64,000 bases of DNA from Candidatus Omnitrophota bacterium (lineage in GTDB: Bacteria; Omnitrophota; Gorgyraeia; Zapsychrales; Zapsychraceae): the NCBI GenBank assembly GCA_050250375.1, contig JBFWOS010000002.1, forward strand, positions 773,149-837,148. The letters run 5' to 3'. A program made the position numbers and the translations under genes. Positions 1 to 64,000 of the stretch are shown piece after piece (positions within the stretch are counted from its first letter, which is position 1; the number at the start of each line of letters is the position of its first letter). Under the pieces are notes generated by a model that was given only the letters and a program-made list of their open reading frames with translations, had not been told where the DNA came from and searched no databases.

Positions 1-554
1 GCGATCGCAAACAGCAGGATGGCCAAAATATCATCCAGCGCCACGATGCCGAAAACGGCTGTAGTGAGCGGTCCCTTTGCTTTGTATTCCCATAACACGT
101 CCGTGGTAGCGGCGGGAGCGGTGGCCGATGAGATCGCGCCTAACAGCAGGGCCAGCGACCAGACCATTTGTGTATCTTGGACGAACAGGCTGCCGATGAA
201 TCCGACCATCAATGTCACCAGGACAAACGCGAACATGCCTTCAAAAAATAAAATGATAATAAACTGCCGGCCGTATTTCGTGAAGATCTCGCGGTTGAGT
301 TCCCCCCCGATCATAAATCCGATTAATCCAAGGGCGAAATAGTTGAACGGCTGCAGGGCCTGGAGCATCTGCGCGTCGATCATCCGGACACCGCTTTGGC
401 CCAAAAGCAATCCGATGAAGATATATCCGACTACCTGCGGGATTTTTAATTTTTGGAATAACCGTCCGCCGATGGTGCCGCCGAATAAAGCCAAACCGAG
501 AACAAGCAGAGTGTTTAAATGAAAATGGGAAATGTTGGCGATCAGAAAATCCAT
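1..554 (-). CDS. Cation:proton antiporter (CPA2/KefB-like), N-terminal part; the gene runs off the window start
   Basis: The reverse-complement reading from the ATG at 554 gives MDFLIANISHF...VVGYIFIGLLLGQSGV..., a hydrophobic multi-TM N-terminus typical of CPA2 Na+(K+)/H+ antiporters. GGAG lies 4 nt upstream of the ATG. There is no stop before position 1. The plus-strand ORF 19..342 is its antisense. Confidence 0.65.
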   Translation of the reverse strand, partial: MDFLIANISHFHLNTLLVLGLALFGGTIGGRLFQKLKIPQVVGYIFIGLLLGQSGVRMIDAQMLQALQPFNYFALGLIGFMIGGELNREIFTKYGRQFIIILFFEGMFAFVLVTLMVGFIGSLFVQDTQMVWSLALLLGAISSATAPAATTDVLWEYKAKGPLTTAVFGIVALDDILAILLFAI

Positions 555-747
555 GGGCTCCGCAGAAAAGGCTATGTGGTTAGGTGTCGATTAATTGAAT
601 GTGCTGACAAAGGCTGATTGAATGTTTAAATATACGCTTTAAAGTATACTCAAAACGGTGGGAAAAATAAAGCGGAAATAATAAATCAAACGGCCGGTTT
701 TTTTAAAGTTGACCGTACTTTAATTTTTCGAACAGGTATTATTTTGG

Positions 748-1584
748 TCACTTTACAGGCATTGGTGTTTGTGGTTGCTGTTCATCCCGGAATTCAAGGT
801 ATGAATTCACTCTGCGTTTCCACCCGGGGAGCCACTTTTCTTCATTCCGGTAAGCCGGGGCATTTTTAACCCGTTCGACCAGCATTTTCTCAGCGGTCTG
901 CACAAATTCTTCCAGGGCCGCCCGGCCTTCGCCCTGCCCCGGCATGTCCGATAAAATCTGCATCAGACCCCAGCCCTGTCCCTGGTAACGTTCAGTCAGC
1001 GATGTTCCCAAACCTTTAAAATTGACATAATCGACCAGGGCAAAGATACCGGCCGGGGTACCGGAGACACGGTAAAACTGTTCTCTGAGTTGTTTCCTTT
1101 TTTCAGGGGGGGAGTTTTTCAGCATTAAAGGCAGGGCTTCGTTCAGGCGTTTGATCAAAAAGTCACCCTGTTTTTCTTTCGTTGATAACAAAAGATGTTT
1201 CAGTTCCCCGGCCTTGACACCCTGCCGGTTTTTAAGAAAATCCTCGCGGGATGTCCACGGACAACCCGGCCGATGCTGAAGCCAACCCGGAATCTTCTGC
1301 CCGGTCGATTGCAGATATTCCAGAAATTTCGGGAAACTTTCATCAAAAGGACCGGTTTGCCCCTGCGGATACCAGATAAAATGGCCGATGCCCAATGACA
1401 TAAACTCCTCGCCTGCGTTCCATGCGAGCAGACATTCTTCCTTCCCTGAACATTCATTTTGAAACACTTTGTCGGAAATCTGGCGTCTGTCTTTCGCCGA
1501 CAGGGAAACGTTTTGTGCTTTCAGGTGAGGACAAAGATTCAGGATTAAAAAGACCAGGACGAGTTTGGCCCAGAATTTGTCCAT
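748..1584 (-). CDS. Hypothetical secreted protein with an N-terminal signal peptide
   Basis: 278-aa ORF. The N-terminus MDKFWAKLVLVFLILNLCPHLKAQ looks like a signal peptide. I recognise no domain. Confidence 0.5.
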   Translation of the reverse strand: MDKFWAKLVLVFLILNLCPHLKAQNVSLSAKDRRQISDKVFQNECSGKEECLLAWNAGEEFMSLGIGHFIWYPQGQTGPFDESFPKFLEYLQSTGQKIPGWLQHRPGCPWTSREDFLKNRQGVKAGELKHLLLSTKEKQGDFLIKRLNEALPLMLKNSPPEKRKQLREQFYRVSGTPAGIFALVDYVNFKGLGTSLTERYQGQGWGLMQILSDMPGQGEGRAALEEFVQTAEKMLVERVKNAPAYRNEEKWLPGWKRRVNSYLEFRDEQQPQTPMPVK

Positions 1585-1595
1585 ACTTGTCCGGT

Positions 1596-1883
1596 TTATT
1601 TTTGAGCCCGGGCCGGTCTGACCCAGCTGGCATTGTTCGTGCCGATCTTGTACATCACCACAACCTGTTTACCGGCCGTCAGGGATTGGTCCAGCGGCTT
1701 TTTGACCACAAAGGTTTTCGGCTGTCGGGACCCGTCATCGATGGTGACGGAATTTTCACGGGCATTGATGGATAGCACTTTCCCCTTGATTGTGGTCAGA
1801 TCTTTACGGAGCAGGGCATGACCCGGGGTGGTTAAGGCTAAAAGCGAAATTGAAACGATCAGGGCGGTGATTATTTTTTTCAT
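1596..1883 (-). CDS. Small secreted hypothetical protein
   Basis: An internal ATG at 1883 (MKKIITALIVSISLLALTTPGHA, a signal peptide) is preceded by an AAGGAG Shine-Dalgarno. The ORF track extends to 1946, but that start lacks an RBS. Confidence 0.55.
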   Translation of the reverse strand: MKKIITALIVSISLLALTTPGHALLRKDLTTIKGKVLSINARENSVTIDDGSRQPKTFVVKKPLDQSLTAGKQVVVMYKIGTNNASWVRPARAQK

Positions 1884-1956
1884 GTTTGAAGCTCCTTTAT
1901 GTGTTTTATTTTTGGTTGGGTGTTGATTGATCATTTTTATCTTCATTGAATAAATA

Positions 1957-2442
1957 TTACTCCAAATGTTCCTTTAATTCACTCCAGGTTTTTTGTCCGA
2001 CTTTTCCGTCGGCTTTTAGCCCGTTATCCTTTTGGAACCGGATAATGGCTTCCTGTGTCTTGACACCGATCTTTCCGTCAACGGGTCCGTTATAATATCC
2101 GGCGTTTTTTAAGGCTCTCTGGATCTGATTGGTTGACGGAACAGAAGAATAGCTCTTTTCAGCCGGTCTGGTATCCATATCGTCCCGCTGGCTTGGATAA
2201 ACTTTCGGCGCCGGGCTTTTCTTGACCGGGGCGGTCGTCGTCCGCGGAAAACTTTCTTTTTCAGAATTTTCGAGGGTGTACCTCAAGCTTGCAAGTTCCC
2301 GCTCTTTGTCTTTCAATTCCTGGTTCAGGGAAATCACCCGCTGCTGGCACTGTTGAAGTTCGAGTTCGTACTTCCGGCCGGATGTCGCGCAGCCGATTAA
2401 AATTGTTAAACATGAAACCACTAGGAATAATCTGTAAATCAT
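1957..2442 (-). CDS. Lipoprotein with a coiled-coil and a C-terminal peptidoglycan-binding (PG_binding_1-like) domain
   Basis: It has a lipobox (LTILIGCATSG) and a heptad-like ELELQQCQQRVISLNQELKDKERELASL stretch. The C-terminus GYYNGPVDGKIGVKTQEAIIRFQKDNGLKADGKVGQKTWSEL matches the PG-binding domain signature. Confidence 0.6.
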   Translation of the reverse strand: MIYRLFLVVSCLTILIGCATSGRKYELELQQCQQRVISLNQELKDKERELASLRYTLENSEKESFPRTTTAPVKKSPAPKVYPSQRDDMDTRPAEKSYSSVPSTNQIQRALKNAGYYNGPVDGKIGVKTQEAIIRFQKDNGLKADGKVGQKTWSELKEHLE

Positions 2443-2447
2443 GATCC

Positions 2448-2729
2448 TTATCCTCGCTTTTTTAAAGTTTTAGTTTGTGTCCGTCTCCGGCTTTTTGATT
2501 TCTGCAATTCTTTGACCGCCTGTAATGTTTCCGGACCGGATTGACCGTTTATTTCTCCTTTATAAAAGCCAACTCTTTTCAGCAAGGTTTGAATGGTTTT
2601 TATATCGGAAAATACTTTTGTTTTTGGAATCAACTGATAGTGCACGGGTTGATACGGCTTTTTTGGGTGTTTCTTTCTTTTATCTTGTTCTGTGTTCAAT
2701 GTTTCTTCTCCCGTTAAACCGCTGCGCAA
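2448..2729 (-). CDS. Small basic protein with a PG_binding_1-like motif
   Basis: 93 aa. LKRVGFYKGEINGQSGPETLQAVKELQK resembles a peptidoglycan-binding repeat. It ends 5 nt upstream of the next lipoprotein gene. Confidence 0.4.
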   Translation of the reverse strand: MRSGLTGEETLNTEQDKRKKHPKKPYQPVHYQLIPKTKVFSDIKTIQTLLKRVGFYKGEINGQSGPETLQAVKELQKSKSRRRTQTKTLKKRG

Positions 2730-3100
2730 GCAACAGGTTGATAAAAAATTTCCTTAATCTTTTCTTCCATTGTAAGACATGAGAACGGTTTTTTGATCAT
2801 ATGCCCGCTTCCATACTTTTTAAGATGATCCGCGCTTAAAAGACAGCGGTAGGAAATCACGGTAAGAACCGGGATTTTAGGGAAATTCTGGTTTAACCGG
2901 CGCAGAATGTTTAATTCAAATTCCTGCGTGGAATGATACATGTTCATGATCAGCAATTGGACAATCCCTTCGCGGCATAATCGTCCGATGATTCCTGAAT
3001 CGCGGAAAATGACTACTTCATGGTGACGGCTTAAAGTCTTTTTCCAGCTGCTGCCGGAATGCCTTTTCGAATCAATAATGATGATCGATCTTTTTGTCAT
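2714..3100 (-). CDS. Degenerate receiver-like (pseudo-REC) domain protein
   Basis: IIIIDSKRH...VQLLIMNMYHS...KKPF has a CheY-like layout, but the phospho-acceptor Asp position reads N. Confidence 0.35.
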   Translation of the reverse strand: MTKRSIIIIDSKRHSGSSWKKTLSRHHEVVIFRDSGIIGRLCREGIVQLLIMNMYHSTQEFELNILRRLNQNFPKIPVLTVISYRCLLSADHLKKYGSGHMIKKPFSCLTMEEKIKEIFYQPVACAAV

Positions 3101-3103
3101 AAA

Positions 3104-4117
3104 TTATTCGACAGGGATAATAATGGTCTGCCCCGGTTTGAGTTTATTGGGGTTGCTGATCTGGTTTTTGTTCAGTTCGTAGATGTATTGCCAGCGATGG
3201 CCGTTGCCCAATTCCCTCTCCGCGATTTTCCAGAGGGTATCGTTTTTGGTAATGATATATTCTTTTTGGGAAACTTTTAACGGCGATTCAATTTTTTCTT
3301 CCTTTTCAATGGAATATCTATTTTCCCCGATGATTTTTGCGGTCTTTTCTTCCGGGAACCGGCCTTCGGGGATCAGCATTTCTTCAACTTCCGCAATCAT
3401 AAACTGGGCGTTCCGGTCTTTCTGCATCCCGACCAGATCATTCACCGGGGCAACGGCGTCCAGTTTGCCGCGGCTGACGATCTTGATCCGTTCTTCTGAG
3501 ATCCCCTGGTCCAGCATAAATTGTTTAACCGTTTCTCCCCGCCTTTTGCCGAGCCTCAGGTTATATTCATTGGATCCGCGGGTGTCGCAATTGCCGGTAA
3601 TCAATATGGTCGATTCAGGATTACGTTGAAGAGTTTTAACTGCTTTCGTGAGAATAGTCGTATGGTCTTCACGCAAGTCGGCCTTGTTGTAATCAAAATA
3701 TATTTTGACGTTTTTGATGATATTTTTGATGAGCAGGGACGGTTTCATTTCCGGCGGTTTGGCTTCTTCCCTGGCCGGTATGGTCTTTGCGGGTTCTGGT
3801 TTTTTAGGCGCTTCAACGATCTCGTCTTCGTCCGGGGCCGCGTAATCATAAATAATTTTATAAACGTACACATATCCGCGGTTCCCCCACGGCCTGGCTT
3901 GTCCGGGTTGATCTGGCCACCACCAGTAACCGCCGCGTTTTTCATCTTTGACGGGAGCGGGCTGGGCATCCGTCGGCCACCAGGCAAAATTCTTCTGCAG
4001 CTGTTCCAGTTCTCCCTGTCTTTTTTCTGATTGGCGGTCTGCGCACCAGGCGGCCTGAGCGCTTAAATTCAAACAGAAAAAGTTGAATAATACGAGAATA
4101 CGGATCAAATATTTCAT
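3104..4117 (-). CDS. OmpA-family peptidoglycan-associated protein with a C-terminal LysM domain
   Basis: Signal peptide MKYLIRILVLFNFFCLNLSAQA. An OmpA_C-like segment reads NVKIYFDYNKADLRE...ITGNCDTRGSNEYNLRLGKRRGETVKQFMLDQGISEERI. A LysM-like segment reads YIITKNDTLWKIAERELGNGHRWQYIYELNKNQISNPNKLKPGQTIIIP. Confidence 0.7.
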   Translation of the reverse strand: MKYLIRILVLFNFFCLNLSAQAAWCADRQSEKRQGELEQLQKNFAWWPTDAQPAPVKDEKRGGYWWWPDQPGQARPWGNRGYVYVYKIIYDYAAPDEDEIVEAPKKPEPAKTIPAREEAKPPEMKPSLLIKNIIKNVKIYFDYNKADLREDHTTILTKAVKTLQRNPESTILITGNCDTRGSNEYNLRLGKRRGETVKQFMLDQGISEERIKIVSRGKLDAVAPVNDLVGMQKDRNAQFMIAEVEEMLIPEGRFPEEKTAKIIGENRYSIEKEEKIESPLKVSQKEYIITKNDTLWKIAERELGNGHRWQYIYELNKNQISNPNKLKPGQTIIIPVE

Positions 4118-4476
4118 ACGGCACATCCCAATACCTTTCGGACTTTTTCCAGCAGGACATCCACCCCCTGAACTTTGTCAAAATAATCATCGGCGCGCGG
4201 AATTGCCTGTCTTTGTTCATCAATAGGGTAAACACTGGCCACGATGATCTTAAAATCAGGATCATACTCATTGATGACATCGCGCATCACCACACCGTTA
4301 ATTTCCGGCATATTGAGGTCCAGCAAAACGAGATCGATGTGTTGGGTTGAAATCAGTTTAAACGTCGCCTGCGACGCGCTCTTCGCCTCAAACACCTCAA
4401 AGCCCTCTTTGGTCAGGACTTCTCTGTAGGTGCTGCGGATCTTTGTTTCGTCATCAATGATGAGAATCTTTTTCAT
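4114..4476 (-). CDS. Single-domain CheY-like response regulator receiver
   Basis: Start at MKKILIIDDETK (ATG at 4476) with GGAGG upstream. It has the DD pair, the D in LVLLDLNMP and the conserved K in DYFDK. Its stop overlaps the OmpA-LysM gene start by 4 bp (ATGA). Confidence 0.75.
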   Translation of the reverse strand: MKKILIIDDETKIRSTYREVLTKEGFEVFEAKSASQATFKLISTQHIDLVLLDLNMPEINGVVMRDVINEYDPDFKIIVASVYPIDEQRQAIPRADDYFDKVQGVDVLLEKVRKVLGCAV

Positions 4477-4575
4477 AGGTTCCTCCAGGTATGTTTCGAT
4501 TCTAGCAAGTTCACATGAGAAGAACATGAAATCAAAATTAAAATTTTCTCATTTTCAGAATTGCGCAGGAAGGGT

Positions 4576-6081
4576 TCAGGCGGCCAGGGGCAGGACAATC
4601 GTAAAGGTGGAGCCTTTGTTTAACTGACTTTCCACCTGAATGCTCCCGCGGTGGGCTTTGGCGACAGCCTGGGCGATATTTAAACCCAATCCGTTGCCTT
4701 TTTGAGCATCCTCGTCCCGGCTGGGGATCTGGAAAAACCGGGTAAAGATCAGGGAAAGATATTCTTCCGCCATCCCCGGCCCCTGATCGGCGACACTGAC
4801 TTTTAAGGAGTCTTCCGTCCTTACGGCATGGATGGTTATTTTCTTTCCGTCCGGGGTGAATTTGATGGCGTTATGGATGATATTTAAAAACAAACGACGT
4901 AAATGCAGGGAATCACCTTTGAGAAAAATATTTTCTTTGGGCAAAATATAGGTGATCTCGATATTCTTTTCTTCAGCGAGAATCTTTGTCTTATCAAAAA
5001 TTGTTTTAAGAAATTCTTTGCCGTCAAAACGTTCGAATTTCAGGAATTTGACGTGGTAGTCCAGTTTGGCTAAAAGCAGTAATTCCTCAATGATCTTGAT
5101 GATCTTTTCAATTTCTTCAAGGTTCTCTTTCAGGACATCTTTATAATCAGACGGACCCAGGTCTGTACGCAGGGCAACCTCGGTTTCCCCGCGTAAAATC
5201 GCCAGAGGAGTTTTCAACTCATGGGCCACTTGTGAACTGAACTGTTCAATATGTTTAAAAGAGTTTTCCAGCCGCGCGATCATGTCGTTAAAAGAATCCA
5301 CCAGGACTTTCATTTCTTCATCAATATTTTCCTGCCCGATTCTCCGGGACAAATCGCTGGAACTGATCTGGCGCGCTGTCAGGACGATGCTGTTGACCGG
5401 CCGTAAAATCCGGTCCGCCAGAAAACGCCCTAAAAATGCGGTCAGGATCAGAACAACCGGTATAATGACCATAAACATCCGCTGCCGGTAACTTAACAAT
5501 TCCAGAATGGGTGTTTCTGTGGAGGCAATGAGGACAAACACCGGATGCCCGGCCGGCAGTGAAATAACGGACTGGATTTTCCGGTAATAATTATGCCCGC
5601 TTTTGATCTCTCCAAAACTGTCTTCGCCGGAAGAAATATTGACGTCAGGCGTGAATTTCTTTATCAGATCATCAGGGATGTTCTGGGACGTGTAAATCAA
5701 CCGGCCCTCGGCATTAAAAAAAGCCACCATGTCCTGGCTTAAATCCAGCCGGTCAAAACGCATGAACCATTTCTCTTCTTCCGACAAAACCTCTCCCTCT
5801 GATTTTTTCTTTTTAACCGCCGCCATATCGGATTTGGGAGGGTACTGAAAGGAAAAAATCCGCTGAATGACCGCCGGGACATCCTCTCCGGATGAGGCGG
5901 ACAGCTCATCCGTGATAATGTTACCGAGCTCATCCACCTTGGCGGACAATTCTTCCTCCAGATCATTGATCAGATATTTTGAAAGACTGGTTTGAAGAAA
6001 GGCGCTGTACAGGATCAGGATAATGCCGAGAATGATCGTAAAGAGGTTTCCGATTTTGAATTTGATGGAATTAAATTTCAT
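4576..6081 (-). CDS. Sensor histidine kinase (two TM, periplasmic sensor, HisKA + HATPase_c), CusS-like
   Basis: H-box AHELKTPLAILRGETEVAL. N/G boxes NIIHNAIKFTPDG...DQGPGM...GNGLGLNIAQ. Its start overlaps the upstream response regulator stop by 4 bp. Confidence 0.85.
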   Translation of the reverse strand: MKFNSIKFKIGNLFTIILGIILILYSAFLQTSLSKYLINDLEEELSAKVDELGNIITDELSASSGEDVPAVIQRIFSFQYPPKSDMAAVKKKKSEGEVLSEEEKWFMRFDRLDLSQDMVAFFNAEGRLIYTSQNIPDDLIKKFTPDVNISSGEDSFGEIKSGHNYYRKIQSVISLPAGHPVFVLIASTETPILELLSYRQRMFMVIIPVVLILTAFLGRFLADRILRPVNSIVLTARQISSSDLSRRIGQENIDEEMKVLVDSFNDMIARLENSFKHIEQFSSQVAHELKTPLAILRGETEVALRTDLGPSDYKDVLKENLEEIEKIIKIIEELLLLAKLDYHVKFLKFERFDGKEFLKTIFDKTKILAEEKNIEITYILPKENIFLKGDSLHLRRLFLNIIHNAIKFTPDGKKITIHAVRTEDSLKVSVADQGPGMAEEYLSLIFTRFFQIPSRDEDAQKGNGLGLNIAQAVAKAHRGSIQVESQLNKGSTFTIVLPLAA

Positions 6082-6758
6082 GCCGGAGGTATTTTGTTTA
6101 ACATATAACCTGATCCGCGCAAGGTGTGGATCAACTGGGTTTTGAAGGTCCGGTCCATTTTCATCCGTAAATAACGGACATAAACATCAATGACATTCGT
6201 CAGGCTGTCGAAACTTTCATTCCAGACATGTTCGGAGATCATTGTGCGCGTGATGACCTGTTCCGGGCGGTGCATAAAATATTCAAGCAGTGCGTATTCT
6301 TTGGCGGAAAGGTTAATCTCCTGTCCGGCGCGCTTGACTTTATGCGTGACCTGATTGAGTTCAAGGTCTTCATATTTGAGGATGGTGGATTTATTGTCCT
6401 GTTTCCGCCTGAGGAGCGCGCGAACCCTTGCCAGGAATTCGTCAAAGATAAAAGGTTTGGTCAGGTAATCGTCTGCCCCCAGATCCAGGCCCGTAACCTT
6501 GTCTTCGGTCGCGTCCCGTGCCGTCAGCATGAGAATCGGCGTGGCCAGGCCCGTCTTTCTTAATTCCCGGCAGACATAAAACCCGTCTTTTCCCGGGAGC
6601 ATGACGTCAAGGATGATCAGATCGTATTCATTGATTTCAGCCGAATACAACGCCTTTTCGGCGTCCGTTACAACATCAACGGCATATTTTTCTTCTTTCA
6701 GGCCGCGCTGAATGAAGTTTGCCATTTTTCTTTGGTCTTCAACGATTAATATTCTCAT
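6078..6758 (-). CDS. OmpR-family response regulator (CusR/CopR-like)
   Basis: MRILIVEDQRK...DLIILDVMLPGKDG...LMLTARDATEDKVTGLDLGADDYLTKPF plus a winged-helix C-terminal domain. It closely matches the CusR pattern. Confidence 0.85.
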   Translation of the reverse strand: MRILIVEDQRKMANFIQRGLKEEKYAVDVVTDAEKALYSAEINEYDLIILDVMLPGKDGFYVCRELRKTGLATPILMLTARDATEDKVTGLDLGADDYLTKPFIFDEFLARVRALLRRKQDNKSTILKYEDLELNQVTHKVKRAGQEINLSAKEYALLEYFMHRPEQVITRTMISEHVWNESFDSLTNVIDVYVRYLRMKMDRTFKTQLIHTLRGSGYMLNKIPPA

Positions 6759-6898
6759 AGGAGATCAAATGGAAACCCGTTCTCGTCGTTTTCCTCTGAT
6801 AACGGGTCGGTATCCAAAATCGTTTGGGATGGACAAGTATGAAAACAAGTATAAAGCAGTGTTTTAAAAAAATAAAGAGGAATTACAGGTGCCGTTTT

Positions 6899-8692
6899 TT
6901 ACTGGGGTTCGGACATTCCCCAGGAATAATCGGTTTCCAGTAAAAGGACCGACTGGATAAACGCCATATGCGAATAACCCTGCGGAAAGTTTCCGGTCTG
7001 ACATTGGTTGACCGGGTCGTATCCTTCGGAAAATAATCCCAGTGGATTTGCCGTCACTAAGGCCCGGTTAAAAAATTCCCTGGCCTCATCTTTCCGGCCG
7101 ACCAGATAAAGGGCATTGACCATCCAGAAGCAGCACAGGATGAACGCATTTTCCGGTTTCCCGAAATCATCTTCTTTGGTGTAACGCATAATAAAACCGT
7201 CTTTAAACAATTCCCGGTGACAAAATTCAACGGTTTTGATCATGCGCGGATCATCAGGCCCTAGAAATCCGTAATGCAGCATTAACAATACCGCCGCGTC
7301 CGCCTGTGTTGAACCGTAATACATCGTAAAAGCCTCTTTCTCTTCATTCCAGCCTTTTTCCAGGATATCGTTTTTAATCACAGCGGCCTTCTGGAAACAG
7401 GAGTCGGCATATTTTGTCTTGCCAATCATTTTCGCGATACGCCCGGCCCGGTCCATCGCCACCCAGTTCATGAGTTTTGAAAAGACATGGTGCTGGGCTT
7501 CTCCCCGGTATTCCCAGATCCCGTTGTCCGGTTTGTCCCAGACATCCGCGGCGTTGTTGACCAGCGAACGGACCACGGTCCACAATTCCTGGTCGAACTG
7601 AAAACCCGAAACGGGATTCATCGTAAAGAACGTGTAAATCGCGTCGATCAATTCACCATACAAATCATTCTGGATCTGCACGTACGCCGCGTTACCGATC
7701 CGTACGGGTTTCGAATTCTTATAACCGGCCAGGGACGTAATTGTCTTTTCTTCGATGATCGTCTCCCCGTGAATGCTGTACATGACGGCGATGTTCTGGT
7801 GTTTGGAAAGCATGCGGTCCAGGACGAAATTCATGTACCGGGTCGACGCGTTAAAATGTCCCAGACGGGAAAACAACTCAATGATCATGGAGGCGTCCCT
7901 GATCCAGCAATACCGGTAGTCCCAGTTGCGTTCCTTACCGACCGTTTCCGGAAGTGATGTCGTCGGAGCAGCAATCACCGCCCCTGATCGGTGATTCATC
8001 AGGAGTTTTAATGTAATCATGGACCGGATGACCATCTCCCGGTAGGTCTCGGGCACTTTTGTCCGGTAGACCCAGCCCAGCCAATATCCTTTGGTGCGTT
8101 CAAACTCGACGTAATTCCGGTCTGAATCAAAGGCCCGGATTTTCTGATGATAAGACAAGACGAAATAACCGGATTCCGGCAGGGTCATCTCTTCTTCGTT
8201 CAGGATTTTTTTAAAATCCAGGTCCGTATACAGATAAAAACTGTGGTAGTCACCGGAATTGCTGATGTATTTGATGTATTCCGTTTCTTCAATGATATCA
8301 ACCGCAGAACCGGCGTAATTCGGACGGAGGTTGATCTGTATTTTGACCTTTGGTTTTCCCGAGATGACCCGGACATTCCGGTGGACTTCGGATGGACAAT
8401 AATAATGCTGGTTATCCATCAAAAACCGCGGCATAAAGTCATAAATGTCAAAAACTCCATCGGATGTTTCGACGCGGGTCTTCAGGATAGCTGTATGACG
8501 GACATATTGCTGGGTAATTCTGGTGGTATTGATCCCGGTTATTTTAAAGGACCCGCCTTTCTCATCATCAAGGATCTTCGCGCATAAAGAAGGCGAGTCA
8601 AAATACGGCATACACAGCCAGTCGATACTCGCCTCGGAAGAAACCAGCGCCGAACTGACGCAATTCCCGATTAAGCCATACGGATAACTCAT
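6899..8692 (-). CDS. Glycoside hydrolase family 15 protein (trehalase/glucoamylase-like)
   Basis: The N-terminus YGLIGNCVSSALVSSEASIDWLCMPYFDSPSLCAKILDDEKGGSF matches the conserved GH15/TreH N-terminal signature. 597 aa. The start overlaps the otsB stop (ATGA at 8689-8692). Confidence 0.75.
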   Translation of the reverse strand: MSYPYGLIGNCVSSALVSSEASIDWLCMPYFDSPSLCAKILDDEKGGSFKITGINTTRITQQYVRHTAILKTRVETSDGVFDIYDFMPRFLMDNQHYYCPSEVHRNVRVISGKPKVKIQINLRPNYAGSAVDIIEETEYIKYISNSGDYHSFYLYTDLDFKKILNEEEMTLPESGYFVLSYHQKIRAFDSDRNYVEFERTKGYWLGWVYRTKVPETYREMVIRSMITLKLLMNHRSGAVIAAPTTSLPETVGKERNWDYRYCWIRDASMIIELFSRLGHFNASTRYMNFVLDRMLSKHQNIAVMYSIHGETIIEEKTITSLAGYKNSKPVRIGNAAYVQIQNDLYGELIDAIYTFFTMNPVSGFQFDQELWTVVRSLVNNAADVWDKPDNGIWEYRGEAQHHVFSKLMNWVAMDRAGRIAKMIGKTKYADSCFQKAAVIKNDILEKGWNEEKEAFTMYYGSTQADAAVLLMLHYGFLGPDDPRMIKTVEFCHRELFKDGFIMRYTKEDDFGKPENAFILCCFWMVNALYLVGRKDEAREFFNRALVTANPLGLFSEGYDPVNQCQTGNFPQGYSHMAFIQSVLLLETDYSWGMSEPQ

Positions 8693-9504
8693 GCTGTTTT
8701 TTCCTTTCCCTTTGAGAGTGTTTCTGAAATCTGTTTTAAGAAGGAACCCATTTCATTCTGCGCTTTCAGGTAATATTGGGCCGCTGAACCTTCGGGATCG
8801 CCGATCTTGACCGTCAGGCCCAGATTGCCGATCGCCCGGAAGGCGTCTTCATCCGTCACGTCATCGCCGGCATACATAATGAGCATCTTTTCTTTATTCA
8901 CTTTTTTCTGCCATTTGGCGCTCAGCCATAAAACCGCGTCGCCTTTGTTCCATTGCACCGGTGGACGCACCTCGATCACTTTTTTCCCTTCCAGGACATT
9001 AATCCTTTGGCTGTTCAAATAACTCCGGCAGACGTCCATGAATATCTTTTTGGCCAGGACCGCTTCCGTGTAGTCGCTCAAACGGTAATGGACTGTAAGG
9101 ACCATTTTTTTATCTTCGACCAATATGCCTTTGAGAGCCGCCAGTTGTTCGGTCAGGAGAGCTTTGATGTCCGATAAATCCTCCATATAGTCGCCGGAAA
9201 CAAGTTGCCGTGTGTCCATTTCCGGATCGTCCATTTCAAGGCCGTGCGTTCCGACGTACGTGATGCCCGGAATATCGATTTTTTGTTTCAAATCAGCCAG
9301 CATCCGCCCGCTGACAGCGGTCAGATGACAGCCTGGGGATTTGGATAAAGTGATTAAGCTTTTCCTCACCGCTTGCGGCATGACGGCTGTTTCCGGTGTT
9401 TCGGCAATCGGCGCCAGGGTGCCGTCATAATCCAGAAAAAGGAATAACTGTTTATTGAGCAATTCCTTCTCAAATTTCTTCCATTCATCAAAAAAATATT
9501 TCAT
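8689..9504 (-). CDS. otsB: Trehalose-6-phosphate phosphatase (HAD family)
   Basis: It has HAD motif I (LFLDYDGTLAPI) and a late DD motif (YAGDDVTDEDAF). It sits in an operon with a GT20 synthase gene. Confidence 0.8.
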   Translation of the reverse strand: MKYFFDEWKKFEKELLNKQLFLFLDYDGTLAPIAETPETAVMPQAVRKSLITLSKSPGCHLTAVSGRMLADLKQKIDIPGITYVGTHGLEMDDPEMDTRQLVSGDYMEDLSDIKALLTEQLAALKGILVEDKKMVLTVHYRLSDYTEAVLAKKIFMDVCRSYLNSQRINVLEGKKVIEVRPPVQWNKGDAVLWLSAKWQKKVNKEKMLIMYAGDDVTDEDAFRAIGNLGLTVKIGDPEGSAAQYYLKAQNEMGSFLKQISETLSKGKEKTA

Positions 9505-9537
9505 GAGTACCTTAAAGAATAGCCGGCCGCGGCAATC

Positions 9538-11766
9538 TTATTCCTTTTTTAATGAAGACAATTCATTGATAATACTTCCGGCCCAGCGATACACGTTATT
9601 TTCCTTAATGCCTTCAAGCATCCGGTGCATGCGCTGCTGTTTTTCTTCGACCGGCATTTCAATGGCCAGGTTAATCGCGTCAGCGAATTCTTCGGTCGAA
9701 TACGGGTTGACGGAAATAGCGTCGGTTAATTCCCGAGAAGCGCCGGTAAAACAGCTGAGGATCAAGACCCCGTTTAAATCGGGTTTCGCCGTGACGAATT
9801 CTTTAGCCACCAGGTTCATACCGTCATGCAGGGAACTGACCACACAGACGTCAGCTAAGGCGTAAAACGGAAAAACCTCATCAATCGAAAAATAACGCTT
9901 TAAATAAATGATCGGATTCATCGCCCCGTTAGAGTGTTTCCAGTTAATCTTTTCAACCAGTTGATCAATCTGTCCGATCAGATCGTGATAATGTTTGATC
10001 AGCGTGCGGCTGGGCGCGCCCAACTGGATAAAAACAAATTTGTCTTTGTGCTGCGGATATTTTTCCAGAAACCGGTCAATGGCGTGCATACGTTCAATGA
10101 TCCCTTTGGTGTAATCAATCCGTTCAACCCCTAAAAAGATGATCTTGTCTTCCAGGTCATAATCTTTTTTTAATTGGGCGATCACTTCCGGAGTATTTTG
10201 GAATTTGGAAGGCATGAGCGGATCCACGCTGATCGGCAAGGCCCGGACAAAGGTCTCGTGGTTCGCCCGCACAACGCTGAATTTTTCTGAATCCACCCGT
10301 GATTCCAGGACACGGTTCGCTGTTTCCAGGAAATTATTGCAATGGAACTGGACGTGAAAACCGATCAGATCGCAGTTCAGCATCCCGTCCAGGATTTCTT
10401 TCTGGTAAGGACAGATCGAGAAAACTTCCGGGTTCGGCCAGGGGATATGCCAGAAAATCGCGATCATTGCATCAGGTCTTTTTTCTTTTATATATTTCGC
10501 CAAGAGGGTGAAATGATAATCCTGGATAAAAACGTAGGGTTTTTCCCTGGGCAATTCTTCCAGGATCGAATCGGCAAATTTTTTATTTACCTTTTTATAC
10601 ATCTGCCAGTCGGATTCCCGAAAGACCGGCCGGGTGTGGGTGATGTGGCATAAGGGCCACAATCCCTCATTTGAAAAACCGTAATAATATCCCTCCTCTT
10701 CCTCTTTGGATAACCAGACGCGTTTTAAAATGTACCGATTATCTTCCGGCGGAACACCTAACTTGTCCTTGGAGTTGACAAATTTTTTATCCGCATTTCC
10801 TGAACCCTGGGCGACCCAGGTTCCCCCGCACGCGCGCAGGATCGGGTCGAGCGCAGAGACAACACCGCTGGCCGGGCGGATGCATTGGATCTCCCCGCCC
10901 ACTTTGTCAACCACGTGCATATAAGGTTCACGGTTGGAGACGATGACCAGCGCGTTTTCGCCCATTTTGGCCTGGACAAGGTTGCTGAGTTTATCCTCGG
11001 TCCAGGCGTCTTCTTTTTGAAGGCGGGTCTGGGCTTCACGGGTTACCGTTTTTCGGGCGACGCGTAATTTTAAGGCCACCTGCTCGACTTCGCTGGCGAG
11101 TTTTCCCAACGCATCCCCGGCCACAAACGGCTGGAGTTTATCCGTCTCACCTTTCTGGAAACGATGGAACCAGACGGTCATTCGCTGGATCGGAAGAAAA
11201 AATGTCTGCCGGAGGATAACGGAAACAACAAGTATGATCAGGACCGTAAATATAATCAGACTGATGCAGATCCTTTTCCAAATCTCCATCAGCCGGGCAA
11301 ACACAAAGGATGTGTCGTTGATAATTTCAACGGCCCCCAGAATTTTGTGTCCATCGGTAATAGGCAGGATATAACTGTATAGTTTGAATTCAGCGAATTG
11401 TTTTAATGTTCCGCGGGACGTGTTGGACAGCAAAATTTCCCTGATGTAGGGAGTTTCGTTCTGGCGCCAATCAGCCAGCCATTGTGTGACCGCAAAGACT
11501 TCGCCTTCACTATTATAAATAATACATCCCTGCCGGCGTTCGCGATTCTGGAATTTCTCAACGAGATAGCGGGCGTCTGTATCATTGCGTGTCAGAAGGA
11601 TATTTTTGACGGATAGTTCCATTCCCTCCGCAACGGCCCTGGACTTCCGGTTTAGATCATCCAGCAACCGCTCTTCTTCGAACCTGACCTGGAAGAATCC
11701 GTAAGCGGAAAAAACAACCGTTGTGACAACTAAGATGGGGAAAATGAATAAAAAGAATTTTTTCAT
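9538..11766 (-). CDS. otsA: Trehalose-6-phosphate synthase (GT20) with an N-terminal two-TM periplasmic-sensor plus HAMP-like extension
   Basis: The first ~260 aa read TM1 (FLFIFPILVVTTVVFSAYGFF), a ~140-aa extracytoplasmic segment, TM2 (ISLIIFTVLIILVVSVIL), then a HAMP-like linker (...QPFVAGDALGKLASEVEQVALKL...). The C-terminal ~480 aa match OtsA (LVIVSNREPY..., IQDYHFTLLAKYI..., IFWHIPWPNPEVF..., DLIGFHVQFHCNNFL). The ORF is continuous over 742 aa. Confidence 0.8.
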   Translation of the reverse strand: MKKFFLFIFPILVVTTVVFSAYGFFQVRFEEERLLDDLNRKSRAVAEGMELSVKNILLTRNDTDARYLVEKFQNRERRQGCIIYNSEGEVFAVTQWLADWRQNETPYIREILLSNTSRGTLKQFAEFKLYSYILPITDGHKILGAVEIINDTSFVFARLMEIWKRICISLIIFTVLIILVVSVILRQTFFLPIQRMTVWFHRFQKGETDKLQPFVAGDALGKLASEVEQVALKLRVARKTVTREAQTRLQKEDAWTEDKLSNLVQAKMGENALVIVSNREPYMHVVDKVGGEIQCIRPASGVVSALDPILRACGGTWVAQGSGNADKKFVNSKDKLGVPPEDNRYILKRVWLSKEEEEGYYYGFSNEGLWPLCHITHTRPVFRESDWQMYKKVNKKFADSILEELPREKPYVFIQDYHFTLLAKYIKEKRPDAMIAIFWHIPWPNPEVFSICPYQKEILDGMLNCDLIGFHVQFHCNNFLETANRVLESRVDSEKFSVVRANHETFVRALPISVDPLMPSKFQNTPEVIAQLKKDYDLEDKIIFLGVERIDYTKGIIERMHAIDRFLEKYPQHKDKFVFIQLGAPSRTLIKHYHDLIGQIDQLVEKINWKHSNGAMNPIIYLKRYFSIDEVFPFYALADVCVVSSLHDGMNLVAKEFVTAKPDLNGVLILSCFTGASRELTDAISVNPYSTEEFADAINLAIEMPVEEKQQRMHRMLEGIKENNVYRWAGSIINELSSLKKE

Positions 11767-11876
11767 TTTGACTGCACTTTTTTTTGTTTTGAATATTAAG
11801 TTACGCGAAACTGTCAGCCCGGTTCTTCGGATGCGTATGGAGATTGATTAGACAGGCAGCGCCTTTTTAAAAGGCG

Positions 11877-12470
11877 TCAACCGCAGACAATACTTTTTTT
11901 ATAAAGGCCAAACATCTCTCCTAAACGGTTTTTCCCCAGGGGATACTTATAGTCGCTCAGACTCCAGATCGTGACCAGGGACTGGATCATGCCCAGAAAA
12001 GCGATGCTCGCGCAGTCAAGATTGATGCTGTTTCGTATTCCACCCGTTTTGATGCCTTCCTTCAAGATCAGTTTGATCATTTTTAAATATTTTGTCAGGA
12101 CCGCAAACATTTTTTTTTGAAGGATTTTGTCTTTTACACTGAGGGTTTTATTGATGACAATAAAAGACACCCCTTTTCGTTGTTCGGCGTATGAAAGATG
12201 GGACAAAAAAATATCTTCCAGTTTTTGCAAGGGTTCTTTTGAGCAGGATGCCGTTTTGTCGATGGAGGACAACAGGGTTGTTTCGATGTCATCAATCAGG
12301 AGGCTGAGAATTTCCGTTTTGCTTTTGAAATGCCGGTACAGGGCCCCATCGGTGATTTTCAGGTCTTTGGCGATTTCCCTGACGGTCAGATGTTCCATGC
12401 CTTTTTCAATAATAATCCGGCGCGCGCTGTCTACAATGGCCTGCTGCCGGACTGTCTTTTCTTCCCCCAC
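11877..12470 (-). CDS. TetR-family transcriptional regulator
   Basis: The N-terminal HTH reads HLTVREIAKDLKITDGALYRHFKSKTEIL. It uses a GTG start with GGAGG upstream. It lies immediately upstream of the otsA operon. Confidence 0.85.
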   Translation of the reverse strand: MGEEKTVRQQAIVDSARRIIIEKGMEHLTVREIAKDLKITDGALYRHFKSKTEILSLLIDDIETTLLSSIDKTASCSKEPLQKLEDIFLSHLSYAEQRKGVSFIVINKTLSVKDKILQKKMFAVLTKYLKMIKLILKEGIKTGGIRNSINLDCASIAFLGMIQSLVTIWSLSDYKYPLGKNRLGEMFGLYKKSIVCG

Positions 12471-12497
12471 AACTCAAACCTCCATAAAGATTAAAAA

Positions 12498-12513
12498 GTA
12501 AGCAATTGCTTAC
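12498..12513. promoter_or_regulatory. Perfect 16-bp palindrome GTAAGCAATTGCTTAC, a candidate TetR operator
   Basis: Read directly from the sequence. It sits 28 bp upstream of the TetR start and 100 bp downstream of the NhaP stop. TetR regulators typically bind palindromes overlapping their own promoter. Confidence 0.4.
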
Positions 12514-12614
12514 TAACGATTATAAGGGGGATGCCGGATTTGTCAAACCTTTTTAACGTTTGCCGGAAATGAATTTATGGAATTCGTCAGTACAGCGGGG
12601 AAATCGGGCCCAGT

Positions 12615-14393
12615 TTACGTCACAAGGAAAATGACTTTATGCCCTTTTTTAACGTGCAGTTTTTCGTCCATGGTATAAATCTTGAGTTCCTTTTTTTCGC
12701 TAATGGTAAAAAGAACGATGGCATCCTTTCCGTATTTAGCAAAAAACGTGCTTTCATTGAGGTCTTCCGGCGCGGTGATGGTCCTGAGCACATCGCTGCG
12801 GTTGAAACGTTCAGCCAGCTTATCGTAACTGGACTCTTTGTTAAAAAGATATCGTCCTCTTAATGACGGCGGAATGATGAGCGCCTGTGTCTGATTTTTT
12901 TGTCCTGGGAAAAGCTGGTACACTTCCGACCGCCCGAAGATGTCCCGAAAATGAAGGACGGCCAGTGAATTCGCTTCGTCATTGGCCGTCAGGGTGATCA
13001 GCCGGCCGATCCCGTCAAAGTCAATCGTCTCTTCGATATCCTGGTTCAATATATTGTCTTCATAACCCTGCAGGCCTTCCTCATGAACCAGGGCGACATT
13101 GATGGCATTGGTATCAATTAAGACGACCTTGATCCCTTCGTCATTTAAATATTTGGCGATGAGACGGGCCCACCGGTGAGCGCCGAGAATAAGAACCCCT
13201 TGAGGATTGTCGCGCGCCAGTCCCAGTTTTTTCGCCACCCAGGAAGAGGTCATCCCGTAGATGACAACGGTGGCAATAATGACCAGGAATGTGATCGGTA
13301 CAAGTTGTTCGGCCTGTTCAACGCCTTTCAGGGACAACTCAAACGCGAAGATGGAAACGATGGCGGCGGCCACGATCCCTCTGGGGGCCATCCAGGAAAT
13401 AAACAATTTCTCACGAAACGTAAGTTCGCTGCGGGCCATTGAAATGAATACCGACAGCGGCCGGGCGATAAAAACCAGGACAAACAGGAAGACAAAAAAT
13501 TCCCAATTAAGGATATTGAGTTCATTTAAATTTAACCGCGCTGCCAGGATAATAAACAGCGTTGAAATGATCAGGATACCCAGATTCTCCTTAAAACTGA
13601 CGATATGCTGAACTTCCACCTTGCGCTGATTTCCTAAAACGATCCCCATGCTGATGACGGCAAACAGGCCGCTTTCATGATGGAAGAGATTCGAAAGGAT
13701 AAAAACAGTCACGACCAGCATCAGGGTCACCGTGCCGTGCAGATAATCCGGGATCCAGTATTTGCGTAATAACAGCAGCAAAAACCAGGCCCCGACCGCT
13801 CCGGTCACTGATCCGATGAGAATACTTTTCAGGAAAAACAAAAGCGCGTTAATGCTTAACGCCTGGCCGAGAATGATGTACTCGAATACAAGCACTGCCA
13901 GGGCGGCGCCGATGGGATCAATCACGATCCCTTCCCATTTGAGGATGCTGCCGGCTTTGCCCGACGGACGGACATGCCTTAAGAGTGGAATGATGACTGT
14001 TGGCCCGGTGACCACCAGGATCGCGCCCAGGAGAAAAGAAATATTAAAATTCAGGCCCAGGATGTAACGTGCGGACAGCGTGATGATAATCCAGTTCACA
14101 AAGGCGCCGATGCTGACCAGGTTAAACACTTCTTTCCCGATTTTCTTTAACTCATACAAACGCAGCCCCAGGCCGCCTTCAAATAATATAATAGCAACGG
14201 AAATGGACACCAGAGGAAGCAATAACGGCCCCAGGACTTCATCCGGCCGGATGAGTTGTGTCACGGGTCCTACCAGAAAACCCAATCCCAGCAGGAGAAC
14301 AATCGAAGGCCATTTGAATCGCCAGGCCAGCCATTGGGCGCCAATCCCGACCACAAAAATACTGGCAATTCCTATAAGTAAATATTGATCCAT
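12615..14393 (-). CDS. NhaP-type (CPA1) Na+/H+ antiporter with a C-terminal RCK/TrkA_N-like regulatory domain
   Basis: 12-13 TM helices. MDQYLLIGIASIFVVGIGAQWLAWRFKWPSIVLLLGLGFLVGP is typical of NhaP. The C-terminal VLILGAHRWARLIAKYLNDEGIKVVLIDTN resembles an RCK nucleotide-binding domain. Confidence 0.8.
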   Translation of the reverse strand: MDQYLLIGIASIFVVGIGAQWLAWRFKWPSIVLLLGLGFLVGPVTQLIRPDEVLGPLLLPLVSISVAIILFEGGLGLRLYELKKIGKEVFNLVSIGAFVNWIIITLSARYILGLNFNISFLLGAILVVTGPTVIIPLLRHVRPSGKAGSILKWEGIVIDPIGAALAVLVFEYIILGQALSINALLFFLKSILIGSVTGAVGAWFLLLLLRKYWIPDYLHGTVTLMLVVTVFILSNLFHHESGLFAVISMGIVLGNQRKVEVQHIVSFKENLGILIISTLFIILAARLNLNELNILNWEFFVFLFVLVFIARPLSVFISMARSELTFREKLFISWMAPRGIVAAAIVSIFAFELSLKGVEQAEQLVPITFLVIIATVVIYGMTSSWVAKKLGLARDNPQGVLILGAHRWARLIAKYLNDEGIKVVLIDTNAINVALVHEEGLQGYEDNILNQDIEETIDFDGIGRLITLTANDEANSLAVLHFRDIFGRSEVYQLFPGQKNQTQALIIPPSLRGRYLFNKESSYDKLAERFNRSDVLRTITAPEDLNESTFFAKYGKDAIVLFTISEKKELKIYTMDEKLHVKKGHKVIFLVT

Positions 14394-14623
14394 ACCAAAA
14401 GTCCGGTTAATTGATAGTTTAACGTCAATTATTTCAAGAAGTTTTGAAAATTTAAGGGTTTCTTAAATATTCGAATGGATTATACATTTATTGCAGACAT
14501 AAAGCAAGAATCGTGTGGTTTTCTGTGCGCATGGTCCTGAAACAAAAAGTTTAAAATACACGGCTGGAAGGCAGCATATATATAGAGAAGGTCAGGAACC
14601 CAGCCGTCGAAATAGTCCCGGTA

Positions 14624-15007
14624 TTAAGAGTTAAACAGTGATTCCTGGAATTTGGCGTTTTCGTAACTTTTGTCGTAGTTGGCCGCCAACGGAGATACCT
14701 GCCGGATATCCTGGGTACGGAAAAAAGACGACCCTTCCAGGCCGACCAGATCCAGGTTATGTCCGTAAATATAGAATTTCAGGTAGGTTTTATTGGTCAG
14801 TTCCTCTTCTTCTTCACAGATCCAGTGGACCTTTTCCAGCTTAAAAAAATAACCTGTGTAGGTATTTTCCAGGATTTGTTCAAAAACCGTCTGACTGATT
14901 TGCCCGCGGATAGCGGACAGTTCATCTTTATTTTTTTCAAGGGCGATTTCCACCCATTGTTTCGCTGAATTTTCCATTTTAATACCCCCGTTTAATTCCA
15001 GGGCCAC
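14624..15007 (-). CDS. Hypothetical protein
   Basis: 127-aa ORF with no recognisable domain. The start is ambiguous (M1 or M11). Confidence 0.3.
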   Translation of the reverse strand: MALELNGGIKMENSAKQWVEIALEKNKDELSAIRGQISQTVFEQILENTYTGYFFKLEKVHWICEEEEELTNKTYLKFYIYGHNLDLVGLEGSSFFRTQDIRQVSPLAANYDKSYENAKFQESLFNS

Positions 15008-15085
15008 AGGCCCTGAGATTCCTTTAATGAGCGTGTATTATAAATGATTTGCCGGAAGGATGCAAGCGGCGGTTCGGATCCAGAT

Positions 15086-15613
15086 TTATTTTTCCAGGAC
15101 GATTTTCAACGTGTTTAATCCTTCTTCAAAATCTGAACCGAGCTTTTCCTGCATCTTCATCAGCGCGCAAATGATATTTCCGGGGAACGGTGTCTTGCCG
15201 GTCATGCCCCAGATGACTTTCGTCTGGTTGTTTCCGGTCGATTCAGTGATCAAATAAGCCCGGCTGGTATCTTCCATCGGTTCTTTGAAGCGCAACTCGG
15301 TTTCAATCTTTTCCCCTTCCGCGATGAAGGTGATTTCCTGTTCCCCGATGCCGACCTCCTTATTGCCTGACCAGGCGGAAACAAAGCCGACAGTCCCGTC
15401 TTTTCCGCGGAATTCTTTGCGCATATTCGGGTCTTTCTTTTCCCACGGGCTCCACTGGTTGTGATTTTTAAACATTTTTAACTGATCAAACACAAAATCT
15501 TTGGGTTTGTTGATGACAATCTCCCGTTCTACCCGAAAATCCTGTGGGAGTATGTTCCCGATGACGAGAATGGCACCGATTAAAACCGTTAGAATCAGCA
15601 GTATCTTTTTCAT
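15086..15613 (-). CDS. SRPBCC (AHSA1/polyketide-cyclase-like) family protein with an N-terminal membrane anchor or signal
   Basis: The N-terminus MKKILLILTVLIGAILVIG is hydrophobic. The rest is ~150 aa with the mixed alpha/beta pattern seen in SRPBCC proteins. The family assignment is tentative. Confidence 0.45.
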   Translation of the reverse strand: MKKILLILTVLIGAILVIGNILPQDFRVEREIVINKPKDFVFDQLKMFKNHNQWSPWEKKDPNMRKEFRGKDGTVGFVSAWSGNKEVGIGEQEITFIAEGEKIETELRFKEPMEDTSRAYLITESTGNNQTKVIWGMTGKTPFPGNIICALMKMQEKLGSDFEEGLNTLKIVLEK

Positions 15614-15629
15614 GAATTGTTTTCCTTTT

Positions 15630-16148
15630 TTAAGTCTTTTTTAATCCAGTGGACTGCAGCATCAACCCTACGGCAAACAGTCCTGTAAACAGGATAATTT
15701 CTGTTTCAGGGTTAAGCATAAATGAACGCACGATCATTCCGGCCCCCAATAAGGATGATAGAATGACAAGCGTCCAGTCAAAGAATAAGCCTCCGGCCGC
15801 TGCGCCGATGCACGCGCCCAGCAGGCTCCAGAGAACCCATCCCGAGGTCCAGTCCAGAACCCGTGTAAAGACGTCAATGGCGATAAGCCCGCCGGTTAAA
15901 AATCCGGCGACAACAACGGCCAACCGCTGCATGACAACCGCAAAGAATACGCCGGTCAATCCTGCCAGGGCTCCCCAGAAAACCAGGAGCAGCGGATCGG
16001 AACCGGCCAGCATGGACGCCGCGAGATTGTATCCGGACAAAAAACCCGCGACACCAACGAACAGCCAGAACAAATTCCGTCCGGATATGATCAGGAGACC
16101 CCCGACTACGATCGAAATCAGGGTAGATTCAAACATCGTATTGATCAT
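15630..16148 (-). CDS. Small integral membrane protein (4-5 TM)
   Basis: The ATG at 16148 gives MINTMFESTLISIVVGGLLI... The ORF track starts it at 16346, overlapping the divergent plus-strand gene, which seems unlikely. It is Gly/Ala/Leu-rich with 4-5 TM helices. Confidence 0.5.
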   Translation of the reverse strand: MINTMFESTLISIVVGGLLIISGRNLFWLFVGVAGFLSGYNLAASMLAGSDPLLLVFWGALAGLTGVFFAVVMQRLAVVVAGFLTGGLIAIDVFTRVLDWTSGWVLWSLLGACIGAAAGGLFFDWTLVILSSLLGAGMIVRSFMLNPETEIILFTGLFAVGLMLQSTGLKKT

Positions 16149-16318
16149 CGCTCTACCGCCCGTTTTGAAGATTCGCCGAACATTAGGGCTATTATAATTC
16201 GTAATTCGGGAAAATTCACCACCTTTATTTATTTGCTTGAGTCCGTAAACGACAGCGGGTAAAATAAAATCCGTTCGAGTGTTCGGGCCTTCCTTAATCC
16301 TTTTGAAAGGACAAGACC

Positions 16319-17176
16319 ATGATAAAAAGATTAATCTCCGTTCCATTTGTGTTTCTTTTTTTCAACGCCCCGTTTGTATCCGCGCAGGAATTGACCATGA
16401 AAACCCTGGTGGTCTCACAAACTCCTTTTATCGTTGAAGAAAAATTTTTTGAAAACGGCGAACAGGCCGCCAGCCTCAAAATTAAACTCAGCTCGGACGC
16501 GGGCGGCCAGAAAATCCCGGTCAGGGATATCATCGAATCCAACGGCACTATCCCGGACGGTGTCTTTAAAGAATATGACGCGGACGGTCAGCTGCAATTC
16601 GCTAAGGCGTATCTGAATGGGTTAAAAGACGGTCCTTCCATAGAATATTACAATGACGGGATCATTAAACGCGAAGTGAATTATGTGGCTGAGAAAAAAC
16701 AGGGCGAAATGAGAGAATATTACCCGGACGGCAGCCTGGAGGCGGTGAGGCAATATGTGGATAATGAACACGAAGGCGTTGTTTTCAAATATTCACCCGA
16801 CGGACTTCTGGAAAGCGAGCTGACCTATGAACGCGGGGCAACCGCCTGGTGGAAAACCAAGACCTATGAGTATCATTCGAACGGCACGATTAAAACCGAA
16901 TATTTATACGACGAACAGGCCCGGGAAGGTTACCGTAAAAATTTTCATGAGAACGGGGCCTTATGGAAAAGTTTTGATCTTAAAGGCAGCCAGTTGTGGA
17001 ATTACCAGGAATACGATGACCAGGGCGGGCTGATTTCCCGCCAGGAAGGCCCCTTCAACGGCAAGATCCCGACGTATTATGTGTCCGGGCAGGTTATGCA
17101 GGATGATATTTATGTGGACGGCGTCATTACCGGTTTTAAGATGTATGACCTAGAAGGGAACGTCATCCTGGAATAA
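16319..17176 (+). CDS. Secreted MORN-variant (YwqK-like) repeat protein
   Basis: This is the only convincing plus-strand gene. Signal peptide MIKRLISVPFVFLFFNAPFVSAQE with AAAGGA upstream. It carries tandem ~23-aa repeats such as YYNDGIIKREVNYVAEKKQGEMREYYPDGSLEAVRQYVDNEHEGVVFKYSPDG. Confidence 0.7.
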   Translation: MIKRLISVPFVFLFFNAPFVSAQELTMKTLVVSQTPFIVEEKFFENGEQAASLKIKLSSDAGGQKIPVRDIIESNGTIPDGVFKEYDADGQLQFAKAYLNGLKDGPSIEYYNDGIIKREVNYVAEKKQGEMREYYPDGSLEAVRQYVDNEHEGVVFKYSPDGLLESELTYERGATAWWKTKTYEYHSNGTIKTEYLYDEQAREGYRKNFHENGALWKSFDLKGSQLWNYQEYDDQGGLISRQEGPFNGKIPTYYVSGQVMQDDIYVDGVITGFKMYDLEGNVILE

Positions 17177-17196
17177 CAAAATGACCGGCCTTCTTT

Positions 17197-17853
17197 TCAG
17201 TTCTTTTTTTGCATAACGGCTTCGAGAAATCCCGTGTAAGTCTCCGGGAATACCGTCCGGTAAAATTTCTGCTCCTGCAGGTTTGTCCGCCAGGCCATAA
17301 GGTTCGGAAAGACCCCCAGGTCAAATCCGGTGCTTTCACAGGGATCCAGGATGGCGAGCAGGTTTAAATCCGCCAGCGTCAATTCATCCCCGCAGATGTA
17401 TGCTCCCTTTTCCAGCTGGGCTTCAATGATTTTAAGAAAATTGCCCAGCAGCTGCCGGCCTTCTCTCAGCAGCGTTTCATTCTTTTCCACCTGCACGAGT
17501 TTATAAACGACCGTGTTGAAAAATACCTTCGACATAGCCATGGCGCTGATGTGGATGGATTCGAAATCCAGCCACTGACTGACCAATGACCTTTTTTTCA
17601 GGTCTGCGGGGTACAACGGTGAATTTATTTTCTCCGCGAGATAACGCATGATCGAATTGCTTTCAAAGATCGTAAAATCACCGTCCACCAGGGCCGGAAT
17701 GCGCCCGACAGGATTAATCTGGAGGAATGGTTCCTGCCGTTGTTCTCCTTTCGACAAATCGACCGCCTGGAATTCATACGCGATGCCCATGGCGTTCGCC
17801 GCAAAACGCACCTTGTTGCTGTTGGGTGAAAAATTATTCCCCAGAAGTTTCAT
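17197..17853 (-). CDS. Glutathione S-transferase
   Basis: The N-terminal thioredoxin-like GST motif reads INPVGRIPALVDGDFTIFESNSIMRYLAEK, followed by a helical C-terminal domain. Confidence 0.75.
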   Translation of the reverse strand: MKLLGNNFSPNSNKVRFAANAMGIAYEFQAVDLSKGEQRQEPFLQINPVGRIPALVDGDFTIFESNSIMRYLAEKINSPLYPADLKKRSLVSQWLDFESIHISAMAMSKVFFNTVVYKLVQVEKNETLLREGRQLLGNFLKIIEAQLEKGAYICGDELTLADLNLLAILDPCESTGFDLGVFPNLMAWRTNLQEQKFYRTVFPETYTGFLEAVMQKKN

Positions 17854-17865
17854 GGCTTCCTCCCA

Positions 17866-18135
17866 TTATTTATACGGGGTGACGCGCGGGTCACCTTTAA
17901 ACTGCAGGATTGAATATATTTTGGACGGATTGATGCACACGGTCGGGATCAGACTTTTATCCCATTCACTCCACGGTTTGATTTCTTCCTTGTCCCAATA
18001 AAGCAAATCGGTCAGGCAGACATATTCCCCGCGGGACGCCTTGCGGGTGAGCATGTCGAGCGTGTCGTTCGACGCGCCCACGTACGTGTAAATTTTATCA
18101 CTGCCGTCATCGGTTGTAATCTTGAACCAGTTCAT
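17866..18135 (-). CDS. Hypothetical small protein
   Basis: 89-aa ORF that packs tightly between neighbouring genes, with no recognisable domain. Confidence 0.3.
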   Translation of the reverse strand: MNWFKITTDDGSDKIYTYVGASNDTLDMLTRKASRGEYVCLTDLLYWDKEEIKPWSEWDKSLIPTVCINPSKIYSILQFKGDPRVTPYK

Positions 18136-18168
18136 GTTGAAGTCTCCTTGAATGCTGAACGAAACAAG

Positions 18169-19923
18169 TTACACATTTATTTTCGATAAATGGTATAACC
18201 CGACAAAAAAATTCCGCGCATTGGTTCCCAGCGTCTTGGTCCGGTAACCGCCTTCCTGCACGATCAGGGTGGGCAGATTGCTGCCGGCGATCATTGACCC
18301 GAGTTTTTTAAAATCATCTTTGCGCAGGGCCCAGGTCCCGGTCGGGTCATCCTTGGCGGTGTCCAGGCCGAGGGCAACGATCAGGTAGGTGGGGTCGTAT
18401 TTTTTGATCAAGGTTAAGGCTTTGCCCAGATGAATAAAATATTGTTCCGGGGTCAGGGCCTCGGGCAACGGGATATTTACATTAAATCCTTTCCCCTCGC
18501 CTTCCCCCTGTTCATCGGCAAAACCGGTAAAATACGGATACGAATATTTCGGATCGCCGTGAAGTGAAACGGTAAACACATCCTTTCGGGTATAAAAGAT
18601 ATCCTGCTGGCTGTTGCCGTGATGATAATCCACATCCAGGATGGCCACTTTGCCGTATTCACTCAGCTTATGAGCCGCCAGGGCGGAATTGGCGAAATAA
18701 CAAAATCCGCCGAAACTATTACGTTCCGCGTGATGGCCGGGCGGCCGCACGAGCGCGTAGGCAAACCGTTTCCCGCCGAGAATTTCTTCGGCGGCCGAGA
18801 GCACACAATTGACCCCTGAGCGCGCGGCCAGGTACGCGTTGGTATTTAATGGCGTAAACGTGTCGATGCAATAATATCCGGCGCGGACCGGCATCTCAAC
18901 CGGTTTACGGGATTTGTTGCGGATCGGGAAAATATAAGGGTAAATGGATTTATTGTTCGGGATGGATTCGCAGGCCTTTTTCAGGAACGCGAGGTAATCT
19001 TTATCATGGACCGTCTGGAGCACTTTATCCGGATAAACGAGGGATGATTTTTTGACCATAAAGTCCAGTTTTTCCAGTTCCCGGATAATTACTTTCAGCC
19101 GGACCGGGCTTTCCACATATCCGCGGTCATGGATGTGATGGATTTCGTGGCCTTCATTGGCAATATAGATGATTTTTTCTTTCGGCGTCAGGGATTCATT
19201 AATCTCAGGGGCCACCTTTTTTTGATACTTGGCCGGACGCAGATAAATATTGGCTCCGTCAAAGGATCGCAAAATCGTCCGGATATATTCTTCCGAACAC
19301 AAAAAGGAATAATTCCGCCCGAGGATGGCCCGCACCGCCGCCTTGAAAAAAGCGGTATCCGGGAATTCATTCCCTAATAAATCCAGCATCAGATACGGCG
19401 GATTGTTTCCGCCCTTTTTTAATGGTGTCTCGTAGGCCGACCCCAGGACCGGGTACACGCCGAATTTTTCATAAAAGGCCAGCGTCCGCGCGTGTTTTTT
19501 CTGGTCTTCCTTTTTGGGGGCCAGGGCGGGATCATCCGGCAGGCATTCAAAAAGCAAAGCCTTCACATCGAGGCGTTTGGCCTCTTCGCGGATCCGTTCA
19601 TACAAAGCGCCGCCGACGCCACGGTTTGTCTGGGCCACCCCGGCGGCCATAAAATCCAGAAAACAAAAATTAACATCCGGGATGTACAACAGTAAGGCAA
19701 ACCCCAGGATCGCCCCCTGTCCTCTTTCCGCGATAAAAAGCCTGGTCTGGTACTGATATTTTAAAGGGTTATCAATTTTGTCCGGGAGGATCTGCAATTC
19801 TTTTTCATTCAAAAATGAAAATTGCGACCGCATGATCGTCTGTACTTGAGCGATCAAATTCTTGTTGGCGGTGGTCGATGTATCCAGAATACGGCGGATG
19901 TGGAACATAACTGAGGACCTCAA
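18169..19923 (-). CDS. Fusion of an N-terminal GNAT acetyltransferase domain with a C-terminal histone-deacetylase-superfamily (AcuC/APAH-like) domain
   Basis: The N-terminal half carries GNAT motif A (AQTNRGVGGALYERIREEAKRLDV). The C-terminal half has HDAC hallmarks: RPPGHHAERN, ILDVDYHHGNSQQDIFY, VSLHGDP and EGGY. It is one continuous 584-aa ORF. Confidence 0.75.
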   Translation of the reverse strand: MRSSVMFHIRRILDTSTTANKNLIAQVQTIMRSQFSFLNEKELQILPDKIDNPLKYQYQTRLFIAERGQGAILGFALLLYIPDVNFCFLDFMAAGVAQTNRGVGGALYERIREEAKRLDVKALLFECLPDDPALAPKKEDQKKHARTLAFYEKFGVYPVLGSAYETPLKKGGNNPPYLMLDLLGNEFPDTAFFKAAVRAILGRNYSFLCSEEYIRTILRSFDGANIYLRPAKYQKKVAPEINESLTPKEKIIYIANEGHEIHHIHDRGYVESPVRLKVIIRELEKLDFMVKKSSLVYPDKVLQTVHDKDYLAFLKKACESIPNNKSIYPYIFPIRNKSRKPVEMPVRAGYYCIDTFTPLNTNAYLAARSGVNCVLSAAEEILGGKRFAYALVRPPGHHAERNSFGGFCYFANSALAAHKLSEYGKVAILDVDYHHGNSQQDIFYTRKDVFTVSLHGDPKYSYPYFTGFADEQGEGEGKGFNVNIPLPEALTPEQYFIHLGKALTLIKKYDPTYLIVALGLDTAKDDPTGTWALRKDDFKKLGSMIAGSNLPTLIVQEGGYRTKTLGTNARNFFVGLYHLSKINV

Positions 19924-19930
19924 AATGTTT

Positions 19931-19965
19931 AAGCAGAGACCAGATGCCGATCCTGGTCTCTGCTT
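19931..19965 (-). terminator. 13-bp perfect stem-loop (AAGCAGAGACCAG-N9-CTGGTCTCTGCTT), a candidate terminator after the DUF1579-like gene
   Basis: Read directly. The RNA-level hairpin sits between the end of the DUF1579-like gene (19986) and the start of the GNAT-HDAC gene (19923). On the minus strand it is followed by AAACAUUUUGAGG, a weak U tract. Confidence 0.4.
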
Positions 19966-19985
19966 TTAGTAAACCTTACCCGCGT

Positions 19986-20612
19986 TTATTCAGCACGGGT
20001 ATAAGTAATCTTCATCGATTTGAATTCGTTACCGGCCGGGTCTTTCATATAAGTCTCGTAGGTATAATGGTCTGCATCGGTAAAGGTCGTCACTGCCCTG
20101 TATGAACGATGGGTTTCGTCAGTAATCGGACAAGACATGCTGCCTTCTTCGTTAAAGACTTTTGTAACAGAGTCATATTGGGACGCGCTGACCATAATAC
20201 CCGTGGCAAAATTGTCAAACCATATCCCGGTATATTCTTTACGGAGATTATCGTACCCGTAAATCCCGCGTCCTTCAAACGGCTGGCCCATCATGTCGCC
20301 GCTGAATCTTTGTTCAAGGAAGCGTCCGCCCATGATGAGCGTCCCTTCGCTGGTACCGTCGGATTCCATGGGTTCACCGGCAGGATCCATCCAATACTGG
20401 ACATGCGTATTCCATGTGCCGGTCAGGGCTTTTAAGACATCATGGTTTTCGTTAACCATCGTATATTCCGTCATCTTTTTCTGCATGGCCATTTCTTCTT
20501 CGGACATTTCTCCTCCGGCGGCCATCGGGTCCATATCTTCAGCAAATCCGGGCGCGGCACTAATCGAGATGATCAGGCTGAGGACAAACATTCTGAAAAA
20601 CACTGCGTTCAT
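19986..20612 (-). CDS. Secreted DUF1579-like protein
   Basis: It has a signal peptide and an acidic Met-rich linker. GTWNTHVQYWMDP...GRGIYGYDNLRKEYTGIWFDN resembles DUF1579 family proteins. The assignment is tentative. Confidence 0.45.
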   Translation of the reverse strand: MNAVFFRMFVLSLIISISAAPGFAEDMDPMAAGGEMSEEEMAMQKKMTEYTMVNENHDVLKALTGTWNTHVQYWMDPAGEPMESDGTSEGTLIMGGRFLEQRFSGDMMGQPFEGRGIYGYDNLRKEYTGIWFDNFATGIMVSASQYDSVTKVFNEEGSMSCPITDETHRSYRAVTTFTDADHYTYETYMKDPAGNEFKSMKITYTRAE

Positions 20613-20680
20613 TTCTTACTCCTTTTATTGATTGGTTGATTGGTAACAGATGGAACGAAGATGTGTCCTGACGTTCCTTC

Positions 20681-21184
20681 TTAACCCTTTTTTTGTTCTT
20701 CACACCACGTGACAACGGTTTCCCGGACGGACTTGAAGTGGTCGCCCGAAAAATAAATTCCCCAGGTGGAATGGACAAAATGATCATGGTCGGATTTGTC
20801 AATAAAGCAGGTCCCCATCATTGAATTGAGGGAAAAACCCGCTTCGGCAACGGCCTTGCCGCCGTCATCCTTGAGGATCTGGAACAGCGTGTGTTCACAC
20901 AGCACAACAAAACAGATCTCGAGTTCTTTCCACAAAAAGGCGCTGCCGTATTTGTTGAGCAGATTATTGCGGACCTTGCCGAAAAAAGATTTCGCGAAAA
21001 AGTTGTCTTTCACACCGACCGGGACATTTAAGACCGCGCATAAATTGCGCACCCGGAGCGGGTGAGGGTTTTTGACATACGCAATATAGAGAACATCCTG
21101 AAGGATATTTTCATCGGACACCACATATTTGTATTGGTCAAGACAGGTTGTCAGCCGTTCCGTGAGTGTGGAGAAATCAGACAT
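20681..21184 (-). CDS. Hypothetical cytoplasmic protein
   Basis: 167-aa ORF with no recognisable domain. Confidence 0.4.
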   Translation of the reverse strand: MSDFSTLTERLTTCLDQYKYVVSDENILQDVLYIAYVKNPHPLRVRNLCAVLNVPVGVKDNFFAKSFFGKVRNNLLNKYGSAFLWKELEICFVVLCEHTLFQILKDDGGKAVAEAGFSLNSMMGTCFIDKSDHDHFVHSTWGIYFSGDHFKSVRETVVTWCEEQKKG

Positions 21185-21304
21185 TCGTAACCAGGCCGCC
21201 TTCCGGACCGCGCGGGCATGTCCCGTATTTTTTGTAACCGGTTAAAACTATTTTATTTACCAGAAACTTTGTCATTTGGTCCTTCGTCAATCCTTTTGCG
21301 TCCG

Positions 21305-21328
21305 AAAACACCACGCGCGTGGTGTTTT
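21305..21328. terminator. Perfect 24-bp palindrome AAAACACCACGCGCGTGGTGTTTT, a candidate bidirectional intrinsic terminator
   Basis: Read directly. The GC-rich stem is flanked by A4/T4 on both sides, so either strand forms a hairpin plus a U run. It lies ~100 bp downstream of the STAS-channel gene stop (21426). Confidence 0.55.
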
Positions 21329-21425
21329 CAAATAGATAACATTCTTTATACACTCAAATGGGCAGAAAATCAAAGGATATTCGCTGTATCAACAGCCCTT
21401 TTGCGCGGATGAACCCGGGTATTTG

Positions 21426-23129
21426 TTACGAAGCCGTGACCTCGGGTACAGCCGGTATCTTTTTTTTCCAGTGAAAAATATCCCGGATAAAAATAACGGC
21501 GACCGCCACCAGGAGCAGTGCGATGCTCTTGTCCGCGACCTCCACCGCCATCTTTTCCGCGATCGAGGCGACGTCTGTGTTTCCGGTCAGGTTGACAAAA
21601 AAATGATAGACCTTCATGGTTCCCTGATAAATGGGCAAACCCGCCATAAAGGTGATAAAAGCGACCACAATGGAATTAAGGGTTCCGGACACAAACCCGG
21701 CCCACAAAAGTTTAAGCGGTTTGTGAAGGTCGATGAACCCCCATCTTAAAAAAAGCCAGGTCATGACGGCGATAAAAATGCTGCAGAACATCCACACCCA
21801 GTACGACGGTTCCCAAAATGTCCAGGACATAATCAGATTGTAAATGATGCCGGTCAGGATCCCGGCCCGCAAACCTCCAAGCACAACGGCCAGCGAGGTC
21901 CCCAAGGTATCCATAAAAAACGGCCAGCCCAGGACCGTCATCAGGACCGAACCAGAATAGTTCAGCATGGACATGGCAATGATCAGCAACCCCGTCCTCT
22001 GCCGGAAATAATTTTCCGCCAGTTCCTGGGCCCAGAATTCCGTTTTTAATTTCGGCGGTTCCATGTTATCGAACAGCCCTCCGTCATCCGGGGTGTTGGC
22101 GCTCACCAGTTTGCCGATGAGGGCGGATACATACATAACTCCGATGATCACCTGCACGATGACAATCGCGCGCGACAAAGATGACACTGCGGTAAAACCG
22201 CTGAACCCGGTGGAACTCATGGAAACAAAACTGAAATAAAAAAATGCAGTCATTTTCGGTGACGTCTCGCCTTCCGGCATGGAGATTGATCCGGGCGCGA
22301 ACGCCTCGAGCAGCGCGTAGATCACGCCGAACGTCATCCCGATCATTATATAGACGCTGATGGCGCCGAACAGTTCATTGATCTTGACCTTTTTGACGGC
22401 CAGGACATGCATAAGGATCATGGATAACGTGTAAATAAGAAATATAACCAGAAAGACCATCTCCGCCACCATGATCTGCTGGTCCTGGATAAACATGTTG
22501 CTCCAGGCCGTGACCAAAGTCGGGATCACCAGGAGCACCCCTCCGGCCACGTGCCGGATGTTATAACTGACGGCGTAGATCCCGGACAGCAGGACAAACG
22601 AAAAAAACAGGAGATAAATGACGGCCGTCGAATTGGCCTCGAAGAAAGGAAGAGCGACAATAAAGACGATCAAGGCTGTCAGTAAAGACAGGCATTTATT
22701 GTTCTTAAGCGTTTCGGCCATCCGTGGAAAATAGGCGGACTTAACTTCTTTCTGGTCAAAGGCGGTCACCGCCTCCTGTTCGGAACCAAAGACTTTCAAT
22801 TTTTCCTGTTCATGAAAGATATCAAAGTAAGCTTTCAAACTTTCCGGCGGATTGATCAGGCCGATCTTCTGGTCTTTCTGCTGCATTTCCATCAGTAGGA
22901 CGGCGACTGTTGAACTGTCAATTTCCCGCACGTTTTTCCCATCCAGGATGAGATGTTTTTTCGGCAGTCCGGCCTTTTGCATTTTTTCCCTGAATTCCAG
23001 GATTTGAGGAAGGGTCGCATGGTTGATATCCCCCCGGAATTTCAGGATCCGGGCGTAATCCAGTTCAATCCATCCGTCCAGATGGGACGGGTAAGGAATA
23101 TTGTGGTATTTAAGAAAATCGTGGATCAT
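21426..23129 (-). CDS. Three-part membrane protein: N-terminal STAS domain, an ion-channel pore domain (Ion_trans_2-like, filter STGFSG), and a C-terminal ECF-S-component-like membrane domain
   Basis: aa 1-125 read LILDGKNVREIDSSTVAVLLMEMQQKDQKIGLINPPESLKAYF (STAS/SpoIIAA-like). aa ~130-340 form TM-pore-TM, with AFFYFSFVSMSSTGFSGF resembling the K-channel signature (TVGYG → TGFSG). aa ~340-567 are 5-6 TM, with DTLGTSLAVVLGGLRAGILTG resembling the ECF S-component motif (TLQTxAVLLAGxLLG). Confidence 0.65.
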   Translation of the reverse strand: MIHDFLKYHNIPYPSHLDGWIELDYARILKFRGDINHATLPQILEFREKMQKAGLPKKHLILDGKNVREIDSSTVAVLLMEMQQKDQKIGLINPPESLKAYFDIFHEQEKLKVFGSEQEAVTAFDQKEVKSAYFPRMAETLKNNKCLSLLTALIVFIVALPFFEANSTAVIYLLFFSFVLLSGIYAVSYNIRHVAGGVLLVIPTLVTAWSNMFIQDQQIMVAEMVFLVIFLIYTLSMILMHVLAVKKVKINELFGAISVYIMIGMTFGVIYALLEAFAPGSISMPEGETSPKMTAFFYFSFVSMSSTGFSGFTAVSSLSRAIVIVQVIIGVMYVSALIGKLVSANTPDDGGLFDNMEPPKLKTEFWAQELAENYFRQRTGLLIIAMSMLNYSGSVLMTVLGWPFFMDTLGTSLAVVLGGLRAGILTGIIYNLIMSWTFWEPSYWVWMFCSIFIAVMTWLFLRWGFIDLHKPLKLLWAGFVSGTLNSIVVAFITFMAGLPIYQGTMKVYHFFVNLTGNTDVASIAEKMAVEVADKSIALLLVAVAVIFIRDIFHWKKKIPAVPEVTAS

Positions 23130-23276
23130 AGGGTTTAAAACAACCGCATCCCAGGAATGCGTAAGTTATTTTAACAAGATTAATTAGGAATTATACTCTT
23201 ACGCGGGATGAAAAGCAATCATTAGACAACGTGCTGCTGTTGTGTGCGAAAAATAAAAAACTCCTGATTTAGCCGG

Positions 23277-26200
23277 TTAATCAACAATCATGACGGCACC
23301 CATAAGAGGTCCGAAGACCCAGTGCGGCGGGGCTTCCTCGGAGTCGGTGTTACCGGAATTAATCGAAGAAAAAGATTTGATATTATTGCTGGAGGTCTGC
23401 GAGTCCTGGACATCCAGGAAATAAGTTGATTGTATCCCGGAGACAACGTCAAACGTAAACCGGGTCCCGGCCATCGATGACCTTAAATACAACGGAATGA
23501 CATCGCTGAACCCTTGAAGATTCAGAGTGTTGTTTATTGTGACGGTTGAACTCTTTCCAAACGACAATGTTCTGGAAGGTCCCGATGAAAGTTGTTTGGA
23601 GAAATCATAAAATGTTTCTGAAGAATTCACGTTTTGGTCTGCACCATCCATCACTACATTTCCCGAATGCGGATCAAAGATCCCCCCATTATTATTCCAG
23701 TCCCCGGATACAGTGATCGGCTCGTTTGCGCCCGTATCCAGTTCCCCCGCGTTTAGAAATAATGTGCCGTTAATATCTAAAGCATCCTGGATTGTGTAAA
23801 TTGCCAGTGCCGTGGAGGGTTGTTCACCGTTCGCCAGGCGCTGGATTTCAGGAACACTGAGCACACGATTGTAAATCCGGAAATCATCAATCAAGCCGTC
23901 CCAGCCGGCTGCCGCATCTTTGCCCCCCTGTCCGATCCGTAGTTCAGTCGCCCCGGTCATTGTCCCGGACAAAGCCGCATCAGAATAAGTCGGCGTATCA
24001 AGATTTCCGTCTATATACAGCCGGATCGGGTTCCCGCTGCTCCAGGTCAAAGCCAGATGCTGCCAGTTGGTCGTCTGGACAAAACTGGCGCTTTCGTATT
24101 GGCGATTGACGCCGCTGACCTGTAAACCGCATTTAATGACATTTGTTCCGCCGCCGCTTGCGCCGGATAAATCATAACGAAGTGTAAAAATATTGTCTCC
24201 CCCGTTGGGTGGTTCACCGTTGAAGAACCCGTCGTCCACTCCGGTCGCGTCTGCTTTTACCCACAATGATACGGTAAATTCTGACAAACCATTGATATAA
24301 TTTTCTGCGTCGCTATCAATAATGTAATCCGTGGTCCCGTCAAATTGAAGGCTGGCCGGGTTATCAAAGTGGATCATCGCAGATGTCCCTGTATTGGGCG
24401 TTGTATTATTGACATAAATCATATCCCTTTGGAATCCGCTGCTGCCGTAAGCGGTCGTCCCGGTTGTTTCATCCATTTTCCAGTACGCGATCAGGCCGTC
24501 GTTGATGATCAGATGATGGAATGAACTCGTCCCCGATGTAATTGTCTGCGGATTCGTGGAAATAAATAAGACCGTCGAATCGGCGTTGGTAAATGTACCG
24601 CCGGTCATATCCCAGGAACCATCGACGATGATGGTTGAATTGCCGGCCGTCCCGGCGGTCGCATCCAGTGTGGAATCCAAATCAACGAGTCCGTTGATGG
24701 TCAAGTCATATCCATCGGTCTGAAATACACCGGCTAAAACCTCGAAATCACTGCCGAGGATCTCATCAGCCCCCATCATAAATGTTCCCCCCAAACCGTT
24801 AATGCGCAAGAACTGATACGTCCAGTCCTGAATGACGTGTGTGCCGGATGTCGCGGTATACTCGGCTCCGGAACCCGGATTAAAGACAGGTCCCGAATCC
24901 AGGGTAATGGTCTGGCTCCCGGCCAGCTGCAGAAGACCGTCCACCGTGATCGTTGACCCGGCATTGGTGGTAAAATCATACACGCCCCAGTCAAAGGTCG
25001 CCCCCGCGTCGATCGTGATCGTCCCATCGACAACCAGTCCGCTGGCCAGGATCACTTCGGCGGATGTATTGGAAATCTGTAAATCCCCGATCGATCCTCC
25101 GCCGGAGGTCAGCGTTTGGGTGACCGTGCCATCGGCGATCAGGAGAATGTCGTCTTCAATACTGCCGGCCCCGGATTTGTTGATGTCTCCGGAAACCGTG
25201 ATGGTGTGAATCTCGGTCCCGTCGGCCAGAAGATCGCTCCCTGAAGCATTACTCATGGACAGGTCCTGCTGGACGAGCAGGTCATCACTGACATGGATGT
25301 CATTGGCCGAAGTGCCGGCAAACCCTAAATTATAAAAGGTTGTCGGTCCGGTTATTGTAACCGGGTTGGCGGTGCTGTTAAACGTAACCGTCCCGTTGCG
25401 CGCGATAAATGTGTCTGCGTTGATCCAATTCCCGAATATAAAAGATGAATAATTATTCGTCGCATGGGAATCGAGCGTGCCATCCAGTAACGAAAGCGTC
25501 CCTCCTACGGTAAAGGTCCCGCCCAGTTCAATTGTATAATCCGCCCCGCCGTCCGCGTCATCAATCACAACATTATAAAAGGTGGACGATCCTAACGCGA
25601 CGGTCACTGTACCGGCTGTCCCGTCAAACGTAACGGTCGAAGTGCCGGGATCAAATGTCCCCAAACTGCTGGCGATCCAGTCACCGCTTACTGTCATGAG
25701 AACCTGGTTAGTTCCCGCATCCAACTCACCATCCGAAATATTAATGTTTCCGTTTATATCCTGGTCATATTGAAGAATAACATTGTCACTGCCCGGAACA
25801 CCGGTATTAAAAACAGCAAAGTTTTCAAACGGCTGGTTCAGATTATCGACCATCTGGTCTGAAGTTCCGTTAAAGGTTACGGTACTGCCGGTTTCATTAA
25901 ATGTACCGCTGCTTGAATTCCAATCCCCGGAAACAGTCATCGTTCCGGTCAATGTTAAGGTTCCGCCCAGATTAAAATGGTGGGTGACAATTCCTTCCGG
26001 AGAAACGGTAATGACGGAATTATTAGGAAGAATATTAAGCTCTTCATCGGTATAAGAACCGTCGGCATCGGCGATTAAGACGGTCCCGGACGTCACAAGA
26101 TACATAACGTCTTCGTCATCCGTGTTGTCATAGTGACCGATTTCAGTCAGAGTGAACGTCTGGTTGTCATCACTGCCGATGGTCAGGACATGCCGGTCAA

Positions 26201-29200
26201 GCACGACACCGCTGATATTCCCGGAGCCGTCATATTTGGTGACGCCTGAAGATTCATCGGCGGCAATGATATCTCCGTCTCCGTCTTCGGCCCACATGGT
26301 CAGACGATCACCGATTAAAATCGGAGCGTTATTAATCGTCCAGGCTCCGCTGGAAACGACGCCGGTCATGCCGACACATAAATTACCGTTGACCGCCAGA
26401 GCCACGATGGTGTTGTCGACCAGGTCAGACGTGCCCGATATATCAACCGTGGCGGCAGTATAACTGATGACCAGACGGCCGTTATTCCCGGCTGTCCCGG
26501 CGCCTGATGTAGCGCCGCCGGTTCCCCCTTGCCCCGCATTGCCGGCGTAATCCGTGTCGGTGTTATTCCCGGCGGCAGTACCGCTGCCGTCGGAGGTCGA
26601 GGTGGCCGTTCCGGAGACAAAAGATGAACCCCCTCCACCACCGCCGCCGCCGGCATTGCCCGCCTGCGACCCGCTGCCTCCGCCTCCACCGTAATAGCCG
26701 GACCCTCCTCCTCCTCCCGCACCGTAACCGCTGGCGTTGGCATCACCGGTCCCGCCGTCTCCGCCGTTGGTGGTCCCGCCGTTTCCGGCGGAACCGTCAG
26801 CGCCTTGTCCGGAACGTCCGTCCGCTCCTGCGCCGCCTGTATCCGCCGCGCCGGCTGAACCGCTGTTATTGCCGCCTGTTCCTCCGCTGCCTCCGGAGGA
26901 TTGGTCTGCTCCGCCGCCCCCTCCGGCATTGCCTGACGCGCTGCCGTTGACACCTGTTGTTCCGCCACCCGGACCGCCGGCTCCACCCGGGGTGGCTGAC
27001 GAATTGTCACCACCACCACCACCTCCTCCTCCAGCGGAGATAAGTAAAGGTGTGGATGCGCGAAAGACCGCTGTCCGCCCCCCTCCACCCGCGCCGTCCC
27101 CCGAAGCGTTTCCTGAACCGCCGGAACTGAATGCTCCTGCCCCGCCGGAGCCGCCGACATGGATATCTAATGTTTCCATGGGAGTAACCGCCAGGGTTGC
27201 CGTCGCAAAGGCCGCTCCGCTTCCGTCTCCACCGGTACCTACCGTCCCTCCACCCCCGCCGCCTCCGCCTCCGCCCCAGGCTTTAACGGTGATCTCCGTG
27301 ACACCTTTGGGCACCACAAACGTATCCGATCCGGCGACCGTAAAAACTTGTGTTCCAAAACCATCCGGTAGTGGAAAAATCCAGAATGGAGAAGCCGTTA
27401 AATCGTCATTTCCTCCGTCATTCACGGAGTTTCTTGCCGTGATGTCATTGTTCAAGGCGTTGGAGTTGGCCACTTTGACAAATTCAACAATCTGGTCCCC
27501 GCCCGTTACACTCAAGCTGAACTGTGTTGACCCGTCGATGCTGTCAAGTTCGACTTCATTATTGATTTCACCGACCAGATTCAGGCTTCCCGTTACGGTA
27601 AAGGTGGTCGATTGTTGAAACTCCATTTTGGCTGAAAGGGTGGTACTGACCAGGTCCGCCGTTGTGAACGATTCGGTAAATTGCACCCCGAACGCGGATG
27701 AATTCGTTACTTCGATAATATTATATGTTTCTGAATTGCTGGCGACCGTTTGTAATCCTGTCCCGTCAAATTCAACCGTTGAGCTGGTTACCGTAAACGT
27801 ATCAAGGTTGGCCAGGTCAAGATCACCCCCCAGAAAAACAGTGTCGTTACTGATGTTGAACGTCGTGGCCCCGCCGTTATTGACCGTAAGACTTCCGTTG
27901 ATATCCAGATCGTCCGCTGTGCTGAGAACTCCGCCGGTAACGGACGATCCGATTTGGATATTGTTAAACGCTCCGCCTGAACTGGTCAGCGATGATGTTC
28001 CGTCAAACACAACGGTCGAATTCGTATTGATAAAATTCCCCCCGGTCATATCCCAATCCCCGGACACATTAAGGGTGGAATTCCCATCGGCGCCGCTCTG
28101 CGCGTCCAATGTTCCGTTCAAGGTCAACCCGCCGTTGATGTCAACTTCATATCCGCCTGTGATTAGATTGTCACCTGTATCAATCGTCAAGGTGTTGCTT
28201 AAGAAGTCCGAGGACAAGTTTACGGCGTTATTGGGGGAACGGCTGATCAGAACATTCCCCAAATTTGTCCCGCCGTCCACGTTTAAATCCAGAATCCCGT
28301 CCAGCAGTACCGTTCCGGCGCCGGCTGTGAATGTACCGCCGGTCTTGATGATATTGCCGGCGATATTAATATCGGTGTTATTGGCGCCCAGATTGATCGT
28401 TCCGTCGTTCATGTTTAACGGCCCGTCAATGTCGATCAGGATTGAGGAGTTGGGGGTAATCGTTCCGGTGTATCCGGATTCGATCAGGATACCTCCGACA
28501 TTAAACGCGGCGTTGACAGTCGCGTTATTTGTACAGCTGTTGGAAAAAACGACATTATGGGTTGTATTCGGGACAGAGGCCCCACCGCCGACACCGCAGG
28601 AATTTTCAGAAGCCGACCAGTTGGCCGCAGAATTTGTATTCCCTCCGGCCGAACCGACCCAATACCGGTTGACGGCAAAGATCCAATGCGGTGAGGCTTC
28701 GGCGTTATCGTTCCCGCCGTTATTGTTCGAAGACAAGGCCGTAATATCGTTTGAAGAAGCTTGTGAATCCATGATATTTAAAAAACTGACCGTTTGGCTG
28801 GATCCGGTCACATCAAACGTGAACCTTACTCCAGAAGAATTGCTTTGAAGGACCAGACGGTCATCGTCATCCAGCCCCGTCAGATTTAAAGTATTGGTGA
28901 TGGTCTGGGTTGAGGAGGCGGCAATGGTCAGAGTGGTGTTTGAACTGTTGTCGGTGGATTCAATCTTGGTCAGATTGCGGAAGGTAGTTGATCCCGTAAT
29001 ACTCTGGTTATCGCCATCGAGGATGACCGTTGATACGCCGGATCCCGCAGCCAGGGAACCCGAAGCGCCCATCAGCCAGTTTCCCGCGAGATTTATGTTG
29101 ACGTTATTGGTTCCCGAATCAAGATTACCGTCTGTAATCGTCAGCGTTCCGTTGATGTCCAGGGCATCAGACAAAATAATGTCATCATTTCCGGATGACC

Positions 29201-30791
29201 CGGTATTATTCAACAGAATATTATAAAACGATTCTGTATCGCTGGTGATCGTCTGATCGCTTGTCCCGTTAAATGTGATCGTCCCGGTGCCGGCGTTTAG
29301 GGAACCTCCTGTAGAATCCCAGTTCCCTGTTAAATCCATTGTCCCGGTAATCGTGAGTGTTCCATCCAGATCGGCATGATGCGTGCGCACACCTTCCGGT
29401 GAACTCACCGTCACCGTATTACCGGATAAAATTCTTATTTGTTCATCCGAATAACTGTTTCCCGCATCGACAATCAGTACTGTCCCGCTGAAAAGAACAC
29501 TGTGCAGGACATCTTCATCATTGCTGTTACCATAAAGTCCGATTTCCGTGACGCTCAGATTCTGGTTGTCCGTGCTGCCGATGGACAAGACATGGCGGTT
29601 TAAAACCATACCGGTGATATTTCCGGAGCCGTCATACTGTGTAACGGCCGTTGCTTCATCGGCCGTGGCTATATCCCCGTCGCCGTCTTCCGCCCAAACG
29701 GTAATAACCTCATTGGATGTGATCGGAACATCTGCGATCGTCCAGGCCCCGGCTGAGACCGTTCCGGTTAACGCCGTAAAGCGGACCCCGTTAACCGCGA
29801 TCTTAACCAAAGTTCCATCCGCTAAATCCGATGTCCCGGAAATATCCGCCGATGTATAGGAGATAACTAAACGCCCCGGATTTCCGGAGGTTCCGGAAGA
29901 CGATGACGCTCCGCCGGTTCCGCCCTGCCCGGCACTGCCGGCATAATCCGCGTCGCCGTTATTACCTGCCGATGTTCCTGAACCGGCTGTTGTTGATGTT
30001 GAAGACCCGGTTAATAAGGAAGAACCGCCGCCACCGCCGCCACCGCCGGCATTACTCGCCAACGAACCGCTTCCGCCGCCACCGCCAAACCTTCCTGCTC
30101 CACCTCCGCCTCCTCCGCCATAACCATTCGCGTTTGCGTCACCGTTACCACCGGAGGCGCCTCCAATCGTACCGCCGTTTCCCTTCGAACCATCCGCTCC
30201 CTGTCCGCTTCGACCGTCGGCCCCGGCGCCACCGCTCAAGGCTGCCCCGGCCGTGCCTGTATTATTTCCACCTGTGCCTGCGGCCCCGCCGGCCACCGTT
30301 GTTCCGCCGCCACCGCCACCCGAACTGCCAGACGCGCTGCCGGCTGTCCCTGATGAACCGCCTCCCGGTCCGCCATTTCCGCCAGGTGTTACTGAAGAGT
30401 TATCACCGCCTCCACCGCCTCCGCCTCCGGGCGCAATGAGTAACTGAGTCCCGCCGCGCGCTACACCCGAACGGCCCCCCCCACCGCCACCGTCTCCGGA
30501 ATTTGCACCTGAGCCGCCGGTACTAAAATCCCCTTGACCACCGCCGCCTCCCACTGTGATCGTGAGCGACTCCGCCGGTGTGACGACAAGCGTTGCTCCT
30601 GAAAAACCTGCCCCGCCGCCGCTCCCTCCTGTACTGGATGCGTTAGTCCCGCCGCCACCGCCGCCACCGCCTCCTCCCCAAGCTTTAACGCTGACCGAAG
30701 TTACACCTTGGGGTACACTCCAGGAAGAGGACCCTGCTGAATTAAATACAACCTGGGCCGCCCCGGCCGGAGCCGTCCACAGGCCCATCAA
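23277..30791 (-). CDS. Giant (2,504 aa) glycine-rich, beta-helical-repeat surface/adhesin-like protein with a LamG (concanavalin A-like lectin) domain
   Basis: One continuous ORF with a TTG/ATG start at 30791/30788. It has two Gly-rich domains. The first is QVVFNSAGSSSWSVPQGVTSVSVKAWGGGGGGGGGG..., and its counterpart is TQVFTVAGSDTFVVPKGVTEITVKAWGGGGGGGGGG.... Long runs of parallel-beta-helix-type repeats (…GDWxxxGGTF…STVxFxGTSDQ…) follow. A LamG domain (aa ~2101-2323, nt ~23823-24491) ends in GLIDDFRIYNRVLSVPEIQRLANGE. Three module ends share SP[HF]W[IV]F. No classical signal peptide is evident at the N-terminus. Confidence 0.85.
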   Translation of the reverse strand: MMGLWTAPAGAAQVVFNSAGSSSWSVPQGVTSVSVKAWGGGGGGGGGGTNASSTGGSGGGAGFSGATLVVTPAESLTITVGGGGGQGDFSTGGSGANSGDGGGGGGRSGVARGGTQLLIAPGGGGGGGGDNSSVTPGGNGGPGGGSSGTAGSASGSSGGGGGGTTVAGGAAGTGGNNTGTAGAALSGGAGADGRSGQGADGSKGNGGTIGGASGGNGDANANGYGGGGGGGAGRFGGGGGSGSLASNAGGGGGGGGSSLLTGSSTSTTAGSGTSAGNNGDADYAGSAGQGGTGGASSSSGTSGNPGRLVISYTSADISGTSDLADGTLVKIAVNGVRFTALTGTVSAGAWTIADVPITSNEVITVWAEDGDGDIATADEATAVTQYDGSGNITGMVLNRHVLSIGSTDNQNLSVTEIGLYGNSNDEDVLHSVLFSGTVLIVDAGNSYSDEQIRILSGNTVTVSSPEGVRTHHADLDGTLTITGTMDLTGNWDSTGGSLNAGTGTITFNGTSDQTITSDTESFYNILLNNTGSSGNDDIILSDALDINGTLTITDGNLDSGTNNVNINLAGNWLMGASGSLAAGSGVSTVILDGDNQSITGSTTFRNLTKIESTDNSSNTTLTIAASSTQTITNTLNLTGLDDDDRLVLQSNSSGVRFTFDVTGSSQTVSFLNIMDSQASSNDITALSSNNNGGNDNAEASPHWIFAVNRYWVGSAGGNTNSAANWSASENSCGVGGGASVPNTTHNVVFSNSCTNNATVNAAFNVGGILIESGYTGTITPNSSILIDIDGPLNMNDGTINLGANNTDINIAGNIIKTGGTFTAGAGTVLLDGILDLNVDGGTNLGNVLISRSPNNAVNLSSDFLSNTLTIDTGDNLITGGYEVDINGGLTLNGTLDAQSGADGNSTLNVSGDWDMTGGNFINTNSTVVFDGTSSLTSSGGAFNNIQIGSSVTGGVLSTADDLDINGSLTVNNGGATTFNISNDTVFLGGDLDLANLDTFTVTSSTVEFDGTGLQTVASNSETYNIIEVTNSSAFGVQFTESFTTADLVSTTLSAKMEFQQSTTFTVTGSLNLVGEINNEVELDSIDGSTQFSLSVTGGDQIVEFVKVANSNALNNDITARNSVNDGGNDDLTASPFWIFPLPDGFGTQVFTVAGSDTFVVPKGVTEITVKAWGGGGGGGGGGTVGTGGDGSGAAFATATLAVTPMETLDIHVGGSGGAGAFSSGGSGNASGDGAGGGGRTAVFRASTPLLISAGGGGGGGGDNSSATPGGAGGPGGGTTGVNGSASGNAGGGGGADQSSGGSGGTGGNNSGSAGAADTGGAGADGRSGQGADGSAGNGGTTNGGDGGTGDANASGYGAGGGGGSGYYGGGGGSGSQAGNAGGGGGGGGSSFVSGTATSTSDGSGTAAGNNTDTDYAGNAGQGGTGGATSGAGTAGNNGRLVISYTAATVDISGTSDLVDNTIVALAVNGNLCVGMTGVVSSGAWTINNAPILIGDRLTMWAEDGDGDIIAADESSGVTKYDGSGNISGVVLDRHVLTIGSDDNQTFTLTEIGHYDNTDDEDVMYLVTSGTVLIADADGSYTDEELNILPNNSVITVSPEGIVTHHFNLGGTLTLTGTMTVSGDWNSSSGTFNETGSTVTFNGTSDQMVDNLNQPFENFAVFNTGVPGSDNVILQYDQDINGNINISDGELDAGTNQVLMTVSGDWIASSLGTFDPGTSTVTFDGTAGTVTVALGSSTFYNVVIDDADGGADYTIELGGTFTVGGTLSLLDGTLDSHATNNYSSFIFGNWINADTFIARNGTVTFNSTANPVTITGPTTFYNLGFAGTSANDIHVSDDLLVQQDLSMSNASGSDLLADGTEIHTITVSGDINKSGAGSIEDDILLIADGTVTQTLTSGGGSIGDLQISNTSAEVILASGLVVDGTITIDAGATFDWGVYDFTTNAGSTITVDGLLQLAGSQTITLDSGPVFNPGSGAEYTATSGTHVIQDWTYQFLRINGLGGTFMMGADEILGSDFEVLAGVFQTDGYDLTINGLVDLDSTLDATAGTAGNSTIIVDGSWDMTGGTFTNADSTVLFISTNPQTITSGTSSFHHLIINDGLIAYWKMDETTGTTAYGSSGFQRDMIYVNNTTPNTGTSAMIHFDNPASLQFDGTTDYIIDSDAENYINGLSEFTVSLWVKADATGVDDGFFNGEPPNGGDNIFTLRYDLSGASGGGTNVIKCGLQVSGVNRQYESASFVQTTNWQHLALTWSSGNPIRLYIDGNLDTPTYSDAALSGTMTGATELRIGQGGKDAAAGWDGLIDDFRIYNRVLSVPEIQRLANGEQPSTALAIYTIQDALDINGTLFLNAGELDTGANEPITVSGDWNNNGGIFDPHSGNVVMDGADQNVNSSETFYDFSKQLSSGPSRTLSFGKSSTVTINNTLNLQGFSDVIPLYLRSSMAGTRFTFDVVSGIQSTYFLDVQDSQTSSNNIKSFSSINSGNTDSEEAPPHWVFGPLMGAVMIVD
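23280..27374 (-). repeat. Copy 2 (aa 1140-2504) of the intragenic tandem duplication; it carries the LamG insertion
   Basis: Homologous to copy 1 over its length, and ~226 aa longer. The extra length is accounted for by the LamG domain at nt ~23823-24491. Boundaries are approximate. Confidence 0.55.
27375..30791 (-). repeat. Copy 1 (aa 1-1139) of the ~3.4 kb intragenic tandem duplication in the giant gene
   Basis: V35 of VKAWGGGG maps to nt 30687-30689 and its homolog V1169 to nt 27285-27287, an offset of 1,134 aa (3,402 nt). The protein segments align (e.g. AEDGDGDIATADEATAVTQYDGSGNITGMVLNRHVL vs AEDGDGDIIAADESSGVTKYDGSGNISGVVLDRHVL). Nucleotide identity is ~70%. Boundaries are approximate. 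Confidence 0.6.
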
Positions 30792-31127
30792 AATACTTAA
30801 CCAAATACATTTTTGAGTTTTTTTAAATTTCTCAGATAGAATAATAACAAACCTTTCAAAATTTAAGAATGATTGAAAACTACAGAATAATATTTAATAT
30901 TAAGATTAATCTTATTTTATTATTTCTATTTTAAAACAGATCTATTTATATTTCTCCCCTAAATTCCATTTTTTTCCAAAAAAAACTTTTAAGTAAAATA
31001 TCTGATATCGGTAAGAATTGAAAAATCGGTGCTGAAGAAATAACGGGGAAGGAGAAATTCATCCACTTGATTTCTAACACTCAATCAAATGGATGAAGAA
31101 TGATTTTGGAGAATTGATCCGGAAATT
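30792..31127. promoter_or_regulatory. 336-bp strongly AT-rich intergenic tract upstream of the giant gene (putative complex promoter/regulatory region)
   Basis: Read directly. The tract is dominated by A/T runs (tttttgagtttttttaaatttctc..., attaagattaatcttattttattatttctattttaaaa). Flanking coding DNA is ~50% GC, and the adjacent Gly-rich gene segment is >65% GC. No ORF of 60 aa or more falls here. Confidence 0.4.
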
Positions 31128-32177
31128 TTATAAGGATAACGATCCCATATCAATGACGAAACGGTATTTAACGTCACTTTTCAGAATCCGGGTGTATGCT
31201 TCATTGATTTTCTGAACAGGGATTTTTTCAATATCACAAACGATCTTGTGTTTCCCGCAGAAATCGAGCATTTCCTGGGTTTCTTTAAGACCTCCGATCA
31301 GAGATCCCGCCAATTGCCGGCGTTGCATGATCAGGTTGAAGCTGGCCACCTGAAGCGGTTTTTCCGGGGCCCCGACCAGGACCATCGTACCGGATCTCTT
31401 TAATAGCGTCAGGTAAACGTTGATATCATGATCCGCCGAAACGGTATCCAGGATAAAATCAAAACTTTTCGTGTGTTTGTCCATCTCCTCCTGGTTTTTG
31501 GAAATGACAACATCATGCGCGCCGAGCCGTTTGGCATCGGTCTTTTTATCGGGTGAAGTTGTAAACAGGACGACCCGTGCCCCAAGGGCATTAGCGAATT
31601 TCACGCCCATATGCCCGAGCCCGCCCAAACCAACAATCCCGACCTTCTGGCCTTTTTTGACGCCCCAGCGGCGTAATGGCGAATACGTGGTAATACCCGC
31701 GCACAGTAAAGGCGCGGCCGCCGCCAGATCAAGTTTGGGAGGAACACGCAACACAAAATCTTCATCCACCACAATCATCTGCGTGTACCCGCCGTAGGTG
31801 ATCCCTCCGGTTTGTTTTTCTGAACTGTTGTAGGTAAAGATCGGACCGTCGTCGCAATGCTGTTCCAGGTCATCTTTACAGCTCGGACACTTACGGCAGG
31901 AATCCACCAGGCAACCCACCGCGGCGATATCTCCGGATTTAAATTTTTTGACTTTGGAGCCGGTCTTGACGACCCGGCCGATGATCTCGTGTCCAGGGAC
32001 ACACGGATAAGTTGTATTATGCCATTCATTCCTGACTTGATGGATGTCCGAATGACAGACTCCGCAATAAAGAATCTCAATTTGCACATCGGTCTTGCCG
32101 ACGTCACGACGATTGATGGTGATGAGCTTTAAGTCTGTTTTGGCGTTTTGAGCCCCGTATCCGCGGATTTCAATCAT
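31128..32177 (-). CDS. Zn-dependent NAD(P)-dependent alcohol dehydrogenase (YahK/cinnamyl-ADH-like, MDR superfamily)
   Basis: Catalytic and structural Zn motifs: GVCHSDIH, GHEIIGRVV, CRKCPSCKDDLEQHC. Rossmann motif GIVGLGGLGHMG. The preferred start is MIEIRGYG (ATG at 32177), with AAAAGGAA 8 nt upstream. Confidence 0.85.
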   Translation of the reverse strand: MIEIRGYGAQNAKTDLKLITINRRDVGKTDVQIEILYCGVCHSDIHQVRNEWHNTTYPCVPGHEIIGRVVKTGSKVKKFKSGDIAAVGCLVDSCRKCPSCKDDLEQHCDDGPIFTYNSSEKQTGGITYGGYTQMIVVDEDFVLRVPPKLDLAAAAPLLCAGITTYSPLRRWGVKKGQKVGIVGLGGLGHMGVKFANALGARVVLFTTSPDKKTDAKRLGAHDVVISKNQEEMDKHTKSFDFILDTVSADHDINVYLTLLKRSGTMVLVGAPEKPLQVASFNLIMQRRQLAGSLIGGLKETQEMLDFCGKHKIVCDIEKIPVQKINEAYTRILKSDVKYRFVIDMGSLSL

Positions 32178-32239
32178 ACCCATTTCCTTTTTAGTTTAAA
32201 ATAAGGGGCCGACACAAAACCGCATCGGCCCCTTATCCG

Positions 32240-32416
32240 TTAACGGCCTGAATCTTTACGTTTGGCGAAACAATTTTTACAGTAAATCGGACGGTCGCCT
32301 CTTGGTTTAAAAGGGACTTCGCATTCACTGTTACACTCCGAACAGGTTGCTTTGTGCCACTCACGTGGACCGCCCCCGCCGAACCCGCTGCCACCACCTG
32401 GTTTGTAAACCATCAT
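32240..32416 (-). CDS. Unannotated 58-aa Gly-rich CxxC...CxxC zinc-ribbon protein
   Basis: Hand translation of the reverse complement gives MMVYKPGGGSGFGGGGPREWHKATCSECNSECEVPFKPRGDRPIYCKNCFAKRKDSGR*. AAAGGAGAAAT lies immediately upstream of the ATG, and a TAA stop is at 32240-32242. The two CxxC pairs are 17 residues apart. The ORF is below the 60-aa cut-off of the supplied track. Confidence 0.55.
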   Translation of the reverse strand: MMVYKPGGGSGFGGGGPREWHKATCSECNSECEVPFKPRGDRPIYCKNCFAKRKDSGR

Positions 32417-32760
32417 ATTTCTCCTTTTTGTTTGGTTGAAAGAATTCCGGGGGCATTACAAGTTTAATCCGGTAAGTGTCACCTGAAATTCTAAAATTGA
32501 CACGATTAACTGACCGTGCGTTTTTTTCAATTGATATTTGTAATTAATTTTTATTAAAACCGGAGCCTGGGCTGCAGGTTTTTCTCATAGATTAGTGCCG
32601 ATACCGTTGATTTTACCCTTGACGATTATCCTTATCGTACGGCGGGTTGACCGGAGCTATGTTCACCAAGATTAATGAGGTCAAAATACATTTATTGAAT
32701 TAAGTACTGCAGGATATTAATAAGAGATTATGACTGATTTCACCGGATTAGTCTACATAA

Positions 32761-34605
32761 TTAATTTCTTTTATCAAGGCCGCGGTCTGCCGGGATCATC
32801 ACCGTAAAGGTCGTTCCTTTGCCGACTTCAGAGGAGACCTTGATCTGGCCGCCGATTTTTTGAATGATATCAAAACTGATGCTCAACCCCAAACCGGTCC
32901 CCTTGCCGACCGGTTTGGTTGTAAAAAACGGGTTAAAAATCCTGTTCAAATTTTCCTGTGCAATCCCTGCGCCGGTATCGGCAAAGGAAACGTAAATGTA
33001 TTCTTGGTCGCTGGAGGTTTTAATCGTAATAGTTCCATGTTTCTCAATCGCCTGTGCCGCGTTGACCAAAAGATTGATAAATACTTGGCCCAGATGCTGG
33101 GGATGACAATGGATGGCCGGCGTTTTTGAATACTCCTTAACCAGATCGGCTTTATATTTGATTTCATTTTGAACAATACCGAGCACACCATCAACGATGT
33201 CTTCAACACAGGTTAATTTTTTCTCTTTATCGTCAGTCCTTGCGAATGACTTCAGGTCAGAAACGATTGATTTGATTCGCTCCGTTCCTTTTTTTGTTTC
33301 TCCCAGAAGATTATTAAGATCCGTGCGGATAAATTCAAGGTCAATGTTTTTGGCGGCTGTTTCCATCTTGAGGATGGTGTCGGCAACGCGGTTGGTGTTC
33401 CCCGCCTCCAGGGCGGCTTTCAGATCCGGGATATATTGGATAATCGCGTCGTAAATTTTTACATACTCTTCCAAAGATTCAAGATTACTGGAGATATATC
33501 CGACAGGATTATTAATTTCGTGGGCCACTCCCGCCGCCAGATGTCCGATTGAGGCCATTTTTTCGGATTGCAGGAGCTGGAACTGTGTTTCCCCCAGTTG
33601 ATGTTCGGCTTTTTTTCGTTCAGCAATTTCGTTGAGCAAAGTTTCTTTTTGAATGAAAAACTGCTGAATAAGTTTCGCCAGCCGGCCGAATTCGGTTTTG
33701 TTATCCAAAAGGTTTTTAATCCCGGACAGATCTTCTTTTTCCAGGGTTAACGCGATCTGACGAAGCGGTCGGCTGACCCAACGAAACAAAAATGTCATAA
33801 TCAGAATTGACAGCAAGATAGAGAAAGCAATAAACAGGAAAAGGACCTGTTTTGAATTTCTGATGGAACTCTGGACCGTGAGAGATTCAGCGACAGCGAT
33901 TAATTCTCCAACGACCTGTTTATCCAAACCCGGCAAATCATGCGTCAATAAAATCGTTTTAATTGAGGACGTTTCCGGTGTTTTTTGCGGTCCTTCGGCC
34001 AAGGTAATCTCTGCTCCGGTCAGCAAGGACAGTTCATCCAGAAACGATTTATCCCATAACCGTCCGGCAAAAAAATAACCGAAACATTCATTTTCTCGAT
34101 TCTGGTCATCGGTTTTATGGATGGCTGCCCCGCGCAACTCCAGCAGACCGGCCTCTGTCCGGACAAAAAAATGCCGAAATGGTGATGCCGCAAATAACGC
34201 AGGAATATTGTTCGGCATGGCTGATTGAAAGACATCGCCCACGACGTCCTGATTGTTCGTGTAATAAACGGGACTGCCGTTGAGATTATAGACCAAAACA
34301 ACATTGGCCTTGTAAGTTTCCAAAGAGGCTTCCAGGTTTGCGGTCGCCCAAGATTCATCATAGTTTAATACAAATTCAACCATTTCATCCCAATAAGTAT
34401 AATCATAGCTGAGTGTGTAAAGGCTTTCGCCTTTCAGTGAAATGAGTTTTTTCAGAACTTCCTGGTGGCTGTTTTTCTCCGTCTGCCACAGTTCTTTAAG
34501 CCGTTGATGCTCCATCCTGACATAAAAAAGAATCATCAGGGTGAAAACGGCAAACACCAGACACAAATGAAATAAAATCTTTCTTTGTAAAGTCATACGA
34601 AACAC
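32761..34605 (-). CDS. Orphan sensor histidine kinase (two TM with a periplasmic sensor domain, HisKA, HATPase_c)
   Basis: H-box region AAGVAHEINNPVGYISSNLESL and G-box GTGLGLSISFDI. TM helices at aa ~10-30 and ~250-270. No response regulator gene is adjacent. Confidence 0.85.
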   Translation of the reverse strand: MFRMTLQRKILFHLCLVFAVFTLMILFYVRMEHQRLKELWQTEKNSHQEVLKKLISLKGESLYTLSYDYTYWDEMVEFVLNYDESWATANLEASLETYKANVVLVYNLNGSPVYYTNNQDVVGDVFQSAMPNNIPALFAASPFRHFFVRTEAGLLELRGAAIHKTDDQNRENECFGYFFAGRLWDKSFLDELSLLTGAEITLAEGPQKTPETSSIKTILLTHDLPGLDKQVVGELIAVAESLTVQSSIRNSKQVLFLFIAFSILLSILIMTFLFRWVSRPLRQIALTLEKEDLSGIKNLLDNKTEFGRLAKLIQQFFIQKETLLNEIAERKKAEHQLGETQFQLLQSEKMASIGHLAAGVAHEINNPVGYISSNLESLEEYVKIYDAIIQYIPDLKAALEAGNTNRVADTILKMETAAKNIDLEFIRTDLNNLLGETKKGTERIKSIVSDLKSFARTDDKEKKLTCVEDIVDGVLGIVQNEIKYKADLVKEYSKTPAIHCHPQHLGQVFINLLVNAAQAIEKHGTITIKTSSDQEYIYVSFADTGAGIAQENLNRIFNPFFTTKPVGKGTGLGLSISFDIIQKIGGQIKVSSEVGKGTTFTVMIPADRGLDKRN

Positions 34606-34704
34606 TTATGAAAGTTGGTTTATTTATGGAAGTCGGTTCAAGGCAGCTGATTAATACTGATTATGCCGTGTGCGGAATGATTCGTCTATGAAAATATCGA
34701 TTTT

Positions 34705-35115
34705 TTAATCACTGTATTCAAAGATGACCGGGGTTTGCACATCCGGGTGCAGGCTTTTGTGGACCGGGCAGTTGAGGGCCGTATCTTCCAGAAGTTTTCG
34801 TTGGTCGGGAACAATCCCTTTCGGCATTTTAATCTTTACGGTGACTTTCCCGATGCGTCGAAACGGCTGGGTGACCATTTCTTTTTCAATATCAACGGTT
34901 GCTCCGGTCAGATCAATCTTATGGCGCTGGGCCGCGATGCCCATGACGGTCAGCATGCACGAACCGAGCGAGGCGGCCAGCAGGTCGGTCGGAGAAAAGG
35001 CCTCGCCCTTCCCCATGTTGTCAACCGGAGCATCCGTCTTGATCTCATCACCCGACGGACCGTGGGTTAAGCGGCACCGTAAATTTCCTTCATAAATCAC
35101 TTGCATTTTAACCAT
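34705..35115 (-). CDS. OsmC/Ohr-family peroxiredoxin-like protein
   Basis: FSPTDLLAASLGSCMLTVMGIAAQ...ALNCPVHKSL carries the two conserved Cys of OsmC. 136 aa. Confidence 0.8.
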   Translation of the reverse strand: MVKMQVIYEGNLRCRLTHGPSGDEIKTDAPVDNMGKGEAFSPTDLLAASLGSCMLTVMGIAAQRHKIDLTGATVDIEKEMVTQPFRRIGKVTVKIKMPKGIVPDQRKLLEDTALNCPVHKSLHPDVQTPVIFEYSD

Positions 35116-35184
35116 TTTATTTATTCCTTATTAAACAATATTTAAAAATGAGGATAAATTTATTACAAATAGTTCCGGATAAAG

Positions 35185-35631
35185 TTATTTGTCAAAGACG
35201 ACTTCCGATGGAAAGATGCTGTCCGGTTCCGTATGAAATTTAAAATTGATGACAACCCACGTCTCTCCTGTTTTGTAAGTCAGGAAGTATGTGAACAGCG
35301 GCCCCTTCTCATAATTAATCTGTATATACTGAAGGCGGCTTGAAGGTGTAATTTCAACTTCTTTAATACTTTCAAATCCTGTATATTTTCCGTAAAATCC
35401 TTCGATCTGGCGCAGGATGTTGGCCTGGCTGAGCGCATCCTTGTCGCCTTCCATAGGGCTTCCGGCCAGCCATCCCTGGATTGCGGCATCAGCGCCGGAC
35501 TCTTTATACGCGTTCATGCCTTTCGTGATCGCTTCGGGTATATTGTTTGCATGGACAAAATCTGCCCGGATTGCCATGATCATAAATGCCAATAAAACGG
35601 CGGAAAACATCCGGTGAGTATGAAAAACCAT
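35185..35631 (-). CDS. Hypothetical secreted protein
   Basis: The internal start MVFHTHRMFSAVLLAFMIMAIRA (a signal peptide) at 35631 has AGGAGG upstream. The longer ORF-track start would overlap the carbonic anhydrase gene. Confidence 0.5.
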   Translation of the reverse strand: MVFHTHRMFSAVLLAFMIMAIRADFVHANNIPEAITKGMNAYKESGADAAIQGWLAGSPMEGDKDALSQANILRQIEGFYGKYTGFESIKEVEITPSSRLQYIQINYEKGPLFTYFLTYKTGETWVVINFKFHTEPDSIFPSEVVFDK

Positions 35632-35671
35632 ATCGGCCTCCTGTGTTAGAGAAATAAAAACTATGGATATC

Positions 35672-36289
35672 TTAAGAAATATTTGTTTTCTGAGCACGGG
35701 CGTCCATGGAACACAGCCCCTTGAGCAATCCGTCATGCAGGTCATAGATCAAGGCATGCACGGTGAGGTCAGCGCCTCTTTTCCAGGCATCCTGCACAAT
35801 TGATGTCTGGCAGACATTGCGGGCCTGTTCGAGGACGTTCAGCTCACACAGCCGTTTCATCCGCTTTTCTTTATTTTTGATTTTCTTTAATTCAGACGTA
35901 AATTTGAATTGTACATCCAGGATATGCCGCAGCCAATTGTCGATCAATCCCAACCGGGTGGACTCAAAGGCGGCCTGGACACCGCCGCATCCGTAGTGTC
36001 CGCAGACAATCACATAATTGACTTTTAGAACTTCGACCGCATATTGAAGGACAGACAAACAATTAAGATCGGTGTGGACAACAAGGTTTGCCACATTGCG
36101 GTGGACAAATAATTCACCCGGCAGCAGCCCGGTTATTTCATTGGCCGGAACCCGGCTGTCGGAACAACCGATCCATAAATATTTGGGTGTTTGCAGATGG
36201 GAGAGTTTTGAAAAAAAATCAGGATCCAGCTTGAGCATCTTTTCGGCCCACTGCCGGTTGTTGCTGAATAAAGTCTTCAATTTAGACAT
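35672..36289 (-). CDS. Beta-class carbonic anhydrase
   Basis: Zinc ligand motifs CSDSRV and HYGCGG are present (Cys-x-Asp-x-Arg ... His-x-x-Cys). Confidence 0.8.
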   Translation of the reverse strand: MSKLKTLFSNNRQWAEKMLKLDPDFFSKLSHLQTPKYLWIGCSDSRVPANEITGLLPGELFVHRNVANLVVHTDLNCLSVLQYAVEVLKVNYVIVCGHYGCGGVQAAFESTRLGLIDNWLRHILDVQFKFTSELKKIKNKEKRMKRLCELNVLEQARNVCQTSIVQDAWKRGADLTVHALIYDLHDGLLKGLCSMDARAQKTNIS

Positions 36290-36371
36290 GGCATCCCTTT
36301 CGTTTAAGTGAATGAATTATACACAAAACGGTCTTGCCATACAATCGATTATCCGTAAAAACAAGAAGTCA

Positions 36372-38009
36372 CTAAATCTGCGGACCGGCGGATACAAGCG
36401 ACTTCCCTTTTTCTGTATCGGTAAATTTGGCAAAATTATTAATGAACATCTGTGCCAATTTTCGGGAGACTTTGTCGTATTCGTCTTTGTTTTCCCATGC
36501 CTCACGGGGATCCAATTTTGACTGCAAACCCGGAAGATTCTTCGGAATGCTCAAATTATGGACTGCCAGTGTTTGATACTCGGCCTTCTCCAGCGATCCG
36601 TTCAGAATCGCATCAATGGTAACTCGGTTGTCAATAATCGGGATCCGGTGACCGATACCATATTGCCCGCAGACCCACCCGGTATTAATCAGGTAGGCGT
36701 TCGATTTGTGTTCTTCCATCTTTTGGGCCAGGATTTCCGCATATTTCGTCGGATGGAGTAATAGGAAGGCTTTGCCGAAGCAGGCGGAAAAAGTAGCCTG
36801 CGGTTCTGTAACGCCGAGTTCTGTCCCGGCGACCTTGGCCGTGTAACCGCTGAGATAATGGTACATGGCCTGTTCTTTTGTCAATTTCGCGACCGGAGGA
36901 AGAACCCCAAACGCGTCGCAGGTTAAAAAGATGATATTTTTCGGATGCCCGCCTTTTGAAACGGGCTTGACAATATTTTGTATGTGATCAATCGGATACG
37001 AAACCCGGCTGTTCTCGGTTTTTCGGGATGACGTAAAATCAAGTTTTCCCTTGTTATCAATTTCAACATTTTCGAGAAGAGCGTCCCGTTTGATGGCGGC
37101 GTAAATTTCCGGTTCCTTCTGGACGGTAAGATTGATGCATTTGGCATAACAGCCGCCTTCAAAGTTAAAAACCCCTTCTTTGTCCCAGCCATGTTCATCA
37201 TCCCCGATCAGCTGACGTTTCGGATCGGTCGAAAGGCTCGTCTTTCCCGTTCCGGACAAGCCGAAGAACAGGGCGGTGTCCCCGGATTTCCCTTTATTAG
37301 CCGAACAATGAAAGGCCCCGATGCCTTTAAGCGGGAGGAAATAGTTCATGATGGAAAAAATCCCCTTTTTGATTTCTCCGCCGTACCAGGTCCCTCCGAT
37401 ACAGGTCATCCGTTCCTTGATATTAAAGGCCCCGAATACTTCTGAGCGCAGGCCGTATTTTTCAAAGTCTTTGCAGGAGGTCTTGCAGGCGTTGAGGATC
37501 GTCCAGTCCGGTTTAAAATCCAGAAGTTCTTTTTCGGTCGGGCGGATAAACATATTTTTAAAGAAATGCGCCATCCAGGCAATCTCGGTGACCAGCCGGA
37601 CGCTCATGCGTGTATCGGCGTTTGTCCCGCAGAACCCATCCATAACATATAATTTCTTTTCGCTTAACTGGCGGCAGGAGATTTCCTTAAGGTGCTTCCA
37701 GGCCTGCGGAGTAAGACGTTTATTATCCGACCCGGATGGTTCACCGGTCGCCCACCAGACCGTATTTTTCGTTGTTTCATCCTCAACAATATATTTATCT
37801 TTCGGTGAACGTCCGGTAAATTTTCCGGTGTCCACCGCGACAGCCCCAAGTTCAGAAACAATCCCTTTTTCAAATCCTTCCAGCGCAGGATTCGTCTCGT
37901 GTTTAAATAATTCGTCATAAGAGAGATTATAATAAATCTCCTCAGTGCTGTGTATCCCGATCGCTTCTAGATCCAAATTATGCTGATCCATTGATTTTTT
38001 CATATTCAT
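36372..38009 (-). CDS. pckA: Phosphoenolpyruvate carboxykinase (ATP)
   Basis: [12 protein letters not shown], the kinase-1a P-loop [12 protein letters not shown] and the length (~540 aa) all match ATP-dependent PEPCK. The start may be M1 or M3. Confidence 0.9.
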
Positions 38010-38194
38010 AGTCCTGACATTTAAATAAAGGTTAGTGAAATCACTATCGTGTGACTCAGGCTGCCGATTTGAAATCCATTATAATCTATTTTCTTGGTTC
38101 AAAAGGATTTATATAGAGATTTTCGGGTGAGGATCATGAAAATCCGATTGATTACATTTCCGGTCGGATCTATTTCTGACGACGACCAAGCAGA

Positions 38195-39535
38195 TTAGAG
38201 CGCGATGTCTTCCTGCCAGCCCAGATCATCTATTCCGTCCTTCTCCGCAAAAAATGCCAGTCCGATGGATAGCGGTCCGATACGCCCTAACATCATGAGA
38301 AAAATAATAATCATTTTCCCGGCAAATGTCAAGCTGCTGGTTATGCCCATACTCAACCCGACTGTCCCCAGGGCCGATGCCGATTCGAATATCAGTGCAA
38401 ACATCGATTGGTTTTCTACGAGGTTAAGCAGGTATATCCCGAACACAAGGATTACCGTGTAAAAAGTGAAACTGGCGCTGGCCAGCCTTAAGCGATATTG
38501 AGGGATTTGATATCCCATGAGGGTCACATTAACCTTGCCTCTCAATGTACTGACCATCTGGGCCAGGACAGCAACAATCGTGGTGGACTTGACCCCGCCG
38601 CCTGTACCGGCCGGTGACGCCCCGACAAAAATAAGGATTAATAATAGATACAGGGAACCGTGGGACATCAGTGAAATCGGGTATGTATTAAAGCCGACTG
38701 TGGTTAAAGCGCTCATGGCCTGAAATAAGGACACCCAGGCCCGTTCAGCCAGAGATATGTCCTCCGGAAATGAATTAGTCATAAAAAGCAAAAGCGTCCC
38801 CCCGGCGATCACCAGCGTGGTGAAATACAAAATTATTTTGGTCGTAAAAGTGACGGACTTCTGTTTTCCGGTCCACATCTGCCAAAAGTCCGTCACGACG
38901 ATAAACCCAACGGCCCCCAAAAAACACAGAACAAACATAACAATATTCAGCATCGGATGCCCGACAAATTGTTCAAGACTCGTATTAAATAGGCTGAACC
39001 CGGCTGTGCAAAATGCGGAAATGCTGTGAAAAATTGCGTTCCAAAGCGGGTTGGCCACCTTCAGACTGGAGAAAATAAAATAGAGAAAAACGGCCCCGAC
39101 CGCTTCAACAATTAGGGAGAAAACCAGAACCGAACGTAAAAACAGGTAAATATTAAAATCATCCGGAAGTCCGAAGTCGCTTTTAATCAGGTTTTCATGG
39201 TATTTGGTAAATTTCTTGCGCCTGGTTAGCATGATGAGGGAACCGAACGACATGTAGTGCAGTCCGCCGATCTGAATCATCAGTAAGACCAGCAGTTGTC
39301 CGCCAAAATTATAATTATCCGCAACACTGATGGTGGTCAACCCGGTTGTGGTCAGGGCAGATGTGGCCGTAAACAAATTGTCGATAAAAAGTATGGGCTG
39401 TTTTTGAAACCACGGACAACTGAGCAGTATAAATCCGGCCAAAACAATAAAACAGTAAACCCCCATCATCGCCTTGGAAGGATCCTTGATGATTAAGGGA
39501 ATACCGTAACGAAATTTTCGTAATGATATCTTCAT
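38195..39535 (-). CDS. TrkH/KtrB-family potassium uptake transporter
   Basis: Four MPM repeats carry Gly-containing selectivity sequences (TTTGLTT, GASPAGTGGGVKSTT and others). 446 aa, polytopic. Confidence 0.8.
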   Translation of the reverse strand: MKISLRKFRYGIPLIIKDPSKAMMGVYCFIVLAGFILLSCPWFQKQPILFIDNLFTATSALTTTGLTTISVADNYNFGGQLLVLLMIQIGGLHYMSFGSLIMLTRRKKFTKYHENLIKSDFGLPDDFNIYLFLRSVLVFSLIVEAVGAVFLYFIFSSLKVANPLWNAIFHSISAFCTAGFSLFNTSLEQFVGHPMLNIVMFVLCFLGAVGFIVVTDFWQMWTGKQKSVTFTTKIILYFTTLVIAGGTLLLFMTNSFPEDISLAERAWVSLFQAMSALTTVGFNTYPISLMSHGSLYLLLILIFVGASPAGTGGGVKSTTIVAVLAQMVSTLRGKVNVTLMGYQIPQYRLRLASASFTFYTVILVFGIYLLNLVENQSMFALIFESASALGTVGLSMGITSSLTFAGKMIIIFLMMLGRIGPLSIGLAFFAEKDGIDDLGWQEDIAL

Positions 39536-39583
39536 GCAGCACCTGTATTCCGTTCAAAAAAACGGGATATACTCAAATTCAAC

Positions 39584-39973
39584 TTAGTCATGTTTGTGTT
39601 TTTTATGGTTTCGGTCTTTTTTCCCGTGTTTATCTTTCCGGGCATTGTATTTTTCGAGTTGTTCGGGAGTCAAGACTGTTTTCAGTTTGTCCTGGTATTC
39701 TTTGCGGATCAGTTCCATCTTTTTTTCAGCTTCTTCATGGACGGCCTTTTTCTTATCCATTTTTTCCCGCATTAGCGCTTCCAATTGAAGCGCCTGCTGT
39801 TCCGTTAAAGCAAGGCTTTTTGTCATTTGTTTGACTTTTTTCGAGGTCTTGTCCGCCTTCTTTTCAGGCTGAACAGTTTTCCCTTCACTGCCGCCGCACA
39901 TGGGACAACCGGAAAACGCCGGACCGGCCGCTAACATAAGGATGATGGCGGTTAAAATGAATTTTTTATGCAT
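39584..39973 (-). CDS. Periplasmic Spy/CpxP-like protein (LTxxQ motif family)
   Basis: The start MHKKFILTAIILMLAAGPAFSG (ATG at 39973) is a signal peptide. It has two LTxxQ motifs (LTEQQALQLEAL, LTPEQLEKY) and a His/Lys-rich C-terminus. The ORF-track start at 40018 falls inside the terminator hairpin. Confidence 0.55.
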   Translation of the reverse strand: MHKKFILTAIILMLAAGPAFSGCPMCGGSEGKTVQPEKKADKTSKKVKQMTKSLALTEQQALQLEALMREKMDKKKAVHEEAEKKMELIRKEYQDKLKTVLTPEQLEKYNARKDKHGKKDRNHKKHKHD

Positions 39974-40004
39974 AAAAACGATCCTTTCATTAGAAAATAA
40001 AAAA

Positions 40005-40030
40005 GGGTATCTTTTCAATTAAAGATACCC
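40005..40030 (-). terminator. Intrinsic terminator (9-bp stem GGGTATCTT/AAGATACCC, 8-nt loop, then U run) downstream of the UppP-ApbE gene
   Basis: Read directly. On the minus strand the hairpin is followed by TTTTTTATTTTC (RC of 39992-40004). It sits between the UppP-ApbE stop (40132) and the Spy-like start (39973). Confidence 0.55.
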
Positions 40031-40131
40031 AATGTCATAAAAACTGAGTTATTTGAAATTATACCTATATCCTGATTCTATTGCAACCACTTATCCAGAA
40101 AATTTAAAACGAGACAAATCGGGCGATTTCC

Positions 40132-41880
40132 TTATAAAGACGGTTTGACGCTGAACCGGTCGTAATTCTGGCTTTTAACCTGCCTGGTTCCGCCATCGCT
40201 TTCCCGGACAATGACCAGGCTGGCATACCCTTCCCCTAACGCGTCGGTCAGGCTGGCGCCCTGGTCCGGTTCAAGAATACATAAAGCCGTTGACCAAAAG
40301 TCGGAAAATTCGGTATTGGGGCTGATCACCGTGGCGCTCAAAATCTGGTCTGACGGATACCCGGTGATCGGATTGATAATATGCGACCATTGTTTTCCCT
40401 GAATCGTATAAAACCGCTCATAGTTTCCGGATGTTGACACGGAAATATCGGCTGCTTCAACAACATCGATTAAACGGGTTGTGTCCTGCGGATCGCGGAC
40501 TCCGACATGCCAGGGCTGCCCCTTGCAGTTTATTCCTCCCGCATAAAGTTCACCCGAGGCGTCAACCAGGAAATTCCGGATGCCATATTCCCGCAAAATC
40601 CGGGCCGCTTCATCAGCCGCGAATCCGTCCCCGATACTATCGATATTCAGTTTTAGCCCTTCCTTAAGCAAATGAATCCGGTTCCCGGAAAGCAGCTGGA
40701 TCTGCTGTATCCCCAACTGTTCTTTGACGGCTTTTAGTTCCTCCGGAGTTGGAATCGTATTTTTCTTTTCGTTCTCTTTCCAAAGTTTGATCAACGGGTA
40801 AATCGTAATATCAAAAACGCCTTTGGATATCTCATGATATTCCATTGAATTTTTAATCAGCTGATAAGTATCTTCGCCCACCTTCACATTTTCGGTATAA
40901 CCATTCTTGTTAATTCTGTTGAGGTCGCTGTTCGGATCGTAGACACTCAGCCGCCAGTGAATATCCGCAAACCTGTCCCAGATCTCATCCAAGGCCTGTT
41001 CAACCGTTTCTTTCCGGTCTTCGTTCTCACAGACGTCAATCTTGACGTAAGCCCCGAAAAAATCTCCGACCCGGGTGAATTTGTTATAATCCGGTCCGTT
41101 CTCTTTGAGACAGCCGTTGGTTGAGAGGATAAGGGCAAACAGGAGAATACGGTAAATCCCGAAAGGGATAAAATTGAAGCGTTTGATAAACTGCAGCAGA
41201 AATTTAATACTGAATAAAGCAACGACAAACGAGACTAAAAATCCCAGGGCAAAATACCCAAACTGGTCCGGGTTTATATCCCCCGAACTTTTGAGCAAGT
41301 CATAGCAGGTCGCGGCCAAAATGGTCGGGACGGCTAGCAAAAATGAAAATTCAACCACGGTTTTACGCTTGATCCCCATGGTCAATCCACCGATGATGCT
41401 GGCGGCCGACCGGGAAACGCCCGGGATAATGGCAATGGTCTGGAAAAGACCGATAATAACCGCTGTCTTGTAAGGAATTTGTTCAATGTCTTCAATACGG
41501 GATTTTTTGTCTTTATGGAACAGATCAAAGATAATGATAACGAGACCCCCCCAGAAAAGGGACCAGGCGATCAGCATATGGCTTTCAAATAAATAATTTT
41601 TAACCAGTTTATACAGCAGAAAGCCGATGACTGCGGTCGGCACAAACGCCGCCATGATCCGGGTCCACACCTCTTTTTTCCGCAGTAGTGTCCGTCCGTA
41701 CAAAACAACCACCGCCAGAATCGCGCCGAGCTGGATGAAAATTTCAAAACTCTTCAAGAATCCGGTCTGGGTGTACCCAAGGTACTTTGCGGTGAGGATC
41801 AGATGTCCGGTGGACGAAACCGGTAAGAACTCGGTAATGCCTTCAACAATTCCTAAAATTATAATATCAATAATATTCAT
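40132..41880 (-). CDS. Fusion protein: N-terminal undecaprenyl-diphosphate phosphatase (UppP/BacA) with C-terminal ApbE/Ftp-family FAD:protein FMN transferase
   Basis: aa 1-265 match UppP (MNIIDIIILGIVEGITEFLPVSSTGHLIL, ...GVSRSAASIIGGL...). aa ~270-582 match ApbE (...SGNYERFYTIQGKQWSHIINPITGYP plus other ApbE family motifs). It is a single uninterrupted 582-aa ORF. Confidence 0.75.
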   Translation of the reverse strand: MNIIDIIILGIVEGITEFLPVSSTGHLILTAKYLGYTQTGFLKSFEIFIQLGAILAVVVLYGRTLLRKKEVWTRIMAAFVPTAVIGFLLYKLVKNYLFESHMLIAWSLFWGGLVIIIFDLFHKDKKSRIEDIEQIPYKTAVIIGLFQTIAIIPGVSRSAASIIGGLTMGIKRKTVVEFSFLLAVPTILAATCYDLLKSSGDINPDQFGYFALGFLVSFVVALFSIKFLLQFIKRFNFIPFGIYRILLFALILSTNGCLKENGPDYNKFTRVGDFFGAYVKIDVCENEDRKETVEQALDEIWDRFADIHWRLSVYDPNSDLNRINKNGYTENVKVGEDTYQLIKNSMEYHEISKGVFDITIYPLIKLWKENEKKNTIPTPEELKAVKEQLGIQQIQLLSGNRIHLLKEGLKLNIDSIGDGFAADEAARILREYGIRNFLVDASGELYAGGINCKGQPWHVGVRDPQDTTRLIDVVEAADISVSTSGNYERFYTIQGKQWSHIINPITGYPSDQILSATVISPNTEFSDFWSTALCILEPDQGASLTDALGEGYASLVIVRESDGGTRQVKSQNYDRFSVKPSL

Positions 41881-41952
41881 GGTTCATGATTTTAATAACA
41901 ATCGGGGCGGTTGTACACATATTTGTTGGGAAAAATGCGGCGATCGTGTGTT

Positions 41953-41992
41953 CATCCGGGTGAAAAGATTATTCGACCTCTCCACCCGGATG
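41953..41992. promoter_or_regulatory. 10-bp inverted repeat CATCCGGGTG-N20-CACCCGGATG between the glnK stop and the UppP-ApbE start
   Basis: Read directly. It begins 8 bp beyond the glnK stop and sits 60 bp upstream of the UppP-ApbE start. No U tract follows on either strand, so it is not a canonical intrinsic terminator. It may be a regulator site or an RNA stem. Confidence 0.3.
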
Positions 41993-41999
41993 TCTACAT

Positions 42000-42341
42000 T
42001 TATCCGATGGCTTTGGAGCCCTCTTCACTGGTCCGGATGCGGACACAGCGTTCAAGGTTGGTCACAAAAATCTTTCCGTCACCGATTTTTCCGCTGTAGG
42101 CCCCTTTGACGATCGCCTTGACGGTCCGGTCCACGAAGTCTTCATTCACTGCGATGTCGATCCGGATTTTACGCAACAGGTTCCCCGTTTCCTTGACCCC
42201 GCGATAGAATTCATCCACGCCTTTCTGTTTTCCATGGCCGATGCATTCACTCACGGTAATCAGATTCACTTCCTGTTCATAAAGTTCTTTTTTAACATCT
42301 TCCAATTTATGCGGCTGTATAATGGCGGTAATTAATTTCAT
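42000..42341 (-). CDS. glnK: Nitrogen regulatory protein P-II
   Basis: MKLITAIIQPHKLEDVKKEL...HGKQKGVDEFYRGV (the T-loop Tyr is present). 113 aa. It lies immediately downstream of an ammonium transporter gene. Confidence 0.9.
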   Translation of the reverse strand: MKLITAIIQPHKLEDVKKELYEQEVNLITVSECIGHGKQKGVDEFYRGVKETGNLLRKIRIDIAVNEDFVDRTVKAIVKGAYSGKIGDGKIFVTNLERCVRIRTSEEGSKAIG

Positions 42342-42359
42342 AGGTATAGGTCCTTTCCT

Positions 42360-43595
42360 TTAGTCTAAGATTGTGTAAGCGCGTTCATGGTGCTGGCTTA
42401 AATCAAGACCGATGGCCTCATCTTCTTGGCTAACCCTCAATCCGAAAATGGAATCAACGACTTTCATAATGACAAATGTCACGATAAAAGAATAAATTAT
42501 TGTGATCACGACTGCGATCAACTGTTTCATTAAGAGGGCGGGATTACCGTAGAAAAGACCATCTGCACCCGCAGAATTGACAGATGTCGTGGCAAATAGT
42601 CCGGTCATTAATGCACCCCAAATGCCACCGACGCCATGGACACCAAATGCATCAAGGGCATCATCATACCCGAATTTAGTTTTTACAAAACTGACGGCAA
42701 TAAAACACACTAGGCTGACGGATAATCCGATGAAAATGGCTCCGGTAACTGTGACAAAACCCGCTGCTGGCGTTATGGCGACCAGTCCAGCAACAGCCCC
42801 GGTAACGATACCGAGCGTTGTTGGCTTACCGCTTTTGATCCATTCAATCATTGCCCAGCTTAAACCTGCACTAGCTGCGGCAATATGGGTCGTGACAAAG
42901 GCGTTTGTCGCAACGGCTCCAGCCCCTAATGCACTTCCTGCATTAAATCCAAACCAACCGAACCATAATAACGCCGTTCCTAATACCGCGAACGGAATAT
43001 TGTGTAAAGCCATGGGTTTTTTCTCATATCCCGTTCTTTTACCAAGGACAATCGCCGATACCAACGCAGCAATACCTGCCGTAATATGGACAACGGTTCC
43101 GCCGGCATAATCCAGCGCACCCATATCCCGTATAAATCCCCCCACAGCCCACACCATATGGCAGACAGGGTCATAAACAAACGTAGCCCATAAAACAATA
43201 AAAACTAAAAATGATGCGAATTTCATCCTTTCAGCAAAAGCACCAATGATCAGTGCCGGAGTAATGATGGCAAACATCATCTGAAAGATCATAAATAATT
43301 GATGTGGAATAGTCGCCGCATAATCCGGATTCGGTTCAAGTCCGACTCCGTTTAAACCAAACCAGCTTAAATCCCCGATAAAAGGATTCCCGGGTTTAAA
43401 CGACAGGCTGTAACCGATAAGGACCCACTGCAGGGTAATCACGCACAGGGCAGCAAAACATTGCATCAGGATGCCCAGAATGTTTTTGCGTCTGACCAGC
43501 CCGCCGTAGAAAAAAGCCAGGCCGGGTGTCATCAGCATGACGAGAGCGGTGGATATCAAAACCCACGCGGTATCTCCACTATTGATCATGTCCAT
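42360..43595 (-). CDS. amtB: Ammonium transporter (Amt family)
   Basis: DTAWVLISTALVMLMTPGLAFFYGGLVRRKN is the Amt signature. 411 aa with 11 TM helices. It pairs with glnK. Confidence 0.9.
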   Translation of the reverse strand: MDMINSGDTAWVLISTALVMLMTPGLAFFYGGLVRRKNILGILMQCFAALCVITLQWVLIGYSLSFKPGNPFIGDLSWFGLNGVGLEPNPDYAATIPHQLFMIFQMMFAIITPALIIGAFAERMKFASFLVFIVLWATFVYDPVCHMVWAVGGFIRDMGALDYAGGTVVHITAGIAALVSAIVLGKRTGYEKKPMALHNIPFAVLGTALLWFGWFGFNAGSALGAGAVATNAFVTTHIAAASAGLSWAMIEWIKSGKPTTLGIVTGAVAGLVAITPAAGFVTVTGAIFIGLSVSLVCFIAVSFVKTKFGYDDALDAFGVHGVGGIWGALMTGLFATTSVNSAGADGLFYGNPALLMKQLIAVVITIIYSFIVTFVIMKVVDSIFGLRVSQEDEAIGLDLSQHHERAYTILD

Positions 43596-43731
43596 TTATC
43601 CCTCCTTGTAATAACTGATTCAATTGCATTTGATCACTGGATTGTACATATATTTTCATGGACCAGAAAATTATTCAACTGTTTTTATCTGCGGAAAAAA
43701 ACCTCCTTTGTTATGAATTCAATAGCAATCG

Positions 43732-44709
43732 TTACTGGTTATGCCGGATCAGATAGATGGTGTATCCAAGATACATTGAAAAAAACATCATCCCTTCCCA
43801 TCGGGAAATGCTGTATTTTGTCCGGAAAACCGGATAACAGAGTACGGCGATCAAGACCATAAACGGGATGTCCACCGCCATGGATGCCGGGTTGATTTGT
43901 AAGCCTCCCCGGGGGATAAGCGCCGTCACCCCCAGGATCGCCAGAATATTATAAATATTGCTTCCAACAACATTACCGATCGCGATATCCCGTTCTCCTT
44001 TAAGCGTGGCGACCACTGAAGTCGCGACTTCCGGCAATGATGTTCCGGCGGCCACAATCGTGAGTGCGATCACCAATTCACTGACACCGAAATACCGTGC
44101 GATACCGATCGATGAATTTACCAGCCATTTTGACCCCACAATTAACAGGAGCAATCCGGCACCGATAAAAAGCAGGTCCTGCAGAACATGGTTCGCCTTG
44201 TTTTTTTCTGAAAGACCTGCAAGAGAAATTCTTTCCGATTCATTTTTGATTTCTTGGTATTCTCTTTTGCTGTACCAAAAACAAAACCATGTATATAGGA
44301 TGACTCCCAGAAGAAAAATCACGCCTTCAAATCGGGATATTTTATAATCCAGGGCCGCCAGATAAAACAGACCTGAAACGGTCACCATGATCGGCGTATC
44401 CAGTTTGATCAATTTTTGATCCACTTTGAGCGGAGCGATGAGTGCGCATAAACCTAAAATAAAAAGCACGTTGAAAATATTACTGCCGACCACGTTACCG
44501 ATTGCGATATCGAATTTTTCAAGTAACGCCGAATTTATATTTACAACCAGTTCAGGCGCGCTTGTTCCGTACGCGACGATTGTTAACCCGATGGCCAGCT
44601 GGGATACCCCGATGGCGGCCGCCAGCCGTGAAGCCCCGCGGACCAGCCAATCAGCGCCGATGGTCAACACGGTCAAACCCAAACCCAAAAAGAGTAATTG
44701 GTTTAACAT
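43732..44709 (-). CDS. Ca2+/cation antiporter (CaCA family, YrbG-like), paralog 1
   Basis: Alpha-repeat motifs GTSAPELVVNINSAL and GTSLPEVATSVVA. The start is taken at MLNQLLFLGL (ATG at 44709), by analogy with its paralog's N-terminus. Confidence 0.75.
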   Translation of the reverse strand: MLNQLLFLGLGLTVLTIGADWLVRGASRLAAAIGVSQLAIGLTIVAYGTSAPELVVNINSALLEKFDIAIGNVVGSNIFNVLFILGLCALIAPLKVDQKLIKLDTPIMVTVSGLFYLAALDYKISRFEGVIFLLGVILYTWFCFWYSKREYQEIKNESERISLAGLSEKNKANHVLQDLLFIGAGLLLLIVGSKWLVNSSIGIARYFGVSELVIALTIVAAGTSLPEVATSVVATLKGERDIAIGNVVGSNIYNILAILGVTALIPRGGLQINPASMAVDIPFMVLIAVLCYPVFRTKYSISRWEGMMFFSMYLGYTIYLIRHNQ

Positions 44710-44714
44710 AGATA

Positions 44715-45695
44715 TTAATGAACCGATTGCCGTATTATGTAACAGGTATAGCCCAGATACAAAGAAAAAAACAAAAGCCCTTCCCATCGGGAAATAGCGG
44801 CTTTCCACCGGAAGACCGGATAACACAAAATGATAACAAAGAGCATAAACGGGATGTCCAGTTTCATGGAAGCCGGATTGATGAGAAGACCCTTGGACGG
44901 GATAAGGGCGGAAATCCCCAGGATGACCAGGATGTTTGAGATATTGCTGCCGATAATATTTCCGATCGCGATCTCCCTCTCTCCTTTGATCGTAGCGACA
45001 ACCGAAGTCGCCACCTCAGGCAAAGAAGTCCCGGCGGCCACGATGGTCAGGGCAATGACCAGTTCACTGACACCAAAATACCGGGCGATTTCAACCGAAG
45101 AACTGACAAGCCACTGGGCGCCGATCACCAGCAAAGCCAAACCGGCCAGAATAAAAAATATGTCGCGCAGAATGTTATCGGGTTTTCGTAATTCCCTGAT
45201 ATCTCCCCCGAATTCTTTATCAAATTCATTGACAATCTCCGGGGCCTCCGTCTGGCAGGTCCTGAAACAAATCCAGTTATAAAAAAGCATACCACAGAAA
45301 AATACAGCCCCTTCAATACGGCTGATTTTTAAATCCAGCGAGAACAGATAAAAAAGCACAGAAATGAAGATCATGAAAGGAACATCAAAACGGACGAGCT
45401 TTTGTTCGACTTTGATAGGAGCGATTATGGCGCACAGGCCCAAAATAAAAGCGATGTTGAAAATATTACTCCCGATAACATTCCCGGTTGCAATATCAAA
45501 TTTTCCAAGCAGGACGGAATTGATACTGACCATCAATTCCGGAGCACTGGTTCCGAAAGCAACGACAGTCAATCCGATGACAAGGGGCGATATGCCGAAG
45601 GCCCGGCCGAGTTTCGAGGCGCCGCGCACCAGCCAATCAGCGCCCCAAGCCAGACCAAATAATCCTAAAAACAAAAATACAAAATGATTAAGCAT
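44715..45695 (-). CDS. Ca2+/cation antiporter (CaCA family, YrbG-like), paralog 2
   Basis: Same architecture and motifs as paralog 1. The two gene ends are highly similar at the nucleotide level (compare 43732-43880 with 44740-44890), indicating a tandem duplication. Confidence 0.75.
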   Translation of the reverse strand: MLNHFVFLFLGLFGLAWGADWLVRGASKLGRAFGISPLVIGLTVVAFGTSAPELMVSINSVLLGKFDIATGNVIGSNIFNIAFILGLCAIIAPIKVEQKLVRFDVPFMIFISVLFYLFSLDLKISRIEGAVFFCGMLFYNWICFRTCQTEAPEIVNEFDKEFGGDIRELRKPDNILRDIFFILAGLALLVIGAQWLVSSSVEIARYFGVSELVIALTIVAAGTSLPEVATSVVATIKGEREIAIGNIIGSNISNILVILGISALIPSKGLLINPASMKLDIPFMLFVIILCYPVFRWKAAISRWEGLLFFSLYLGYTCYIIRQSVH

Positions 45696-45845
45696 AGATC
45701 ACAAATAACCGATCGCGGTTCAAAAAAAAGTCCGGCAATTAGTTTAGGCCGGAATCAAAACTCCAGGAATTTTCTTCTCAGTTATTTTATATGGCTTCAA
45801 TATATAGATAGACGTTCCTTTTGTCAAGATACGAATGCGGTTCAT

Positions 45846-46820
45846 TCATCCATTCCGAAGATGTTTTTGCGGAACGGCATGCAGCAAGACGGCAATCAAA
45901 AAGCCCGCGCCGGCCAAAAGCAAGACCAGGAAAAACTGTCCATCCATGGCTGCCGGCCAGACATTAGCTTCCTGAACCGGTATTATTTTCCCAGAACTGG
46001 TCGTTAATGTTTGAATGACTTTTTTCCATGGCCAGATTTTATTAAGGGAACCAATGACGAACCCCGTCAGTATGGCTATGGTTAAATCGTGATATTTTCG
46101 AAACAACCACTCCAGGACACGGACAAAGGATAAAATTCCGACAACAATCCCGCTTAGAAAGATGATGATCGTTCCGATCTCCCGCTGATGAACGGCCTCA
46201 AGGATAAACTGATATTTCCCTAAAAGAAGCAGGATAAATGCCCCTGATATCCCCGGCAGGATCATCGCGCAAATCGCCAGGGCGCCGCTGAAAAAAATAA
46301 ACCACCATGTTTCCGGGGTGCTGACCGGGACTAATTGCACAAAGAAATATGTCCCGACACTGGAAACCATTAGGGCTATAACTTTTCCTTTGTCCCATTG
46401 TTTCATGGCCTTGGCAATGATCGGCACCGTAGCCAGGATCAGTCCGAAAAAAAAAGCATTCGTTAAAACAGGCTGGTTGGCCAACAGCCATGTAACCACG
46501 CGGGAGAATAATAATATCGCGCAGCCGATCCCGAAAAAAACAGCGCCGAGAAAACGCCAGGCCACGGACGCCAGGGCCTGCCGGAACTGGCCTCGCAAAA
46601 CCAGACGGACGAATACAGCGTCAAACGAACGGATCGCCTTGATCAAATCTTCATATATTTCGAGCATAAACGCGATGGTCCCTCCGGAAATACCCGGGAT
46701 CACGTCCGCAATCCCCATGCAAAAACCTTTGAGGGACAAAGTCAGGAAGTCCGCGAATGAACGGTTGTCATCTACGGGATGATAAAAGGTATTGTGTGCC
46801 GATGGTTCTATTTTATTCAC
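45846..46820 (-). CDS. DUF368-family membrane protein (PopT-like polyprenyl-phosphate transporter family)
   Basis: LKGFCMGIADVIPGISGGTIAFML and a second ILPGISGAFILLLLG motif match the two DUF368 repeats. 8 TM helices. Confidence 0.65.
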   Translation of the reverse strand: MNKIEPSAHNTFYHPVDDNRSFADFLTLSLKGFCMGIADVIPGISGGTIAFMLEIYEDLIKAIRSFDAVFVRLVLRGQFRQALASVAWRFLGAVFFGIGCAILLFSRVVTWLLANQPVLTNAFFFGLILATVPIIAKAMKQWDKGKVIALMVSSVGTYFFVQLVPVSTPETWWFIFFSGALAICAMILPGISGAFILLLLGKYQFILEAVHQREIGTIIIFLSGIVVGILSFVRVLEWLFRKYHDLTIAILTGFVIGSLNKIWPWKKVIQTLTTSSGKIIPVQEANVWPAAMDGQFFLVLLLAGAGFLIAVLLHAVPQKHLRNG

Positions 46821-46925
46821 TTATATTCTCCTGCTTAATTAAATAATCTAGTAAGGCCTTCCATCCCGTCGATACAAACTCTCCATTTCAGTACAGCCCG
46901 CCATTATGTCAGGTATGAATGAGTA

Positions 46926-47432
46926 TTAACGGGATTCTCGCATTAGATTCTGATAGCGGAGTTTCGATGCCCGGATGGATTCCAGGGCTGAATCCCGATC
47001 CCCCCACCCCTTGACGCCGGTCTTATGCCCTTCAAGATCTTTGTAAATTTTAAAAAAATGTTCGATTTCCTTGAGCAGATGGACAGGGACTTCATCAAGA
47101 GCATGGATATGATTCCACAAGGGATCTTCGATGGGGATACATAAAATTTTATCATCCAGCCCTTCTTCATCAACCATTTTAAACAGTCCGATAGGCCTGG
47201 ACTTGATAAAACATCCGGGAAATGTATGTTCGGTAATCAGAACCAGGGCGTCCAGAGGATCACCATCCTCGGCCAGTGTTTCCGGGATGAACCCGTAATC
47301 ACTGGGATAATGCACGGAAGAAAACAACATCCGGTCAAATTTGATCAGTTTTTTAACCGGGTCATATTCATATTTATTGCGGCTTCCTTTCGGAATCTCA
47401 ATCATCACGGACAGGATGTCTTCTTCGGGCAT
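46926..47432 (-). CDS. ppa: Inorganic pyrophosphatase (family I, soluble)
   Basis: EIPKGSRNKYEYD and DGDPLDALV are canonical family I PPase motifs. 168 aa. Confidence 0.9.
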   Translation of the reverse strand: MPEEDILSVMIEIPKGSRNKYEYDPVKKLIKFDRMLFSSVHYPSDYGFIPETLAEDGDPLDALVLITEHTFPGCFIKSRPIGLFKMVDEEGLDDKILCIPIEDPLWNHIHALDEVPVHLLKEIEHFFKIYKDLEGHKTGVKGWGDRDSALESIRASKLRYQNLMRESR

Positions 47433-47549
47433 AATACAGCTACTCTTCTTCTCTTCCGGTATGTGCTTTTGTCTTTAAAATCCGGCTGAGACAAAATCCT
47501 AACAGCCAAAAAATCGAACCCCACGATATTAATAAAAAAATCCAGCCGC

Positions 47550-49118
47550 CTAATTCCATGGTTTAATCACCGTGTTTTTCTGCTGCTTTTTTGAAAGTTT
47601 ATCCAGGAACACCAGAGTTAAAAATAACAACAGTATCCCAACCCGGACACCGATCACATACCAACGGTTCTCCGCGGAAACATTTTTAAACAGGATGTTG
47701 GGAATCCATTCCTGCCATAACCACATACCCAGAATAAATAAAAGAAACGCCGGGGTGATATATTTCATAATAAATTTATAAAACTTCGGGATATTGAGAT
47801 CAGCCCCTTGATGCAATTCTTCCCACGCCCGATCAATCCCGAAGACCCATCCAAAAAGGATTGCCTCGACCGTCGCAAAAACGACGAGACAAAATGAACC
47901 GCCCCAAAAGTCCAATTCATCAACCGCCCCGTTTTTAAGGAAGAAGATGGCCGGCTGGCATAAAGCAAACGTCAGGGCGGCAAATACAAGGACGGATTTT
48001 TTACGTGTCCAGTTAAACTCGTCTTCCAGAAAGGTGATAAATGGCTGCGACAACGATACTGATGATGTAACCCCGGCCAGAAAAAGCAGAAAAAACCAAA
48101 CAAATCCCATTAGCTCCGGTAAAGGCAGATGATTTAAAACAAGCGGCATGGTGACAAAGCTGAGATTAAAGATCCCGGAGGAAACAATCGTTTGGATCTC
48201 CTGAGGACCAAAAAAAATAAATGCTGCCGGAATGAGAATACTTCCCCCGAGAATGACTTCGGCCGCGGCGTTTGTACTGACGGCGGTTAATCCGGAAAGG
48301 GCCACATCCTGTTTTTTGGAAAGATAACTGGCGTAGGTGAAGACCGCACCGGTTCCGACACTTAATGTAAAAAAGATCTGTCCGGCCGCCTCCAGCCAGA
48401 CTTTGGCGGATTTTAGAGAATCAAACCGCGGGTTCCAGAAAAAACCGAAACCGTCGCTCAAAGACCAGTCAAATTGGGGTGATTGGAAAATCCCCAGAGT
48501 CAGAATCCGGATGAATAACACAACGGCGCATAAAAATAAAAGCGGCATCGCGATATTGCAAAGTTTCTCAATCCCCCCGCGGATCCCCTTATAAAGCACC
48601 CAGATATTCACCGAAAATGTGACCAGAAAGAAAAGATACGCACAGTGGATGCCCTGGAAGAACTCATTATTTTCAAGCCCCTGGTATCCCGACAGAAAGG
48701 ACTGCATGGAAGTATTCGAGTCAATGGACTTTAATTTTCCGAACAAGGAAAAAAAACTGTACGCCAATGTCCATGATTCAATGTACGCATAATAGGAAAA
48801 AATAAGCAGCGGCCCCAGGATGCCGAGCACTCCGATCCAGCGGACCCATTTTCTGCGGCTGATATGATGGAATAAGGTGGTCGGTGTTCCGCAATCATTG
48901 TTGCCGCCGTACCGGCCCAGGGTCCACTCCATCCACATCAGCGGGATCCCCAGAAAGACCAGCGCAATCAGATACGGGATCATAAACGCCCCGCCGCCGT
49001 TTTCAACAGCCTTGGCCGGAAACCTCAGGAAATTCCCCAACCCAACCGCGGATCCGGCAACGGCCAGGATTATTCCTACCCGGGAAGACCAATGTTCACG
49101 GGAATTTGAAGGTTTCAT
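47550..49118 (-). CDS. Sodium-dependent transporter, SNF/NSS family
   Basis: The N-terminal NSS signature reads REHWSSRVGIILAVAGSAVGLGNFLRFP. 522 aa with 11-12 TM helices. Confidence 0.85.
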   Translation of the reverse strand: MKPSNSREHWSSRVGIILAVAGSAVGLGNFLRFPAKAVENGGGAFMIPYLIALVFLGIPLMWMEWTLGRYGGNNDCGTPTTLFHHISRRKWVRWIGVLGILGPLLIFSYYAYIESWTLAYSFFSLFGKLKSIDSNTSMQSFLSGYQGLENNEFFQGIHCAYLFFLVTFSVNIWVLYKGIRGGIEKLCNIAMPLLFLCAVVLFIRILTLGIFQSPQFDWSLSDGFGFFWNPRFDSLKSAKVWLEAAGQIFFTLSVGTGAVFTYASYLSKKQDVALSGLTAVSTNAAAEVILGGSILIPAAFIFFGPQEIQTIVSSGIFNLSFVTMPLVLNHLPLPELMGFVWFFLLFLAGVTSSVSLSQPFITFLEDEFNWTRKKSVLVFAALTFALCQPAIFFLKNGAVDELDFWGGSFCLVVFATVEAILFGWVFGIDRAWEELHQGADLNIPKFYKFIMKYITPAFLLFILGMWLWQEWIPNILFKNVSAENRWYVIGVRVGILLLFLTLVFLDKLSKKQQKNTVIKPWN

Positions 49119-49507
49119 TCGTTATCCGGTTCCTCGTCGTGAATTATACCGTCCTCCGGTTTGATTTCCTGTTCCAAATGTTCATCGATGTGCTGGGTGA
49201 TTTCCGAGATCTTAGTCGCATCGGTCTGATAAATCTTGATCCCGGCCCGGTGTATTTCTTTCAGGGTTTTTCCGCTGAGAATCTGGCAGATGACGGCATC
49301 CACCTGGTTTTCTTTTAACATATTCTGCAGATGTTGTTTGCCGTACCGGTGATGATTCTTTGTGTTTTTTAACATGCGCAGATATTTCAATTCAGTATCG
49401 TAAAGAGCGAAATATCGCGCATTGGCGAAACGGTCATCCACGACCGAGTTTAAACCTTCATTGGATTTTGACGGAATGCAGACACGCATTCGAGTACTTC
49501 CAGTCAT
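49115..49507 (-). CDS. NifX/NifB-type dinitrogenase FeMo-cofactor-biosynthesis-domain small protein (MTH1175-like)
   Basis: MRVCIPS...GLNSVVDDRFANARYFALYD...VDAVICQILSGKTLKEIHRAGIKIY fits the Nitro_FeMo-Co fold pattern. Its stop overlaps the SNF transporter start (ATGA). The true start may be M7. Confidence 0.55.
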   Translation of the reverse strand: MTGSTRMRVCIPSKSNEGLNSVVDDRFANARYFALYDTELKYLRMLKNTKNHHRYGKQHLQNMLKENQVDAVICQILSGKTLKEIHRAGIKIYQTDATKISEITQHIDEHLEQEIKPEDGIIHDEEPDNE

Positions 49508-49525
49508 AAAAATTGATTAGATCGT

Positions 49526-49729
49526 TTATTTCCGTTTGTTGACAAGTTCTTCCGCTTTAAGCCAGTCGGCCAATTCATTTCCGTTCTGGCAGCCCCTTTT
49601 CTGGTACAATTCATAGGCGACTTGACGGATCTGTTCTTCTTTAGAATACGTTACCTGGGATAAACCCCGATCTTTGTTTTGAACGCTGCTTTTTGTGACA
49701 TCTTTAATTCTGTTTTTTTGTGTTTTCAT
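49526..49729 (-). CDS. DUF2934-family small protein
   Basis: EEQIRQVAYELYQKRGCQNGNELADWLKAEELV matches the DUF2934 consensus. 67 aa. Confidence 0.5.
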   Translation of the reverse strand: MKTQKNRIKDVTKSSVQNKDRGLSQVTYSKEEQIRQVAYELYQKRGCQNGNELADWLKAEELVNKRK

Positions 49730-49993
49730 CGTAATTCTCCTGTAAATTTTTTAAGTTAAAAAAGAAACTAATGGCCTGGAACACTCATCCCCCCACACCA
49801 CTTATCGTATAAATGAATTAGGTCTTAAATAATCCTGTTTGAATGTTTGAAAATTTTGGGCGTTATACAAAAGGTGCTTTGTCAGTGACTACGAACAAAT
49901 TAAAATTATTTTAACATTGTTTGGAAGGATGTCAAATTCAATCCTGTTAACCGTAAAATTGACCGCGCAAAATTGTCCGGTAACAGTCTTACC

Positions 49994-50392
49994 CTACTTA
50001 TTGAAAATTTGCCGGACATAAATCGGGATATTCGCCATTTCCGTACCGTCAATCAGCAGGACCACCTGGTAATCTCCCGGCTTTTTAAATTCGATGTTTT
50101 GTCCATTAACGGCAAATGAATATGAAGTCTCGGGCAAACTGTTCGGGGGAGGGATGACATTCATGTCGCTTTGCGCGTTGATCAGATTGTTCCCTTCCGC
50201 ATCCCGAAAAAGAATCGCTAATTTATGCGGACCGTATTCAGAGCGTCCAACCAGCAGGCGCACGCCGATACTGATCCTCGGAATCTTATAAGGGAAGGCC
50301 GGCGCGTTTATGGTATCAAAGGTCCGGCACAGAGATAAACAGCCGTTTTCAACCCAGGCGTGATCCGCAACGGCGGCAATGATTGGTTTCAT
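49994..50392 (-). CDS. Hypothetical protein
   Basis: 132-aa ORF with no recognisable domain. Confidence 0.35.
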   Translation of the reverse strand: MKPIIAAVADHAWVENGCLSLCRTFDTINAPAFPYKIPRISIGVRLLVGRSEYGPHKLAILFRDAEGNNLINAQSDMNVIPPPNSLPETSYSFAVNGQNIEFKKPGDYQVVLLIDGTEMANIPIYVRQIFNK

Positions 50393-50495
50393 AGGATTCG
50401 TCCACCATAAAAAAACATATTTTATTTTATCAAAATTTATTTAAGAAAAAAGTTTTTATATGATTAAATAGAATTTTAATCGTATATGGGGAAAC

Positions 50496-50876
50496 CTATC
50501 TTACGCTGGCAGTGAACTGCCAAATACAAATAAAAACGGCTCCCAAGAGACTTCCAAGCGTGAGCAGAGTCGCCAGCAACATAATCCCGCCATACCGGCG
50601 AAATTGACCGGAAGCCAGATTCGAACGATTCTGTCCCCGGCGCATCAAGCCCCACAACCCCAGCATCAGCCCCAAACAGGACATGGCCAACCCATAAAAA
50701 AACACGGCCGCGATACTCCGTAAATTAAATTCCGGCGGACCTCCCCTCAAGATATCAAATACAGAATAGTCTCCGCCATCGAACCAATAGCCGAAACTTC
50801 GAAAGGCAAACCCAAGCAATCCGGCAGCCAGCATCAGGGCAAACAGCGAGCCTTGTGAAGGGGGATTTTTCGCCAT
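50496..50876 (-). CDS. Hypothetical small membrane protein (3-4 TM)
   Basis: 126-aa hydrophobic ORF directly downstream of cysA. Confidence 0.4.
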   Translation of the reverse strand: MAKNPPSQGSLFALMLAAGLLGFAFRSFGYWFDGGDYSVFDILRGGPPEFNLRSIAAVFFYGLAMSCLGLMLGLWGLMRRGQNRSNLASGQFRRYGGIMLLATLLTLGSLLGAVFICIWQFTASVR

Positions 50877-50887
50877 TAAGTAATTCC

Positions 50888-51910
50888 TTAAATGTCGTAT
50901 TCGCTGTATGTAATATTTTTAGGGGTCAGGAATACTTCATCATTTTTGACGAGCTTCAGGGTTTTAAATTCTTCCTGAGAAATTTCGATCTGGTAAACTT
51001 CCCCTTCCTCAGAACGGGCATCAATCTTGACGACTGACCCCGCGGGATTGACAAAGACAATCCTCACCCGAACGGAATCGGCGGATGTTGACAATCGGGA
51101 TACAGCAAGCTGGTGCGGACGAACATATATTTTTTTTTGTTTGGAGTTGCCGGGCAACGCGTCGCCTTCAGAACGGGCATGAAAGATATTTACATTCCCC
51201 AAAAAATTCAGGACAAACACGGAGGCCGGGTTATGATACACCTCTTCCGGGCTGCCTGTTTGTTCAATCCGGCCTTCATTCATAACGACGATTTTATCGG
51301 CCACTTCAAGGGCCTCTTCCTGGTCATGGGTGACAAACAGGGTCGTAATATGCAGGTCGTCATGGAACCGTCTGAGCCATTGCCGCAACTCCTTCCTCAC
51401 CCTGGCATCCAGCGAACCAAACGGTTCATCCAGCAATAACACCTTCGGTTCGATGGCTAAGGCCCTGGCTAAGGCAATCCGCTGACGTTGTCCTCCGGAT
51501 AACTGGGAAGGATAACGGTCGGCGACCCAGTCCAACTGCACTAACTTCAGAAGTTCTTGCACCTTGTTTTTTATCGCTTCCTTCCCCGGCCGGATGCCTT
51601 TCGGTTTAACTTCCAGGCCAAAAGCGATATTTTGAAATACGGTCATATGCCGGAACAACGCATAATGCTGAAAGACAAAACCGACGTTCCGGTCTTTTGT
51701 CTTTTTATTCTTCGCATCATCGCCGTGAAATAAAATTTCGCCGCTTTCCGCCGTTTCTAGTCCGGCAATAATCCTCAAAAGTGTGGTCTTTCCCGATCCG
51801 GACGGACCCAGTAACGCGATCAGTTCCCCGGTGTTAACGGTTAGACTTACATTGTTCAACGCTTTGTACGTCCCGAATGTTTTGTTGATTTGCTGGACTT
51901 CAATGCTCAT
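50888..51910 (-). CDS. cysA: Sulfate/thiosulfate ABC transporter ATP-binding protein with a C-terminal TOBE domain
   Basis: Walker [13 protein letters not shown] signature LSGGQRQR and Walker B LLLDEP. The start overlaps the cysW stop. Confidence 0.9.
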
Positions 51911-52755
51911 GCAAAAATCTCCGTCTTTTGGGCCGCTTTTAGTTCTGCCTTATATTTATGTTCAATCATCGATTTTAAGATCAATGTGACCAGCGCCAGC
52001 ATGGCCAGTATGGACGCGGCGGCAAAAGCCGCGGTAAACTGGTATTCATTGTACAAAATCTCGATATGCAGCGGCAGGGTGTTGGTCTGTCCCCGGATAT
52101 GTCCTGAGACAACTGAAACCGCGCCGAACTCACCCATCGCCCTGGCATTGCACAAGATGACCCCGTATAAAAGGCCCCATTTGATGTTCGGTAATGTTAT
52201 CCGCCAGAACGTCTGCCATCCGCTGGCTCCCAGGGTCAACGCGGCCTCTTCCTCTTCCGTCCCCTGGACCTTCATGACCGGGATCAGTTCACGGGCAATC
52301 ATGGGGAACGTAACAAAAATCGTCGCCAGAATAATGGCCGGCGGCGCAAAAATAATTTTAATCCCGCGTTCCATGAACCAGGGGCCCCAGGCTCCCTGAG
52401 CGCCAAACAATAAGACAAAAATCAATCCGGAAATGACCGGCGAAACGGATAACGGAAGGTCAATCAGTGTGATCAAAAGATTCTTTCCGTAAAAGTCAAA
52501 TTTTGCGATCGCCCATGATGCAGCCACACCAAATACCAAATTTAACGGCACAGCCAATAACGCCGTCACGACCGTCAGTCTCAGCGCGGATAAAGTATTC
52601 GGATCGTTAATGGCACTAAAATAAACTCCTAGTCCTTTATTTAAACCGGTAATCAAAACAGCACCCAGCGGCAACACAATAAACAACGTCAGATATGTCA
52701 GGGCGACAGTGATTAATATCCAGCGGATAACAGGCGGTTCAGTTCGTATCGGCAT
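51907..52755 (-). CDS. cysW: Sulfate ABC transporter permease
   Basis: Six TM helices and an EAA-like loop (...[18 protein letters not shown]). It is adjacent to cysT and cysA. Confidence 0.85.
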
Positions 52756-53591
52756 TAATTGACTCCAATTCGTTTAGAAGAAATCCATTGTAAATAATTG
52801 GTGAACGCCAATAACGCGAACGAAACCAACAACATGACTAACGCAATGGCGGTGGCGCCGGAGTAATCGTACTGTTCCAGTTTAGTCATGATGAGAAGCG
52901 GCGCAATCTCCGTTTTCCTAGGCATATTCCCGGCGATAAAAATAACCGATCCGTATTCTCCGATCCCCCGGGCAAAGGCTAATGTAAATCCCGTGATCAA
53001 GGGCGGAATAAGATTGGGAAACAAGATGCGGGTAAACGTCTGCCAGCGGGTGGCCCCCAGGCTAGCCGCTGCGTCTTCGATTTCACCGTCCAATTCCTGC
53101 AAAACAGGCTCAATCGTGCGGACCACAAAAGGCAGTCCGATAAAAATCAGGGCGATCGTGATACCGAACGGGCTGTACGCGGATTGAATGCCCCACGCGT
53201 ACAAATGTTGTCCAATCAATCCGTTTTGCGCATACAAAGAGGCCAGCGTAATCCCGGTTACCGCCGTGGGCAAGGCAAAAGGAAAATCAACCAGGGCGTC
53301 AAATATCTTTTTCCCGGGAAAGTGGTAACGGACCAGAACCCAGGCAATCAGGAAACCAAAGACCATATTGACCAATCCGGCAACAAAACTGGCCCCGAAA
53401 CTCAAGCGGTAAGCAGCCAATGTTCGGGGCGCGGTTACAACATCCCAAATGCCGCTCAGGCCAATCGTCGATGACTTGATGAATAACATGGACAACGGGA
53501 GCAATACGATCAACCCTAAATAAAACAAAGTATACCCAAACGCCAGGTTAAATCCGGGCAGTGTCGTTTTCTTTCGTAAAATTTTAATCAT
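52755..53591 (-). CDS. cysT: Sulfate ABC transporter permease
   Basis: Paralogous to the permease downstream (AASLGATRWQTFTRILFP). Its stop overlaps the cysW start. Confidence 0.85.
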   Translation of the reverse strand: MIKILRKKTTLPGFNLAFGYTLFYLGLIVLLPLSMLFIKSSTIGLSGIWDVVTAPRTLAAYRLSFGASFVAGLVNMVFGFLIAWVLVRYHFPGKKIFDALVDFPFALPTAVTGITLASLYAQNGLIGQHLYAWGIQSAYSPFGITIALIFIGLPFVVRTIEPVLQELDGEIEDAAASLGATRWQTFTRILFPNLIPPLITGFTLAFARGIGEYGSVIFIAGNMPRKTEIAPLLIMTKLEQYDYSGATAIALVMLLVSFALLAFTNYLQWISSKRIGVN

Positions 53592-53620
53592 ACGGGTTTC
53601 TCTCCGATGGCAGGCAGATG

Positions 53621-54622
53621 TTATTCCTGGTAAATCTGATCAAATATTCCCTTATCGGCAAAATGGATCGCCTGAGCCTTGGCCCAACCTCCCGCGATTT
53701 CTTCAATCGTGAAAAAAACAATCGGTGAGAAACGGTCCGCATATTTTTCGGTTACCGACAGAGACCTGGGGCGGTAATAATGCCGGGCCGCAATTTCTTG
53801 CGCGGTGTCCGAATAAAGATAAGCCAAATATTCTCCTGCAATCTCACGGGTTTTGTGGCGTTCGACATTCCGGTCGACTAAAGTGACCGGCGGTTCCGCC
53901 AAAATGCTCGTGGACGGTGTGACGATTTCAAATTTATCCGGCCCCAATTCCGTCACGGCCAGATAAGCCTCATTTTCCCAGGAAATCAAGACATCCCCTA
54001 TTCCCCGTTCGATAAATGTCGTCATTGATCCGCGGGCGCCCGAATCCAGGATCGGAACATTTTTATAGATGGCTTTTACAAAGGCCTTTGCTTCGTTGTC
54101 ATCATGATCCCATCGCAGCCAGGCATAACCCCAGGCTGCCATATAATTCCAGCGGGCGCCTCCTGATGTCTTTGGATTGGGTGTAATAACGGTCAAACCG
54201 GGTCGGACCAGATCTTCCCAATCTTTAATCTTTTTCGGGTTTCCTTTGCGCACCAGGAAAACAATCGTTGAGGTATACGGTGCGCTGTTATAAGGTAACC
54301 GGGTCTGCCAGCTTTCCGGGATAAATCCGGATTTCTCGGCGATGGAATCGATATCATAAGACAACGCGAGTGTGACGACATCCGCTTCCAGGCCGTCAAT
54401 GACAGACCGTGCCTGTTTGCCGCTTCCGCCGTGGGATTGATTAATTACCACGGTCTGGCCTGTCTTATCTTTCCAATACGTTCGAAACGTCTGGTTAAAC
54501 TCCTCATAAAATTCCCGGGTCGGATCGTACGAAACATTTAAGAGGCGCAGCGTCCCACCCATTTTTGAACAACTGATCCCCGCCGCAAGGATTAAGACCA
54601 TAATAAATTTGTAATTTTTCAT
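53621..54622 (-). CDS. sbp: Sulfate/thiosulfate-binding periplasmic protein
   Basis: It has a signal peptide plus an Sbp/CysP-family pattern (...[11 protein letters not shown]...[15 protein letters not shown]...). It is the first gene of the permease operon. Confidence 0.8.
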
Positions 54623-54629
54623 AAAAGTC

Positions 54630-55085
54630 TCAAATGATAAAATTCATTGTGTTTTTTTGCTGGGCCTGAACGACTTCGGACATTAAATCGGCAAAACTTT
54701 TATTATCCAGGATATCAGCCAGGGCATCCCGGACTTCTTTCATCACAAACCGGATTCCGCAGCTTTTCTCATCCACACATTCAGCGCAGCGCTGATACGC
54801 CGTCTGGCTGACACACCCCACCGGGGCTAACGGACCTTCCAGGACACGGATAATTTCTCCCAACGTAATTTCCCGGGGAGATTTACTTAAACGATACCCC
54901 CCGCCTTTTCCGATTTTACTGGTTAAAACGCCTGTTTTACGTAATTCCAGCAAAATAGCTTCAAGAAATTTTTTGGGAATTCCCTTACTTTTGGATATGT
55001 CCGCAATAAGGGCCGGCCCATTTAAATAATGTTCACTTAAATAAATCATGGCCTGAAGGCCGTATTTTGTCTTTTTTGAAATCAT
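54630..55085 (-). CDS. Rrf2-family transcriptional regulator (IscR/CymR-like) with a Cys cluster
   Basis: The wHTH reads [13 protein letters not shown]...[37 protein letters not shown]. Four Cys lie in [22 protein letters not shown]. It is located immediately upstream of the sulfate ABC operon. Confidence 0.8.
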
Positions 55086-55161
55086 ATTATCTACTAATCC
55101 GATAGATTTACTGCATTATAAGGAAACACTCACAAAAGTCAAGTCTTAAATCCCTAATCCG

Positions 55162-56628
55162 TTATTTAGCCTGAATAATTTTTTGCAGTAATCGCAGAGT
55201 GGTGTCATTCCCGAGAACTTGCAGAACATCGCCTCCCTCAAGAAACGTTGCCCCGTTGGGGATATAAAATTTACCGTCCCGGCAAACCAGGACGACCAGA
55301 CATTCTTCCGGGATGCCGATCTCAAACAAGCGTTTTCCAATAACGGCGGCATTATAAGGGATGATGATTTCTTCAAGATTGGCATCAATCCCCTCTTTTT
55401 TCTCAAATTCGATCGGAAAAGCCTGAACCTGACTGGGCGGAATTTCTACCTTTAATAATCTAGAAATATACGGGATAGATGTGCCTTGCAGAAAAATCGA
55501 TGTCAACACAATAAAGAAAACAATATTGAAAATGATTTGGGAGCTCGGCAGGTTGGCCAGCAACGGGAATGTCGCGAGGATAATCGGCACAGCTCCCCGT
55601 AACCCCACCCAGGACAACATGAACTTTTCATTGACTTTCAACGGACTGAAGGCCAGCGTAATAAAAACACTCACAGGGCGCGCCACCAAGATAAGGAAAA
55701 CGGACAACATCAACCCTTGGCCGCTAATGGGGATCATTCTCGAAGGATAGACCAATAACCCCAAGATAAGAAACATAAAGATCTGCATCAGCCAGCTGAT
55801 CCCGCTGTGAAAATGAATCAATGATTTCTTGTGGAGAAAATCCTTATTCCCAAGAATTAATGCGGCCAAATAAACAGCCAGAAACCCGTTGCCTTTGGCC
55901 ATCGTTGTCACCGCGTAAATCAGCGGCGCAAACGCCAGAGTCATCACCGGATATAATCCTTCATACGCGAAACGAAAGTTATTAATAATAAGCAAAAATA
56001 ATTTACTCATGAGAACCGCCATGCCCACACCGATCACAACTTCGAGAAAAAATTGTGGGATCAAGCGGTAAAACGTAAATCCCGGCTCCGCAATTAACCG
56101 GATCATCCCGAGCGTCAAAAATACGGCCATCGGGTCGTTACTGCCCGATTCCAATTCCAGCAATGATCGGAGACGGGTTTTCAAATTAATTCCCTTTGAA
56201 CGCAGGATACCCAGGACCGATGCGGTGTCGGTTGAAGAAATGATCGCCCCCAGAAGCATCCCTTGAAGGAAATTAAATTTCAAAACCAACATCGAAAAAC
56301 AGGCAATCAGGATGGCCGTGAGGGCAACCCCTACAGTCGCCAGACAGATCCCCGACCACAACACCGGGCGGACGTCCGTCCATTTCGTTTCCAAACCGCC
56401 GGAAAAAAGAATAAAGATCAATGCCGTGATACCGATAAATTTTGCCAGCCACGGATCATCAAAATAAATTCCGCCCAGCCCTTCCGATCCGGCCAGCATA
56501 CCCAGGACTAAAAAAATAAATAAGGCCGGCACACCAAACCGGTCTGATATTTTGCTGGCAAATATACTCAGCAGCAATAACGCAGAAGCAATAAAAATTG
56601 TTAATTCAATTGAAATTGAGCTGAACAT
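55162..56628 (-). CDS. NhaP2/CvrA-type (CPA1) K+(Na+)/H+ antiporter with a C-terminal TrkA_C-like domain
   Basis: The N-terminal TM domain ELTIFIASALLLLSIFASKISDRFGVPALFIFLVLGMLAGSEGLGGI is typical of NhaP2. The C-terminal soluble ~80 aa resemble TrkA_C. Confidence 0.8.
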   Translation of the reverse strand: MFSSISIELTIFIASALLLLSIFASKISDRFGVPALFIFLVLGMLAGSEGLGGIYFDDPWLAKFIGITALIFILFSGGLETKWTDVRPVLWSGICLATVGVALTAILIACFSMLVLKFNFLQGMLLGAIISSTDTASVLGILRSKGINLKTRLRSLLELESGSNDPMAVFLTLGMIRLIAEPGFTFYRLIPQFFLEVVIGVGMAVLMSKLFLLIINNFRFAYEGLYPVMTLAFAPLIYAVTTMAKGNGFLAVYLAALILGNKDFLHKKSLIHFHSGISWLMQIFMFLILGLLVYPSRMIPISGQGLMLSVFLILVARPVSVFITLAFSPLKVNEKFMLSWVGLRGAVPIILATFPLLANLPSSQIIFNIVFFIVLTSIFLQGTSIPYISRLLKVEIPPSQVQAFPIEFEKKEGIDANLEEIIIPYNAAVIGKRLFEIGIPEECLVVLVCRDGKFYIPNGATFLEGGDVLQVLGNDTTLRLLQKIIQAK

Positions 56629-56658
56629 TGTTTTATTTGATGAATTGATTTTCCCAAA

Positions 56659-57552
56659 TTATAATTTTACGGGTATACGGGCGAGGATATTGGCAATATT
56701 GTCTTTAAAAGATTTCCAGTCCAGGATATCAGTCTTGACTTCACCTTCTTTGTCCGAAAATATAATTTCTCCTTTGGGAAGGCTGATCATTTTAATTTCA
56801 ACATCAGCAAAACTATTTTCGGTAATCGAATAAAACAGTCCGCGTTTGGCGATATAACTCTTGATATAGATATACATGACGGTATCCACGTCCGGTGGAA
56901 TCAGACTTCTGGCCTCGAGCGTTTTGGTAATCAGAGGATCCGGCTCTTTAGGCCCGGACGATTGAACCGCTGGCTGCAGCAATTCAATTTTTTTCCCGTG
57001 TTTATCGGTTACCGTCATATTTCCCGACGCGAAGATGCTTTCAATCAGTGACTGCACAATCGCCGCACCGGCGTCGTTGGTTTGGTTTATCGAACCGGAT
57101 GGATGCAGGAATTCCTGAACAGCGGATTTTACCAGTTGATCTTCGGCAACGTTACTGTCTAAGGCTGAGAATTCCTTTTCATAGGCTTTAACCCCGTATC
57201 CCCGCTTGGACAATTCGTCTTTCAGCAAGACACTGATCCTGATTTTTGTATCCATTAATCGTTCACGCAGGTCGGAGGCTGTGATTTTCAGGCCGGAGTC
57301 AATCGTTACTTCGGTGACAACCGGCATGATATAAATCGATTTAACCATCTGATGGTCCAGAAAAACATCACTTCGCATGTACGGGCCGGAGGCACAGCCG
57401 GCTGTTAGAATCAACAATCCAAACAACAACGCTAAAGGTTGTAAAGAAAAATTAAAAAATCCGGAGATGTTCGTGAAAAAATTGGCAAAAGCCATGCGGG
57501 CAACCCACAAAAAATGAAACAAAAAAAGCGGAATTTTGGAAAAACAATTCAT
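56659..57552 (-). CDS. Hypothetical lipoprotein
   Basis: A lipobox (LLILTAGCASG) follows a hydrophobic N-terminus. No known domain. The start is ambiguous. Confidence 0.4.
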   Translation of the reverse strand: MNCFSKIPLFLFHFLWVARMAFANFFTNISGFFNFSLQPLALLFGLLILTAGCASGPYMRSDVFLDHQMVKSIYIMPVVTEVTIDSGLKITASDLRERLMDTKIRISVLLKDELSKRGYGVKAYEKEFSALDSNVAEDQLVKSAVQEFLHPSGSINQTNDAGAAIVQSLIESIFASGNMTVTDKHGKKIELLQPAVQSSGPKEPDPLITKTLEARSLIPPDVDTVMYIYIKSYIAKRGLFYSITENSFADVEIKMISLPKGEIIFSDKEGEVKTDILDWKSFKDNIANILARIPVKL

Positions 57553-57580
57553 GCCAGTTCTCCTGACAGAAACCGATGAA

Positions 57581-59971
57581 TTATTTCACATCACAAGTAC
57601 GCATATCGTCAAACGATTTAAAAATAAATACTAACGCAACCGCCAGAAATATACAGGCTAGAATCAAAGACATACTCCGGCTTAATTCGATGGCGATTTC
57701 AATCGCCAGCAGACCGAATAGGGTTGTGAATTTGATCACCGGGTTAATCGATACGGATGAAGTGTCCTTGAACGGATCCCCCACCGTGTCTCCAACAACG
57801 GTGGCGGCATGCAACATCGTGCCCTTCTCTTTTAAATCGACTTCAACTAACTTTTTTGTATTATCCCAGGCCCCGCCCGCGTTGGCCATAAAGATCGCCT
57901 GGAATAATCCGAAAAGGGCGATTGAAACAAGATAACCGATAAAAAAATAGGAATCAAGGAATGCAAACGCGAGCGTGCTGAAAAATATGCTTAAAAAAAG
58001 GTTGATCATCCCCTGCTGGGCAAAACGGGTACATATATCAACGACCTTTTTGCTGTCCTCCACAGAGGCCTTATGGCCTCCCTCCAGTTTCATATTGGCC
58101 TGGATAAAATCAACGGCATGATAAGCCCCCGCGCTGACCGCATGCAGGGAAGCACCGGTAAACCAATAAATCATTGAGCCCCCCGCTAATAACCCGAGGA
58201 AAAACGGCGGATGCAGGATTGACAGTTTATCAATATTTATGGTGAGACCGTGGGTAAGAATCATGATAATCGAAAAAATCATGGTCGTCGCTCCAACGAC
58301 CGCAGTTCCGATTAATACCGGCTTGGCCGTTGCTTTGAATGTGTTGCCTGCCCCATCGTTCGCTTCGAGAAAATATTTCGCGTTTTCGAAATCCGGTTTA
58401 AACCCGTATTCTTTTTCAATCTGTTCCTTAATATTAGGAATTTTTTCAATGATCGACAATTCATAAATGGATTGCGCGTTATCCGCCACCGGGCCGTAAG
58501 AATCAACGGCGATGGTCACAGGGCCCATTCCGAGAAACCCAAACGCAACCAACCCGAATGCAAAAATGGACGGCGCGACCATATAAACATCCAGCCCCAT
58601 TGATCCAAACCCATAAGCCATTCCCATTAAAAACAAAATAACCATACCCATCCAGTACGCGCTGAAATTGCCGGCCGTCAGACCCGCCAGGATATTCAAA
58701 GATGCGCCCCCTTTCCTGGATGAATGCAGAATATGTTCAACATATTTGGATTCAACCGATGTGAAAATTTTGACCAGTTCCGGGATGACAGCCCCGGCGA
58801 TCGTGCCGCACGTAATGATCGCCGCCAGTTTCCACCAAATCGTGCCATCCCCGAGATCATGAATCAAAATATAAGACGCCGCAAAGGTCATAAGAATCGA
58901 TACAAATGAAGTAATCCAAACCAGCGATATCAAAGGCGTTTCAAAATTCATTTTGAGTTGATTGAGATAACGTTTTTTAGCCCAGGCGTCGTTAATCCAG
59001 TAGGAAATCGCACTGGCCAGTACCATCACCAGACGCATGACAAAAATCCACACCAATAATTGAACTTGAAGGACCGGATCCTTAACCGCCAGGAGGATAA
59101 ATGAAATAAGCGCGACCCCGGTGACACCATAGGTTTCAAACCCGTCCGCAGTCGGGCCGACTGAATCACCTGCGTTGTCACCAACACAATCCGCAATAAC
59201 ACCCGGATTGCGGGCATCGTCTTCTTTGATATTAAAGACAATCTTCATCAGGTCCGAACCGATATCGGCAATTTTTGTAAAAATTCCACCGGCAATGCGC
59301 AATACAGATGCCCCCAGGGATTCCCCGATCGCGAAACCGATAAAACACGGTCCGGCATAACTGCCCGGAATAAAAAGTAGTATTGCTAACATGACCAAAA
59401 GCTCTACACTGATCAATAACATCCCGATGCTCATGCCTGCCTGGAGCGGAATCGCATACACCGGGAATGGTTTCCCCTTCAAACTAGCGAACGCACAACG
59501 GGAATTGGCCAAGGTATTGATCCGCATCCCAAACCATGCCACGGAATAACTCCCGATAATCCCGATCAGACTGCAAATGAGGATCATACTGATTTTAAGG
59601 GCATCATAATGCTGCAGCCAGCCGAAATAGAGAACAATGATGATGCCGACCAGAACTTCCAGCATCAGAATAAATTTTCCCTGGGCCAAAAGATATATTT
59701 TACATGTTTCATAGATCAACTGGGAGATTTCTTCCATGGAACTGTGGACGTCCATTTTTTTGATATTTAAAAACTGGAAAATCCCGAATAGAAATCCCAT
59801 GATGCAGATAAGGATCCCCCACGTTAAAATGGTCTTTCCGTCCAACCCGCCTACAAACTTAACCTGCGTCAGATCCGGAATCAATAAATCCGCTTCGCCA
59901 GCATGGGCCGTACATACCTTTCCAAAAAATAAAGCCAGAACGGCGGCCCCATATTGGTTAATCCTTCGCAT
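57581..59971 (-). CDS. hppA: Membrane-bound ion-translocating (H+/Na+) pyrophosphatase
   Basis: 796 aa with ~16 TM helices. Canonical V-PPase motifs are present, such as GDNVGDNAGDSVGP... and DTVGDPFKDT. Confidence 0.9.
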   Translation of the reverse strand: MRRINQYGAAVLALFFGKVCTAHAGEADLLIPDLTQVKFVGGLDGKTILTWGILICIMGFLFGIFQFLNIKKMDVHSSMEEISQLIYETCKIYLLAQGKFILMLEVLVGIIIVLYFGWLQHYDALKISMILICSLIGIIGSYSVAWFGMRINTLANSRCAFASLKGKPFPVYAIPLQAGMSIGMLLISVELLVMLAILLFIPGSYAGPCFIGFAIGESLGASVLRIAGGIFTKIADIGSDLMKIVFNIKEDDARNPGVIADCVGDNAGDSVGPTADGFETYGVTGVALISFILLAVKDPVLQVQLLVWIFVMRLVMVLASAISYWINDAWAKKRYLNQLKMNFETPLISLVWITSFVSILMTFAASYILIHDLGDGTIWWKLAAIITCGTIAGAVIPELVKIFTSVESKYVEHILHSSRKGGASLNILAGLTAGNFSAYWMGMVILFLMGMAYGFGSMGLDVYMVAPSIFAFGLVAFGFLGMGPVTIAVDSYGPVADNAQSIYELSIIEKIPNIKEQIEKEYGFKPDFENAKYFLEANDGAGNTFKATAKPVLIGTAVVGATTMIFSIIMILTHGLTINIDKLSILHPPFFLGLLAGGSMIYWFTGASLHAVSAGAYHAVDFIQANMKLEGGHKASVEDSKKVVDICTRFAQQGMINLFLSIFFSTLAFAFLDSYFFIGYLVSIALFGLFQAIFMANAGGAWDNTKKLVEVDLKEKGTMLHAATVVGDTVGDPFKDTSSVSINPVIKFTTLFGLLAIEIAIELSRSMSLILACIFLAVALVFIFKSFDDMRTCDVK

Positions 59972-60113
59972 AACATCCCTCCTAATTTTCTAATTAAACC
60001 GCTGCTGAATAATTAATACTTGAATCTTAACTGCTTATGAATGTTTGAATTATACACATCCGACCGCGAGAAATCAAGGCGAGAAAATTATATCTGTTTA
60101 CAAACGCCTCGAA

Positions 60114-61154
60114 TCACAACGGCTCGAATGCCGGATCCCACCAGGATCGGGCAAAATATTTGTCCGCGCTCTCTTTTTCTATATATGTATGCGGCATCTC
60201 AAAATAATGGAACAAACGATCAAATACGTGACCAAACGCCGGATCTGAGATTTCAATCGTCGTCGCTTGAAGATGCTCCTCCAGCCATTTTTTGTACGCG
60301 TCAACCGGCTCACAACCGGCCTGCTGGAAAATCACCCGCCCCCCATACTTTTCATAAAGAGCTTTATTAAATTTCCAGGACGTTACAGTCAGCGCCGCTA
60401 CATTTTGCATGGATTTCTGCTTGATTTGAGTAAAATTCGGATGAGCTTTTTCTTCTTCTGTGCGAGTCAGTTCATCACTGATTAACTGATTTGTCACGTT
60501 CAGATATTCCATCAGCATGTTTTTTTTGTTCTCCGTGAGATCGTCCGCCTGCAACTGACGTAGAAGATCTTTACGTTGGGATTCGAGTTCTCCCAAACGT
60601 TCTTTCTCTTTTTTTGTGCTGAAATCGATAAACGCCTGGATTTCACTTTCTGTCGGTTTCAGTCCAGCCTCTTCCAATAAATGGTTTTGTGCTTCTGAAA
60701 AAATTAAATACTCAAGGGTACGGATTTGAAATTCTTCGTTCCAGTGATTAAATTCAACTTCTGTCATCTGGGCACGGTTTCTGGAAAGTATTTCCTGCGA
60801 AGGGACGATGGCGGAAGGATAAATGATCTGATCAAATATGCGGGCCACCGGTTTTTCCTGAAAAACACAGTGACGATTCCGGCATTCCGGAATTGGACGG
60901 GTCTCCATATTTCCGGGATAAGCGCATTCCACCAATTTTTGCGTTTCCCTGTAATATGTTCGGGCCTGCGGCGCATAAGACCGGTTAACGGCGCTCCAGT
61001 CACAAGCTCCTTCCACGGCAGTGCAATCTTGCGTATTTTCACAAATGGTCCAGACTCTGGTATCGACCATGACCGCCGGAACTGTTTTTGGAATTAAAAC
61101 AATACCGGACAACAAAATGAAGAGCATTAAATTCTTCACGATGGAACAACCCAT
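60114..61154 (-). CDS. Hypothetical secreted Cys-containing protein
   Basis: Signal peptide MGCSIVKNLMLFILLSGIVLIP, and several Cys in the first 120 aa. I recognise no domain. Confidence 0.45.
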   Translation of the reverse strand: MGCSIVKNLMLFILLSGIVLIPKTVPAVMVDTRVWTICENTQDCTAVEGACDWSAVNRSYAPQARTYYRETQKLVECAYPGNMETRPIPECRNRHCVFQEKPVARIFDQIIYPSAIVPSQEILSRNRAQMTEVEFNHWNEEFQIRTLEYLIFSEAQNHLLEEAGLKPTESEIQAFIDFSTKKEKERLGELESQRKDLLRQLQADDLTENKKNMLMEYLNVTNQLISDELTRTEEEKAHPNFTQIKQKSMQNVAALTVTSWKFNKALYEKYGGRVIFQQAGCEPVDAYKKWLEEHLQATTIEISDPAFGHVFDRLFHYFEMPHTYIEKESADKYFARSWWDPAFEPL

Positions 61155-61220
61155 TTTTCAAATATTGATTCTCGTTTCCGGCCAATATCCGGTTGTTTTC
61201 TTGAACTTGGCATACCCGCT

Positions 61221-61835
61221 CTAACGGCCGGAACCAAGGTCACTCGGCTCGCCGTTTTTAATTTCTCCATCAATAAATTTATCATCATTTTTCATTCGGA
61301 GGCAGGCCGTGGTGGCTTTTGACTTCATGCTTGACAATTCAAGACTCATGGCCGATCGCTCATCAGGGGTGAACCGGGCATCGTACCATCGAGGATCCTT
61401 ATGCCCGGTTGGCGGAAGCGTGTTTAACTTATTTTCCCAGGCCTCGCGTAAAACAGCTATATCCGATTCCCATTCCTTGCGTTCCTGCGCGGAAAGATTC
61501 ATGGAATTCATTTTATTTTCCATCTTATCGGCCACGATCCGCCAATACAATCCATGCACTCCAGCGAGACATTTTTGTTTTTCGTTCAACGGCGGATCAG
61601 ATTTTATCTTCTGTTCTTTCTCTAGAATGGGATTTTTCTCAATAACACTTACTGATGCGGGACTTTGTGTATTTTCCTGCGGTGTTGTAATATCTTTTTT
61701 GTCATTCGTCTGCTGGAGTTTCTGTGTGGCCGAATGGATATTGTCCATGAACCCCGCCGAAATTGTCTTTGAAGTAAATACCAATAAAATTATTCCAACT
61801 ACACCATTAATACGCAAAAACGCTGTAATCTTCAT
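61221..61835 (-). CDS. Hypothetical secreted protein
   Basis: The internal start MKITAFLRINGVVGIILLVFTSKTISA (ATG at 61835) is a signal peptide. The ORF track extends 24 codons further upstream without RBS support. Confidence 0.4.
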   Translation of the reverse strand: MKITAFLRINGVVGIILLVFTSKTISAGFMDNIHSATQKLQQTNDKKDITTPQENTQSPASVSVIEKNPILEKEQKIKSDPPLNEKQKCLAGVHGLYWRIVADKMENKMNSMNLSAQERKEWESDIAVLREAWENKLNTLPPTGHKDPRWYDARFTPDERSAMSLELSSMKSKATTACLRMKNDDKFIDGEIKNGEPSDLGSGR

Positions 61836-61921
61836 ATACATAATCTTTTTCAACCTGAAAAAAGAAGAGAGACCAGATTCATGAATGACTGTCTCTGGCC
61901 TCTCCACAAAATCCCATCTTA

Positions 61922-62737
61922 TTAATAATTTTCCTCGGACATCAATTTTCCGTCCTCGTAGTATTTTTTAACAGCCCCTTTTAAAGCTCCGTTTTCCATA
62001 GTGTATTCCATAAAAAGAATACCGTTTTCATAATATTCCTTGCTGGGACCATTTGGGACCCCGTTGATAAAAGACGTTTCCCGGGCGACCTGTCCATTCG
62101 GGAAATAACATTTCGCGGGACCGTTTTTAATGCCCATTTTGTATACAAATTCACATTTCGGAGTCGGATCATCTTCAATCACTTCAATACTTAAACCATC
62201 TCTCAAACCTTCAACATACGTTTCTTTGATCAGCAATGTCCCATCACTGTCATAAACTTCAGAAATCCCGTCTAATACCCCTTCTTTGTATGTATTTTTT
62301 TCCCGAAGTTTACCATCAGCGTATTTGATTTCATAGGCCCCGGTAAAAAGCTGGCCCTGTTCATTCAGCATTTTCCCTTCCTTGAAAGTCATCTCAGCCA
62401 ATAAAGTCCCGGTGTCATCAAATAATTTCGATACACCATCGGCCGTATTATTTTTGATATTCATTTCACTGACTAAAATTCCTTCTTGGTTCCACGATTT
62501 GCGTACGCCGTTCTCTTTACCCATAACATACGTAGTGTTATAACGGACCTGCCCGGTTGGATAATACCCCTTTGCTTCGCCGTCAAGAACCCCGTTTTTA
62601 TAATTCAATTCGCTCATCAATTCTCCGGAGGGAAAATAATCTTTAACCAGACCGTTCAACTGCTGGCTGTCAGCCGGGGAAGTAAAACCAAGCAGACAAA
62701 GAAGCATTAATAGGGGAAAAAAATGTAGTTTTTTCAT
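61922..62737 (-). CDS. Secreted MORN-variant (YwqK-like) repeat protein, paralog of 16319..17176
   Basis: The start MKKLHFFPLLMLLCLLGFTSPADS (ATG at 62737) has AAGGAG upstream. It carries tandem ~23-aa repeats such as YFPSGELMSELNYKNGVLDGEAKGYYPTGQV and YYENGILFMEYTMENGALKGAVKKYYEDGKL. Confidence 0.65.
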   Translation of the reverse strand: MKKLHFFPLLMLLCLLGFTSPADSQQLNGLVKDYFPSGELMSELNYKNGVLDGEAKGYYPTGQVRYNTTYVMGKENGVRKSWNQEGILVSEMNIKNNTADGVSKLFDDTGTLLAEMTFKEGKMLNEQGQLFTGAYEIKYADGKLREKNTYKEGVLDGISEVYDSDGTLLIKETYVEGLRDGLSIEVIEDDPTPKCEFVYKMGIKNGPAKCYFPNGQVARETSFINGVPNGPSKEYYENGILFMEYTMENGALKGAVKKYYEDGKLMSEENY

Positions 62738-62924
62738 GAAGCCAATCTCCTTTTGATTACAATTTAGTAAAATTCCAGAAATCAATAAAAATGTGACTGT
62801 CTCTCCCTTCCCAGTCATGGCAGTGATTATACTGCATGCAACTGCCGCCTGCAAGGATTATGAGTACCGGATTAAAACCCTCTGGACGGATATTATCAGT
62901 TGAATCAATTTGGATTTAACGTTT

Positions 62925-64000
62925 TTAACAGCCATAATTTGTCGAAGCACTCCAGGTGCATTCACCGTTTTTAATACGATTATAGTCGTCCGCACTACCG
63001 CCCCAGTAAGCACGGCCTTCTGCGGCGTTACGTTCGTATTCCAACCGGGTGCCTTCCCCATTATCCGTTGGTTGTCCCGACTCAGCCGACCAAGACGAAA
63101 TCTCGTCATCCGGGGTCGGAGGTTGAGTCTTGCGGATTAAAGCCTGCAGGCCATAGGCTGCCTGATTCCATTGATCATTGTATTGCTCAATATACCCGGT
63201 GACGTCAAAAGTAATGATCTGGCCACTCGCGGCATCAACGGTTTTACCACCGGAACTGGCTCCGCTGTTCAGTACCCAGGCCAGAACGGGCGGGGCGCCG
63301 TTCGGATTCCAAATCCGCAGTCCGGCTTTCTTAAGCGGACCTTTCATCCCGTTTTTCCGGGCGATATTCAATGCCGTCGGCAAGTCGACAAACACCAACG
63401 GCAACTGCATCCCGTTCCAATCCAGTAAATTTTTAAATTCATGAATTTGGGAGCCCTTCTCCGTAATCAGCATCATCATACCGGTGAATTGAAAAGGAGA
63501 AACAAAAGTAATACGAATCTCAGGACCTTTCATGTTCGGGGCGTCAATCTGCTTGAAATCGACGGAAACTGGCACCGCGTCGGGCTGCCAGGCGCTGGCG
63601 CGCCTAATGGATGTCTGTATCAATTCGGGGATATCCTTCGGCAGCGCATGGATTCCATCCCGCTGCGTCGATAAGATAATTTCCCCATTTGTTTTCTTTG
63701 TCGAACGCTGCCGTGCGCGTTTCCAGGTAGCCGGCCCCATCTTTCCGGTTCCGACAAAAGTGTCCGGATTGGGCAATTGGTATTCGCCGCCATCCTCACC
63801 CCAGGTTTCGGAATAAATAGACCATGTGCCATAGGACGCACTGAAGATTCCCGAATGGATGACCTTCCCGCCAGTACTCAACTGATACGTCCCATCAGCC
63901 CGGATTTCCCAATACACAGACTGGTTGGGCAGTTGCCACGTCCCCACCAACCCCGGATCGACCAATCCATTCGCATAAACTGATGATGATAATATTTGGA
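62925..64000 (-). CDS. Hypothetical protein; the ORF continues beyond the window end (partial)
   Basis: The reading frame stays open from 62925 to the window edge, with no in-frame stop upstream of the TTG at 63965. No recognisable domain. The C-terminal region has several Trp/Gly-rich segments. Confidence 0.4.
   Translation of the reverse strand, partial: QILSSSVYANGLVDPGLVGTWQLPNQSVYWEIRADGTYQLSTGGKVIHSGIFSASYGTWSIYSETWGEDGGEYQLPNPDTFVGTGKMGPATWKRARQRSTKKTNGEIILSTQRDGIHALPKDIPELIQTSIRRASAWQPDAVPVSVDFKQIDAPNMKGPEIRITFVSPFQFTGMMMLITEKGSQIHEFKNLLDWNGMQLPLVFVDLPTALNIARKNGMKGPLKKAGLRIWNPNGAPPVLAWVLNSGASSGGKTVDAASGQIITFDVTGYIEQYNDQWNQAAYGLQALIRKTQPPTPDDEISSWSAESGQPTDNGEGTRLEYERNAAEGRAYWGGSADDYNRIKNGECTWSASTNYGC

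Follow-up and report, generated by a model that had tools for sequence, protein, structure and literature searches.

Four kinds of known protein bear on the fusion described here: stand-alone UppP/BacA phosphatases, stand-alone ApbE/Ftp flavin transferases, larger proteins of which ApbE is one domain, and polytopic membrane proteins that carry an exported domain on the same chain. For Escherichia coli UppP, we take catalytic motif 1 to be E17/E21/S27/H30 (...EGxTEFLPVSSTGH), motif 2 to be PGxSRS with S173/R174, and the arginine of helix H10 to be R261. The ApbE triad is S241/H257/D285 in Vibrio cholerae and S257/H273/D301 in Listeria monocytogenes FmnB. The Listeria EET locus holds both dmkA and fmnB, and we know of no functional link with flavin for UppP. 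In Bradyrhizobium FbcH, one chain runs from a polytopic protein through an internal signal sequence into a periplasmic domain, and signal peptidase I cuts it into parts that belong to one complex. Both termini of E. coli BacA have been assigned to the periplasmic side, and its Arg261 in H10 locks the two domains together (PMC5852022). The Ser-His-Asp triad of ApbE has also been defined, and in trypanosomatid fumarate reductase ApbE is fused to its own substrate and is intracellular (PMC12052999).

Within the window, i.e. the whole 64-kb stretch of Candidatus Omnitrophota DNA analyzed here, one gene joins UppP to ApbE. Our preferred reading, to which we assign a probability of about 0.75, is that two independent housekeeping enzymes of the envelope were joined in frame, recently and in a single lineage, and that UppP would act as the export signal and anchor of ApbE.

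Domain composition of the fusion

The 582-aa open reading frame comprises UppP/BacA (residues 1–256) and ApbE (residues 271–582), with catalytic residues in both (Table 1). As the original prediction had expected, PF02673 and PF02424 were both found in this single frame, each near full-length on its profile: BacA covers residues 7–247 (E 5e-73; 246 bits against a cut-off of 33.4; profile positions 2–254 of 257) and ApbE residues 275–548 (E 5e-74; 249.7 bits against 25.6; positions 1–258 of 266).

The UppP half also exceeds the cut-offs of the NCBIfam UppP equivalog NF001390 (261.8 bits vs 260) and of TIGR00753 (242 vs 217.5), and it aligns over residues 6–251 with the E. coli BacA structures 5OON/6CB2 (E 3e-51). 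In the 5OON alignment, motif 1, EGITEFLPVSSTGH, has the same pattern as E. coli VEGLTEFLPVSSTGH, and all 26 UppP sequences compared share E17, F18, P20, S22, S23, and H26. PGVSRS pairs with E. coli PGFSRS, with P153, G154, S156, and R157 likewise invariant (n = 26). The N-terminal 265 residues had been proposed to form a complete UppP; the domain is complete, but it ends at residue 256.

A complete ApbE had been claimed for the C-terminal ~310 residues, and it is borne out by the near full-length Pfam match, by PDB matches to 3PND, 2O18, 7ESA, and 6NXI (E 1e-38 to 1e-42), and by the presence of Ser484, His500, and Asp527, which pair with FmnB 7ESA chain positions 237, 253, and 281 (native Ser257/His273/Asp301). 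This half is 50–58% identical to stand-alone Omnitrophota ApbE lipoproteins. It scores 163 bits against a cut-off of 498 on the E. coli-type NCBIfam ApbE equivalog NF007774; judged by profile scores, it is a member of the family and not an E. coli equivalog.

Table 1. Features of the fusion gene and its surroundings (positions in the window)
Feature	Position	Strand	Details and evidence
Fused uppP-apbE gene	40132..41880	(-)	Single ORF, 582 codons + stop
UppP/BacA domain	41113..41880	(-)	Residues 1–256; Pfam, NCBIfam, 5OON alignment
UppP catalytic motif 1, EGITEFLPVSSTGH	41803..41844	(-)	Residues 13–26; coordinates verified
UppP catalytic motif 2, PGVSRS	41407..41424	(-)	Residues 153–158; coordinates verified
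Arg244	41149..41151	(-)	Counterpart of E. coli BacA Arg261, mid-helix H10; invariant
Lipobox-like S253-T-N-G-C257	41110..41124	(-)	Positional match to orthologue lipobox; coordinates verified
Variable linker/putative tether	41071..41109	(-)	Residues 258–270; dN/dS
ApbE (FAD:protein FMN transferase) domain	40135..41070	(-)	Residues 271–582; Pfam, PDB matches
ApbE catalytic triad	40300..40431	(-)	Ser484 (40429–40431), His500 (40381–40383), Asp527 (40300–40302); coordinates verified
Terminator-like hairpin	40005..40030	(-)	10 bp stem + T-run, between fusion stop codon and next gene
Two promoter-like matches	41889..41996	(-)	119-bp gap upstream of fusion; consensus scan
DUF368/PopT-family gene	45846..46820	(-)	PF04018; not counted in same system as fusion

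Rarity, origin, and selection

The UppP-ApbE architecture is represented by only two 90%-identity clusters among 5.8 billion. An exhaustive HMMER search of 1.84 billion representatives returned no further UppP-ApbE fusion; the window fusion is not itself a representative in that set, and others could hide under single-domain cluster heads. Scanning of metagenome contigs yielded distant single-domain matches only. The fusion is extremely rare and confined to one narrow Omnitrophota lineage, roughly at genus level.

The second occurrence lies in a syntenic locus (L001) assembled from a separate run, SRR23004073. The two genes share 82.3% nucleotide identity and their proteins are 90% identical; their codons differ by 212 synonymous vs 61 non-synonymous changes (dS ∼1.1), with dN/dS of 0.021 in UppP and 0.066 in ApbE. 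Both halves are under purifying selection, the evolutionary inference on the fusion resting on these two sequences.

A pre-fusion state with neighboring uppP and apbE was absent from five loci with stand-alone ApbE (L002–L006), and two stand-alone UppP loci (L007 and L008) have no apbE alongside. The closest relatives on the ApbE side stand alone and are ∼340 aa long; most have a lipoprotein signal peptide and about 10 a plain transmembrane (TM) anchor. Since both kinds of anchor occur, the mode of ApbE anchoring is interchangeable within the clade.

Junction and topology

The anatomy of the junction, which the original prediction overlooked, places the ancestral ApbE lipobox cysteine directly behind the last UppP helix. 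Cys257 (nt 41110–41112) precedes the conserved N-terminal ApbE motif by 9 residues, and the lipobox cysteine of stand-alone orthologues precedes it by 7–10; by position, Cys257 is shown to be homologous to the ancestral lipobox cysteine. E. coli BacA ends 12 residues past Arg261, and Cys257 is the 13th residue past Arg244. The final hydrophobic segment, residues 235–258, corresponds to H10, with none after residue 258 and none in the ApbE half. Each half has close homologues of solved structure; two full-length sequences are too few to inform on a contact between the domains.

With the lipobox cysteine retained directly after H10, an ordinary explanation would be that the signal peptide or anchor of ApbE was replaced. 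Residues 1–256 would form a normal polytopic UppP, acting as undecaprenyl diphosphate phosphatase on the periplasmic side, and the periplasmic end of H10 would stand in for the signal peptide of stand-alone ApbE lipoproteins. Residues 271–582 would be exported and anchored through UppP on the periplasmic surface of the inner membrane, with no signal peptide of their own. We infer this extracytoplasmic position of ApbE from the periplasmic C-terminus of E. coli BacA and the lack of a hydrophobic segment past residue 258, the topology as a whole being modeled on E. coli BacA by homology. The earlier view that the fusion is topologically coherent is compatible with the periplasmic assignment of both BacA termini (PMC5852022). 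Residues 200–261 of the window gene contain no in-frame ATG, GTG, or TTG, which rules out an internal start for a separately translated ApbE.

Under the preferred reading, the fusion would alter only the targeting and anchoring of ApbE and tie together the expression of both enzymes. Their catalytic activities would not be mechanistically coupled, and the two functions are probably independent. The ApbE half would move FMN from FAD onto proteins whose genes lie in other parts of the genome, RnfG/RnfD being the most probable targets. That no Rnf/Nqr substrate lies in the window, as originally noted, agrees with our searches: Pfam detected no FMN_bind, Rnf, or Nqr family among all 57 ORFs, and the D-x-x-[ST]-G-A-[ST] motif is absent from window ORFs of at least 80 aa. 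Two relaxed-motif matches, in a trehalose-6-P synthase and a 2504-aa protein, were rejected as off consensus. Rnf is conserved in Omnitrophota (PMC10066038, PMC8542988), and an Rnf encoded outside the window would be the likely target.

Possible cleavage at Cys257

That the polypeptide stays in one piece is a slight preference, held at close to even odds. The rival, credible though somewhat short of an even chance, is a processed polyprotein: H10 and S-T-N-G-C would form an internal lipoprotein signal, Lgt would lipidate Cys257, and signal peptidase II would cut between Gly256 and Cys257. The products would be a UppP of normal length (256 aa) and a lipid-anchored ApbE (326 aa), and the fusion would be neutral for the mature proteins. 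Such processing would suit a cysteine that occupies the lipobox position of stand-alone orthologues and lies directly past the E. coli BacA end point. S-T-N-G-C is, moreover, kept in L001 across two synonymous changes, whereas 9 of the 10 following residues differ, the linker reading LKENGPDYN in the window and VTGKALVDS in L001, and dN/dS reaches 0.69 over residues 257–270 compared to 0.02 in UppP and 0.07 in ApbE. A strict S-T-N-G-C beside a freely evolving linker hints at lipobox function, which would favor cleavage over lasting tethering.

Canonical lipoboxes in the downstream gene and in the orthologues indicate that the phylum makes lipoproteins, and A-x-A-like signal-peptidase-I motifs follow H10 in several fusions of UppP to other domains (P0057, P0068, P0092, P0093, and P0119). 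FbcH (cytochrome b/c1) is a precedent for internal signal-peptide cleavage in a membrane polyprotein. The junction departs, however, from what we take to be the lipobox criterion, a [LVI][ASTVI][GAS]C consensus or a PROSITE PS51257-type pattern that follows a signal-peptide h-region: positions −1 (Gly) and +1 (Cys) conform, positions −3 (Thr) and −2 (Asn) deviate, and the motif is internal (residue 257) rather than N-terminal. Because, in addition, Asn at −2 occurs in none of roughly 40 lipobox-bearing orthologues, cleavage should not be assumed. We know of no internal lipobox that is processed behind a polytopic enzyme, and a literature search for internal signal peptides or polyprotein precedents gave nothing useful. 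Most other UppP fusions carry no cleavage motif, nor does a UbiA-ApbE fusion (see below). H10 is, besides, an integral, packed helix of UppP with Arg244 in mid-membrane (PMC5852022), and it lacks an n-region.

The specific claim that the retained lipobox is functional, with H10 serving as an internal lipoprotein signal peptide, lipidation at Cys257, and release of free UppP and lipid-anchored ApbE, is tentative, and we lean toward doubting it. If true, no earlier case of a membrane-enzyme polyprotein processed in the manner of a lipoprotein would be known to us, and the A-x-A motifs past H10 would suggest a wider route by which UppP fusions deliver periplasmic proteins.

Gene context and functional coupling

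A DUF368 protein of the PopT family had been noted nearby, and the assignment holds: PF04018, “Undecaprenyl phosphate translocase-like”, matches with E 8e-89 (297.8 bits vs 26). The gene scores 306.5 and 120.4 on the NCBIfam polyprenyl-phosphate transporter models, below both 400-bit cut-offs; on these scores it is a family member, without equivalog status. A local concentration of C55-P recycling, also proposed, found no support. P-II, Amt, and two Na/Ca-exchanger (Na_Ca_ex) genes lie between the DUF368 gene and the fusion, and no ApbE or DUF368 homologue occurs within 10 kb at any of 80 UppP loci, 1.31 Mb in all, taken from other species. A conserved UppP-DUF368 or UppP-ApbE neighborhood across genomes was thus not found (0/80). 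Outside the close relative L001, UppP and DUF368 were not found clustered. The terminator-like hairpin suggests that the fusion gene is transcribed on its own; the promoter-like matches upstream are weak evidence, the total for the region being not above chance.

The proposal that lipid-carrier recycling is physically linked with flavinylation or FAD hydrolysis, perhaps in a local C55-P recycling module with the DUF368 translocase, is one that we regard as improbable. It would account for the strong purifying selection under which the fusion is retained, for two activities that would both lie at the periplasmic face, and for a DUF368 gene 4 kb off on the same strand in an arrangement kept in L001; other polyprenyl-linked UppP fusions, UppP-DedA (P0113) and UbiA-UppP (P0086), also fit it. 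Against it stand the restriction of the architecture to two clusters, with none further among the representatives or metagenome contigs, the 80 UppP loci without ApbE or DUF368, and stand-alone orthologues of the two halves that are never neighbors (L002–L008). The four genes that part DUF368 from the fusion encode unrelated transporters, the two domains are joined by a tether that evolves freely, and in the literature searched, co-mention of ApbE and undecaprenyl is limited to a Desulfovibrio copper-stress study. An eLife survey of flavinylation makes no mention of undecaprenyl, BacA, fusions, or Omnitrophota. A functional link between recycling and flavinylation is unsupported, given the lack of shared neighborhoods and an architecture found in two clusters only. 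Purifying selection on a retained fusion is compatible with independent activities and is no proof of them.

An artefact or decaying gene, in the form of a frame merge of adjacent genes or one dead half, might explain why the fusion is so rare and why NCBI labels the protein as UppP only, but it is next to excluded by an identical protein in two NCBI records (MGE0267015.1 and MGE3981698.1, from a Candidatus Omnitrophota MAG) and in a Logan assembly, by the same 1749-nt frame with 0 indels in the independently assembled L001, by the low dN/dS of both halves, and by catalytic residues that are all intact. Sequencing or assembly error is ruled out on the same records, and the fusion, for which a frame merge had been named as one way of being refuted, is real.

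Comparison with known systems

Compared to stand-alone UppP/BacA (E. coli, 5OON/6CB2), the fusion shows the same full-length alignment, both motifs, the Arg261 equivalent, and the same H10 end point, but it runs 326 residues past the natural C-terminus into a predicted periplasmic ApbE. The ApbE half was compared with stand-alone ApbE/Ftp from Salmonella enterica (3PND), E. coli (2O18), V. cholerae (6NXI), and L. monocytogenes (FmnB, 7ESA), and with stand-alone Omnitrophota orthologues (P0003–P0055). Like the ApbE lipoproteins, it belongs to the ApbE fold family and carries the Ser/His/Asp triad, the motifs GxGxAAD and STSG, and a cysteine where the lipobox cysteine would be; unlike them, it has no signal peptide of its own, the n- and h-regions being replaced by H10, and its lipobox is degenerate (T-N-G-C).

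As in trypanosomatid fumarate reductase, ApbE is one domain of a larger protein, but its partner here, UppP, lacks a flavinylation motif and is not among the known flavoproteins. A closer parallel is a 605-aa UbiA-prenyltransferase-ApbE fusion (P0240), in which ApbE also sits behind a polytopic enzyme of polyprenyl metabolism; it differs in its partner family, in the lack of a junction cysteine, and in its plain TM anchor. Judged from the Listeria EET locus, UbiA-ApbE may reflect a real functional link between quinone and flavin.

Among 152 UppP-type proteins, 30 carry other C-terminal domains past H10, including polysaccharide deacetylase, VanY, YkuD, M23, PG-binding, C39, and rhodanese domains, as well as DedA. 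As in the UppP-ApbE fusion, UppP comes first in the chain, and the extracytoplasmic or membrane domain follows immediately on H10; these other partners act mostly on the cell wall or lipid carrier, and a cysteine directly past H10 is found only in the ApbE fusion. From these proteins and UbiA-ApbE together, UppP emerges as a recurrent N-terminal anchor, and ApbE as a domain recurrently anchored by polytopic proteins. Unlike in FbcH, any cleavage in UppP-ApbE would be of the lipoprotein type.

The result is mainly a clarification: the UppP-ApbE pairing is no evidence that protein flavinylation is linked to the recycling of the lipid carrier. A conserved cysteine at the lipobox position behind a polytopic enzyme offers a simple test case for the action of Lgt and Lsp on an internal lipobox. 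The fusion adds a further case in which an exported domain is attached at the periplasmic C-terminus of UppP, a recurrent arrangement, and it shows that the anchoring of ApbE is evolutionarily flexible, being achieved by a lipid anchor, a single TM helix, UbiA, or, as here, UppP.

A fused uppP–apbE gene in two lineages

Undecaprenyl-diphosphate phosphatase (UppP) and the FAD:protein FMN transferase ApbE are encoded by a single gene in the window (table). The Pfam BacA/UppP profile matches residues 7–247 (E = 5e-73, profile positions 2–254 of 257) and the ApbE profile residues 275–548 (E = 5e-74, positions 1–258 of 266), and the UppP half also exceeds the equivalog cut-offs of two NCBIfam models (NF001390, 261.8 vs 260; TIGR00753, 242 vs 217.5). 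The single ORF and these matches bear out the original prediction of a fusion and its two halves, except that UppP stops at residue 256 rather than 265; the junction residue is Cys257 (nt 41110–41112).

Coordinates of the fused gene, its UppP motifs, and other features of the window
Feature	Position	Strand	Details
Fused uppP–apbE gene	40132..41880	-	single uninterrupted ORF, 582 codons
UppP motif 1	residues 13–26		EGITEFLPVSSTGH
UppP motif 2	residues 153–158		PGVSRS
DUF368/PopT-family gene	45846..46820	-	PF04018 "Undecaprenyl phosphate translocase-like", E = 8e-89; 4 kb from the fusion
CpxP/Spy-like gene	39584–40018	-	LTXXQ-type, directly downstream of the fusion; own lipobox AFSGC
Na/Ca-exchanger paralogues	43732–45695	-	tandem; listed ORFs overlap by ∼110 nt, later start of downstream gene probable
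ABC transporter and Rrf2 regulator	50888–55085	-	ABC_tran-TOBE_3, two permeases, SBP_bac_11
Giant ORF	23277–30791	-	2504 aa; sole Pfam match Laminin_G_3; raised G+C (51–57% vs ∼46% for the window)
Trehalose synthesis/turnover cluster	6899–11766	-	GT20 OtsA-like, trehalose phosphatase, GH15
Membrane H+/Na+ pyrophosphatase	57581–59971	-	

The UppP half aligns with the Escherichia coli BacA structures 5OON and 6CB2 over residues 6–251 (E = 3e-51), placing Arg244 opposite BacA Arg261, which locks both BacA domains together (PMC5852022). The ApbE half matches 3PND, 2O18, 7ESA, and 6NXI (E = 1e-38 to 1e-42), and in the alignment its Ser484, His500, and Asp527 occupy the positions of the Ser257-His273-Asp301 triad in Listeria FmnB (7ESA), corresponding to Ser241-His257-Asp285 of Vibrio cholerae ApbE (PMC12052999). 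Taken singly, both halves are ordinary family members.

Identical proteins are recorded at NCBI (MGE0267015.1 and MGE3981698.1, from a Candidatus Omnitrophota MAG) and in a Logan assembly, and a second fusion protein, 90% identical, is encoded on a 16-kb contig (L001, run SRR23004073) that is syntenic with the window over 18 called genes. The two fusion genes share 82.3% DNA identity at equal length and with zero indels, and differ by 212 synonymous and 61 non-synonymous codon changes. Both halves are held under strong purifying selection, with dN/dS (Nei–Gojobori) of 0.021 for UppP and 0.066 for ApbE (dS ∼1.1); the 14-codon junction/linker has 0.69. Given this divergence in a shared frame, the fusion arose before two clearly separated lineages diverged. 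A sequencing-induced frame merge of two genes, a possibility raised with the original prediction, is excluded by the indel-free L001 copy, the low dN/dS of both halves, and the repeated database records.

Junction anatomy and predicted topology

At their N-terminus, stand-alone ApbE orthologues mostly carry a classical signal peptide of the lipoprotein type (...LAGC, ...LTGC, ...VFGC), and about ten have a plain transmembrane anchor without cysteine. The lipobox cysteine of the orthologues lies 7–10 residues ahead of the conserved motif K-x-F-[ST]-K-x-G-x-F-F-G, and Cys257 lies 9 residues ahead of it. On the UppP side, E. coli BacA ends 12 residues past Arg261, and Cys257 is the 13th residue past Arg244. 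The junction reads ...FIPFGIYR244-ILLFALILSTNG-C257-LKENGPDYNKFTRVGDFFG..., and this sequence, together with the position of Cys257, indicates that the last UppP helix (H10) took the place of the n- and h-regions of the ApbE signal peptide, with the lipobox cysteine kept. No hydrophobic segment was found past residue 258, and residues 200–261 of the window gene contain no in-frame ATG, GTG, or TTG, so that ApbE is not separately translatable with its own signal peptide. Because both termini of E. coli BacA are assigned to the periplasm (PMC5852022), the ApbE domain is, by homology, extracytoplasmic.

The protein most likely carries two independent activities in one chain: the UppP half would dephosphorylate undecaprenyl diphosphate (C55-PP), and H10 would export the ApbE domain and keep it on the outer side of the inner membrane, where it would flavinylate targets encoded elsewhere in the genome. 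We slightly favor an intact chain with UppP as the ApbE anchor, on the basis of the many other UppP fusions, the transmembrane-anchored ApbE orthologues, and the degenerate lipobox with its unusual Thr (−3) and Asn (−2); none of the stand-alone orthologues has Asn at −2. A second possibility is lipidation and cleavage at Cys257, which would give two normal mature proteins. The degenerate lipobox argues against such cleavage, but the cysteine is conserved in position and the conserved box contrasts with a freely evolving linker: S-T-N-G-C is kept in L001 despite two synonymous changes, whereas the 10 residues that follow differ at 9 positions. The overall interest of the fusion is modest, and this internal lipobox is the sole part of the finding that could repay experiment.

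Genomic neighborhood and probable flavinylation targets

As originally predicted, a gene of the DUF368/PopT family, a putative undecaprenyl phosphate (C55-P) translocase family, lies near the fusion; it scores 306 and 120 bits against two NCBIfam polyprenyl-phosphate transporter models, below their 400-bit cut-offs. Two Na/Ca exchangers, Amt, and P-II separate the two genes, the P-II/Amt pair being immediately upstream of the fusion, and a CpxP/Spy-like gene and TrkH follow downstream (Pfam). A 10-bp hairpin with a T-run 3′ of the fusion gene and promoter-like matches 5′ of it tentatively suggest that it may form its own transcription unit.

The proposed local concentration of C55-P recycling functions did not extend beyond this lineage, since tblastn detected no ApbE and no DUF368 up to 10 kb from UppP at any of 80 other UppP loci (species-representative genomes, 1.31 Mb). 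The UppP–DUF368 proximity is most simply a coincidence. No uppP adjoined the stand-alone apbE orthologues in the loci examined, whose contexts vary (FTR1/cupredoxin/Feo, an ECF-sigma/RND cluster, unknown genes), and the gene that comes after a stand-alone UppP relative encodes an aminotransferase or a ZIP-like transporter rather than ApbE. Flavinylation and lipid-carrier recycling are unlikely to be functionally coupled, as the fusion is rare, no linking gene neighborhood was found elsewhere among the loci searched, and the junction acts as a mere tether.

The ABC transporter/Rrf2 set of the window recurs at a locus one gene from a stand-alone ApbE orthologue (L002, 10362–16023), with an extra Porin_O_P gene before Rrf2; this loose synteny suggests an ancestral place for ApbE in the window neighborhood. 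At another orthologue locus (L004), a Metal_resist/LTXXQ gene (1729–2232) clusters with ApbE; its likeness to the LTXXQ-type gene of the window is possibly coincidental. The trehalose cluster and membrane pyrophosphatase agree with published Omnitrophota metabolism (PMC8542988).

Pfam annotation of all 57 ORFs revealed no Rnf, Nqr, or FMN_bind protein in the window, nor did any ORF of at least 80 aa contain the flavinylation motif D-x-x-[ST]-G-A-[ST], in line with the expectation that no obvious Rnf/Nqr substrate is encoded there. Reports of a conserved Rnf throughout Omnitrophota (PMC10066038, PMC8542988) make RnfG and RnfD the most probable targets.

Distribution and comparison with other fusions

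The fusion is a new domain architecture made of known parts. PF02673 and PF02424 occur together in only two clusters, those of the window and L001 types, among 5.8 billion 90%-identity clusters. Exhaustive HMMER searches of 1.84 billion 50%-identity representatives returned single-domain matches only (≤320 bits), in a set where the fusion itself is not a representative and single-domain representatives could conceal further fusions in their clusters. No additional copy came from a scan of metagenome contigs, and the combination is absent from a published flavinylation survey. The nearest ApbE relatives are stand-alone Omnitrophota proteins (330–355 aa, 50–58% identity), and the nearest UppP relatives (50–60% identity) are stand-alone or joined to other domains. 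In the literature searched, ApbE and undecaprenyl were named together only in a copper-stress study of Desulfovibrio.

Thirty of the 152 retrieved UppP-type proteins extend >60 residues past the conserved arginine, and the domains behind UppP include polysaccharide deacetylase, VanY, YkuD, peptidase M23, PG-binding, C39 peptidase, rhodanese, Big_12-like Ig, glutaredoxin with DsbD, and DedA/SNARE_assoc; these many fusions mark the periplasmic UppP C-terminus as a recurrent attachment point. Among them, a cysteine directly behind H10 is peculiar to the fusion with ApbE. Five others (P0057, P0068, P0092, P0093, and P0119) have A-x-A-like signal-peptidase-I motifs 15–20 residues past the H10 arginine (e.g. 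...AFPASA/QDVPP and ...SHPAYA/DIIT), where a signal-peptide cleavage region of the partner may persist. P0113 joins UppP to DedA/SNARE_assoc, the other undecaprenyl-phosphate flippase family, a pairing whose functional logic for C55-P recycling is direct, and P0086 has a UbiA-family domain N-terminal to UppP.

ApbE likewise lies behind a membrane enzyme in P0240, a 605-aa protein encoded outside the window (UbiA prenyltransferase at 10–261, ApbE at 310–586), but there the joint is a transmembrane helix without cysteine. P0240 may provide a quinone/flavin link of the DmkA–FmnB type, like that of the extracellular electron transfer locus of Listeria. Together, the UppP and UbiA fusions indicate that ApbE tolerates several kinds of anchor.
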